A stretch of 64,000 nt of DNA from Basidiobolus meristosporus CBS 931.73. Its lineage: Eukaryota > Fungi > Basidiobolomycota. The position numbers were made by a program, and so were the translations under genes. Numbering within the stretch: position 1 is the first letter of the stretch; each line of letters opens with the position of its first letter. Shown one piece after another: positions 1-64,000 of this stretch. A model generated the notes under the pieces. That model was given only the letters and a program-made list of their open reading frames with translations, was not told the origin of the DNA and made no database searches. Location of the stretch: NCBI GenBank assembly GCA_002104905.1, contig MCFE01000220.1, positions 59,798-123,797 on the forward strand, given 5' to 3'.

Positions 1-1
1 G

Positions 2-1117
2 GAAACCGGTGATTTTACCATCGAGGCTGGTGCGCTCATGCTGGCCGACAATGGTATCTGCGCCATCGACGAGTTCGACAAGATGGACGTTGCCGACCAG
101 GTAGCTATCCACGAAGCCATGGAACAGCAAACCATTTCCATCGCCAAAGCGGGCATCCACGCCACCCTTAACGCGCGGGCGTCCATTCTGGCCGCTGCCA
201 ACCCGGTCGCCGGTCGATATGACAAGAAGATGACCCTTCGACAGAACATCAACATGTCCCCGCCCATTATGTCCCGTTTCGATCTGTTCTTCGTGATCCT
301 GGATGAATGCAACGAGACCACCGATTACAATCTTGCCCGGCATATCGTCAACGTGCACCGGTTCAAGGACGAGGCGTTGGAGCCGGAGTTCTCGACCGCA
401 CAGCTCCAAAGATACATCCGTTTCGCCCGCACCTTGAAGCCTAAGCTGACCCACGAGTCATCCAAACTGTTGTGGCAGAAGTATTGCGACCTTCGTTTGG
501 CTGACGCGAGCGGGCTCAGCAATAACTCGTACCGCATCACCGTCAGACAGCTCGAGAGCATGATCCGTTTGTCCGAGGCCTTGGCCAGAGTCCACTGTGA
601 CGAGGAGATCGGTACGAAGTACGTAAGAGAGGCGCATCGTCTGCTGCGTCAATCGATCATTCACGTTGAAACGGACGACACCGTGCTCGAGGATGAATCC
701 GAGGAGCAGGAGAAGCCCATCTCCTCCATGGACATGATGGAGGAGAGCGAGGAGATGTCCGCCGACCGTACCGACGACTCTTCCCAGATCCCCGAGAAGA
801 AGAAGATCGCCATCTCTCGTGACCATTTCAACGCCATCCGCAACATGCTTGTCCTTAAGTTGCGCCAGGTGGAGAATGATGACAACGACACCCCCATGAC
901 CAGAGGTCAGCTGATACAATGGTATCTTGAGCAGAAGGAAGACGAGATCGCGACCGAGGCGGAATTGGTCGCCGAGCAGAAGCTGGTCCACCAGGTGATC
1001 AAGAGTCTCATCACCAAGGAGAACGTGTTACTGGAAATCAAACCACCCAACTGGGTCGAGGGACAATCCTCGGAGAACGTCTACATCAGTGTTCATCCCA
1101 ACTTCGTTCTCTTCTAA
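2..1117 (+). CDS. MCM6: DNA replication licensing factor MCM6, 3' part (AAA+ core and C-terminal winged-helix region); 5'-truncated by the window edge
   Basis: Frame is open from base 2 (ETGDFTIEAGALMLADNGICAIDEFDKMD). Contains the MCM Walker B motif IDEFDKM, QVAIHEAMEQQTISIAKAGIHATLNAR, the arginine finger MSRFDLFF, ITVRQLESMIRLSEA and a VHPNF-type C-terminus typical of Mcm6. No introns seen. Confidence 0.93.
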   Translation, partial: ETGDFTIEAGALMLADNGICAIDEFDKMDVADQVAIHEAMEQQTISIAKAGIHATLNARASILAAANPVAGRYDKKMTLRQNINMSPPIMSRFDLFFVILDECNETTDYNLARHIVNVHRFKDEALEPEFSTAQLQRYIRFARTLKPKLTHESSKLLWQKYCDLRLADASGLSNNSYRITVRQLESMIRLSEALARVHCDEEIGTKYVREAHRLLRQSIIHVETDDTVLEDESEEQEKPISSMDMMEESEEMSADRTDDSSQIPEKKKIAISRDHFNAIRNMLVLKLRQVENDDNDTPMTRGQLIQWYLEQKEDEIATEAELVAEQKLVHQVIKSLITKENVLLEIKPPNWVEGQSSENVYISVHPNFVLF

Positions 1118-1280
1118 ATCCCCCCGCCTCCTCGACCACTATCGCTTTCCCTGATACATAGATGACTAGCGAACCCCTCCCCCCATTTATTTTCGGAATC
1201 ATCCGTGTTGGTTTACATTTCTCTTGTGTATATATTTCAAATAAATCGTAGCTCAACCGAAACCTAACCTAGCGCTCACC

Positions 1281-3456
1281 TCAGAAACCACTTACCATGA
1301 ACGTCCATGCACCGGTCTCGTAGTGGTAATCCAAGAACCTCGTCCCCGCCATCGCCTGCAATCTCCTGACGTGACGCCGCACCTTGGCATGCCCTACCTC
1401 TCGGATGGGCATCCCGGTTGCCTGATCGGTGGGCCAGCATCGATTGATGGTGATGATGGCCGAGGTGTTGAGTCCCTTACCGGGAGGTGGCTTGCATTCT
1501 TCCTCGGGAAAGATTGTGCAGACCCTGCTCTCAAAACTCACCACCTCCCCGGGGATACTCGCCACCGACGAAAGCCCTGACAAATCGACCGTTTCCAAGA
1601 ATCGTACCTTACCGTATCCCGTACGCCCCACTTCCAACCCCTCCACTCTCTTCAGCTGCGCCGGGGTCATGGTTTTAAGAATGGCCAGTGGTGGCGACAT
1701 CCAATACTCACCTTCCGCCTCCCGCTTGGCCACATCGCTCCCATCCTCGGTAAGTAAATCAGGCGTCGCCGTGGAGACGGGGGATGGATGGGCTGCTGGG
1801 GTGCGCATCGGCCTGCCAGGACCACCAACAGGTGGGCCAGATCCCAGAATCGCACCCCTCCCCTCACTCGAGTCGTCTGCGGAGTTTTCACTTGAAATAG
1901 CGCTCGGCATATCGATGTCAACGCCGGACGAAGGGTCATTCAGCTTCGAGGCGATTTCGCCTGTCTGAATGTCGGTGGAGCCCACCATCCCAGATGTAGG
2001 AACCACGGTGGACGGGCTAAGGGGAGACTGCGACTTGTAGTGACGGAGTTTGATACGGGTCCTGTCACGTGGCGTGATCCCTCTAGATGGTGATGCAGTG
2101 GGAACCCGCTTATCTGACCCCCATTTCACTTTCGGTTCAGCGCCGCTCCCTGAGGGGCCCTCGCTAGGCGGGGTCGGATTTCTTGCCGCGGGTCCGTTCA
2201 AAGAAACATCGGAGAAAAGCGGATTATTTCCGTATGGATACCTATCAATGGCTGCCTGTAGAACGGGTTGCTCTTTGCTGGCAACAGGTTCCGGCGGGCT
2301 AGTAGACTGGCTCACATTGGCGGGGTGATCATTCGGAATATTCGCGTTGGCTTGCGGAGTGTATCCGGCGATCGGGGTGGTGGTGTTGGTGATAGGATCG
2401 TAGGTGATCGGAATATCGCTAAACAAGTAAGGTCTGCGCGTATGTGAAGAGTTACCTCCTGGGTTAGACGAAGGTGCGGGCCGCTGTTGCTGGAATGGGC
2501 TAGGGTTGACGAGGTATGTGGGGTTGGCTGTTGAAAGAAGTGAGCTAACAGTCGATAGAATCCCAAACAATCCTTGATTTACCTGACGAGACGGTGGATG
2601 CGTCTGCCATAACCCGAGAAGGGTTGCTGCGCTCGGGGGAAATGTTTGCGACTGAGACCACTGCACTGAACGGGTTATACCCTTCAGGTCGGTGCTGTTG
2701 AGGTCTCCTGCCTTGTTGGTAATCCTGTAGTCGCAGCTCCTCGAACGAGTGCCTCTCGTAAAATGGCATGGCGCTGATGCTTTGGAACCAGGTGTTCCTC
2801 CTTGGCTCAAAGTTGGTCGCCTCGGTTACCATCCTCGGGGCGAACGAGGGGGTAGATGTTCCTTTGGGCCCCCCGTTGAACGTATTCGCGTTACTCAAGA
2901 CTACGTTTCGACCGAAGAGGCCGCCAGGGTTGGCTGACGAGCTCCAGGTAGCAGTCTGGCTTGAGCCTAGATTTGAAAGGTTAATTAACACTTGGGCTAG
3001 CACGCATACGCCGCGACACACGTCCACTTCACTCTCGTATCGCCAAGGCCGAGCTATCTGCAAGTCAACCGGTATAAGCTGCATAGGGCTCGTTCACAAA
3101 GGACTGGCTGCTTACTTGAGTTGAAACATCCTGTTGGCACAGGTGGGATGGTTTGGTTGGCGAAGGCCGAGGATGGGTCTCGTGAGTTCCCTGTCCGGTA
3201 AACAAGCAAAAGAGCAGTTAGTGCACAAGGTGGTAAACCTGGCCAGAAGCTGTTCAACCACTTACCAAAGCAAGATTGCTCGAACGGCTTACCGAAAATA
3301 GAGGAGGGAGCGCTCGAAAACCTAGCGCCTCCGTTCTCCTGCGCTACATACCAGAATGGTTAGTGGGTGACGCGAGGTGCAAAAAGGCCGGAAAGACTCC
3401 CGAAACTAACCTCTACCGAACGCGGAAAAACTACCGGTGGTGGAGTTGCCGAACAT
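1281..3456 (-). CDS. Nup98/Nup116-like nucleoporin, ~609 aa; exons 3456-3411, 3343-3266, 3190-3116, 2966-2583, 2527-1281
   Basis: N-terminus MFGNSTTGSFSAFGR; GLEBS motif FQSISAMPFYERHSFEELRLQDYQQGRR; C-terminal Nup98 autoproteolytic-type domain (YWMSPPL...VGRTGYGKVRF...GKGLN...GAWTF). Four GT-AG introns (GTTAGT, GTAAGT, GTAAGC, GTAAAT; CTAAC/TTAAC/CTCAC branch-like sites) are all phase 1, and the exons sum to 1830 nt (610 codons). Intron 3 boundaries and the last few codons are less certain. Confidence 0.8.
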
Positions 3457-3794
3457 TCTGGTGGGTTTAGTTGTATATGTGTCAACACTGGTGCTGGTAG
3501 AAGGGATATGGTGACTGTTCTTTGTGTTGTCTGGAATGCAGTGACCACTATCCCACAGTGACTTTTTATAGTACCCAACTTATTTGAAGTGCTCCTGATG
3601 GTGGATCATATTTGTATTAGATGATTGATCCATTTATTGGGCTAGGTCGATCGATTTCCGCAGTCATAGATTGGCCAGTGCAATTAATAATGCAGGGTGA
3701 TGTGGCCTCATTGTCTACTCGTTATTACAATCACCTCCAATATCTTTGGAAACTCTCACAACAAGCTACAGGCCCCAAACAGGCCATATCTGCA

Positions 3795-4085
3795 ATGTCT
3801 GTCATAGATATTCCTGGAACCTTCCCCTCTGCCAAAAAGCTGGATAGACCCAACTATCAGACCTGCAAGGTGAAGATGAAGTTGATGTCACCAGAATGAG
3901 GTATTTGAGATATTCTCATGGAAGCAGAAAACCCTCCTAGAGATGTAAGAGAAGAAGCTTAAAGGGATCAAACAAAGGAACAAAGTGCTTCTAACTCCAT
4001 AAACTGAATATCAAAGACAAACAGCTAATTCATTGTTAAGCTTGAATACCAAAGAATGCTCAGAAGGGATTAGGAGACACCATCT
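3795..4085 (+). pseudogene. Degraded Ty1/copia gag 5' fragment, cut off by the copia-A insertion
   Basis: MSVIDIPGTFPSAKKLDRPNYQTCKVKMK parallels MSTTAITGIFPSAEMLDGSNYQVWKVKMK at 4467; contains stops and frameshifts. Confidence 0.7.
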
Positions 4086-4088
4086 AAT

Positions 4089-4435
4089 TGTTGAAAAATT
4101 TGTATTTCCACCTAAATATTCACCTAACTTAGTCACTTAGATCATTACCTTCATATCCTAGAGAATACTGACCAAGTTCCTTGTTGGGATTTACTTGGAA
4201 TATTTTCACCAAAATACCAGGTACCAGAACATGAAAATTCTCAAAGTTGTCCAAACAGCCCTACGCTTTGCACACATGTTCTTGGGACCTTCCTTAACCT
4301 ATTCTATGTGTTTGTTATGCCAAGACCATGTAAAAGTATAAATACTACTTTTACATTCAATAAATCATTAAGTGAAAACCACATAATCTACTTGTCCTCC
4401 CAATCACTTCCAATATCTCCAAGACTCTTACAGCA
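4089..4435 (+). repeat. Family A 5' LTR (347 bp)
   Basis: TGTTG...CAGCA termini; homologous to copies at 7174, 9167 and 22230; directly followed by the PBS. Confidence 0.85.
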
Positions 4436-4447
4436 GGTTATGAGCCC
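4436..4447 (+). promoter_or_regulatory. Primer binding site GGTTATGAGCCC (half-tRNAiMet type)
   Basis: Abuts the LTR; complementary to the GGGCUCAUAACC anticodon arm of fungal initiator tRNA-Met, as in yeast Ty5. Confidence 0.8.
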
Positions 4448-4466
4448 CAAGCTGTCACTCTCTGCA

Positions 4467-6152
4467 ATGTCTACTACTGCTATTACTGGAATTTTTCCCT
4501 CTGCTGAAATGTTGGATGGATCTAACTACCAAGTGTGGAAGGTGAAGATGAAGATGCTACTACAAGAAAGAGGCCTTTGGGATATTGTCATGGGAGAAGA
4601 ATGCCCTCCTAAAAATGTGGGAGAGGAAGCCTTAAAGTACCAGAAGAAAGAAAAAAGGGCCTTTAACTGCATTTGCCTTAATGTTAAGGACAAATTGCTA
4701 ATTCAATGCTCAAGAGCAAAAATGGCAAAGAATGCCTGGAAGGCATTAGAAGACACCTACCAGTCATGTTCAGCTGCTAAGAAAATGTATCTGAGACAAA
4801 AATTCTTTACTACCAAGATGCTGCCAGGAGAAGAATTGAAAAATCTAATTAACAGAATTACCCTGCTGGTAGATGAGATGGAATCTGTGGGCATACCAAC
4901 TACTGATGAGGATGTGATAGTTACCGTCCTGAATAGCCTGACAGACAGGTTTCAGGGCCTTGTATCAGCCCTAGAGTCCAGAACTGAAGATTTGACCTTA
5001 AATTACATATATGGAAGGCTCCTGGAAGAAGAATTAAGAAAATCAAGCACCAATAAGAAGGAAGAAGAAAATGCTTTAATAAGCAATGATAACCAACAAA
5101 GGAGGTACCCAAGACCCTACAAAGGCAACAGCAACCTGTTTTGCAACTACTGCAAATGGAAAGGACACACATCAGACCGGTGCCTCAAAAAGAAAGATAA
5201 TCAGCAAAAGAAGCCTGAATATGGAAATGCTGCAACAACTAAAGATAGACTATTCATATCTGCACTAAATATGACCACAAACAAGGATTCTCAGATGTGG
5301 TATATTGACTCTGGAGCTTCTCAACACTTTACACACCAAAAAGAACTTTTTACCTAATATCAAGAAATTCCAATTAAGAAGGTTTTCATGGGTGACAATA
5401 GAACACTTGATTCAGTGGGAGAAGGAACTATCCAAGTAAACCTTAGGAGCAGTGAAGGAAGCCATACACCCACCTTTAAAGAAGTACTCTATGTACCAGA
5501 AATAGTCAAGAACCTACTATCTGTAAGCAAGGCCACTGCAGAAGAACTCAGTTTCAGCTTTGACAATTCTGGATGCAAGATCACTGATCAAAATGGTGCC
5601 CAAATTGCTTTGGATATCAGAGATCAGAACCTATACAAGTTGACTTATATTCCATCATATCTGGAAGCCAACATAAGTAACTTAAATGAAGGAACACCAA
5701 TGCTTTGGCACAGGAGATTTGGGCACATCAATTTTGATTATTTGCGCAAAATGATCAAAGATCAGCTAATTTCTGGAGTAAAAATTGATCCCCCAGCTAA
5801 TTTGGAGCACTGTGAAGCCTGCATATATGGGAAACAAGCCAGACAACTGTTCAAGAGCTCTGCGTTAATCAAAACTAAGAAAAAATTAGATCTAATTCAC
5901 TCAGATCTGTGTGGATCTATGCAAAATTTATCCTTAGGCGGGATGAAGTATTTAATCACTTTTATTGAAGATTATACAAGATACACATGGGTCTTCTTCA
6001 TGGAGAGAAAGGAAGAAGCTCTGTCTAAGTTCAGGGAGCTTAAAGCCATGGTGGAGAGAGAAACTGGTGAAAAAATCCAGAAAATACACTCTCACAATGA
6101 TGGGGAATATACCTCAAATCTCTTCATCCACTTCTGCAAAATCATGGGATAA
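4467..6152 (+). pseudogene. Copia A gag-protease-integrase with an in-frame stop at 5355-5357
   Basis: Gag with CNYCKWKGHTSDRC knuckle, protease WYIDSGASQH, GAG-pre-integrase LWHRRFGHIN...CEAC, integrase HSDLCG and IHSHNDGEY. The two ORF-track pieces (4308-5357, 5388-6152) are in the same frame. Confidence 0.85.
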
Positions 6153-7173
6153 AGCAAGACACTACTGTATCATACTCTCACAGCAAGATGATGTAGCAGA
6201 ATATGCAAGTAGTTAAATGACTGATATGGCAAGATATATGACACATGATCAAATAATATCCTATGACTTTTGGGTGTAAGCAGTTGCCACTGCTGTATAC
6301 CTTGAAAATAGTAGTTATAACAAAATACTTGGCAATTCTACTCCAATTGAAGCATAGTAAGGATATAGACCAAGCACAGATCATCTAAAAGAGCTTGGGT
6401 ATACAGCATATGCTAGGAAACTGCCCAGGAATAGGTGAAATTTTCAGTCAAAAATTCAAAACTCTGACAATCAGGATTGCATCAGAGTAAAGCAGTGAAT
6501 ATTTTCTCACTCTGAAAAGCTCTACAACCATGGTGCAGCCTAAATCAGTACTTAAGAATATCCTAGTAGTGAGCATTCCAGTATCACCAACCAGGTTATA
6601 CTGGAAAGAAATAGCAAGATACTAAATTAATGACAGTATGACTTAGCCAATCCCTATTCAGTCCATCTTGATGGGCCCCAGACTGTAAAAGAGGCCCTAA
6701 ATAGTCCTCAGACAAAGTCTTGGAGATCTGCCATGACTGAGGAGTATCTGGCCCTAATGGAAATCAAACCTGGGACTTGATCAAATTACCAGTCAACCAA
6801 AAATTAATTTGATGCAGATTGGTCTTCAAGACAAATTACAATGCTGATTAAACAGATAAGAGATACATAGCAACACTTGTGGCCAATGGATACTTGCAAA
6901 CAAAAATACCTGCCTATAGTAAGACCTTTGCACTGGTACCTAATGTCATGAACACATGACATCCTTGATCTAATATGATTCAGCCATGAAGTTGGTGAAG
7001 AAATCCCAGTTCCTTCCAAAAAATTCTACTACATTCTAGCAACTTCTGGAAAGCTCCAAGTCAATATTACAAAATGGAAAAATCAATGGAAGCTTCCCTT
7101 TGGAGTTTAAATAGCTCAATACCATATATGGTAGGTGCATGTCACATGAACTAGTCACATGACCAGATGACTC

Positions 7174-7521
7174 TGTTGTAAGAGTCTTGGAGATATTTGA
7201 AGTGATATGGGAGGACAAGTAGATTATGTGGTTTTCACTTGATGATTTACTGAATGTAAAGTAGTATTTATACTTTTACATGGTCTTGGCATAACAAGCA
7301 TGTAGAATAGGTCAAGAAAGGTCCCAAGAACATGTGTACAAAGTTTGGGGCTGTTTGGACAACTTTGAGAATTTTCATGTTCTGAGTACCTGATATTTTG
7401 GTGAAAATATTCCAAGTAAACCCAACAAGGAATTTGGTCAGTAGTCTCTAGGATATGAAGGTAATGATCTAAGTGACCAAGTTAGGTGAATATTTAGGTG
7501 GAATTACAAACTTTTACAACA
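7174..7521 (-). repeat. Solo LTR, family A, TSD GACTC
   Basis: Reverse homolog of 4089-4435; GACTC at 7169-7173 and 7522-7526. Confidence 0.88.
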
Positions 7522-9166
7522 GACTCTTGGCATATCTACGTGTGATGTTCTAGTCTGTTCTTTAATATATTTATACCTTAGCACACTTACTGTGCCTCAC
7601 CCCATAGCCCCATTAGTATTTGCCAATATCTCTTGGCATCCATAATGCCAAAAAGTATATATAGTGCTATCCCCCCTTATTTATTCCTCAGTCTGATAAA
7701 CACAGATCTTGAATATACAGCCTTGACTTGAAAATCCATCTTGCCTAGCTCTACTCTCCTGCCTTGTGTCTATTCTCAAGAGCTAGGTTTAATCACATCA
7801 GATTTATATTGGCTATTGCAACCAAGTATTAGCTCTTTATATACCAAATGGTTGTCAAAGCTGCATTTTTGAATGAGGAGCTTAATAAGAACATGTATGA
7901 GAACTAGTCTGATGGATTTGCAAACCAAGACAACCCCTATTTGGTCAGCAGGCTCCATATTCACTATCTGTACTCCAACAGTCACCAAGAGCCTGGAATT
8001 GTGTAGATTCTTATTAGAAATCTTTGAGTTTCCAAAGGGGCACCCCTACTACAGCATATTCTATAAGCCAGATAGAATAGATCCAGCTCTATCAGCTCTA
8101 CATGCTGATGAACTTTTTATAGCTGCCAATAATCTTGACACATTGGAAGATACTAGATCCAGCCTATCTAAGGAGTTCAAGATGTCAGATCTAGAAGATC
8201 TCAGTTACTTATTAGGAATATAGTTCTTCATAGATTGAAGTACCCAGACTATAACCCTAAGCCAACTCAGGTATATTCAATATATGTTAAAGAAGTATCA
8301 AATGGAAAACTTTACACCTACAGCTACCCAAATAGAGACACCTTAAATTGGTCAAAACACAATTGGATTAAGAGAGCTTAGTGCCATCTGAAGACTCTGA
8401 CTATCCTTATCAATTTAAGGTTGGTGGTCTGATGTATATCATGCTTGGAACATGTCCCATATCTGATACCTGATGGGGCTTGTCAGCCTGCATAATCAGA
8501 ACTATGGATCTAAACATATTGCAGCAGTTAAGTAGATTTCAGATATCAACACAGAACTGCTGATATCTGCTTAAGGTACCCCTAGTGGAGTTCAGAACAA
8601 GATTTTGTGAGATGCTTTGACTCTGATTGAGGACAAAATTATGAGGACTGAAGATCCACCACAGGATACACCATTCCCTATGAAAAATAATTTGGTCCTA
8701 CAGGTGGATCCAATCTGGATCAGCCATCAGGATCCTGTTAAGAGACCGTCAAAATACAAGCAGCTTGGAACTAGTGACCCTCTTAACAATCTTATTATGG
8801 GATCATGACAGCGTTTTGCTAATTTTTCTGCCAAATAAAATTATAAAACTTGACAGGACTTTTTTGGTGCTGCAACAATGATTGCATTGCATTATTGAGG
8901 TCTGATTGTGCTCTAGAACTATTTTAAATGGATCCATCTGGCCAGGACATCCAATTGACTTATATGGCAAAAATCTTGACAGCATTTCAATGACCTTACA
9001 GCAAGACTCTGGTAGCATTATAATGGCAGTATGGTGGCCTACAGCTAGTTCTATATAATACTACCATACCAATTCACCAAATGGTATTTTTTCTCTACCT
9101 CCCCTTGTGAAATTCATATACTCCACTGTAGAATCACCCCTCTTTATTTGCTTACCCACTACTACC

Positions 9167-9515
9167 TGTTGTAAGAGTCTTGGAGATATTGGAAGTGATT
9201 GGGAGAACAAGTAGATTATGTGGTTTTCACTTAATGATTTATTGAATGTAAAAGTAGCATTTATACTTTTACCTGGTCTTGGCATTACAAACACGTAGGA
9301 TAGGTTAAGGAAGGTCCCAAGAACATGTGTGCAAACTTTGGGGCTGTTTGGTCAACTTTGAGAATTTTCATGTTCTGGGTACCTGGTACTTTGGTGAAAG
9401 TATTCTAAGTAAATCCCAACAAGGAATTTGGTCAGTATTCTCTTGGATTTGAAGGTAATGATCTAAGTGACTAAGTTAGATGAATATTTAGGTGGAATTA
9501 CAAATTTTTACAACA
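9167..9515 (-). repeat. Solo LTR, family A, TSD CTACC, nested in DNA transposon copy 1
   Basis: CTACC at 9162-9166 and 9516-9520; TG...CA termini. Confidence 0.88.
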
Positions 9516-9529
9516 CTACCTTGGGTATT

Positions 9530-10940
9530 CCACATATATTTCAAATCAAAAAACACTATGACCTCCTACTTACTAACCTCTACAAACACACATACCTGCC
9601 ACAGTTGACATACTTCTATCACCTCAACTTTATGGCTTTTTAATGTGATACTTGCAAAGTTGCCATATACCAAGTACTGCTGGTAACAAATACATCTTGC
9701 AAACAAATGCTTAGTTGTTGCCACTTCTGCCATTAGTACCTCCTGAATATCTGCAATACATATCCAGTTCATCCAGTCCTTGCATTTGTATTGTTGCATA
9801 TGCATATGAATATTAATTGGAGCCTGCAAGAAGTACTTAGGGTAGCAGATACTCTGAAATATCATGCCAATTCCTTCAAATTTCTCCAGTATCTCAAAGG
9901 GCCCATTTAGCTTGAAATGCCCCATGTACAACTTGGCTATCAGTATAGGGATATTGCTGAAAGCAAATACATTGCTCCCTGTAGAAAGCTTTTGATCTAA
10001 CAGATACCCTCATCTTAAGTATCTCTGGTTTCCAGCTGATTCCATATTCCAGCCAATAGCTAATAGCTTGCCAACTTTGCTGCAATTGCATGCTGACTTC
10101 TGTATATTGTCTCTGTGGGAATATGATGTTGTTAGTGCTGGTGTTTTGGTAATAACAATGTGTGTGAGTTATGGAGTATATCCCCTGGATCTGACACATT
10201 TGACAGCAATACTTTCCATTGCGCCTGGAAAAACCTGCTATCTTACTGATGGCTGAGGTATTTCCAATGCAGATAATAATATGAGCTTTTACATCCAGCA
10301 ATAGATAGAGGTAGCTATCCAGGTTGGATGGTGATTTAGGCCCAGATACCAGTATGATTACCAGCATATTATTGCTCTGATACCATAAGATGGGCAGCAG
10401 ACTCAGATTGATGAGAATCAGTGGCCAGAAGGATTTGCTGGTAGTGTACTTGTTCAATGAGAATTAATCAAGTGCTAAGGCAAAAGCATGGTTATACATA
10501 CCTTTAAAGTAGCCCTTGCTTCTTAGCTGTTTTTAATGTTTGCCATCACATATATTGGATATGTTTGTGCCTGATATTAATGGGAACATGCCACTTCTCT
10601 AGCCACAACATTACATCATTCACCAATAGATGGACTACTGGGTTCACTTAACTTGTTAAAGTATCCTTGCCATTTTTTTATGGATGTTGTCTCATTGCAA
10701 AATAGGATTTTGCCAGATTCATGCAGGGTACTGTTGTTAGGGAAGATAGGACCACAATCCATCAGTGAGCCTGCTTCTCCAGAGCTATCAATCTGCGTGC
10801 CATATTCAGAAAGCTGTGGTGAGCCTAAAGGCGTCACAAACTCACCTGACTCAGTTTGCGCAAGGTGACAAAGACAGTCAGTTGCCAATATAAAAGTATC
10901 AACTGGCTGGCAAGATAATGTTGGTACAGTAGTGACCAAT
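9530..10940 (-). pseudogene. Degraded Tnp2-family (Transposase_21-like) transposase
   Basis: Reconstructed motifs DGKH.KQLRSKGYF..AFALALD, SKSFWPLILINLSLLP...SGPKSPSNLDSYL, ICIGNTSAISKIAG..NGKYCCQMCQIQG and QAPINIH..YKCKDWMNW match the fungal En/Spm Tnp2 pattern; many stops and deletions. Confidence 0.75.
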
Positions 10941-11282
10941 GAATGGTCAAATATGACTTGTGTGGCAAAACACTGGCCATGATCCTTGTAATACTTCCTA
11001 TGCTGTCTGCATGCTCTATGGCCAAGAAACTTGCTACAATAGCCACATGGTCTTTTTTATCTTCTGTTATGGTGTTTTATCACAGTAGTCTTGTCCATGG
11101 GGAAAAGAGTTTGACCTTCAACAATGTAATGCTATTATATCACTTTTTGATCAATACATATGTGAATTAAGACAGTCTTGTATTTGAGACATTGCTCCTA
11201 CATGAATGTAAGATTTAATGATGACCTGCCATAGTAAGCATTATAAACAAAGTTGTGGCACCACATACACACTAATACATAA

Positions 11283-12014
11283 GACTTGTTCCATTGGAGA
11301 GTGCCACATTGAGCCATGAGTGCCAAATGATGCCATAGTGTGCCAGAGAGGCCAAGAGAGCCTCTACCTGGCCACAGAGTGTGAAACATAGCTCTGCATC
11401 TTCATGCAAAGCAGCCTCTGTGTTTCACCCATTGTGTTGGAGAAAATCCATTTTTTGACCTTTTTTTTTGGATCAATGTTGTGCAGGATGTGTTAGAGCA
11501 CAAGCAGATTGAAGATATGCATCTGGTACTCAATACCCATGGCACTCTGAATCTAGCTCCTGTAGCTTGTATCATGTCACAAAAATGAATGGCACTATCT
11601 TGGTCCACTGGTATTATCTGGCACTATATTTAAATATTAGCCCTAAAGTAAGATATATACAAAGCACTTATAGTGCCAGATAATACCAGTGGACCAAGAT
11701 AGTGCCATTCATTTTTGTGACATGATACAAGCTACAGGAGCTAGATTCAGAGTACCATGGGTATTGAGTACCAGATGCATATCTTCAGCTCTCCTGTGCT
11801 TTTTCACATCCTGAGCTACATTGGTCCACAAAAAAAGGTCAAAAAATGGATTTTCTCCTGCACAATGGGTGAAACACAGGGGCTGCTTTACATGAAGATG
11901 AAGAGCTATGTTTCACACTCTGTGGCCAAGTATAGGCTCACTTGACCTCTCTGGCACACTATGGCATCATTTGGCACTCATGGCTCAATGTGGCACTATC
12001 CAACGGAACAAGTC
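11283..12014. repeat. 732-bp palindrome: 346-bp inverted arms (11283-11628, 11669-12014) and a 40-bp spacer
   Basis: Starts GACTTGTTCC and ends GGAACAAGTC; the inner ~115 bp of the arms are nearly perfect inverted copies. Confidence 0.92.
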
Positions 12015-12056
12015 TATAATACTTTTTCCCATTTGGTTTGATACACTTGCATATAT

Positions 12057-14200
12057 ATGCCACCAAAAAAGAAAGCAAAGTTGTCTGGTTCCCAGCCAAA
12101 CCCCACAGCTGATGGCAGCAGAAGAACAGTTGGACAACAGCTTGCTTTGACATTCAGTGCAACAAGCAGGGTTACATCCAAAAAAGACCATGTTAACAGT
12201 GTGCCCACTGAAGGTAATAATGCAGACTCCTCAGGCTCTCAGTCAAGTAGGCAATTGAAACGTCTGCAGAGCTGCAAGCTGACAATTATGCTCAGGCAGA
12301 TGAGAATGTAGCAAACACAGTACCCTCAGTTGAAGACCAGCAAGTAGCTCTCATAACATCACCACCACACATATTAGCAATTATGTTGTCATTGCATACC
12401 AAAGCATTAATGAAGCAATTAGGTGCAGTGGCTGGTAAGATAGATGCAATGGCCCAGAGAAATCAGGTAATAATCTAGAAACAGGATGAGCAGATAATAC
12501 ATGTAAAGCAGTCAATATCCCAGGTAGAGAAAGCTGTATCATTGCTGCAAAGAAGAAACTCTAGTTGCTCAATGCCACAGCCATGAAATGAGCCATTTCC
12601 CAATGTAACAGCAGAGGAACACTGTACAGTTTTTAAGCACAACAACAGTGCCCAAAGATGAAGACCACAGAAAAGCCTATCACAGCATGGGAGTAAGACA
12701 ATGTGGTGTTTGTACCAAAGCCTAAAAATCAAAAGACATTGAAGATCCATGAAGCCATTGAGTGCAATAATGAAGAGTGGGCTAACATCAAGAGGCCGGC
12801 AGAAGTCTAGCATGCCATCACCTTAAGGCCTGCATGCCATACAATCATCAGGAACTTAAGGTCAAGCAGAATGCACTTGACTTGTTCCATGACCATTATC
12901 CTGGATTCAAATGGGTAAATGGATTTTGGGCAAGCATTGGTATGCTAAGAAAGTATCTTAGGAATAGAAGATACTATCATAGGCAGAAGAACAATGGTGC
13001 CATAGCTAAAAACCATCATCTTCCTCAAGGGCCCATTACAAGCAGGGCCAAAAGCTCCAGACAAGTGTCAAAGAGATGTCAGGTGGCCAGAAGAGTGCCC
13101 ATTAGGGACAAGCAGGCAGACATAGATGCACCAGTCCAACATTTATCAAGGAAAAGTGTAGTACCACTCAAGAAGCACTCAGTCAAAGTAGCTGTGATGG
13201 ACCTGGCAGTGACAGAAACCAGAGGCTTTTACAGGAGCCCATCATAACTATGGTGATGAGCTCAAAACAGGTGGAAAAGAATTGTCAGGTTGCCAGGAGA
13301 GTGCCAGCAAGTGACAGGCAGGCCAAAACAGATGTGTCAGAGCAGAACCTATCAAGGAGAAAATGTAGATCATTACAAGAAGCACTCAGACATAGTAGCA
13401 GTCAAAGACCTGGCAGTGATAAAGGAAAAGGTAAAGGGAAAAATGCCTACCCAGGCCTAAGACATGGAGGCATGCAAAAAAAACCACAGCTCTTGCCAAT
13501 TAACACCGCAATCCCAGAACAGACTGAATACTATCATAGCCAAGAAGAATTACCAACAAGAAAACAGTTGTTTTCACAAGAGTTGGAAGCACATTCAGTT
13601 GAGCTACACTCCAGCAAGGTAGATGACTTTGCAGAAAAAGGCAATATGTCTAACACAGCCTCCATTTCCTCTGTTATTGTGAGAGTAGAGATCTCACTGA
13701 CAGACAAGGCATAACATCAAGAACTCAAAAGACTATCACAATGCCTTCAGTGGTATTTTGAAACATTAATAGGCACACCAAGAGGTTGCAGCACTTCTTC
13801 AAGAGCAGTGCTCAAGAAAACACACCTGAAAGTTGCAGGGATCTATTGCAAAGACTGGCAGATGAGGTTCTAGACCTTGTAGTGCTGGCTGAATACCAGG
13901 ATGTATGGGAACCAATGAATGAACAGTGGCATAAAGCTGTTTGGTTTCTGCCAAAGTTGTGAGACCAGAGTGTTACAGCAGAAATATTTAATGAGTGGTG
14001 TGTTTAATGGAGCTACTTGTTGAGTGTGGGGTTAGGCTTAATGTTAGTGTAGGGTATAGGGACTTGTATAGGTCCATACAATTGGGAATTGAGGTACAAC
14101 TGAAGTTTCAACAGAAACAAATCAGTTTGTATGCATGAAAAGTAAGAGAAACAGTTGAGTCAGGAGGTAAGGGGTGTGAAAAGTGGCAATAGCTAAGCAA
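12057..14200 (+). pseudogene. Degraded second ORF (ORF2) of the DNA transposon; function unknown
   Basis: Begins MPPKKKAK (NLS-like). Block HHLKACMPYNHQELKVKQNALDLFHDHYPGFKWVNGFWASIGMLRKYLRNRRYY recurs at ~29350-29560 (-), ~47500-47690 and ~56530-56720. Confidence 0.6.
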
Positions 14201-14855
14201 TGCACACAAACATAGGAGGTGATAGAGTGTCCAGGATCAGAAAGTGAGTAAGTTGGCTAGGAATCAGTCCATAGCCACTCATATATTGTTGTAATTAAAG
14301 ATTTTGACTATGTGTTTTGTGAAATCTGGGGTGCTATTATTTCTCAATGGTCACTGGACAGTGTCCTGATGGGATTAGTGCCTCTTAGTCATGGGACTTC
14401 AAATTTGTGAAGGCCTTTGACAAGATCATTATAATATTTTTTCATAGGGCATTATTTACTGTAAAAGTGCAATTTCATGGAAAGCTATTAGCTGTAGCAA
14501 TTTCTACCACAGAGGCGGAGTATATGGCAGCCTGTGATGTTACTCAAAGAGTATTGTGGTTAAGAAAGCTCTCTAAAGATTTAGGCTAATGCCAAAATAT
14601 GCCCATTACCTTATTTCAAGATAATCAAGATGTATTCAAAGAGGTAAAAGTCTAGCTCTCAATGCTAAAGCAAAGCACCTAGATATTAGACATCACTTGA
14701 TATGTGAAGCTATAGAGAATAACTTGGTTAACTTAGTTTGCTGTCTTACATGTGTAATAATTGCAGACACATATGCCAAGCCATTAGCTAGAGGCATATA
14801 TCTTAGGACAAGATTAGGGCCAGTCAGTATGATCATTTACTTGACTATAGGTGTT

Positions 14856-17800
14856 TGTTGTGCATCAACATTTGAAACTTAGCCTATTTTACTCTGTTAG
14901 AAATCTAGTACCCTAACTGATTCTCCCTGATCCAATCATAACTAATCCCAGTTATAGTTGATTTTTTCACTTCTGAGAATCTATTTTTAGCTGTCACACC
15001 TTATCAATTCTCATGTGGTCAATATGTCCTCAACTAATTTGCTAAGCCTTTCCAAGTGGTTAGTCATCTGAGAACTATCTAACTACTTAGCAGTTACCAA
15101 AACATTAGCTGACTAATGATGCAACTTTTCACTTATCCTATGTACTTATTAACACCCCAACAGACTTTAATTAGTCTGGTCTCTTGGTGATTACTAATTT
15201 AACTTGATCAGAAAAGTATAAATAAAGTTCACTGATACTTTTGGCTTAGTGTGTGTCTCAACAAAATTATGATTGTGTCTCAGCAAAATGAAGAACCCAA
15301 CAATTATAATCTAGTTTCTATCTAAGCCTAGCATATCAAGCATTCCCACAAACACCAAGCCTAGCCTGCATAGTAAACCTACCCTGTTGCATGTGTAGCC
15401 AAAACATGCTATATACAAGACCAATATTAGACCAGAACGTCTCTGCAAATATTTCTGCCACTCTCTGACAACTCTAAGAATCTGCACTTAGTTGTCACTT
15501 TGGTTCAGTTAAACCATTCAAGAGCTTTATTACACTTTTCTCTTGAATACACGGTTTTTTTTGTTGCATTCCATTACATTGAGCCACTTGACAAGATGTC
15601 CTCAGCAGTAAGCCATCCAAATCTCTCTATGTTGGAAGAAGCTCAAAGAAATCCTGAAAGAAACACCTTGATGCTTAAGTACTCAAATCTTGCCCAGATA
15701 AGATCTGACAATCATTGTAGAGATGACTCCTTCAAGTTATATCTGGCTACTATGAATTGTACTAAGATCCTTGCCTCTTTATGCTGAAGGAGTCAATGCA
15801 ATTAAGAATCCTAATGAGTTTCTTTACAAGTTTAGTCACATATTAGCTGCACACCAGCTAGAACCTGACACCAATTGGGCTAAACTTCTGCCTCTCTGTC
15901 TCACCATGCAGGATGCTGACCAGGTCAAAGTTAACATTCCTTCCAATATTGAATGGAAAGTTGCCCAAATCTACTTTGACGGCCATTTTGAAGATCCCTT
16001 CAAGAAAGCACATCAGAACTGAAACTTATGGGAAACTAAGATGCAAAAAGGTGAATCTGTGCAACACTTTGGTGATAGATCCCAAAGACAAGTTAGATTG
16101 GCAGGAGTTAGTGATGATATTTCATTGCTTACTTTGGATTTTCTCTGAAACTTTTCACACCAGCTACAGAGCAATATTGCTATTGTCAAAGCATACAACC
16201 CTGCATGTATTTATGACAAGATCCCAGAGATATGTATACTTGCCATCACCATGACTGCAGCTTTAGCCTGGCTTCAGGCACTCCACTCAAGATGCAGCAA
16301 TAACCAGGAAAGAATACAGTTATGTAACCAAGAAGAAGTCAACTGCTACCAAGCATTGTGAACTTTGTGAAAGATGCTATCATTCTACCAGGGAATGCAA
16401 AGGCATCACCAAGCAGTCAAACAAGTCAGGAAACGCCTCAGAAAAGCAGCAAAACACCAAAATTAATAATAAATATGCTGATGACAAATGCTTTAAATGC
16501 AGAAAGATAGTATATAGATCACCTATCTGTCCTGAGAAGAACTCTACACTACTGGTAAAAATTACTCAGATCCTTGATCATGATTCAACTAGTGATATCA
16601 AAGGGTATGAGGAAGCATATGAAGAACTCACAGTTTAAGATTATCACAACCTCATTGAATTTCTGGCTAAAATTGCAACTATTCAAGAAGAGAAGTACCC
16701 AATCATGCAGCTAAAAGCCAAAGTGGTGCCACTCAAACTCAACAGCTATTCATATATGACACTTCTGGATACTGGGTCATCCAACTCTATTGTATAACCT
16801 AATGTAGTTAAAGAACTCAAATTGGAAATATAAAGGCAACCAGGAAAAATCACACTTGCAGCTAAGGATCTCTCAGCCCCAAGAGTTGGTATCACCAATA
16901 CCATCAGCACACATGATGGTTCAACAGCTATATTTCACCCAATGGAAGTTATTAACATTCCAGATGGACTTCAGGTAGTCATTGGTCTAGACACCTTCAC
17001 CAAACTTGGTTATCACACAGGCAGACAACCAGCTTCCTATCCTGGAAACACTAAACCTCAGCCACCCAAAATAGATCAGATTCCAGAAGTTATCTTACCC
17101 CAACTGGAAGGGGAGGAGTCAACCCAAAATTTTAGGCATATTCTCAATCAGTCATATTGGATATTCAGCCAGCCATAGAGAGAAACCAAGCCATTCCAAC
17201 AAACAGTTTCTGCACAATTCCAAAATCTATTGTTACTCTAGAAACACCACCTGGTGAGTCACCCTAACTGCTTCCACAAGCACCCACCTTAACCTACCCA
17301 GCCTTTACCAAGCCCTTAGTTGTTACTACAGATGCATCTAATGTTGGGTTAGGAGCCATCCTATACCTGGATGAAAATCAAAATCTGCCTCACTGGACCT
17401 CTTTTCAAGCCAGATCCCCACAAGCTACTGAGAGAAACTACTATGCCATCAAGGAGCTACTTGTCATTGTCTTTACCTTGAAGAAGCTTCACCAGTTTCA
17501 ATGGAGTAACCCTTTTACCTTGTACACAGACCACCAAGGCCTTCTATATATCCACACTCAAAAGACCTTGACTCCAATGCTGTCCAACTGGCTTGATATC
17601 CTGCTTGAGTATAGATATCAAGTTGTTCATTGCCAAGGAATTCTCAACATCCTGCCTGACCACCTTTCAAGACTTTTCACAAACTCTGCCTGGGAGGGAC
17701 ATGTGATTACTAACAAAATCAGTGAGCTCACTTCAACTTCCAAAATAATTCCTCAACTGGATTCAGCAACTTAGAAAACTCCACATGCTAATGAAAGGGA

Positions 17801-19517
17801 AACATTAATGGAGAGGAGTCACTTGCTTCACCACTTTGAAGCTGACACACATATGAAGAAGATACACGTTGATGGATATCACTAGACAAATATCAAAGCT
17901 GACTGCCTAGAATTTGTCATGCTTTGTAGCAAATGTCAACTTTACAATATCAGCAGTCATGGATATGATCCTTTGAGTCCCATCTACACAAGCCCTACTA
18001 TGGATCATGTTGCAATTGATATAGCTGAACACTTCATCACTAGTGATGATGGTAATTATTACCTCATTGTAATTGTGGATGTCTGCAAAAATTTTGTCTT
18101 GCTCAAAGTTATCCCAGGCAAGTATGCTGCCACTGTTGCAAAAGTGCTATTCAAGCTCTTTTGCCTTTTTGGATTCCCTAAGGTCATTCAGTTGGATAAT
18201 GGAGCAGAATTTGTAAGTCATGTGATCAAAGTCCTTTGCCAGAATAGAACCATTGATCACTGTCTGATCCCTCCATATTATCCCAAAGCTAATGGACTTG
18301 CTGAAAGATATGTTAAGACCTCAGTGAACATCATCAAAAAATCTAGCAAAGGTATCAAGAAACATTGAGACAAGTACATTCCCACTCTATAGTATGCTAC
18401 CAGCACCTAAATTGCTGCTCTACATGGATCAATGCCATTTTCTTTAATGTTTGGAAGATACAACCGCTTTGGAGACTACCAGAATACTGAATTAGCAAGT
18501 TTGAATACAGACAAGCTAAAGAACAGATCTGAGTACCTTATCAACATTGTCAACCATGCTATCAGCACCAGAAGTAAAGCCTCACAGCAAAAGATGACTT
18601 TGACATACACCTCAAGACACAGGAATATTAGCTTCCCCAATGAGTTGCATGTTATAATATTAGATCCAATCCAGCAATCTGAGCTTGACCCCAAATATGA
18701 AGGCTCATGCAAAGTTGTCAGATATACCACTGGAGGATCTTATGTACTCAGGACAATACTGGGGCACTGCTACCCAAGAACATTCCACCTTCTTCACTCA
18801 AGCTTATATCTCAAGACCCAGTTACTTCTGAATCCTATGAAGTTGAAACTATTGCAAACTATGATGGAGAAGAATCATATTGTCTTTATTAAGTCAAGTG
18901 AAAAGAATAAGATGCCAAACACAACACCTGGGAACCTTACACCAACTTTGAGGATGTAGCCATCATTGATCAGTAATGGAGCCACAGGGAAACCCATAAG
19001 GTAATGGGAAACTCTTCTTCTGGGAGGAAGTGACGTTGTGCATCAACGTTTCAAACTTAGCCTATTCTACTTTGTTAGAAAACCTAGTACCCTAAATGAT
19101 TTTCCCTAGCCCAAACATAATTAATCCTAGTTGTGGATTATTTTATTACTTCTCAGAATCTATTTTTAGCTGTCACACCTAATCAATTCTTATGTAGTCA
19201 ATATGTCCTCAATTGATTTGCTAAGCCTTTCCAAGTGATTAGTCATCTGGGAACTAACTAACCACTTAACAGTTGCCAAGACATCAGCTGATTAATGATG
19301 CAATTTCTCATTCATCCTACATACCTATCACCAACCCAACAGATTTCAGTTAGTCCAGTCTCTTGGTGGTTACTAATTCAACTTGATAAGAAAAGTATAA
19401 ATAAAGCTTACTGAACCTTTGGGTTTAGTGTGTGACTCAACAAATTAGGATTATGTCTCAGCAAATTAAGAACTCAACAATTACATTCTAGATTCTACCC
19501 ATGCCTAGCACATAACA
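14856..19517 (+). mobile_element. Decayed chromovirus-type Ty3/gypsy element (family D); LTRs ~14856-15338 and ~19034-19517
   Basis: Two diverged ~480-bp direct repeats; gag with CFKC knuckle relic, protease LLDTGSS, RNase H TTDASNVGLGAIL, integrase HVAID...QLDNGAEF...PKANGLAER and chromodomain relic SYEVETIAN...NTWEPYTNF (~18830-18990). RT core is missing and flanks show no TSD. Confidence 0.75.
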
Positions 19518-19519
19518 AG

Positions 19520-20900
19520 GTACAAGTCTATTGGTTCAGTTGAAAGATAGATAGCAACACTAGAGGCAAACAAATACTTGCAAACCAAGGGACTTGAATA
19601 TGCTGAGACCTTTGCACAGGTAGCTGAGCTTATTTCTGTCTGACTATCATTGACAATTACAGGAAAATATAAGCTTTTTATACATCAGATTGATGTAAAA
19701 GCTGCATTTGTTAATGGACTACTTAATGGTATTAAATACATTGACCGGTCAGATGGGCTTGAAGACTAAGATAACCCTTGTTTTGTCAGCAGGCTCAAGA
19801 ATCTTTGTATGGTCTAATGAATCATCAAGAGCTGGAATTGGCAGAATATATTTTATTTGGAGTCTGATAACTCACAGAGAAATACTGCTGACTATAGTAT
19901 CTCCCATTGACTGGCTTTAGCAGCTCTGTATGTAATTACTCATATCTTAGCCCGCAATACCCAAAAAACCTTGGAAGAAACTAATTCCAGCTTATCAGAG
20001 GAGTTTAGATATTCAATCTAGGAGAATTCAGTAACTGCTTAGTGATATAGTAAATTTTTAACAGATCAAAGATGCCGGGTAGTCCAATATTTTAACATGA
20101 ATGCTCCATTTTAGTCAAGATCAAATCAGTATACTCACCAAGCATTATATAGTAGTCCTAACATAGTCACAGAGTACTACTGATGATTGAGAAACTCTCC
20201 TAACTCAGTATCAAATTTGTATTTCCTCCACAAAGATATAATTACTATGCCCCCTTATAAGTGCACAATAGTTTTACTATTGCAAATATATACTGATAAG
20301 CTCCTTGTATCCAAAACATTTCTTAAGCTGCAAAAGAGCATTGGCAAAGAGTAACTCTAGCCTTTGAATGGACTCAAAATAGTACAATCTAGGAATACTC
20401 AGTTACAAATTAGGGATAATGCTACCCATAGACAGGAGTACACCAGCTCCTATTATCACACAGTCCAAGTATATTTAGGATTTATAAGAAGTTACCAAAT
20501 GTAAAAATGTACACCAGCAGCTACCCCAATGGAAACAAACCACAACACAGTCAAACTTAGCTAATTCTGATATCACAACAGGCATATTACAAAGATAAGG
20601 TGTCATCATGGGCATATTGGTGCTCACTGTTTTCCAACTTTTCCTGGCTGTACCCATGTGGCAGCCTGTCACATCCAGGACTGAGATGATAGTAATATTT
20701 CCAATGAGATTGGGAAATGAAATTAACTATGACTTGACTTGACTATGAATCTCCCTACACATTAGCATGATAGGAAGCTCCCTATATGGATGCAAGATCC
20801 AATATTCCCCACATATCAGGCAAGGTGGAGTAGTGAATAGACAAAGTAGCAGCAGAGATATACATGCTCAGCTTTATGCTTGTAACAAAGTGGCTAAAGT
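19520..20900 (+). pseudogene. Heavily degraded copia reverse transcriptase relic
   Basis: Remnants resembling GLEYAETFAQVA, HQIDVKAAFVNG, CTPAATPMETN and SMIGSSLY. Confidence 0.6.
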
Positions 20901-21287
20901 CCCACCACAAACTCCTTGCACATCAACTATAGAAGTATTGAATTGGCATTGGTGATCTGCTACTGAACAAATATTACTGTCTGTTAACATATGAGATCCA
21001 ATGCTTCCAATGTACTCTATTCTGTAGTGGCCTCAGAAGCCCACTTGAATAAATGCAAGTTCAGTTCAACCAATCCTCCTGTTGTGAATATTGCATATGA
21101 GTACAAAACTAATCAGAGCTTGCAACAGGCATAGTTTGTAGAGGATACTTGCAATATTTTGCCAATCCATTCAAATTTTTATGTTATTGTATAGGCCTCA
21201 TTTATGCATTTGGCCCAGATATTAACAAGGCAACCTTTTAGTTTTGGCTATTAGACTTTAGGATTTGTGGTAGATTCAGGTTGTGTA

Positions 21288-21654
21288 TGTCACAAGTCTT
21301 AATATAAGAGATATAGTGGAATAAGGAGTTTAGCTAGTATTGGATTCACTGAAGCTTGAACTGATTTTTATTAAGGCTCCAGCAGCTCCTTATATACATT
21401 TTGCTAGCTCAATTGCTGCCTAATTGTATTTCCTAATGTGGGTTATGGCTGATGACTCATTTGATTACTTCACCATCACTCAAATAGATCTTGCTTAGTA
21501 TATCTATTCCTGCCTGACAAGACTCAGCTGATTCATCTGCTGACTAATATCCTGACTTTATAGATAATTCTGATGTACTGGCAGGCTACGCAAAAAACTG
21601 ATTGATTTGACTAAAAACTGATCTAACTTTGACATTCAGTATTAGGCTATAACA
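21288..21654 (-). repeat. Old solo LTR, family B
   Basis: Reverse, diverged homolog of the 368-bp B LTR; flanks TGTA/TATA are an imperfect TSD. Confidence 0.75.
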
Positions 21655-21983
21655 TATAAATATGCACCTTCAGTAATCACTATGTAAAATAAATGTGATG
21701 ATTCTGTCAAAAGCTATGACAAAGTTTAAATGGTTGATCCAAATCAGACACTGAGAAACTGGTTGAAAAAATGGCACCTCAGATTTCATTGAAGATTGAG
21801 TCAAAACCTTTGTTCATTACAATGCATAAGAGGTGTTTGGTAGCATATCTGCCAATTCTCTAACTTTTTGATCCCAGACACTAAATCACCTATTCCACTT
21901 TTGTATGTTTATTAGCTATTGCCCATCTTTCACACTTCCTACTTCTTTATTCAGCTCATGCTCTTACTTCTTGTGTATACTAA

Positions 21984-22690
21984 TGTTGGAATAATTAGAG
22001 GTCCACCTAGTAACTAACATTTCTTGAACTAGTGCTTGATAAGATGATGTATTTCAGAATGATAACTATGAGTGCTATTTTGGAGGTGATTTGGAGAATC
22101 AAAGATTGATGATATTGACTTGTTGTTTCCTTGATTTACAACACAATATTTATGCTTATTGCAGAGCTACATAAATGTGCTAGTTTAGTCATTATTAGGG
22201 GAGACTGAGGAGTACAAGTGCCAAGTTCCAGTTGTAAAAATTTGTAATTCCACCTAAATACTCACCTAATTTAGTCACTTAGTTCATTACCTTCAAACTA
22301 TAGAGAATATTGACCAAATTTCTTGTTGGGATTTACTTGGAATACTTTGAGAATATTCATGTTCTGAGAACCTGATATTTTGGTGAAAGTTGTCCAAGCA
22401 GCCCCAAACCTTGCCCAAATGCTCTTGGGACTTTTGTAAATCAACTTAATGTGTTTTCTATGCCAAGACCTTGCAAAAGTATAAACACTACTTTTACATT
22501 CAATAAGTTATAAGTGAAACCACATAATCTGCTTGTTCTTGCAATCACTTCCAATATCTCCAAGACTCTTACAGCTGTTCCAGCTCATTTGGACAAGTTA
22601 CAGGTTTTCCAAATATTCAGTACTTCACTAATTTCTAAAGATTAGCAAATATCATATGCACTAACATCTAATAATTTAGCCACCAACTTG
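21984..22690. repeat. Family F LTR relic with an apparent internal inversion, interrupted by an A-family LTR
   Basis: 21984-~22065 matches the start of 30599-30947 forward; ~22070-22690 matches the rest of it in reverse. Confidence 0.5.
22230..22576 (+). repeat. Solo LTR, family A, with atypical AG...CT ends
   Basis: Homologous to 4089-4435; flanked by GTTCC(A) on both sides. Confidence 0.8.
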
Positions 22691-22881
22691 TTTATTCCTG
22701 TTCAGTTTTCATATGACCTTAACTACTAGTTGTACTGGCTTAGGCAAGTGTCTATACCCAGCACTAACCTTGAGCTCAACTCACACTAATCTAGTAACTC
22801 CTCTAAAGTTCACCATTCAATAGCTTTCTCTTCTGGAATACCATTTCTCCATTCCCATAGCAGGAACCTTACAGCTTTAAG

Positions 22882-23306
22882 CGTTATGATCTTCTGCTTG
22901 AATGTTCAAGTAAGATCACTTAATAGTCAAATCAGTTAGTTTTATGATTAGCCTATTAGTATATCAGGATTATATATCAGAACTGCAGTATTAGTCAACA
23001 GATGAATCAGTAAGTTCCTGTCAAACAGAAATAGATATATCAAGTGATATCTAATTTGATGATGATGGTGCAATCAAATGAATTGTCAGCTATGACCTAC
23101 TTCAGAGAGCACAATGAGTCAGTAATTGATTGGGCCAAAAGGTATATAAGGAGCTGCTGGAACATCAACAAAGATCACCTCAGTTTTTCACATACAATAT
23201 TAGCTAAACTCTCTATTCCTTTATAACTCTTATATTGAAGCTTGTAAAATTGGTAGCAGCAATAACCATAAACCTCTCTCCTAAAGAAAGAAGAAGCCTC
23301 CCTCAA
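22882..23306 (+). mobile_element. Old family B element: 5' LTR (22882-23249), PBS and leader; gag resumes at 39543-39710
   Basis: TGGTAGCAGC PBS follows the LTR. The leader ends ...CCCTCAA at 23306 and continues CAAAATGTCA...MQQ at 39543, matching CCCTCAAGATGTCGG in intact copies. Confidence 0.75.
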
Positions 23307-23687
23307 CCCTATAAAAAATTATTGTGATGATCCCCTCAAACAGCCATCACAAATTCCAAGTCTCATGAATAAGAAGTATTGATCCCATTAGGACACTGTG
23401 CAAAGACTGTCAAATAATAATTGCACCCCAACTTTCACAAAAAGCCTTGTCAAAATCTTTCATCACAATGATATAAAAGTGGCTTTTAATTGGTGTGCTG
23501 TCAATTTCCTCACTTTCTGATCTTGGTTGCTCTAACACCTCCAACATTTGTGTGCATTCATTGGCTATTGCCTCTTCTACACACTCCTTACTTCCAGACT
23601 CAACTGTTTCTCTTACTACTGATGCATACAAATTAGTTTGTTTCTGTTGAAACTTCAGTTGTACCTCAATTGTCAATTGTATTGACC

Positions 23688-26600
23688 TGTTATGATCTGC
23701 CGCTTGAATGTTTAAGTTAGATCAGTTTTTAGTCAAATCAGTTAGTATATGTTTAGGTTATCGGTATAACAGTATTATCTATGAAATCAGTAGCATTAGT
23801 CAGCAAATGAATCAGCAGATCCTTATCAGACAGAAATAGATATATTAAGTAGGATCTTATTGGGTGATGATGATGCAATCAAATGAGTCATCAGCCACAA
23901 CCTACATTAGGAAATACAATTAGCCAGCAATTGATCTGGCAAAATGTATATAAGGAGCTGCTGGAACCTCAATAAAAATCAGTTCAAGTTTTAGTGAATA
24001 CAATACTAGCTAAACTCCCTATTCCTCTACAACTCTTATACCAAGACTTGTAACATTGGTAGCAGCAATAACCAGAAACCTCCCTCCTGAAGAAAGAAGA
24101 AACCACCCTCAAGATGTTGGACAATCAAGAATGGAAGAATGCCATGCAGCAAATCCTGGCCCAACAGCAACAGTTACTCCAGATCCTCAGCCAACAGCAA
24201 CAAGGAATGACTACCATGGCTCAGAACCAGCAAAGCCCTGTTAAGAGCAACTTTAGTGTGAAGGTCAACCAGTACCATGGCAGAGTCAATGAAAACCTGG
24301 GAACTTGGCTCTTTCAGATTGAAGAAGCTTTTAAAGCTAAAGGAATTGCTCCAGAGAGCAAGTTGCATTATGCAGCTTCTTACCTGGCAGATGCAGCTTT
24401 ACAGTGGTACCACAACAAGATCAGGTCAGCCACTATGATGGGATGCTCTACAATCTCTACCTGGGATGAGTTTGTGTTGGAAATTCAGGATGCTTTTGAA
24501 CCTCCACACCAGCAGACACTACTAAGAAGGAAGTTAAAGACACTCAGACAGAAAGGAATGGTGCAAGAATATATCTATGAGTACAGATGTCTACTTGGGC
24601 AAATTGAAAGAATGGACCCCTTGGATCAAGTTGAATACTTTATTGATGGGTTGAAAGAAAGAACTCGCAAGGAAGTGAATTACCAAAGACCTCAGACTAT
24701 TGAAGCCATCAAGATTGCCATTGACTATGACTCAGCTATGTTTGGAGTTGGGAAGCCTACAGTGACTAATCAGAAAGGCTACAATCATTATGAAAGAAGA
24801 CAGTCAGAAGCAGTACCAATGGAAATAGACGCTATGCAGAAGAATCCTGCCTTGGAAGAATGTAAGAAGAAAGGACTTTGCTTCAATTGCCACCAGCAAG
24901 GACATATCGCAAAGTACTGCCCTCAGAGAAGAAATGGACACCAGCCATCAAGAACCTTCAACCGCATTGAGGCCATGGAGCATAGTAACATGAAGAAGAC
25001 TCAGAACTCACCTTCCACATGACTGAAGAATACCTATCCTAGATGACCTCAAACTCAGGAAAGCTATTATACTTGAATGGAGTAATTAATGGAGTACCTG
25101 CCAAGATCATGATTGACTCAGGAGCGTTGCATGAATACATGTCAGAGCAATTTGCCTTGAAAGCTGGAATCAACTCAGAACCTACCAAATCAACTTCAGT
25201 CTCCACAGCTGATGGGAACTCTCACATAATCAACCATATGACCCAGCCAGTAAGAATGAAGATCAATGACCATGAAGAAGACCTACAGGCTTATATATTT
25301 GGGAACTGCAAGTTTGACCTTGTACTTGGAAAAACCTGGCTACTTTGTTGTAATCCATCAATCAACTGGAGAATCCATGCAACTCAGATCCAAAAGGACA
25401 ACAAGACCTATGAGCTATTACCTGCCAGGTTGGATTTCAACTTGGTCAATTCCAGTGTGTGTGAGACAAGTGAACTTAGCAAGACCCAGTTCTGTGGAGC
25501 ACTTAGAAAAGGTACCAAGATGTTCCTCATGGCTGTATTACAGGAGGATTCTGCTACCCCAGCACCCCAGCAGGTCCACACTCTCTTGAAGAAATATTTG
25601 GACGTGTTTCCAGATGAGGTTGTAAGCCTACCACCAGTCAGAGATGTGGATCATGCCATTGACACAGGAGATAGCCCTCCAGTGAGCAAGACACCTTACA
25701 GAATGAGTCCATCCCTAAGACAGCATTCAGGACCAGATATAGACATTACAAGTACTTAGTCATGAGTTTTGGCCTCACCAATGCCCCTGCAACTTTCATG
25801 ACCCTGCTGCAGACTCTCTTCCAGGAGTACTTAGACAAGTTTGTCATAATCTACCTAGATGATATACTAATATACAGCAAGACAGAAGAGGATCACTTGG
25901 TGCACATTGAAAAGGTCTTGAAGAAGCTAAGAGAGAACAAGCTTTACGGCAAGCTACCCAAGTGTGAATTCTTCAAGGAACACGTAGAATATCTGGGACA
26001 CATAGTGACTAGCACAGGAGTAACCTTAGACCCAAAGAAGGTGGAAGTAATCAAGAATTTGAAGCAGCCCCATAGCATATCAGAATTCAGATCATTCATT
26101 GGAATGGTTTCCTATTATTGGAGATTTGTCAAGTCTTTTGCAAGTATTGTAGCCCCTTTAACTGATATCCTCAAGAAAGACAATACCTACAAGTGGGACA
26201 TAGCTTGTGAGACTGCCTTCCAGACGCTCAAGAATGAACTTGCTAAGCTGCCAAGCCTAAGAATACCAGACTTCAGAAAAGAGTTCACTCTGTGCACAGA
26301 TGCTTCAGATTATGCAATTGGTGGAGTGCTGAGCCAAGAACACAAGGGAAAGGACTACCCTGTTGCCTTTGAATCCAAGAAACTGAACTCAGCAGAACAA
26401 AACTATCCAGTCCATGAGAAGGAGATGTTACCTATAATACACTGTTTGAAGACATGGAGATGCTATATTGAAGGAGTCAAATGCACTGTGAAGACTGATC
26501 ATACCTCCCTCAAGTATATATTTACTCAGAAGGTACTCTCTAGAAGAATGACAAGATGGAGTGAATACATTCAGCAATTTGACCTGGTGATTGTCTACTG

Positions 26601-28326
26601 CCCTGGAAAAAACAACACGGTTGCTGACGCCTTATCAAGATTGGATGAAGTTGCACAACTCAACTTGGTGCATGAATCAGATTGGCCTAGCCTATTACCT
26701 AAGTACTTGGAGGACCAAGCCATTCCTAATGAGGTGGATGAAGATATCAAGAAGATAATCCGTGATGAAGCCAGCAAATTTGTAGTACAGGATGAAACAC
26801 TCTACCAAATTGTTGATGGAAGCCCTATTGCCTATTGCCCTTATGTTTCTCGCCTGGATTTAATACATAAGCTACACAATGGATATGGACATCTTGGGAT
26901 TGAAGGAACCTATAGCCTTGTGAATGCCAGAGCATGGTGGCCCAGAATGAAACAAGATATGGAGAAGCTAATGAAAATATGCCCAAACTGCCAAATCAAT
27001 CAAGGCCAGCCACAAAGAATTGCCAAACTCTTCCCTTTGGATCCTGTAAGACCATTTGAGAGATGGGGAATTGACTTTATTGGAAGACTGCCAACTACCA
27101 GGAAATGCAACCATTGAATCCTAGTAGCTATTGACCATGCCACTAAATGGCCAGGTGCTAAAGCTGTACCAATAGCCAGTGAACAAGAAGTTGCAAGTTT
27201 CATTTACCATGAGATCCTGATGAAGTTTGGATGCCCTGTGGAGATCTTATCCAATAGAGGCGCAAACTTTATGGCAAAAACACTGGAGGCTTACCTGGAA
27301 ATGCAGCAGATCAGACACTTGAAAACCTTGGCATATCACCCCAGAACTAATGGAGTCACTGAGCGGTTTAATGGATTATTTGGAAAAATGCTGACCAAGT
27401 ATGCAAATGGAGTTGTCAGTAGATGGGATGAGTATATAGACCAAGCACTCTTTGCATGCAGAGTCAGAGTACACAACACCACCCAGCATTCACCATTTTA
27501 CTTAGTGTATGGATGTGAACCAAGGATTCCAGGAGATCTCACACAACCAAAGCTTACAGACACCTTAGAAGATGAACTCAGTCAGCCAAGTAGACACCAG
27601 CAACTGGAACAAAGATGTCAAGAGGCACAGACCAAAGTATCTCAAAGTGCAGAAAAGATGAAGCAGAGATTTGATAAGACTATAGCACCAGAAGCATTGA
27701 CAGTTGGGAACTTTGTATTGCTAAGAAACAACACTTGGAAGAAGTTTGAGCCACAATGGACAGGACCATTCAAGATCATCAGAGAATGTCCATTTGCAAC
27801 TTACCAACTGGTGGACAAAAAAGGCAATATCCAGGAAGACTTAGTGCATAGGGACAGACTCAAGCTTGCAAGACTTGCTGACAATACTGAACCGTCAAGA
27901 TATTGGTATCACAAGAAAAGAGATTCAGGAGAACCCTCTGAACTTTAGTACGGGAGAATGTTACAATCTGCCGCTTGAATGTTTAAGGTATATCAGTTTT
28001 TGGTCAAATCAATTAGTATATGTTTAGGTTATCAGTATATCAGTATTATCTATGAAATCAGTAGCATTAGTCAGCAAATGAATCAGCAGATCCTTATCAG
28101 ACGGAAATAGATATATTAAGTAGGATCTTATTGGGTGATGATGATGCAATCAAATGAGTCATCAGCCACAACCTACATTAGGAAATACAATTAGTCAGCA
28201 ATTGATCTAGCAAAATGTGTATAAGGAGCTGCTGAAACCTCAATAAAAATCAGTTCAAGTTTTAGTGAATACAATACTAGCTAAACTCCCTATTCCTCTA
28301 CAACTCTTATACCAAGACTTGTAACA
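23688..28326 (+). mobile_element. Ty3/gypsy family B copy E1 (defective), LTRs 23688-24055 and 27959-28326, TSD GACC
   Basis: gag-pol broken by a ~13-bp deletion near 24990, a ~283-bp RT deletion near 25712 and a W>stop at 27115. About a dozen LTR differences by eye. The empty-site homolog near 14080 has a single GACC. Confidence 0.93.
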
Positions 28327-28329
28327 GAC

Positions 28330-29600
28330 CTATGCAAGTTGCTACACCCTACACTCAACAAGTAACTCCATTTGAATCCACCATTCAGTAAGTATTTTTG
28401 TTGAAATATTCTATTTTCATGACTTAAGCTGGAAACAAATTTGGCAGAAACCAAACAGCTTTATGCCACTGTTCATTCACTGGCTCTCATATAACCTGGT
28501 CTTAAGCCAGCACTGCAAGGCCTAGCACCTCATCAGCCAGTCTTTGCAATAAATCCTTGCCATATTCAGGTGCGTTTTCTTGAGCACTGCTCTTGAAGAA
28601 GTACTGCAACCTCTTGGTGTGCCTATTAGTATTCCAGAATTCCACTGAAGGCATTGTGATAGTCTTTTGAGTTCTTAAGTGTTGTAGCCTTGTCTGTCAG
28701 CATGTTCTCCACTCTGTCAACAATTAAGGATATGGAGGCTGTGGTAGACAAGTTGACTATCTCTGCAAACTCATCTATTACACTGGAGTGTAGCTCAACT
28801 GGCTGTGCTTCCAATTCTTGGAAAACTGCTGTTTTCTTGCTGATAAATCTTCTTGGCTATGATGGGATTCAGCCTGTTCTGGGCTTACAGCATTAATTGG
28901 CAAGAACTGCAACTTTTTTCTTATGTTTCCCTGACTCTGGCTTAGGTAGACTTTTTGCCATGTTGCTTTTCATTGATCACTGACAGGACTTTCACTGCTG
29001 CTTTGTCTGAATACTTATCATATTGAGCTGCATTTTATCCTTGAAAAATGCTGCTTTGATGCATCTGCTTTGACCTGCTGGTCCCTTGCTGGCACTCTGT
29101 GGGCAACCTGATGCTTCTTTCCCACTTGTTTCAAGCTCTCAGCATATCATGTGACAGGCTCCCAAAGTAGCCACTTGTTTTTATCACTGCCAGGTCATTC
29201 TCTACTACCTTGACAGAGCACTTCTTGAGTGGAACTGCGCTTTTCCTTAATAAATGTTGTGCTGGTGCATTTGTGTCTGCCTGCTTTTCCCTTATCAGTA
29301 CTCTTACAGCTACCTGGTGTCTCTCTGTCACTTATTTGGAGCTTTTAGCTCTGCTTGTAATGGGCACTTGCTGAAGCCACTGGTTTTTAGCAATTGCACC
29401 CTTATTCTTCTGCCTTTGATAGTTTCTGCTTTTTTTGAGATATTGTTGTGGCATACCAGTGCCAGGCCAAAATCCATTTGCTTGTTTAAATCCAGAATAA
29501 TACTTATGGAACAAGTCATGCACATTCTGCTTGGCCTTGAGTTCATGATGGTGCATGATTCTTTGGCAGCATACATAGAGAAGTAAGTTGAACTAAAGGA
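28330..29600 (-). pseudogene. ORF2 relic of DNA transposon copy 3 (continues at ~23400-23687)
   Basis: Reverse homolog of ~12800-14090, e.g. MEAQPVELHSSVIDEFAE versus ELEAHSVELHSSKVDDFAE. Confidence 0.7.
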
Positions 29601-29747
29601 GAAACAGCTATATATATACATGTGTATGGGGTGGTCAAGACCAAAGGGGAAATGGTGTTACATATACATGTGTATGTGGTGTAACAACTTTATTTATAAT
29701 GCTTACTATGGTGGGTCATCATTGAATCTTACATTCATGCAGGTGCA

Positions 29748-30116
29748 TGTTGCAATTTAAGAAGTGATTTGGATATAAGGAACTTATCAAGAAATAGTGA
29801 TAATAGTTGAACTGTTGTTTATTCATAAAGAAGCTCAGTATTTATACCTTTGTAGAAGTAATACAGCTGCAACACTAAGTAGGGAGGGTTTCTCAATATT
29901 CAGGAGCATTCTGTAACAGTTTCAGGGTTAGTACATAATGTTTGGTAATAGTGCTAATTTGATCCTGACTATAGGGGAATAATCATAAGATCATATATCT
30001 GGAGAAAGTGGCAAAGTTAAGGCAGTAAATGAGTCCTATAGTGACTAAGACTAGCCTAGAATTGTTAAGTAAATTTTTAGCTGCTGAATGATACCAAATA
30101 GTCCAATATTTCAACA
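29748..30116 (-). repeat. Young solo LTR, family C, TSD GTGCA
   Basis: Near-identical to 36121-36489; GTGCA at 29743-29747 and 30117-30121. Confidence 0.92.
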
Positions 30117-30598
30117 GTGCAATGTCTCCAGTACACGACCGTATTAAATTTACATGAGTATTGACAAAAAATGATCTAACAGCATTATGTTGTTGAGTGT
30201 TGAACTGTTTGCCCAATAGACAAGATTACTTTGATTTAAAAACGTAAGAGAAGAGGAAATAGACTATGTGGCTGTTGTAGTATGCCTCTCAGGCATGAAG
30301 CATGCAGACCACATAGGATGTACTATGAGGATCATGGCCAGTGTGTTACCACACAAGTCATATTTGACCATTCATTAGTCACTACTGTACCAACATTATC
30401 TTGCCAGCAACTTGATACATCTTTTACTGTACCTGGCCATACTCTCCTCCTTGTGCAAACTGAGTTGGGTGAGTTTATGATGCTTTGAAGCTCACCCAAG
30501 CCTTCTAAATATGGCATGCAAAGTAAAAGCTCTGAAGAAGCAGGCTCACTGATGGATTGTGAGCCTATCTTCCCTAACTAGAGTACCCTGCATAAGCC

Positions 30599-30947
30599 TG
30601 TTGAAATAATTAGGAGTCAGCATAATTATTACTATATTATGATCTAGCACTTAGTGAAACAATGTATTTCAGATTATAAACTTAGAAATTAGTTTGTAAG
30701 ATATTTACTGATTAATAGGAATTAGAGAAGTACAGAATTTTAGGAAAATCTGAAACTTGTCCAAATGAGCTGAAACTTAGCACATGAACTCCTGAGACTC
30801 CCCTAATAATTACAAGATAGTTACAGTTATGTAGTTCTGCACTAAGTATAAATACTGTGTTGCAACTCAATAAAACAACAAGTGAATATTGTATAAATCT
30901 TCTAATTTTCCAATTCACCTCAAATATATCTCTTTAATATTTGAACA
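30599..30947 (+). repeat. Solo LTR, family F (349 bp), TSD AAGCC
   Basis: TGTTG...GAACA; AAGCC at 30594-30598 and 30948-30952; homolog at 46996-47344. Confidence 0.82.
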
Positions 30948-31056
30948 AAGCCCAGCAATATCCTGTAATATAATGTGGCAAGACCTGTGGAAAAGATGCC
31001 TAGGATACCTCATGGAGTCATGTGCGCCCAGTAAATGATCTACTGTTGAATGATGT

Positions 31057-31425
31057 TGTTATAATCTACTGCTTCAATGTTAAAGTCAGATCAGTTTTTG
31101 GTCAAATCAATTAGTATTATGATTGGCCTATCAGTATATCAGTGTTATCTATTGGATAATTAGTATTAGTCAGCAGATGAATTAACAGATCCTTACCATA
31201 CAGAAATAGATATATTAAATAGGATCTAATTAGGTAATGATGATGAATTCAAATGAGTCATCAGCCACAATCTACATTAGGAAATACAATTATTCAGCAA
31301 TTGATCTGGCAAGATGTATGTAAGGAGCTGCTGGAACCTCAATAAAGATCAGCTCAAGTTTCAGTTAATGCAATACTAGCTAAAATCCCTGTTCCTCTAC
31401 AACTCTTATATCAAGACTTGTAACA
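31057..31425 (+). repeat. Solo LTR, family B, TSD ATGT
   Basis: ATGT at 31053-31056 and 31426-31429. Confidence 0.88.
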
Positions 31426-31805
31426 ATGTGATGTTGTGGCCAGTGAAGTGCACATCTATTGTAATATCAGTAATAGGGGATTTGCAAGTTCATTAATACT
31501 ACTTGCCAAAATCATCCTCGGATGCAACTTACCATATATATAGTAAAAACAGACAACTGTTATGTGGGTGGGAACCTATGGCCCTGAGACCATCCAGATT
31601 CCAGCATGTATTAAGAGTTACATGGAATTCACATCAGAAAATGCCACCATTGCAAGGTGTTCAACTTGTCAGGAATCTACCACCATTAGGGGAAAGCATT
31701 GTTTACATTCCAATATATTTGAGTAATACCCATCAAATAAAGCCCATGCAGTCTAAGATGTATTACAAAGCTATATAGTGCCACACTCAGAATTGATCAA
31801 GGGTA

Positions 31806-34800
31806 TGTTGAAATATTGGACTATTTGGTATCATTCAGCAGCTAAAAATTTACTTAACAATTCTAGGCTAGTCTTAGTCACTGTAGGACTCATTTACTGC
31901 CTTTACTTTGCCACTTTCTCCAGATATATGATCTTATGATTATTCCCCTATAGTCAGGATCAAATTAGCACTATTACCAAACATTATGTACTAACCCTGA
32001 AACTGTTACAGAATGCTCCTGAATATTGAGAAACCCTCCCTACTTAGTGTTGCAGCTGTATTACTTCTACAAAGGTATAAATACTGAGCTTCTTTATGAA
32101 TAAACAACAGTTCAACTATTATCACTATTTCTTGATAAGTTCCTTATATCCAAATCACTTCTTAAATTGCAACAGGTTATGAGCCCCGATTGCCTTAACG
32201 TATTCTAAAGATGACTTCTACCAGCAAACAAAGCAATACCAACATCTTCCCTGTAAAGGAGAGGTTTGATGGGAAGAACTACAGACTTTGGAGAATCAAG
32301 ATGCAGATCCACCTTGAGGAAAGAAAGCTTTGGAATATAGTAACAGGAAAGGAAGTTGAGCCCAAAGGAACAGCAGAAGATGTGGAGAAGTTTCAAGAGA
32401 AGGAGAGAAAGGCCTTCAATGCAATATGCATCAATGTGCAAGACTCCTTCATTGGACAAATCCATGCCTCAAATACTGCCAAAGCAGCATGGGAATCCTT
32501 GGAGAAGATCTTTAGAGCAAAGTCAGTATCAAGCAAGCTTTATTTGAAACAAAAGTTCTTCAACATGAGAAAAAAGCCAGATGATGACATGCTACAACTC
32601 ATTACCAGAATGGAGACACTTGCAGAAGAACTTTACAGTATTAATGCTGGTGTAGATGATGAAGAAAAGATACTCTGTCTGCTTTGCAGCCTACCAGACG
32701 AGTATGAGCCACTCATACTTTCTTTTAAAAGCAGAGAAGACAACTTGACTTTAGACTATGTCAAAGGAAGACTTCTCCATGAAGAACTCAGACGTAATGA
32801 CCAAGCAGAGAAAATTGAAGATAATGCTTTATTCAGTTCAGAAAGGCATACAGAAAAGAAGGGAAAGCAACAAAACCGAAGAAAACCTGGCTGCTGTAAC
32901 TACTGTAAGAAGCCAGGACACTGGGCAAGAGAATGCAAGAAGAAACAAGCAGACGAAAAACAGAAACTAGAGCAGGCAAACCATATAACCACTGATGAAC
33001 AGCTATTTGTCACTGTACAAGAGAGTGCAAGTAACCGAAGTAATGAATGGTATATTGACTCTGGAGCATCACAGCATATTTGTGGTATAAAGGATTGGTT
33101 CAGCAACTTAAAGACTATTCCCGTAAGAAAGGTTTATCTGGGAGATAACTCTGCATTGGAAGCTACCGCCAGTGGGTCCATACAACTAAATATGAGTGAT
33201 AACTCAGGGGCAACAACAGCAAAACTGACTGACGTACTCTATGTACCTGGAATAGCTAAGAACCTACTCTCAGTCAGTAAAGCAACTACTCAGGGACTGA
33301 AATTCGTTTTTACTAAGCTGAGCTGCTCAATATTGAGTGAAAATGGACAAAAATTAGCTTCGGGAATCAGAGATCATAATATATACAAGTTACAATGCAA
33401 GATCATTGTACCTGAGTATGTCAACATTGCTGAAACCGATGAAACCAACTGGGAGACGTGGCATAGGAGGCTAGGACACATAGGGGAACAGAAAATGAGC
33501 CAATTGGTGAAAAATCAGCTTGTTTTGGGCCTAAAATACTCAATTCCGATCAAATTGAATGTTTGTAAAGGATGTTCATATGGCAAACAAGCTAGGCAAC
33601 GTTTCAAGAGCTCAGAAGGCATCAGTACCACCGAAATATTGGCTATTGTACACTCAGACATATGTGGCCCCATGAGAACACTGTCCTTTGGAGCCAAGAG
33701 ATACTTTATGACGTTTATTGATGACAAGACAAGATATACATGGGTGTACTTCCTCAAAACAAAGGATGAAGCTTTAGAGACGTTTAAGCACTTCAAGAAC
33801 ATGGCAGAAACACAAACTGGGTGTAAATTGAAGGTACTACAAAGTGACAATGGAGGAGAATACTGCTCAAAGGAGTTTGCAAAATACTGCTTGTCTACTG
33901 GTATACTTCAACAGACCACAGTTCCTCATACTCCACAGCAAAATGGAGTAGCAGAACGTGCAAACAGAACAATAGTAGAGATGGGAAGATCTATGCTACA
34001 TGATAAGGGAATGGACTACAAGTTTTGGGCTGAATCTGTTGCTACCGCTGTATACATCAAGAACAGATGCCCAACAACAGCACTACGTGATTCTACACCC
34101 TTTGAAGCATATACAGGCAAAAAACCAGATCTCCAGCACCTCAGGATCTTTGGCAGTGATGTTTTTTATCACATCCCTGACAAAAAACGCTCAAAGTTGG
34201 AACCAAAGAGTAGAAAAGGGATCTTTCTTGGGTATTGTGAAGGTACTAAAGGGTATAGAGTGTATGATGGCGAAATTCAGAAGCTGATCAAGAGCAGGGA
34301 CGTTGTATTTGAGGAGAATTCAGATCAGAAAGCCACAGAAATCATTGGCCAGCTGCCTGATGATGCAATCAACACAAATGAAGAAGATACGTACCAAATC
34401 CAGCCAGAGATGGAAGATACTTCTACCAGTTCCAGATCAGAACAGATTATCCCAGTTAGGAGATCTACCAGAATAAGAAATGCCCCTGGATCCTGGTGGC
34501 AGACATCCAATGATCATGAAGAAGCTTATCTTGCCTTATGTGCCGAACCTCAGAATCTGGAACAGGCAATGCAAGGTCCAGATGCTACTAAGTGGCAACA
34601 AGCCATGCAGGAGGAGTACCAATCACTGATCAAGGCAAAACGTGGGAACTGGTAGATTTACCAAATGGGAGAAAGCCAATAGGATGTAGATGGGTCTATA
34701 AGATCAAGATAACCTCAAATGGTGCCGTTGATAAGTACAAGGCTAGATTGGTAGCTAAAGGCTATTCCCAGATCCAGGGACTAGACTTTAAGGAAACATT

Positions 34801-36489
34801 TGCTCCGGTTGCCAAGTTTAACTCTATTAGGACAGTTCTAGCCCTGGCAGCTGTACACAGTCTGATCTACACCAAATGGACGTCAAAACAGCCTTTCTAA
34901 ATGGGGATTTGCAAGAAACTATATATATGGAGCAACCAGAAGGTTTTACCGATCCAAAAAGCCCCCATAAGGTGTGCAAACTTAGAAAATCGTTGTATGG
35001 GCTTAAGCAGGCACCCAGAGCATGGTATAACAAGATTGACACATATCTAGAGGAAATTGGGTTCTCTCGTAGCACTGCAGATCACAGTATATATGTGAAA
35101 CAGCTCAAAAAGGGTGTGATCATCCTAGTTCTTTATGTGGACGACCTAATTATAGCTACAAGTGATCAAGAGGCACTTAAACAGACGAAATCAGATCTCT
35201 TCAGCAAGTTTGAGATGAAAGATCTTGGAAAATTGAGCTATTTTCTTGGAATTGAGGTCAAATTTGACATACCTACGCAGAAAATTGTGCTGAATCAGTC
35301 TAAGTACATCAGGGACATTCTTAGACGCTTCAAAATGGAAAATTGCAAACCTGCAGCAACCCCTATGGACAATAACCTGAAATTAAGCAAATCTCAGCCA
35401 GTTATGGATGAAAACGGCTCAAATATGGACCAAAACTTTCCCTATCAATCAATGGTCGGTAGCCTAATGTACTTGATGGTGTCTACACGTCCAGATATTG
35501 CAGTAGCAGTTGGAATAGTCAGTCAATTCATGCAGAATTATGGATCAGATCAAATTGCAGCAGTTAAGCGGATTTTCAGATATCTACAAGGTACCATAAA
35601 TATGGTACTGGAATACTCTGGAGCAGCTAATAGGCGAAAATTTGATGGTTATAGTGATTCAGATTGGGGTAGAGATCTGATTGACAGACGCTCTACCACA
35701 GGCTATGTATTTCTTTATGCTGGTGCAGCTATTACTTGGAATTGCAAGAAACAACCAACTGTGGCACTATCTACAACTGAAGCCGAATATATGGCTGCAT
35801 GTCAAGCAACTAAGGAGGCTATATGGCTACGAAAATTATTCAAAGACTTAGGTTTTAATTCAGGTGAACCAACATGTATTTACAAGGATAATCAAAGTTG
35901 TATTTCATTAGCTAGAAATCCTACTAATCATGCCAGAACTAAGCACATTGATATACAGCATCACTTTGTGAGGGAAGCTGTAGAAAATAACTTAGTAGAG
36001 CTGGTTTACTGCCCAACTGACAAAATGGTGGCAGACATATTGACAAAACCACTAGCTAGGCCACAGTTTGAGATCCTTAGAGAGAAATTGGGATTAAGAA
36101 ATTATTTAGTTGAGGGGGAGTGTTGAAATATTGGACTATTTGGTATCATTCAGCAGCTAAAAATTTACTTAACAATTCTAGGCTAGTCTTAGTCACTGTA
36201 GGACTCATTTACTGCCTTAACTTTGCCACTTTCTCCAGATATATGATCTTATGATTATTCCCCTATAGTCAGGATCAAATTAGCACTATTACCAAACATT
36301 ATGTACTAACCCTGAAACTGTTACAGAATGCTCCTGAATATTGAGAAACCCTCCCTACTTAGTGTTGCAGCTGTATTACTTCTACAAAGGTATAAATACT
36401 GAGCTTCTTTATGAATAAACAACAGTTCAACTATTATCACTATTTCTTGATAAGTTCCTTATATCCAAATCACTTCTTAAATTGCAACA
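31806..36489 (+). mobile_element. Young full-length Ty1/copia element (family C), LTRs 31806-32174 and 36121-36489, TSD GGGTA
   Basis: 369-bp LTRs with one difference seen by eye; PBS GGTTATGAGCCC at 32175-32186; PPT GAGGGGGAG before the 3' LTR; GGGTA at 31801-31805 and 36490-36494. Confidence 0.96.
32211..36126 (+). CDS. Copia C gag-PR-IN-RT-RNase H polyprotein, broken by two apparent 1-bp deletions (~34637, ~34864)
   Basis: CNYCKKPGHWAREC, WYIDSGAS, WHRRLGH, HSDICG/QSDNGGEY/NGVAER, HQMDVKTAF, LYVDDLII, YSDSDWG, TKHIDIQHHF across three ORF pieces. Confidence 0.9.
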
Positions 36490-36494
36490 GGGTA

Positions 36495-39010
36495 AGCATA
36501 TCAATATACTTGATGGCAAACATTACAAGCAGCTAAGAGCAAAGGCTACTTTAAGGGTGTGTATGACCATGCCTCTGCCTTGGCAATTGATGGATTCACA
36601 TTGAGCAAGTACACTACCAGCTAGTCCTGCTGGCCACTGATTCTCATCACCTGGATCTGCTGCCCATCTTATGGTATCAGAGCAGAAATCTGATGGTAGT
36701 TTTGCTGGTATCTGGGCCTAAATAACTGTCCAACCTGGATAGCTACCTGTGTCCATTGCTGGATGACTTTTGCTTGCTTTCCAGTGGGATAACAGATAAT
36801 GGCCAGCATGTAAAAGTGCATACTATTATCTGCATTGGAGATACCCCTGCCATGAGCAAGATAGCCAGCTTTTTCTGGGCACAATGGAATGTATTGCTGT
36901 CAGATGTGCAAGATCCAGGGGACTTATGCCATAGCGCACACACACTATTATTACCCAAACACCAACACCAAGAATGTCATCTTCCTGCAGAGAGAAGATA
37001 CAGAATTCAGCATACAATTGCAGCATAGTTGGCAAGCTATAAGTCATTAGCTGGAATTTGAAATCAACTGGAAACCAGAGATACTTAAGATATAGATTTT
37101 CTTTTGGAACAAAAGCCTTCCACTAGGAGCAATGTATTTGCTTTTCAACATTATCCTAAAACTGATGACCAAGCTGTACATGGAGCATCTCAAGCCAAAT
37201 GAGCCCTTTGAGATACTGGAGAAATATGAAAGAAATGGCAAGATTTAAATAGTGCCCAGTACCCTAGGTACTTCTCACAGGCTCCAATAAACATTCATAT
37301 ACAGCAATTCAAGAAGTGATTGGACATAATAAACTTATCAAGAAATAGTAATGATAGTTGACCTGTTGTTTAATATAAAGAGGGTCAGTAATTATACCTT
37401 TGTAGAAGTAATACAACTCTAACACTAAGTAAGGAGGGTTTCTTAACATTCAGGAGTGTTCTGTAACAGTTTTAGGGCTAGTACATAATGCTTGGTAAAA
37501 CATATTTATTTGATCTTGACTATCAGGGAATGATCATAGGATCATACGGCTGAAGATACTGGTAAATTTGGGGCTGCAAATTAGTCCTACAGTGACTAAG
37601 ACTAGTCTAGGATTGCTATGTAAGTTTCTAGCTGCTGAATGATACCAAATAGTCCAATATTTCAGCATCATACACATATTCAACAACAAAAGTGCAAGGA
37701 CTAGCTGAACTGAATATGTTTTTATTCTAGCAGTCTTCAATCCCTATTCTACCACAAGTACATTGGAAGCGTTGGGAGTCATATGTGGACAATATAGGCA
37801 ATTTATCTAAAAGCAGATCACCAATGCCACCTTGATACATCTACAGCTTTTGTGCAAGTAGTATGTATTAGGATTCAAGCTGCTATACTTCAAACATAAT
37901 GCTGAGCACATAGATCTCTGCTGCCACTGTATCCACTTGTTACGCCATCTTACTTGATGTGTCAAGAATATCTGACCTTGCTTCACCTCTTGGGAATTTC
38001 CTATGGAGCAGATGCGTGGGGAGATAGGAAGAGAAGTCAAGTTGTGGGCACTTCCATATCCCAATCTCATCAAGAATATTACCATCAAGTCTATGATAGA
38101 TCTGATGAGTTGGCACATGCAGGACAGCCAGGAAGAGTTGGAAAATACTGAGGACAGATGTGCACATGGAGACACCTATACCTGTAACATTGAGAAGCTA
38201 AGCAGCCCCAATGAGTAGGTAATCAGCTATGTAATGCACAGTCAGGTTGGGTGCAACAAGCAACCAATTTTATTAGGAGAACTCTACTAAGGTATGCTGG
38301 ACTTCTCTTGGTCACAAGCCAATTTAAACCATTCAATACAGATTACACACAAACAAGATCTGGAGTGAACTTAAAGGAGGACTAGAATTCAGTAGGGAGA
38401 CAGGATATATTGGCTCAATACCAAAAGGTTCATTACAGATATTCATGAGGTACTCAGGGCAGAAGTGGCAGCAGCCAAGCATATGTTTGCAAGATATATA
38501 TGTTACCAGCAATAAAAGGTATATGGTGTGAGTACTAAATGCGGTACCCACTCTGTGCCCAAGAGTTCTCCCCAGAGTCCTACCCAAAGTCTCCCAGTAT
38601 CCTCCCAATATATCCCCCACGTGCCCTCCCTCCTATCCCTGCCCTTATCTAGATAGAGCACTTACCATAACAGGAAGATGTTCACATCCCTATTTTATAA
38701 CACATTGTGTATTATATAAGCCCCCCCCAAGTGATATATATATCTACCAAATTAAGCCAAGTGAGAGAACATGAGGATTTGGATGGAATAAACACAAGTC
38801 TTTATTACCTTGCAACCTTCTATCAGAAGCTATTCTGAACCAAGAGGTACTGACTTGACCTACAAGCTCTCCCACTCACCAAGTACAGTTAGTAATAACC
38901 CACATATGGCAACTTTGCAAGTATCATAATAAAAAGTTGTAAAGTTGAGGTGATAGAAATATGTCTGTTGCAGCAGTTGTTTACATTTCTAGAGGTTAAT
39001 AAGCAGGAGA
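36495..39010 (+). pseudogene. Tnp2-family transposase relic of copy 3; most complete copy in the window
   Basis: ALAIDGFTLSK, NLDSYLCPLLDD, ICIGDTPAMSKIAS.GHNGMYCCQMCKIQG, QAPINIH, and C-terminal FTSWEFPMEQMRGEIG...PYPNLIKNI resembling the GP..W.F.MER motif. Confidence 0.78.
37300..37667 (-). repeat. Older solo LTR, family C, TSD TCATA
   Basis: Diverged reverse homolog of the C LTR; TCATA at 37295-37299 and 37668-37672. Confidence 0.85.
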
Positions 39011-39779
39011 CTATGGTATTTCTTGATTCAATCTATGTGTGTAATACCCAATATAGTAGTGGGCAAGTAAATAAACAGGGGTAATTTCAGAGTGAAGTAT
39101 ATATGAATTGCACAAGGGGAGGTAGAGAAAGGAAATACAACTTGGCATATTTGTGCAGTAGCATTCCACAGAACTAGCTGTAATCCACCATACTGCCACA
39201 ATAATGCCATCAGAGGCCTGCAATGAGGCTGTCAAAACACCATCATGTTATGCTATATAAGGCAATTGGATGTACTCACCAGTTAGATCCACTGAAATTG
39301 TTGCAGAGTGCATGGAGACTACAACAATGCCATGCCACCCATGGCAAAACACTGAATAAACAACATTATGTTTTTTAAGTTTGTTTGGGAGTAAAATTAG
39401 CCAAACACTGTTGTGATCCTGTCATAAGATTATTGGATAATCATAGATTCCGATTTGCTAGTATTATAACAGTCTCTTGATGGGATCTTCACAGCTGATC
39501 TTGATTGCATCCACCTGTGGGACCAAATAAATCTTCATAGGACAAAATGTCAAAAAATCAAGAATAGAAAAATCATATGCAGCAAATCACAGCCTTAGAG
39601 ACACAATTACTCCAGATCTTCAGCCAGCAGCAACAAAGAATGACCATCACGGCCCAGGACCAGCAAAGTCTGGCCAAGAGCAACTTTTGTGTGAGGACCA
39701 ACCAGTAGCATATATTCAGCTTCCACCTAAATAGTGTTTGGGGGCTCTCAAGCATCCTGAATATCCAGCACAAGCCTAT

Positions 39780-40495
39780 GCCAGGTAGAGATAACTGAGC
39801 TTCCCATCATACTGGCTAGCCTGATGTTCTTGTGATACCATTGTCAAGCTGTATTTGCTAAGTAATAACCTGCATAATGCAATATACTTTCTAAGCCTTA
39901 AAAGATTCTTTGATTTGAAAGATCCAAGTTTCCATCTCTTCACTGGCTTCACTATGGTACCAGTTGACCTTGACACTGAGGTTCCTCTTAACAGGGCTTT
40001 GCTAGTTCAGGGCCATGATAGTCATTCCTTGCTGATGTTGGCTGAGGATCTGGAGTAACTGTTTCTGTTGGGTCAGCATTTGCTGCAAGCATTGCTCTAT
40101 ACTCTATTTTCTGACATCTTGAGGGAGGCTGCTGATTCTTGCTGCTAGTAATGCTACAAGTTTTAATATAAGAGTTGTAGAGAAAGAGGGAGCTTTGCTA
40201 GCATCTATATATTGAAACTTGAACTGATCTTTATAGTGGTTCCAGCAGCTCCATACATTTTGCCAGATCAATTGCTGACTGATTGAATTTCCTTATGAAG
40301 GTTGTGGCTGGTGACTCATTTGATTACACTAACATCTCCCATTCAAACATTACTTAGTATATCTATTTTTGTCATATAAGAATCAGCTGATCCATCTGCA
40401 GACTAATACTACTGATATGATAGCTAATACTGATATGACTATAGACTAAACATAAAACTAATTGACTGGACTAAAAACTGATTCAGCTAAACTCA
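39780..40495 (-). pseudogene. Family B relic: 5' LTR (~40152-40495) and gag 5' fragment
   Basis: Reverse homology to the B LTR, leader and QQLLQIL gag start. Confidence 0.7.
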
Positions 40496-40529
40496 GAATC
40501 TTGTACACTCTGTGGTATAGTTCACTAGC

Positions 40530-41451
40530 TCCCTATTGAGATACAAGTAATCAAGGTCTTGACACCCATCCTTACCTGTCAAAAGCAATCTTTAACCTTC
40601 TGCTGGGTAGACCATAGAAGACCAGTACTGGTGTTACAACCACCAACCATCTTAGGTGGTTGGTATGGTATATTCTACAAGGATCCAGCCCAGGATTACA
40701 GTCAGCCTTTTGTGATGCAATACCATGTAATAAAAGGACACATACTGCTTACCAGAAGAATCATATTGCCACAGAAGAAGATGATTAACCTGACAACATA
40801 TATTCTCACATATGATGCTGCACATCTGGTATGGCACATCAAATAGCCATTGAGTGAACAGAATACAAGGCAGCTGTATAGAAGATTGAACAGTTGCTTT
40901 CAGCTCTGACACATGAATCCTAGCCATCTGATTAAATCAGATTCCCAGAAAAAGCACTGGAAGATAAGCATCTTACACCTCAGAGACCTTGGTAACACAT
41001 CATTAGCAATGGATACCTAGTAACAAAAGTAAATTTATGCTTCAAAGAAATCTAGTAAGTTTAGGAATAGAATTTTGCCTTTAATGACAAGGTGATGGGA
41101 CTCTTAAAGACCTCAGTTGAAAGCCTATTGATACTAATACAGTGTCCTATTCACCCTGGTAGTTTAAGCCCTACCCAATGACCCAAGGACCCCAAGCTGA
41201 TGTGCATGGCCTACACAAAAAGAAGTTGCTGCTGGTATCCTGAAGCATTACTGTGGATTACATACTAACACATAGATTGCAGCTTACAGAAGAATGGGAA
41301 ATTCTGTTTCATACCAGACATGCAACCGGCAAGTACTGTCACTATGAGAAGTCCAGCAATACCTTAATCTATTGATGACTTTGCATATAGCTATAGCTGC
41401 CACTCTATTCAGTCAATATATGACCTCAACTCCCCTATATAAGATTAATTG
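40530..41451 (+). pseudogene. Degraded protease-RT fragment of gypsy family E
   Basis: Colinear homology to ~60900-61820 with deletions. Confidence 0.75.
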
Positions 41452-44400
41452 TGTTACAAGTCTTGGTATAAGAGTTGTAGAGGAATAGGGAGTTTAGCTA
41501 GTATTGTATTCACTAAAACTTGAACTGATTTTTATTGAGGTTCCAGCAGCTCCTTATATACATTTTGCCAGATCAATTGCTGACTAATTGTATTTCCTAA
41601 TGTAGGTTGTGGCTGATGACTCATTTGATTGCATCATCATCACCCAATAAGATCCTACTTAATATATCTATTTCTGTCTGATAAGGATCTGCTGATTCAT
41701 TTGCTGACTAATGCTACTGATTTCATAGATAATACTGATATACTGATAACCTAAACATATACTAATTGATTTGACTAAAAACTGATCTAACTTAAACATT
41801 CAAGCGGCAGATCATAACATTCTCCCCTACTAAAGTTGAGAGGGTTCTCCTGAATCTCTTTTCTTGTGATACCAATATCTTGATGGTTCAGTATTATCAG
41901 CAAGTCTTGCAAGCTTGAGTCTGTCCCTATGCACTAAGTCTTCCCGGATATTACCTTGCTTGTCCACCAGTTGGTAAGTTGCAAATGGACATTCTCTGAT
42001 GATCTTGAATGGTCCTGTCCATTGTGGCTCAAACTTCTTCCGAGTGTTGTTTCTTAGCAATACAAAGTTCCCAACTGTCAATGCTTCTGGTGCTATAGTC
42101 TTATCAAATCTCTGCTTCATCTTTTCTGCACTTTGAGATACTTTGGTCTGTGCCTCTTGACGTCTTTGTTCCAGTTGCTGGTGTCTACTTGGCTGACTGA
42201 GTTCATCTTCTAAGGTGTCTGTAAGCTTTGGTTGTGTGAGATCTCCTGGAATCCTTGGTTCACATCCATAAACTAAGTAAAATGGTGATTGCTGGGTGGT
42301 GTTGTGTACTCTGACTCTGCATGCAAAGAGTGCTTGGTCTATATACTCATCCCATCTACTGACAACTCCATTTGCATACTTGGTCAGCATTTTTCCAAAT
42401 AATCCATTAAACCGCTCAGTGACTCCATTAGTTCTGGGGTGATATGCCGAGGTTTTCAAGTGTCTGATCTGCTGCATTTCCAGGTAAGCCTCTAATGTCT
42501 TTGCCATAAAGTTTGCACCTCTATCGGATAAGATCTCCACAGGGCATCCAAACTTCATCAGGATCTCATGGTAAATGAAACTTGCAACTTCTTGTTCACT
42601 GGCTATTGGTACGGCTTTAGCAACTGGCCATTTAGTGGCATGGTCAATAGCTACTAGGATCCAACGGTTACATTTCCTGGTAGTTGGCAGTCTTCCAATA
42701 AAGTCAATTCCCCATCTCTCAAATGGTCTGACAGGCTCCAAAGGGAAGAGTTCGGCAATTCTTTGTGGCTGGCCCTGATTGATTTGGCAGTTGGGGCATG
42801 TTTTCACTAGCTTCTCAATATCTTGTTTCATTCTGGGCCACCATGCTCTGGCTTTCACAAGGCTATAGGTTCCTTCAATCCCAAGATGTCCATATCCATT
42901 GTGTAGCTTATGTATTAAATCCAGGCGAGCAACATAAGGACAATAGGCAATAGGGCTTCCATCAACAATTCGGTAGAGTGTTTCATCCTGTACAACAAAT
43001 TTGCTGGCTTCATCCCGGATTATCTTCTTGATATCTTCATCCACCTCATTAGGAATGGCTTGGTCCTCCAAGTACTTTGGTAATAGGCTAGGCCAATCTG
43101 ATTCATGCACCAAGTTGAGTTGTGCAACTTGATCTAATCTTGATAAGGCATCAGCAACCGTGTTGTTTTTTCCGGGACAGTAGACAATCTCCAGGTCAAA
43201 TTGCTGAATGTATTCACTCCATCTTGTCATTCTTCTAGAGAGTACCTTCTGAGTAAATATATACTTGAGGGAGGCATGATCAGTCTTCACAGTGCATTTG
43301 ACTCCTTCAATATAGCATCTCCATGTCTTCAAACATTGTATTATAGCAAGCATCTCCTTCTCATGGACTGGATAGTTTTGTTCTGCTGAGTTCAGTTTCT
43401 TGGATTCAAAGGCAACAGGGTAGTCCTTTCCCTCGTGTTCTTGGCTCAGCACTCCACCAATTGCGTAATCTGAAGCATCTGTGCATAGAGTGAACTCTTT
43501 TCTGAAGTCTGGTATTCTTAAGCTTGGCAACTTAGCAAGTTCATTCTTTAGCGTCTGGAAGGCAGTCTCACAAGCTATGTCCCACTTGTAGGTATTGTCT
43601 TTCTTGAGGATATCAGTTAAAGGGGCTGCAATACTTGCAAATGACTTGACAAATCTCCGATAATAGGAAACCATTCCAAGGAAGGATCTGAGTTCTGATA
43701 TGCTATGGGGCTGCTTCAAATTCTTGATTACTTCCACCTTCTTGGGGTCTAAGGTTACTCCTGTGCTAGTCACTATGTGTCCCAGATATTCTACGTGTTC
43801 CTTGAAGAATTCACACTTGGCTAGCTTGCCATATAGCTTGTTCTCTCTTAGTTTCTTCAACACCTTTTCAATGTGTACCATGTGATCCTTTTCTGTCTTG
43901 CTGTATATCAATATGTCATCCAGGTAGATTATCACAAACTTGTCTAAGTACTCCTGAAAGACAGTCTGCATCAGCGTCATGAATGTTGCAGGGGCATTGG
44001 TGAGGCCAAAACTCATGACCAAGTACTCGTAATGTCCATATCTGGTCCTGAATGCTGTCTTAGGGATATCTTCTGGTTTCACCCTAATCTGGTTGTATCC
44101 TGACATGAGGTCAATCTTGCTGAAAATAGTGGCTCCATTAAGTTGGTCTAAAAGCTCATCAATCCGAGGTATGGGGTACTTATTCTTGACGGTAACTGAG
44201 TTCAGGGCTCTGTAGTCAATGCACATCCTAAGTGTTCCATCCTTCTTTTTCACAAAAAGCACTGGTGCTCCCCAGGGTGACTTGCTGGGCCTGATGTATC
44301 CTTGCTCCAATAGCTGATCAATTTGTCTCTTCATTTCGTCCAATTCCAATGGACTCATTCGGTAAGGTGTCTTGCTCACTGGAGGGCTATCTCCTGTGTC

Positions 44401-46390
44401 AATGGCATGATCCACATCTCTGACTGGTGGTAGGCTTACAAGCTCATCTGGGAACACGTCTGAATATTTCTTCAAGAGAGTCTGGACCTGCTGGGGTGCT
44501 GGGGTAGAGGAATCCTCCTGTAATACCGCCATGAGGAACATCTCGGTACCTTTTCTAAGTGCTCTACAGAACTGGGTCTTGCTAAGTTCACTTGTCTCAC
44601 ACACACTGGAATTGACCAAGTTGAAATCCAGCCTGGCAGGTAATAGCTCATAGGTCTTGTTGTCTTTTTGGATCTGAGTAGCATGGGTTCTCCAGTTGAT
44701 TGATGGATTACGACAAAATAGCCAGGTTTTCCCAAGTACAAGGTCAAACTTGCAGTTCCCAAATATATAAGCCTGTAGGTCTTCTTCATAGTCATTGATC
44801 TTCATTCTTACTGGCTGGGTAATACGGTTGATTATGTGGGAGTTCCCATCAGCTGTGGAAACTGAAGTTGATTTGGTAGGTTCCGAGTTGATTCCAGCTT
44901 TCAAAGCAAATTGCTCTGACATGTATTCATGCGATGCTCCTGAGTCAATCATGATCTTGGCAGGTACTCCATTGATTACTCCATTCAAGTACAATAACTT
45001 CCCTGAGTTTGAAGTCATTTGGGACAAGTACTCTTCTGTCATATGGAAGGTGAGTTCCGAGTCTTCTTCAAGCTCATCTTTCACATTACTGTGTTCATGG
45101 GACTCAATATGGTAGAAGGTTCTTGTTGGCTGGTGTCCATTTCTTCTCTGAGGGCAGTACTTTGCAATATGTCCCTGCTGGTGGCAATTGAAGCAAAGTC
45201 CTCTCTTCTTGCATTCTTCTGAGGAGGGGTTCTTCTGCATAGCGTCTATTTCCATTGGTACTGCTTCTGATTGTCTTCTTTCATAATGATTATAGCCTTT
45301 CTGATTAGTCACTGTAGGCTTCCCAACTCCAAACATAGCTGAGTCATAGTCAATGGCAATCTTGATGGCTTCTTCAATAGTCTGAGGTCTTCGGTAATTG
45401 ACTTCCTTGCGAGTTCTTTCTTTCAACCCATCAATAAAGTATTCAACTTGATCCAAGGGGTCCATTCTTTCAATTTGTCCAAGTAGACATCTGTACTCAT
45501 AGATGTATTCTTGCACCATTCCTTTCTGTCTGAGTGTCTTTAACTTCCTTCTTAGTAGTGTCTGCTGGTGTGGAGGTTCAAAAGCATCCTGAATTTCCGA
45601 CACAAACTCATCCCAGGTAGAGATTGTAGAGCATCCCATCATAGTAGCTGACCTGATCTTGTTGTGGTACCACTGTAAAGCTGCATCTGCCAGGTAAGAA
45701 GCTGCATAATGCAACTTGCTCTCTGGAGCAATTCCTTTAGCTTTAAAAGCTTCTTCAATCTGAAAGAGCCAAGTTCCCAGGTTTTCATTGACTCTGCCAT
45801 GGTACCGGTTGACCTTCACACTAAAGTTGCTCTTGACAGGGCTTTGTTGGCTCTGAGCCATGGTAGTCATTCCTTGTTGCTGTTGGCTGAGGATCTGGAG
45901 TAGCTGTTGCTGTTGGGCCAGGATTTGCTGCATGGCATTCTTCCATTCTTGATTGTCCGACATCTTGAGGGTGGTTTCTTCTTTTCTTCAGGAGGGAGGT
46001 TTCTGGTTATCGCTGCTACCAATGTTACAAGTCTTGGTATAAGAGTTGTAGAGGAATAGGGAGTTTAGCTAGTATTGTATTCACTAAAACTTGAACTGAT
46101 TTTTATTGAGGTTCCAGCAGCTCCTTATATACATTTTGCCAGATCAATTGCTGACTAATTGTATTTCCTAATGTAGGTTGTGGCTGATGACTCATTTGAT
46201 TGCATCATCATCACCCAATAAGATCCTACTTAATATATCTATTTCTGTCTGATAAGGATCTGCTGATTCATTTGCTGACTAATGCTACTGATTTCATAGA
46301 TAATACTGATATACTGATAACCTAAACATATACTAATTGATTTGACTAAAAACTGATCTAACTTAAACATTCAAGCGGCAGATCATAACA
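41452..46390 (-). mobile_element. Ty3/gypsy family B copy E2, intact; LTRs 46023-46390 (5') and 41452-41819 (3'); TSD ATTG
   Basis: 368-bp LTRs identical by eye; PBS TGGTAGCAGCG at 46021-46011; PPT AGTAGGGGAGAA; ATTG at 41448-41451 and 46391-46394. Confidence 0.97.
41830..45963 (-). CDS. Single-frame gag-pol polyprotein, 1377 aa (gag, CCHC, PR, RT, RNase H, IN, GPF motif; no chromodomain)
   Basis: [40 protein letters not shown]...CPNC, WGIDF/SDRGANF/NGVTER, WTGPF. Confidence 0.96.
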
Positions 46391-46399
46391 ATTGCTCCT

Positions 46400-47710
46400 G
46401 TAGGTGGATTAAGCCTGAGACTGCTTCTTTAGAGCAATCACTCTGCATGCCATCTTTCGAAGACTGAGGTGAGCCTAAAGGTATTGCAAACTCTCCTGAC
46501 TCAGTTTGTACAAGGTGACAAGTACAGTCAGGTGCAGTAATAGAAGTATCAAGTGGCCAGAAAGAAATTGTAGGTAGAGTAGTCACTGATGAATAATCAA
46601 ATACAACTTTTATTGCAAAACACTCTCCATGATCCTTGTAATACCACCTGTGCTGTCTGAGTGCGCTATGGCTGGGAAATTTGCTACAATAGTGACATGG
46701 TCTTTTTTCTCCACTCTTATGGCATTGAGTCAAAGTAGATTTCTCCATGGGGCAAGTAGTTTCACACTCAGCAAGATAACACTATTTTATTGCCTCTTTG
46801 TTCAATACTTTTATGTATTTGAGACAGTATTGTATTAGAGACATTGCACGTCAATGAATATAAGACTAAATGATGACCCATCATTGTAAGCATTATAAAT
46901 AAGATTGTAACATTAAATACCCACATTTATGTGTCCCCAAGGAAGAACCACCACAGCAAGTTCATAAGTATATGAATATGTTATGTGAGTGGGAGTGTTG
47001 AAATAACTAAGAGTCCACCTAATTACTAATATATTATGAACTCCCACGTAGTTTAATGTCCTATGTCAAAATATTCACCTACAAATTAGTTTTCAAGATA
47101 TTTACTAGCTACTGGATATCAGTGAAGTATAGAATTTTAGGAAAATCTTAAACTTGTCCTGATGAGCTGAAACTTGACATGTGTTCTCTTGAGATTCCCT
47201 TGACAGTGAGGAAATAGTAATATATTTGTAGTTTTGTAATAAGTAAAAATACTATGTTGCAACTCAATAAATCAACCAGTGAAGATCATGTTTATCTTCT
47301 GATTCCCCATTTAACTGCCTATATATCTCTCTAATATTTTAACAGAATCCTACAGAAAAACCTTTTGCGCAACACACCATTTAAAGTAAAGAATCTGGTA
47401 TTGATATTAAATCCAAAAAATCATCAGACATTGAAGACCTGTGAAGCTGTTGAGTGCAATGATAAAAAGTGTGCCAATAATAAAGAGGCTCTGAGATGTA
47501 TAGCACACCATCACCTTAAGGGCAGCATACCATGGGATCATCAAGAACTCAAGGTCAAGCAGAATGTACTTAACCTGTTCTATGAGCATTCTCCTGGATG
47601 CAAACCAGCAAAGGGTTTTTTTGCCAGCAGTAGTATGCTAGCCAGTTATCTCAGGAATTGCAGAGATCATCATGGGCAGGAGAGCAAAGGTGCCCCTTTG
47701 CAGTAAGAAA
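46400..47710. mobile_element. Fragment of the Tnp2-type DNA transposon (copy 4): transposase 5' region (-) and ORF2 piece (+)
   Basis: 46400-46900 matches 10770-11260; 47365-47700 matches 12700-13000; no termini or palindrome seen. Confidence 0.65.
46996..47344 (+). repeat. Family F LTR, probably an orphan 3' LTR
   Basis: 349-bp homolog of 30599-30947; preceded by purine-rich GAGTGGGAG; no TSD. Confidence 0.7.
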
Positions 47711-47899
47711 AGGAGTATTCTATAGTATATCTTCTGTCCTCTATATTTTGTCTCCAATTGGCATTGGAATACTCTACTAGGTCCAATGTTTAGTCCTTAT
47801 GGGTAATCTTGAGCAGAAATTGGCAGTTCCTTATAGTAAATGAAACCAGTTTTACTGCTCAATATGCCTGAATGCATATCTCTGATTTCACTGGCTGGC

Positions 47900-48540
47900 A
47901 ACTTCATACTGAGTTTGAGCTCTAAGCATGGTATATATCCAGCTGCCAGCCTTGTACGGGTAATAGAGGTCAGGGCTTTCACACTGGACCTAGTTTTCTT
48001 GATTTAGCTGACTTTTGACTAAGCTAATGTTAATTTGCATTAGGGTAGCTGCCAGCTTGCAGTCTTCCATTTGCTACTTCTCTCCTATATCTTTGATGCA
48101 CTTGGACTGGCTGAAGGTCATATTCTGTGTGCTGTTGTCTCTGAATAGCTTTATTGCAATGTAGCAACTGAGCTCCCCTAGGTTGGACATCCCACAATCC
48201 ATTGATAAATTGAACTTGGTGTCTTCCAATGTTTCCTAATTATTGGCAGCAATAATAAGGTCATCCGTTTACAAAGCTAGTAGAGCTGGGCTTACTCTAT
48301 TTGGCCTATAGAAGACACTGTATTCAGCAGTACATCCTTGGCAACTAAAAGATCAGAAGTAAGAATCTATCTTGCAATTTTAGGCTTTTAGTAATTATTT
48401 ACACTATGTGGATACTTTGACTCTGTCAGACCCAGTTAGGGCTATATTAGTATACTAATTCATCTAACTAGCTCATGTACACACTCTCAGCAAGTTCCCT
48501 ACCCATAAGTGCAGCTTTTGCATCTTCTATATGAGTAAAA
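47900..48540 (-). pseudogene. Degraded copia RT relic
   Basis: Remnants KIDSYF, DDLIIAANN.ETLEDTK, SNLGELS on the minus strand. Confidence 0.65.
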
Positions 48541-49020
48541 GACTTGCCTATGAATAATAACTTGGTTCAATGGGTGGAATCAGTCCACATCAACTGTCTT
48601 AATCCCACAATCAGGCTGCCATAATGCCAGCAGATTAGAAATATGTACCCTCCAAGCAATCTAATGATGGGCTTATGATTGCATTTTGCTATATTTACTG
48701 ACAAATAAAGCTAAAAACTTGACACTATTTTAGAGGCCTTTTGACAAGAGTTGCATGATATTTGTATAGTCTTGATGCATTCATCACTTCTGTACAATAA
48801 TCCCTACAGTCATGAACACCTGCTGCACTTGACATACCTCTCTCACCCAATCTTTGCAGCATGCTGGAATGGTATTGGCACTGTTACCATCTATATTGCA
48901 TTGCAGGTACCATTTACATCTTACAAATATATGCATGAGAGCCACCACTTTTGCAATGAATTCCACCTCAATATTGGCAGAGAACCTTTTGGTATTTAGC
49001 CAATATACTCCTGCTGCCTG

Positions 49021-52000
49021 TGTTATGATCTACCGCTTGAATGTTTAAGTTAGATCAGTTTTTAGTCAAATCAATTAGTATATGTTTAGGTTATCAGTAT
49101 ATCAGTATTATCTATGAAATTAGTAGCATTAGTCAGCAAATGAATCAGCAGATCCTTATCAGACAGAAATTGATATATTAAGTAGGATCTTATTGGGTGA
49201 TGATGATGCAATCAAATGAGTCATCAGCCACAACCTACATTAGGAAATACAATTAGTCAGCAATTGATCTGGCAAAATGTATATAAGGAGCTGCTGGAAC
49301 CTCAATAAAAATCAGTTCAAGTTTTAGTGAATACAATACTAGCTAAACTCCCTATTCCTCTACAACTCTTATACCAAGACTTGTAACATTGGTAGCAGCG
49401 ATAACCAGAAACCTCCCTCCTGAAGAAAGAAGAAACCACCCTCAAGATGTCGGACAATCAAGAATGGAAGAATGCCATGCAGCAAATCCTGGCCCAACAG
49501 CAACAGCTACTCCAGATCCTCAGCCAACAGCAACAAGGAATGACTACCATGGCTCAGAGCCAGCAAAGCCCTGTCCAGAGCAACTTTAGTGTGAAGGTCA
49601 ACCGGTACCATGGCAGAGTCAATGAAAACCTGGGGACTTGGCTCTTTCAGATTGAAGAAGCTTTCAAAGCTAAAGGAATTGCTCCAGAGAGCAAGTTGCA
49701 TTATGCAGCTTCTTACCTGGCAGATGCAGCTTTACAGTGGTACCACAACAAGATCAGGTCAGCCACTATGATGGGATGCTCTACAATCTCTACCTGGGAT
49801 GAGTTTGTGTTGGAAATTCAGGATGCTTTTGAACCTCCACACCAGCAGACACTACTAAGAAGGAAGTTAAAGACACTCAGACAGAAAGGAATGGTGCAAG
49901 AATACATCTATGAGTACAGATGTCTACTTGGGCAAATTGAAAGAATGGACCCCTTGGATCAAGTTGAATACTTTATTGATGGGTTGAAAGAAAGAACTCG
50001 CAAGGAAGTGAATTACCAGAGACCTCAGACTATTGAAGTAGCCATCAAGATTGCCATTGACTATGACTCAGCTATGTTTGGAGTTGGGAAGCCTACAGTG
50101 ACTAATCAGAAAGGCTATAATCATTATGAAAGAAGACAATCAGAAGCAGTACCAATGGAAATAGACGCTATGCAGAAGAGTCCCTCCTCAGAAGAATGCA
50201 AGAAAAGAGGACTTTGCTTCAATTGCCACCAGCAGGGACATATTGCAAAGTACTGCCCTCAGAGAAGAAATGGACACCAGCCAACAAGAACCTTCAACCA
50301 TATTGGGTCCCATGAACACAGTAATGTGGAAGATGAGCTTGAAGAAGACTTGGAACTCACCTTCCATATGACAGAAGAGTACTTGTCCCAAATGACTTCA
50401 AACTCAGGGAAGTTATTGTACTTGAATGGAGTAATCAATGGAGTACCTGCCAAGATCATGATTGACTCAGGAGCATCACATGAGTACATGTCAGAGCAAT
50501 TTGCTTTGAAAGCTGGAATCAACTCGGAACCTACCAAATCAACTTCAGTTTCCACAGCTGATGGGAACTCCCACATAATCAACCGTATTACCCAGCCAGT
50601 AAGAATGAAGATCAATGACTATGAAGAAGACCTACAGGCTTATATATTTGGGAACTGCAAGTTTGACCTTGTACTTGGAAAAACCTGGCTATTTTGTTGT
50701 AATCCATCAATCAACTGGAGAACCTATGCTACTCAGATCCAAAAAGACAACAAGACCTATGAGCTATTACCTGCCAGGCTGGATTTCAACTTGGTCAATT
50801 CCAGTGTGTGTGAGACAAGTGAACTTAGCAAGACCCAGTTCTGTAGAGCACTTAGAAAAGGTACCAAGATGTTCCTCATGGTGGTATTACAGGAGGATTC
50901 CTCTATCCCAGCACCCCAGGAGGTCCAGACTCTCTTGAAGAAATATTCAGACGTGTTCCCAGATGAGCTTGTAAGCCTACCACCAGTCAGAGACGTGGAT
51001 CATGCCATTGACACAGGAGATAGCCCTCCAGTGAGCAAGACACCTTACAGAATGAGTCCATTAGAATTGGAGGAAATGAAGAGACAAATTGATCAGCTAT
51101 TGGAGCAAGGATACATCAGGCCCAGCAAGTCACCCTGGGGAGCACCAGTGCTTTTTGTGAAAAAGAAGGATGGAACACTTAGGATGTGCATTGACTACAG
51201 AGCCCTGAACTCAGTTACTGTCAAGAATAAGTACCCCATACCTTGCATTGATGAGCTTTTAGACCAACTTAATGGAGCCACTATTTTCAGCAAGATTGAC
51301 CTCATGTCAGGATACAACCAGATTAGGGTGAAGCCAGAAGACATCCCCAAGACAGCATTCAGGACCAGATATGGACATTACAAGTACTTAGTCATGAGTT
51401 TTGGCCTCACCAATGCCCCTGCAACATTCATGATGCTGATGCAGACTGTCTTTCAGGAGTACTTAGACAAGTTTGTGATAATCTACCTGGATGACATATT
51501 GATATACAGCAAGACAGAAGAGGATTACGTAGTGCACATTGAAAAGGTCTTGAAGAAACTAAGAGAGAACAAGCTATATGGCAAGCTAGCCAAGTGTGAA
51601 TTCTTCAAGGAGCACGTTGAATACCTGGGACACATAGTGACTAGCACAGGAGTAACCTTAGACCCAAAGAAGGTGGAAGTAATCAAGAAATTGAAGCAGC
51701 CCCATAGCATATCAGAATTCAGATCATTCATTGGAATGGTTTCCTATTATTGGCGATTTGTCAAGTCTTTTGCAAGTATTGCAGCCCCTTTAACTGATAT
51801 CCTCAAGAAAGACAATACCTACAAGTGGGACATAGCTTGTGAGACTGCCTTCCAGACGCTCAAGAATGAACTTGCTAAGCTGCCAAGCCTAAGAATACCA
51901 GACTTCAGAAAAGAGTTCACTCTGTGCACAGATGCTTCAGATTATGCAATTGGTGGAGTGCTGAGCCAAGAACACAAGGGAAAGGACTACCCTGTTGCCT

Positions 52001-53733
52001 TTGAATCCAAGAAACTGAACTCAGCAGAACAAAACTATCCAGTCCATGAGAAGGAGATGCTTGCCATAATACACTGTTTGAAGACATGGAGATGCTATAT
52101 TGAAGGAGTCAAATGCACTGTGAAGACTGATCATGCCTCCCTCAAGTATATATTTACTCAGAAGGTACTCTCTAGAAGAATGACAAGATGGAGTGAATAC
52201 ATTCAGCAATTTGACCTGGAGATTGTCTACTGCCCTGGAAAAAACAACACGGTTGCTGATGCCTTATCAAGATTAGATCAAGTTGCACAACTCAACTTGG
52301 TGCATAAATCAGATTGGCCTAGCCTATTACCAAAGTACTTGGAGGACCAAGCCATTCCTAATGAGGTGGATGAAGATATCAAGAAGATAATCCGTGATGA
52401 AGCCAGCAAATTTGTTGTACAGGATGAAACACTCTACCAAATTGTTGATGGAAGCCCTATTGCCTATTGTCCTTATGTTGCTTGCCTGGATTTAATACAT
52501 AAGCTACACAATGGATATGGACATCTTGGGATTGAAGGAACCTATAGCCTTGTGAAAGCAAGAGCATGGTGGCCCAGAATGAAACAAGATATTGAGAAGC
52601 TAATGAAAACATGCCCAAACTGCCAAATCAAGTTTGGATGCCCTGTGGAGATCTTATCCAGTAGAGGTGCAAGCTTTATGGCCAAGACATTAGAGGCTTA
52701 CCTAGATATGCAGCAGATCAGACACTTGAAAACCTTGGCATATCACCCCAGAACTAATGAAGTCACTGAGCGGTTTAATGGATTATTTGGAAAAATGCTG
52801 ACCAAGTATGCAAATGGAGTTGTCAGTAGATGGGATGAGTATATAGACCAAGCACTCTTTGCATGCAGAGTCAGAGTACACAACACCACCCAGCAATCAC
52901 CATTTTACTTAGTTTATGGATGTGAACCAAGGATTCCAGGAGATCTCACACAATCAAAGCTTACAGACACCTTAGAAGATGAACTCAGTCAGCCAAGTAG
53001 ACACCAGCAACTGGAACAAAGACGTCAAGAGGCACAGACCAAAGTATCTCAAAGTGCAGAAAGGATGAAGCAGAGATTTGATAAGACTTTAGCACCAGAA
53101 GCATTGACAGTTGGGAACTTTGTATTGCTAAGAAACAACACTTGGAAGAAGTTTGAGCCACAATGAACAGGACCATTCAAGATCATCAGAGAATGTCCAT
53201 TTGCAACTTACCAACTGGTGGACAAACAAGGTAATATCTGGGAAGACTTAGTGCATAGGGACAGACTCAAGCGTACAAGACTTGCTGATAATACTGAACC
53301 ATCAAGATATTGGTATCACAAGAAAAGAGATTCAGGAGAACCCTCTCAACTTTAGTAGGGGAGAATGTTATGATCTGCCGCTTGAATGTTTAAGTTAGAT
53401 CAGTTTTTAGTCAAATCAATTAGTATATGTTTAGGTTATCAGTATATCAGTATTATCTATGAAATCAGTAGCATTAGTCAGCAAATGAATCAGCAGATCC
53501 TTATCAGACAGAAATAGATATATTAAGTAGGATCTTATTGGGTGATGATGATGCAATCAAATGAGTCATCAGCCACAACCTACATTAGGAAATACAATTA
53601 GTCAGCAATTGATCTGACAAAATGTATATAAGGAGCTGCTGGAACCTCAATAAAAATCAGTTCAAGTTTTAGTGAATACAATACTAGCTAAACTCCCTAT
53701 TCCTCTACAACTCTTATACCAAGACTTGTAACA
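49021..53733 (+). mobile_element. Ty3/gypsy family B copy E3 (integrase-defective), LTRs 49021-49388 and 53366-53733, TSD CCTG
   Basis: About four LTR differences by eye; CCTG at 49017-49020 and 53734-53737; PBS 49390-49400. Confidence 0.95.
49447..53166 (+). pseudogene. E3 gag-pol, 1239 aa, with an in-frame ~75-aa integrase deletion and a premature stop
   Basis: CPNCQI joins directly to KFGCPVE, removing WGIDF (first catalytic Asp); TGG>TGA at 53164-53166. Confidence 0.92.
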
Positions 53734-53930
53734 CCTGCTGGATTCTGGACCCCCTTATAGGGGCACTCTGGCTCTTGTTTGTGAGGATCCATCACTGAAT
53801 ATTATAAATATTGACTTGTGATAAGGAGAAACCTAGTATGTCTTGGCTCAGAAGGCCACTTAAATAAATATACATCCAGTTCATCCTGTTCTTACATTTA
53901 TATAGCTGCATATGCATATGCCAGTATATA

Positions 53931-54660
53931 GACTTGTTCTGTTGGATAGTGCCACACTGAGCCATTAGTGCCAAATGATGCCATAGTGTGCCAGGGAGAC
54001 TAAGCAAACCTATACTTGGCCACAAAGTGTGAAACATAGATCTGCATCTTCATGCAAAGTAGCCCCTGTGTTTCATCTATTTTGTTGGAGAAAATCCATT
54101 TTTTGACCTTTTTTTTAGGTCAATGTTGCGCAGGATGTTTAAGAACACAAAAGGATTGAAATATGCATTTGGCACTCAATACCCATGCCACTCTGAATCT
54201 AGCTCCTGTGGCTTGTAACATGTCACAAAAATGCATGGCATTATCTTGGTCCACTGGTACTATCTGGCACTATAAGTACTTTGTAGAGATCTTACTTTAG
54301 GGCTAATAATTAAATATAGTGCCAGATATTATCAGTGGACCAAGATAGTGCCATGCATTTTTGTGACATGTTACAAGCCACAGGAGCTAGATTCAGAGTG
54401 TCATGGGTATTGAGTACCTGATTCATGTCTTCTATTCTTCTGTGCTCTTACACATCCTCCACAACATAAATATACAAAAATACGTCAAAAAAAGGATTTT
54501 CTCCTGCATCATAGGTGAAACACAATGGCTGCTTTGCATGAAGATGTAGATCTATGTTTCACACTCTGTGGCCAAGTATAGGCTCACTTGGCCTCTCTGG
54601 CACACTATGGCATCATTTGGCACTCATGGCTCAATGTGGCACTATCCAACAGAACAAGTC
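53931..54660. repeat. 730-bp palindrome, second copy (arms 53931-54274 and 54315-54660; 40-bp spacer)
   Basis: Homologous to 11283-12014; its spacer is the reverse complement of the copy 1 spacer. Confidence 0.92.
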
Positions 54661-56058
54661 TTATGTATTGAAAATATTTGTGCTTGAGAGGTACTGAGGG
54701 TGTTACTTTTCAGCTTCACAATATTTCTCTGACTGCATGAGCATCTTTAGACAGGGTATTGTTGGATTATACCTGAGATATGAACAATGATTGCCTTTTA
54801 TGGTGGTGAATGCCTGGGAAGTTGGGCAGCTTGCAATGGTGACAATGTCTGATCTGAAAGCCATTCAAGTGTAACACATGTTGGTATCAGGATGGTCTCT
54901 GGGTGATATTTTGACATCCACATGATTCATGTACATTTATAAAATGTACCTGATAAGTAGTATCCCAGAATGATTTTGGCATGAAGTAGTAGTAAATCTT
55001 CAAAGCCCCTATATATATACTGCCAAATAGTACCAGTGGACCAAGATAGTGCCATGCATTTTTGTGACATGTTACGAGCCACAGGTGCTAGATTCAGAGT
55101 GTCATGGGCATTGAGTACCTGATTCATATCTTCTGTACTTCTGTGCTCTTACACATCCTCCACAACATTAATATACAAAAAAATGTCAAAAAAAGGATTT
55201 TCTCCTGCATCATAGGTGAAACACAATGGCTGCTTTGCATGAAGATGTAGATCTATGTTTCACACTCTGTGGCCAAGTATAGGCTCACTTGGCCTCTCTG
55301 GCACACTATGGCATCATTTGGCACTCATGGCTCAATGTGGCACTATCCAACGGAACAAGTCTTATATATTGAAAATATTTGTGCTTGAGAGACACTGAGG
55401 GTGTTACTTTAAGCTTCACAATATTTCTCTGACTGCATGAGCATCTTTAGACAGGGTATTGTTGGAGTATACCTGAAATATGAACAATGATTGCCTTTTA
55501 TGGTGGTGAATGCCTGCAAAGTTGGGCAGCTTGCAATGGTGACAATGTCTGATCTGAAAACCATTCAAGTGTAACACATGTTGGTATCAGGATGGTCTCT
55601 GGGTGATATTTTGACATCCACATGATTCATGTACATTTATAAAATGTACCTGATAAGTAGTATCCCAGAATGATTTTGGCATGAAGTAGTAGTAAATCTT
55701 CAAAGCCCCTATATATATACTGCCAATTAGCACCAGTGGACCAAGATAGTGCCATTCATTTTTGTGGCATGATACATGATACAGGAGCTAGATTCAGAGT
55801 GCCATGGGTATTGAGAATTAGGTGCATGTCTTCAATCCCTCTGTGCTCTTACACATCATGTACAACATTAATCCAAAAAAAAGGTCAAAAATGAATTTTC
55901 TCCAGTACAGCTGGTGAAACACAGGGGCTGCTTTGCCTGAAGATGCAAAGCTATGTTTCACACTCTGTGGCCAAGTGTACGCTCACTTGGCCTCCCTGGC
56001 TCACAATGGTATCTTTGGCACTCACGGCTTGGTGTGGCACTATCCAACAGAACAAGTC
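54320..56058 (+). repeat. Tandem array with 700-bp period: arm-unique-arm-unique-arm
   Basis: 54320-55020 is near-identical to 55021-55720; a third, more diverged arm lies at 55721-56058. Confidence 0.9.
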
Positions 56059-59000
56059 TAATGTATCAAGTCCTGAACCTTTGGGTGTAGACCAGCAAAC
56101 TATCATCATAGCATTACCACTACCTGTACCAGCAAGTATGTAGCCTTCCTATATCAAATCATTAGTGAGGCAGTTGGTACAGTGGCTGATAGGGAGAAGT
56201 TAGGAAACAGTCTAGAGTCAAGATGAGCAGATAATACATATAAAGCAATCAATATTGCAGGCAGAGAATGCATCATCTTTGCTGCAAAGAAGGATTCATG
56301 TAGCTCAATGACACAGCTGAGACTTGAGCCATTACCTAACACAGCAGCAGCAGAACACTATAAATCATTTGAAGCACATGAGCATTGCCCAAGGATAAAG
56401 CTCACAGTAGACCCTATCATAGTATGAGTGGCAGTGGCTATGGTGCTTATACCATAGCTTGAATTTCAAAAGACAATCAAGATCTGTGAAGCTGTTGAAT
56501 GATGATAGGTTGGCTGATATTCAAGAGACTGTTAGAGTCTTACACACCATCACCTCAATGCTGGCATACCATAGTACCTTCAGATGCTTAAGGCTTAGCA
56601 GAATGAGCTTGACTTGTTCACTGGGCATGATCATGGACTCAAACAAGCCAATGGATTGCCAACCAGCAATGCTATACTTCAAAAGTATCTCAAGAATAGA
56701 AGAAATTATCAAAGACAGAAGAAGAGTGCCATTGCTAAAGGCAGCAGCTTCCTCAAGAACCTGTTACAAGCAGGGCCAAAAGCTCTGAACAAGTGTTAAT
56801 GAAGCATTGGGTGGCAGGAAGAGTGCTAATAAGAGACAAGCAGGCAGACATGCATGTACTAGCGCAATATTTATCTTGGAAAACTCATAGTTCCATTCAA
56901 GAAGCACTCAGTCAAAATAGCAGTTAAGAACCTGGCAGTCATAAAAACCAGTGGCTTCCCAGGGAGCCAGTCACAGCTAAGGATGAATGATCAAAACAAG
57001 TGAACAAGATACATCAGGTAGCTGGAAGAGTGCTGATAAGGAGCAGGAAGGCAGAAACAATTGCAGCAGTGCAGTATTTTTTGAGAGGAAAGCAAAGCTC
57101 AATACAAGAAGCACTCCCACAAAGTAGCAGTGAGAACCTTGGCAGTGTTAAAGGAAAAAAAAGGGGAAAAGTTTAGCCAGGCCACACGCTGGTAAGTTTA
57201 AGAAAAAAGCTCAGCTCTTGCCAATTGATGCCTTCAGCCTGGAATAGGCTGAGTATTACTATAGCAAAGAAAAATTACTAAGACAAAATGAGTTGGAAGT
57301 ATAGCAAGTTGCGCTACACTCTGGAGAGGTACATGAGTTTGCAGAGAGTAGCAACTTGAGTACCACTGCCTTGACTTCCTGTATTGTGGGAGAGTATAGA
57401 TCCTACTGATAGACAAAGCAGCAAAATCAAGTAATAAAGAGGCTATAACAGTGCCTACAGAAGAACTTTGTTACATTAATAGGCACATCAAGAGGTTGCA
57501 GCACTTCTTCAAGAGCAGTGCTTAGTAGAATGCACTTGAATATTGCAAATACTTATAGCAAAGACTGGCAGATAAGATGCTAGACCTTGTAGTGCCAGAT
57601 GAAGACAATGCATTATGAGAAGCAGTGAGTGAGCAATGGCTCAAAGCCACTGGGCTCCCACCAGAGTTATAGTAAAAGGGGGTTTTGGCTGAGAAACTAA
57701 TGGAATGGATAAGTTTAATGAAGTTACTTGCTGAGCCTGAGGTTGGGCTTAATATTAGTGTTGGGTATAGACACTTTACAGCTCAGTTCAACTAGATGTT
57801 GAGTTACATTCAAGGATTAGAAGGAAATAAACCAATCTGTATGCATAACAAGTACAAGCATTTTTGAGTCTGGATGTAAGGTGCATGATGAAGAGGCAAT
57901 AGCAATCTATTTACACTTTCATAGGAGGTGGATGAGTGTCTGTAATCATAAAGTGAGATATTTGGCAGGGGACCAACCGGAAGCTACCTATGTAATATTG
58001 TGATGAATTGATGGACCAGGTTTTCTGTGAGATATGGGTTAGGGTTTTTTTAGACAGTCTGTGTATAGGGTCTTAATGTCTGCAATACCTCTTAATCATG
58101 GGACTTGAATTATATGACGGTGTAGTGGGGTGACAGTGACACCCACTGACAGATGTGCTCATTCCCTTATTTTCTACTTCCCTATATCCCTACTACACTC
58201 ATTTTAGTTTTATCCCATTTGTCTTACCCAATCAGTACTATCCCATAAGCCGGTTGACTATCACACCTGCTTACCTTATTGCATAAGTTACCCCTCACTT
58301 TATGTAAGATTACTAGTTACAAGTGCTTCTATATTAGGCAAGTACCCGCGCCAGTACCCGTGACACATGATCAACCCGTGTCACCATCCCTACCATTTCC
58401 ATACCATATATGGTATCCCCATGTTACACAGGTTTCAGAATACTGATTCCTGATTGGTTGGATGTGCTGTGCCTCTTAGAACCTTCCGGCACCTACTTAG
58501 AACATTCTTAGGTCATTCTGATGTCATTAAGATTTCTATTGAACTCCGGAACCTTCTGGAACACCATGATTAGTAATCACTTAGCCAGTGAAGAAAAGTA
58601 TATAAGGGAGGCTATCCCTCAACAATAAATCATCATCCCTTTTATCAATATACCAACTTGTTGATTAGTGTGATCACTGCTACCTGCTGCTACCTGAACT
58701 TCCAACCCTAGACCACAGGACACTCCCAGGAAACCGCGCTGACAGCCAACTGACCTTGGAGGCACTACTTGTGAGGAATACTCAGAGTAGGTATCTTTTA
58801 TTATATTTGATTCTTTCCCAAGTTTGTTCTTGTACAGGCAAAGATACTTTTCTGTCTTTGTAACTATTGACCAAAGCTGCATTCTTATCAAGTCCCTGCT
58901 GGTGGAGTTTACAGTTGTTTTGACTTTGGAAGCTTTAGTACATTGTCATCTCAAAGGACGCTGAACCCAGCACATACTTTTGTTAAGACGCCAACTAAGT

Positions 59001-59333
59001 TGGGGATTGTAGCTCAATAGTTTTCCCTTGACAAGCTTGTGGCTTTATTCCCCTTCACATTAGATTAGAGACAGAACCCAAGTATTCCTAGCAAGCTTTT
59101 GCCAGAGGTTATCGCACCCAGTGAACACCCCACACACAAAACACTTGAGAAGTGTTGGACGTATCTCTCCCTTGGACTTATACACCACCACATATTTGGC
59201 ACCCAACGTGGGGGGTTCATACAAGCTCCCTAGGACCCAACAAGATTTACCTGAAGATTTGAGCTGTTATCCACCTATTGAAAAGAGACTACCGATATTA
59301 CCAAGATTACAACACCAACATACCTGCCCAAAA

Positions 59334-59924
59334 ATGAACTCTATGCCATTACCACTCTCACATGGAGCCCCACAGTTTGATGGAAAGAATGTGGAGAGCT
59401 TCATATTCAAATGGGAGAAGCTCTGCAAGATGTGCAGCCTGTCTGAACAAGAAATGGCTGAAGACTTCCCCTACTACTGCACCGATGATATTACCACTAA
59501 GCTTCTCAAACAAGGAGACATTCTCACTGACTGGGCCTTAATGAAGACCTACCTACAGACCGAGTATGGTAGACCCCAGATATACTATGGAATTGAAGAT
59601 CTCAGGCACTTTGGAAGAACTGGACTTTCCAAGCTACCACTTGAAGAGTTCATTCAACAGTATGAAGATATGGCCAAGCCACTCCTAGAGTCCCAGGCTA
59701 TAACTGAGTTTACCATGACACTTTACCTTGCACAAGGGCTTCCCCAGGACTTGGCAAGGAAAGTTGACTTACATGCTGCCAAGGATGACAAGTCTGGCAT
59801 TCCTTGCTTTGCAGAGATGAAACGTGTTCTCCTAGAGGCAAAGCAAACTTCTACCTTTATGAGACTCCTGACATCTAATCTGCCAGATCCAGTCAACCAA
59901 GGAGCCAAGGAGTGCTGCTGCTGA
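59334..59924 (+). CDS. Family E gag, N-terminal part
   Basis: MNSMPLPLSHGAPQFDGKNVESFIFKWEKLC resembles fungal gypsy gag starts; the ATG at 59334 is in the 59121-59924 frame. Confidence 0.75.
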   Translation: MNSMPLPLSHGAPQFDGKNVESFIFKWEKLCKMCSLSEQEMAEDFPYYCTDDITTKLLKQGDILTDWALMKTYLQTEYGRPQIYYGIEDLRHFGRTGLSKLPLEEFIQQYEDMAKPLLESQAITEFTMTLYLAQGLPQDLARKVDLHAAKDDKSGIPCFAEMKRVLLEAKQTSTFMRLLTSNLPDPVNQGAKECCC

Positions 59925-62900
59925 CAATCAGACCTACACTACCGACAGAATTGACCAACTTGCTGAACAGTTACAAAAGCTAGCCCTCAAGATTAATGGC
60001 TCAGCTGAGGTTGCTACTGAGGGACAAAGACCTTTGCCCAGGCACTGCATCTGGTGTGACTCTACTCAGCATGCCAGACGAGAATGCTCAGAGCTTAGTC
60101 AGCTACTCAGAGAAGGAGCAGTACAGTTTGATGCTGATGGAATGCTTGCTGACAAGGAAGGAAGAAGGATTCCCACTAATTTCCGAAGAGGAGGGATGAG
60201 AGCCCTTTTCCAGAAATCTGACTCAGCAACCAGAAAGATTACTGTTGATGCCCCTATTGGGACTCATAAAGTGAATCCAAGCAGCTCTGACAACAGACAA
60301 TATGAAGTTGATGCCTTTGCTACCAAAAGACACCTCCCTGAAGAACCTGCCAAACCCATCCTTAGAAGACCACGATTTGAAGAACCTGAAGTTGTTATTG
60401 ACAAGAGGCCTAGTATGCTGCCCACCCAAGATCCATTGCCTCACTTTCAGATGACCTCAAAGATAACAAGCTACTCAAGCCCTCAACTGATTACTGAGAA
60501 GCTGCTGAAGCAGAACCTCACTTTGTCGGTTGGAGAAATCATGAGTGTATCCCCATCTGTTAGGAAGACCTTTGATGAGCAGCTTAGAACAAGACGACAA
60601 GCTGTTGAACATATGGACACCCATATTATTCACACAAACCATGAAGACCACCAAAAAGATGACAACACTACTGAGTATAAGACCTTTTACTCAGTTGCAA
60701 CTGCTGTGGTGAAAGGATATATATATGATGACCCTGTTGACTGCCATATTGACAGTGGCTCAGAGATTTGTGTTATGCCGCTAGACTTCTGGAAGACACT
60801 TAGAAGCAAGGAGCTACTGCCTGTTGATAGAGATATTGGATGGAACATGACTGATGCAAACTCAGGATCTAGTCCACTCTACGGTGTAGTGCACAAGTTC
60901 CCTATTGAGGTACAAGGAATCAAGGTCTGGCTTCCCCTCTTCATCTGCCAGAAGGCAAACTTTGACCTTCTGCTAGGTAGACCATGGGAAACCAGTACTA
61001 AGGCTACAACTACCAACTATTCCGATGGGTCAGTATGGTACACCATACAAGGATCCAATCCAGGACTACAGTCAACCTTCTGTGGTGTAACACCCAACAA
61101 TAAGAGGACACATACTGCTTGCCAGAAGACACATCTTGTTATGGAAGAAGATGAAGAGCCTGACAATATACACCCCAACATTTGGAGCTGCTCATTAGGT
61201 ATACAGGAGCAAACAGCTATGGTTCGAACAAAATACAAGACAGTAGAACAGAAGATTAGACCATCACTTACACCTTTGACTGATGGATCCCGACCTGCTG
61301 ATTACATTAGACCACCAGAAGAAACACCAGATGATACACGACTTACACCTGAGAGACTTAAGCAACTTATCATTGGTGATGGAAACCTTACACCAGAGGA
61401 GATACTATTATTTAAGGAGACCTTGAAAAGGCATGATAAGGTCTTCTCATATAATGACAAGGAGATGGGACTCTTAAAGACATCGGTTGAAAAACCCATC
61501 AAGATTCATACAGTGCCCCACACACCCTGGTCATTTAAGCCTTACCCACTGCCCAGAGGACTCCAAGCTGATGTGCATGACCTACTTAAGAAGAAGATAG
61601 AAGCTGGTATCCTAGAACCTTGCCATGGGCCCTATGCTAACAGATGGTTTGTAACCAAAAAGAAGAATGGAAAGCTCCGATTCATTCAAGACATGCAACC
61701 TGCAAATGCTGTCACTATCAGAGATGCTGCTATACCTCCATCTATTGATGACTTTGCAGAAAGCTTTAGTGGCCACTCCATCTACTCAACATACGATCTC
61801 TACTCAGGATATGACCAGATTCCCCTTGATGAGACATCAAGAGATATGTTTGCACTACAGACACCATTTGGACTATTAAGGATGACAAGACTCAGCCAAG
61901 GGGCTACAAACTCCGTGGCTCAGTTCCAGAGATGCATGGTGAATGTGCTATACCAGTTTATACCTGAGAAACTTGCTGTCTTTGTGGATGACATAGGCAT
62001 CAAAGGATCAAAATTCCGGGACACCACTGAAGTTATGCCTGGAGTAAGAAAGTTTGTCTATGACCATATTGCAGACAATGATGCCATACTAGGAGCCATT
62101 GAAGAAGCTGGACTCACCATCAGTGGTGAGAAAAGCAGCTTTGGTGTATCAGAGATATCCATTGTTGGACAAAAATGCAACACCTTTGGTCGCTCACCTG
62201 GAGACTCCAAGACACAAAAGATATGCAACTGGCCTACCCCCACAAATCTAACACAAGCTCGTGGCTTTGTGGCAGCTTGTGGGTTCTTTAGGATCTGGAT
62301 CCCAAGATTTTCTGAGATAGCAGAACCAATCTACCGACTACAGAGAAAGAATACCCCATTTATCTGGGGAGAAGAGCAAGAAGAAGCCATGCAATTACTG
62401 AAAGAGGCCTTAGTATCTCCACCAGTTCTAAGACCTCTTGACTATCAAAACACTGAATGCCCACCTATTTTGACAGTGGATGCAAGCCCCATAGGAGCTG
62501 GAGCACTACTTGGACAAGATGATGAAGATGGCAACCGCTATGCCTGCAGATATGAGAGCTGCCTATTCTCTCCTAGAGAACAAAGATACTCACAGATTAA
62601 GAGAGAACTACTAGGAGTTGTGAAGATGCTGAGGAAACTGAAGTCACAACTCTACATGACACATTTTATCCTGGAGACAGATGCCAAGCCACTTATAGGA
62701 ATGATCAACAAGCCTGACCTACCTGATGATGCCACAAACCGATGGATGGCATGGCTGAAAATGTTTGACTTTGAGGTCAAACATATCCCTGGCAAGACAA
62801 ATGTTGTGGCTGATGCACTCTCCAGGAAGGGACCACAATTATTTGAAGACTTGGACCCTCACTTTGACGATATTATTGATGCAGAGATCCGACAGATTGC

Positions 62901-64000
62901 CATCAAAGACCAAGAGAGAACTACCTGGAGTCTGATCAAGGAATATCTAAGGACACTTAAGAAACCTAGTTGGATGGATATTCAGGAGTTTAGAAAACTC
63001 AGGAAGAAGGCACACCACTACTATCTTAAAGATGATCTTCTCTTTAAGCGAGTGAAGCCTGGACTTATGCCAAGAAGAGTAGTCACCACCCCTCAAGAGC
63101 AACTGAACATCATGACAAGTATCCACCAAGGAGAACCAGGAGGACATAGAGGACGAGAAGCCACATACAATACCACAGCTCAGAGGTACTACTGGGAAAA
63201 CATGTACTATGATGTCCAGCACTTTGTTGAGTCATGTGTAGCCTGCCAGAAGAGATCCTCCAAGCGTTATGAAGAACCACTGCATCCTACTTACACAATC
63301 TGTCTATGGCAAAAGGTTGGTATTGACCTTGTCCACATGCCAACAGCTGGATCAAAAAAGTACCTGATTGTTGCTAGAGATGACCTTAGTGGATGGGCAG
63401 AGGCTCGAGCCTTGCCCAACAACAAGAGCCATACCATATGGAGATTTATACTTGAAGACATCATCTGCAGATTTGGCTGCATCCGACAGTTTGTTGCTGA
63501 CAGAGGAGAGATGACATCCCAAATGATCCAGGAGTTGTGCTCAAAGTACAAGATACACATAGCTTTCACAACAGCTTACCACCCTCAAGCCAATGGAATG
63601 ATAGAGAGAGGACATGGACCATTGGTGAACTCTCTTGTCAAGGCCTGTGAGAATAACACAACACTGTGGCCACAGCAATTACATCTTGCACTGTGGGCAG
63701 ATAGAATTACTACCAAGAGAACAACTGGATTATCGCCATTCAAGCTACTCTATGGACATGACTGCATACTACCAGTTGAGTTAAACACAGTCACTTGGAA
63801 CTCATTGAATTGGAGATCCGATATGCAGACTGAAGACCTCCTTGCAACTCGCATACAGCAACTTGATCACCATGACTTGAATATTAGCAGAGCTGCTGAA
63901 CAACTTAAGGACACACGACTAAAGAACAAGGTGCCCTTTGACAAATCACACCCAACAAGGCCAAAACCACTATCACTAGGAGACCCAGTATTACTCTATG
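59872..64000 (+). CDS. Family E gag C-terminus plus pol (PR, RT, RNase H, IN); ~1376 open codons, 3'-truncated and absent from the ORF track
   Basis: Manual translation found no stop: CIWCDSTQHARREC, HIDSGSEI, DLLLGRPW, FVDDIGIKG, TVDASPIG, HQGEPGGH...CVAC, VGIDL/ADRGE/ANGMIER. Confidence 0.9.

Follow-up and report, generated by a model that had tools for sequence, protein, structure and literature searches.

The window, by which we mean the whole 64-kb stretch of DNA analysed here, carries at 38-2810 the C-terminal part of MCM6 (plus strand) and the Nup98-96 autopeptidase (minus strand) in sequence of 51-56% G+C, and its remainder is a transposon nest with a G+C content of 35-44%. Ty3/gypsy-type LTR retrotransposons lie nearly intact at 41452-46399 (minus strand) and 49021-53734 (plus strand), with an older copy at 23688-28326; the two nearly intact copies are 98% identical to each other, their LTRs are 99% identical and their ORFs encode 1377 and 1239 aa, and the closest protein to the 1377-aa ORF in a set of 5.8 billion is only 40% identical. 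A DNA transposon of about 5.8 kb occupies 8676-14449 on the plus strand and is bounded by the ends CCCTATGAAAAA and TTTTTTCATAGGG. One of its ORFs (9894-10457, minus strand) matches the Tnp2 domain (PF02992) with 27.9 bits, which is below the cutoff of 28.6, and we refer to the element as Tnp2-type and to this copy as host copy 1, since two further units are nested in it: a palindrome, which is the subject of this analysis, and a 352-bp TG...CA unit at 9164-9515, which has a 5-bp duplication (CTACC) on its two sides and is missing in host copy 3. Units similar to the latter occur at 4089-4438, 7173-7521 and 22231-22573; two of them enclose copia-type gag/integrase ORFs (4308-6152) and are 92-94% identical to the nested unit, which is therefore probably a solo LTR derived from the copia-type element. 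A BLAST comparison of host copy 1 with the window recovered three further copies, all of them heavily interrupted.

The palindrome, unit 1, spans 11282-12015 and is an inverted repeat of 734 bp, consisting of a left arm L1 (11282-11628, plus sense, terminus AGACTTGTTCC), a loop of 40 nt (11629-11668) and a right arm R1 (11669-12015, minus sense), the reverse complement of which is 92.5% identical to L1. The arms measure 347 nt each and are 92.5-93% complementary, so that 694 of the 734 nt (94.5%) are arm, while the loop matches its own reverse complement at only 10 of 40 positions and is thus not palindromic. Folded as single-stranded DNA, the unit is predicted to form one hairpin of -380.6 kcal/mol, compared with -89 +/- 4.5 kcal/mol for shuffled sequences (z = -65). 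The palindrome of about 730 bp that had been noticed in a preliminary description of the locus is therefore borne out. Immediately outside the arms the triplet ATA is found at 11279-11281 and again, identically, at 12016-12018. The ends of the unit read AGACTTGTTC, and in a scan of the window an exact AGACTTGTTCYRTTGGA terminates each of the six arms that belong to this family, two in each of two complete units plus two solo arms; these six arms, all from one window, are the basis of every statistic given below. When the terminus was written as a degenerate 17-nt pattern, nine matches were obtained where 0.93 were expected, and the six exact ones are each an arm end. Inside the terminus of L1 the motif GCCA is found at positions 22, 32, 41, 51, 61 and 70 of the arm, that is about every 10 bp, and three copies of the opposite-sense motif TGGC(AC) lie beside the loop. 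Tandem Repeats Finder reports no array for these subrepeats, whose spacing is 9-10 bp across positions 22-70. Five arms have conserved the phased motifs, while the most diverged one, the solo arm A4 described below, retains part of them, and they look like a candidate protein-binding array in helical phase.

In order to place the palindrome relative to its surroundings we compared the copies of the Tnp2-type element with each other. When unit 1 and one ATA are removed from host copy 1, the remaining sequence aligns without a break to host copy 3 (reverse complement of 29560-29760), with homology on both sides, and host copy 3 accordingly presents an empty site at 29650-29665 on the minus strand. 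Host copy 4 also lacks the unit, in a less clean alignment; the earlier statement that copies 3 and 4 are without it is thereby confirmed, cleanly for the former. A second complete unit, unit 2, occupies 53930-54661, with a left arm L2 at 53930-54274 (plus sense), a loop at 54275-54314 and a right arm R2 at 54315-54661 (minus sense, 88.1% identical to L2). It is preceded by the triplet TAT (53927-53929), which is repeated at the start of the sequence following it. Its left flank (53735-53929) matches positions 9755-9808 of host copy 1 at 85%, and once unit 2 and one TAT are taken out, the remainder aligns collinearly to host copy 1 through about 9811-9813, at which point that copy reads TAT and thus carries the empty target. 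The two complete units are therefore both enclosed in perfect 3-bp duplications, ATA for unit 1 and TAT for unit 2.

Beyond unit 2 follow two solo arms, A3 (55012-55362) and A4 (55712-56059), both in right-arm sense (minus). The sequence on the outer side of A4 is, from its first base, homologous to the part of host copy 1 that starts at 12305, and both sequences read AAT (56060-56062 and 12305-12307, the latter being the empty target in host copy 1). The host insertion positions are thus 11281 for unit 1, about 9811-9813 for unit 2 and 12305 for A4, and the window accordingly holds three independent insertions, at different positions within old copies of the Tnp2-type host. That the flanks of the two complete units are unrelated from the first base beyond AGACTTG and CAAGTCT, as had been described before, is explained by these different host positions.

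The unit's own 3-bp duplications, in combination with the empty sites and the different positions in the host, mark it as a discrete mobile insertion rather than a part of the host element. We conclude, with a probability of roughly 85%, that the palindrome is a 734-bp non-autonomous DNA transposon of the foldback type, a miniature inverted-repeat transposable element (MITE), that inserted three times and was subsequently reshaped by recombination. It has the terminal inverted repeats, the small non-coding body, the target duplications at complete copies and the unoccupied paralogous sites of a MITE, and it consists almost entirely of arm with a short unpaired middle, as is characteristic of foldback elements. 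Among the proposals made in the preliminary description, a foldback or MITE element landing repeatedly in this host is the one that the three sites, the duplications and the paralogous empty sites bear out, including its suggested association with deletions, for which one half element at a deletion junction provides an instance. Its rating as the best candidate for an undescribed system is not supported. The unit appears to be an ordinary foldback MITE that bears the recombination traces common in inverted repeats.

Assignment to a superfamily is less specific. The duplicated or flanking triplets (ATA, TAT and the flank AAT) are 3 bp long and composed of A and T only, a pattern that fits either PIF/Harbinger or CMC/EnSpm, both of which are highly abundant DNA transposons in Basidiobolus genomes (PMC5751038). 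With Tourist-like MITEs of the PIF/Harbinger group the unit shares the 3-bp A/T duplication, the small size and the lack of coding capacity, but the triplets differ from the canonical TAA/TTA. With non-autonomous CACTA (CMC-EnSpm) elements it has the 3-bp duplication and the repeated subterminal motifs in common; its ends, however, read AGACTTGTTC and neither begin with CACTA nor resemble the CCCTATG of the Tnp2-type element in the window, the ends of which (CCCTATGAAAAA and TTTTTTCATAGGG) are unrelated to those of the foldback unit. In overall architecture it resembles Drosophila FB, the deletion derivatives of Galileo, and Tetris, which likewise have long arms, a short middle, no coding sequence and repeated arm motifs. 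It departs from these in that its arms carry only about six GCCA motifs in 10-bp phase and no long internal tandem arrays, in its duplication of 3 bp, where P/Galileo, FB or Tetris have 7-10 bp, and in its occurrence in an early-diverging fungus.

All ORFs of the unit are 81 aa or shorter and have no match in Pfam, and a search with one arm ORF returned no homologue from the set of 5.8 billion proteins, which, to judge by the 40% identity of the best relative of the 1377-aa retrotransposon protein, evidently does not contain the repeats of this genome. Two scans of metagenome contigs for exact patterns gave no matches, nor did one scan of prokaryote genome contigs. The possibility that the arms were derived from the host or from another element in the window was rejected, as they show no similarity to the rest of the 64 kb (best E about 1). 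Within the window there is likewise no autonomous element with AGACTTGTTC ends, no Harbinger transposase and no longer element carrying the foldback ends, and a literature search found no published description of this family in Basidiobolus. The mobilising transposase would be encoded elsewhere, and it would probably act by binding the GCCA motifs inside each end; integration duplicates a 3-bp target consisting of A and T only.

The region downstream of unit 2 has a more complex structure. The host-derived flank of unit 2, termed X (54662-55011, plus strand), begins with the right TAT duplication, and its first 70 nt or so are collinear with host copy 1 beyond 9813. A second copy, X' (55363-55711, plus strand), is 97% identical to X and lies between A3 and A4. 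R2, A3 and A4 thus follow each other in the same sense at intervals of 700 bp with the two X copies between them, so that 54315-56059 forms about 2.5 copies of a 700-bp tandem unit made up of a foldback arm and 350 bp of host-derived flank, an array that Tandem Repeats Finder misses since its period exceeds 500. A4 is a half element: it comprises a full right-type arm and lacks both the loop and the left arm. Its junction with X' on the inner side falls no more than about 3 nt from the boundary between arm and loop, and its outer end adjoins host position 12305. Two other readings of A4 and its neighbour were considered and rejected. An arm-only element that inserted by itself would not account for the absence of a duplication (TAT on one side, AAT on the other) and for flanks that correspond to non-adjacent host positions, and the end of X beside A4 is not a remnant of the loop, as the X-like copy at 31473-31801 has that sequence without an arm. 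This 329-bp segment belongs to host copy 3, where a solo LTR and an LTR retrotransposon adjoin it, and is 70% identical to X and X' (positions 22-350 of X align to 31801-31474); its counterpart in host copy 1 amounts to only about 47 bp, and host copy 1 may therefore have lost part of the element by internal deletion.

A3 combines the features of its two neighbours. At the diagnostic columns it is R2-like in 50 cases (columns 28-336) and A4-like in nine, eight of which fall in the innermost 20 nt or so. A recombinant of R2 and A4 is the product expected of unequal crossover, and the array would have arisen by such an exchange between same-sense arms 700 bp apart. One copy would have broken at the centre of its palindrome, so that its loop and left arm disappeared together with about 2 kb of the host. 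A central break would agree with the observation that rearrangements focus on the centres of palindromes with small spacers (PMC8327919), and the arms of Tetris, the sequence of which can seed tandem repeats, offer a foldback precedent for the array (PMC4079207). The half element broken at its centre and the 700-bp tandem array are what is new in this window.

The loops of the two complete units are reverse complements of each other (11629-11668 against 54275-54314: 36 of 40 positions, compared with 13 of 40 in forward alignment), as had been noted in the preliminary description. The argument built on this, namely that the copies have the same orientation and yet differ in their spacers, assumed one shared host site and falls with the distinct sites at 11281 and about 9811-9813. 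As the units are independent insertions, their orientation in the host is uninformative, and the arms are the valid reference. We therefore aligned the four arms of the complete units in one sense, counted the site patterns and used A4 to polarise the changes. Eight columns group the arms by copy, five by side (156, 157, 187, 222 and 226) and one crosswise. The two left arms share three changed columns where 0.56 would be expected (p = 0.013) and the two right arms four where 0.71 would be expected (p = 0.003). The crossed pairs serve as an internal control for hypervariable columns, and they share one change each (0.31 and 0.55 expected), neither of which is significant. The signal for collinear arms therefore comprises seven columns, five of them with identical states, all within 156-226, the most variable part of the arm.

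These patterns indicate that the middle parts of the arms of units 1 and 2 are collinear on the plus strand while their loops are opposite, and we consider it likely that the loop was truly flipped. The simplest explanation is a single exchange between the inner arms of one unit, within columns 227-347, which would be sufficient to invert the loop and leave the middle and outer arms unmoved. Intrachromatid recombination between palindrome arms is known to invert the spacer, with rearrangements concentrating at the centre of symmetry (PMC8327919); in the palindromes of the primate X and Y chromosomes, for which this was described together with arm-to-arm conversion and central deletions, the dimensions are tens of kilobases as opposed to 0.7 kb here, and the present unit is, unlike them, mobile. 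The alternative is that no flip took place, that unit 2 is simply the whole element inserted in the opposite orientation, and that the sharing by side is noise from hypervariable columns. For independent insertions both orientations are equally likely a priori; whole-unit BLAST identity is 88.2% in reverse and 86.4% in forward alignment, mainly due to the loop; A4 carries a mix of left and right states at the by-side columns, which are thus not clean side markers; and the parsimony sites concerned are few (five same-side, one crossed). Hypervariability would, however, be expected to affect the crossed pairs as well, whereas the excess of shared changes is found in both same-side pairs and is absent from the crossed ones, and the summed arm distance is smaller for same-side pairs (77) than for crossed pairs (86). 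We therefore regard a simple reverse insertion as unlikely. Nothing points to a programmed switch: the two loop states occur on two separate insertions rather than at one locus, and no recombinase gene was found near the unit.

A true flip of the loop would imply exchange between the arms of one unit, and arm-to-arm copying is also suggested by the substitutions themselves. The two arms of copy 2 share seven changed columns, five of them with the same base, where 1.34 would be expected (p = 8e-5), and those of copy 1 share two, with 0.33 expected (p = 0.04). The mirrored substitutions are therefore real, and copying from arm to arm would have occurred somewhere in these lineages, with conversion mirroring some substitutions most clearly in that of copy 2. 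The long inverted ends of Galileo, which exchange and convert sequence, are a comparable case (PMC3573991). The more specific proposal that the arms were homogenised within each copy can be retained only in part. The quoted inner-arm variants do exist (alignment columns 283, 291 and 307) and the mirrored changes are significant, in particular for copy 2, but arm identity within copy 2 (88.1%, compared with 92.5% within copy 1) is no better than between copies (87-89%). In the inner 86 nt, which are conserved across every arm comparison, one and three mismatches are found within copies as opposed to five or six between them; this tendency is in the proposed direction but not significant (Fisher p = 0.11), and the variants ascribed to copy 1 are also present in the independent solo arm A4. 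They are thus marks of a subfamily rather than private to the locus and do not demonstrate conversion in place.

One host family received all three insertions, although it makes up only between about one fifth and one third of the sequence predating the young LTR retrotransposons; from this share of the window we roughly estimate p at about 0.01-0.04 for three out of three, so that random choice of targets accounts for the pattern only moderately well. A target preference for the host family is no more than suggested by this figure, and a preference for A/T triplets in an old transposon island could explain it as well. An extended version would have the foldback family prefer Tnp2-type targets and drive their structural decay, in view of the one insertion at a deletion junction and the one that seeded a tandem array, and would have its loop invert repeatedly, with inversion continuing in nuclei today. 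It appears very improbable to us; if it were correct, both loop states should be encountered at a single locus in long reads.

It has further been proposed that the palindrome is a source of hairpin RNA, with read-through transcripts folding into a 347-bp hairpin that feeds RNA interference, a role that would be compatible with a MITE. The predicted hairpin is near-perfect, and long-hairpin plant MIR families of Rfam match the unit with E values down to 4e-24. All of these matches stay below their gathering scores (at 11535-11762, MIR810, MIR447 and MIR2630 reach 104-114 bits where 144-200 are required), and such scores are expected of any long hairpin, so that membership in a MIR family was rejected and the matches are put down to the structure. 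Furthermore, the drift of the arms to 88-92% identity argues against selection on their pairing, and we consider a role in RNA interference very unlikely.

The first proposal of the preliminary description, by which the unit would belong to the Tnp2-type host itself as an invertible cassette or a symmetric promoter between two divergent genes, is rejected. Unit 1 is indeed situated about midway along host copy 1, with ORFs of opposite orientation on its two sides. But the homologous site is cleanly empty in host copy 3 and, in the less clean alignment, also unoccupied in host copy 4; unit 2 and A4 are found at other positions of the host, and the unit possesses target duplications of its own and no associated recombinase gene. 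The two arms differ at 26 positions within unit 1 and at 43 within unit 2, units with target duplications sit inside collinear host sequence and the family recurs at three places in the window, and a false palindrome assembled from chimeric long reads is thus practically negligible as an explanation.

For the annotation of this genome it follows that the unit is to be masked under the heading of foldback MITEs and not treated as a regulatory cassette of its host, and repeat libraries would gain modestly from a curated consensus; beyond annotation its importance is small. The window does offer a compact example of four known fates of such palindromes, namely loop inversion, partial arm conversion, central breakage and unequal crossover, which would help to explain why this repeat-rich genome has its Tnp2-type elements in so rearranged a state. 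The sequence at 12877-12888 is additionally identical to 12 nt of the foldback terminus (GACTTGTTCCAT); with no extended similarity around it, this match is probably due to chance. It lies inside the right-hand ORF of the host and is kept in host copy 3.
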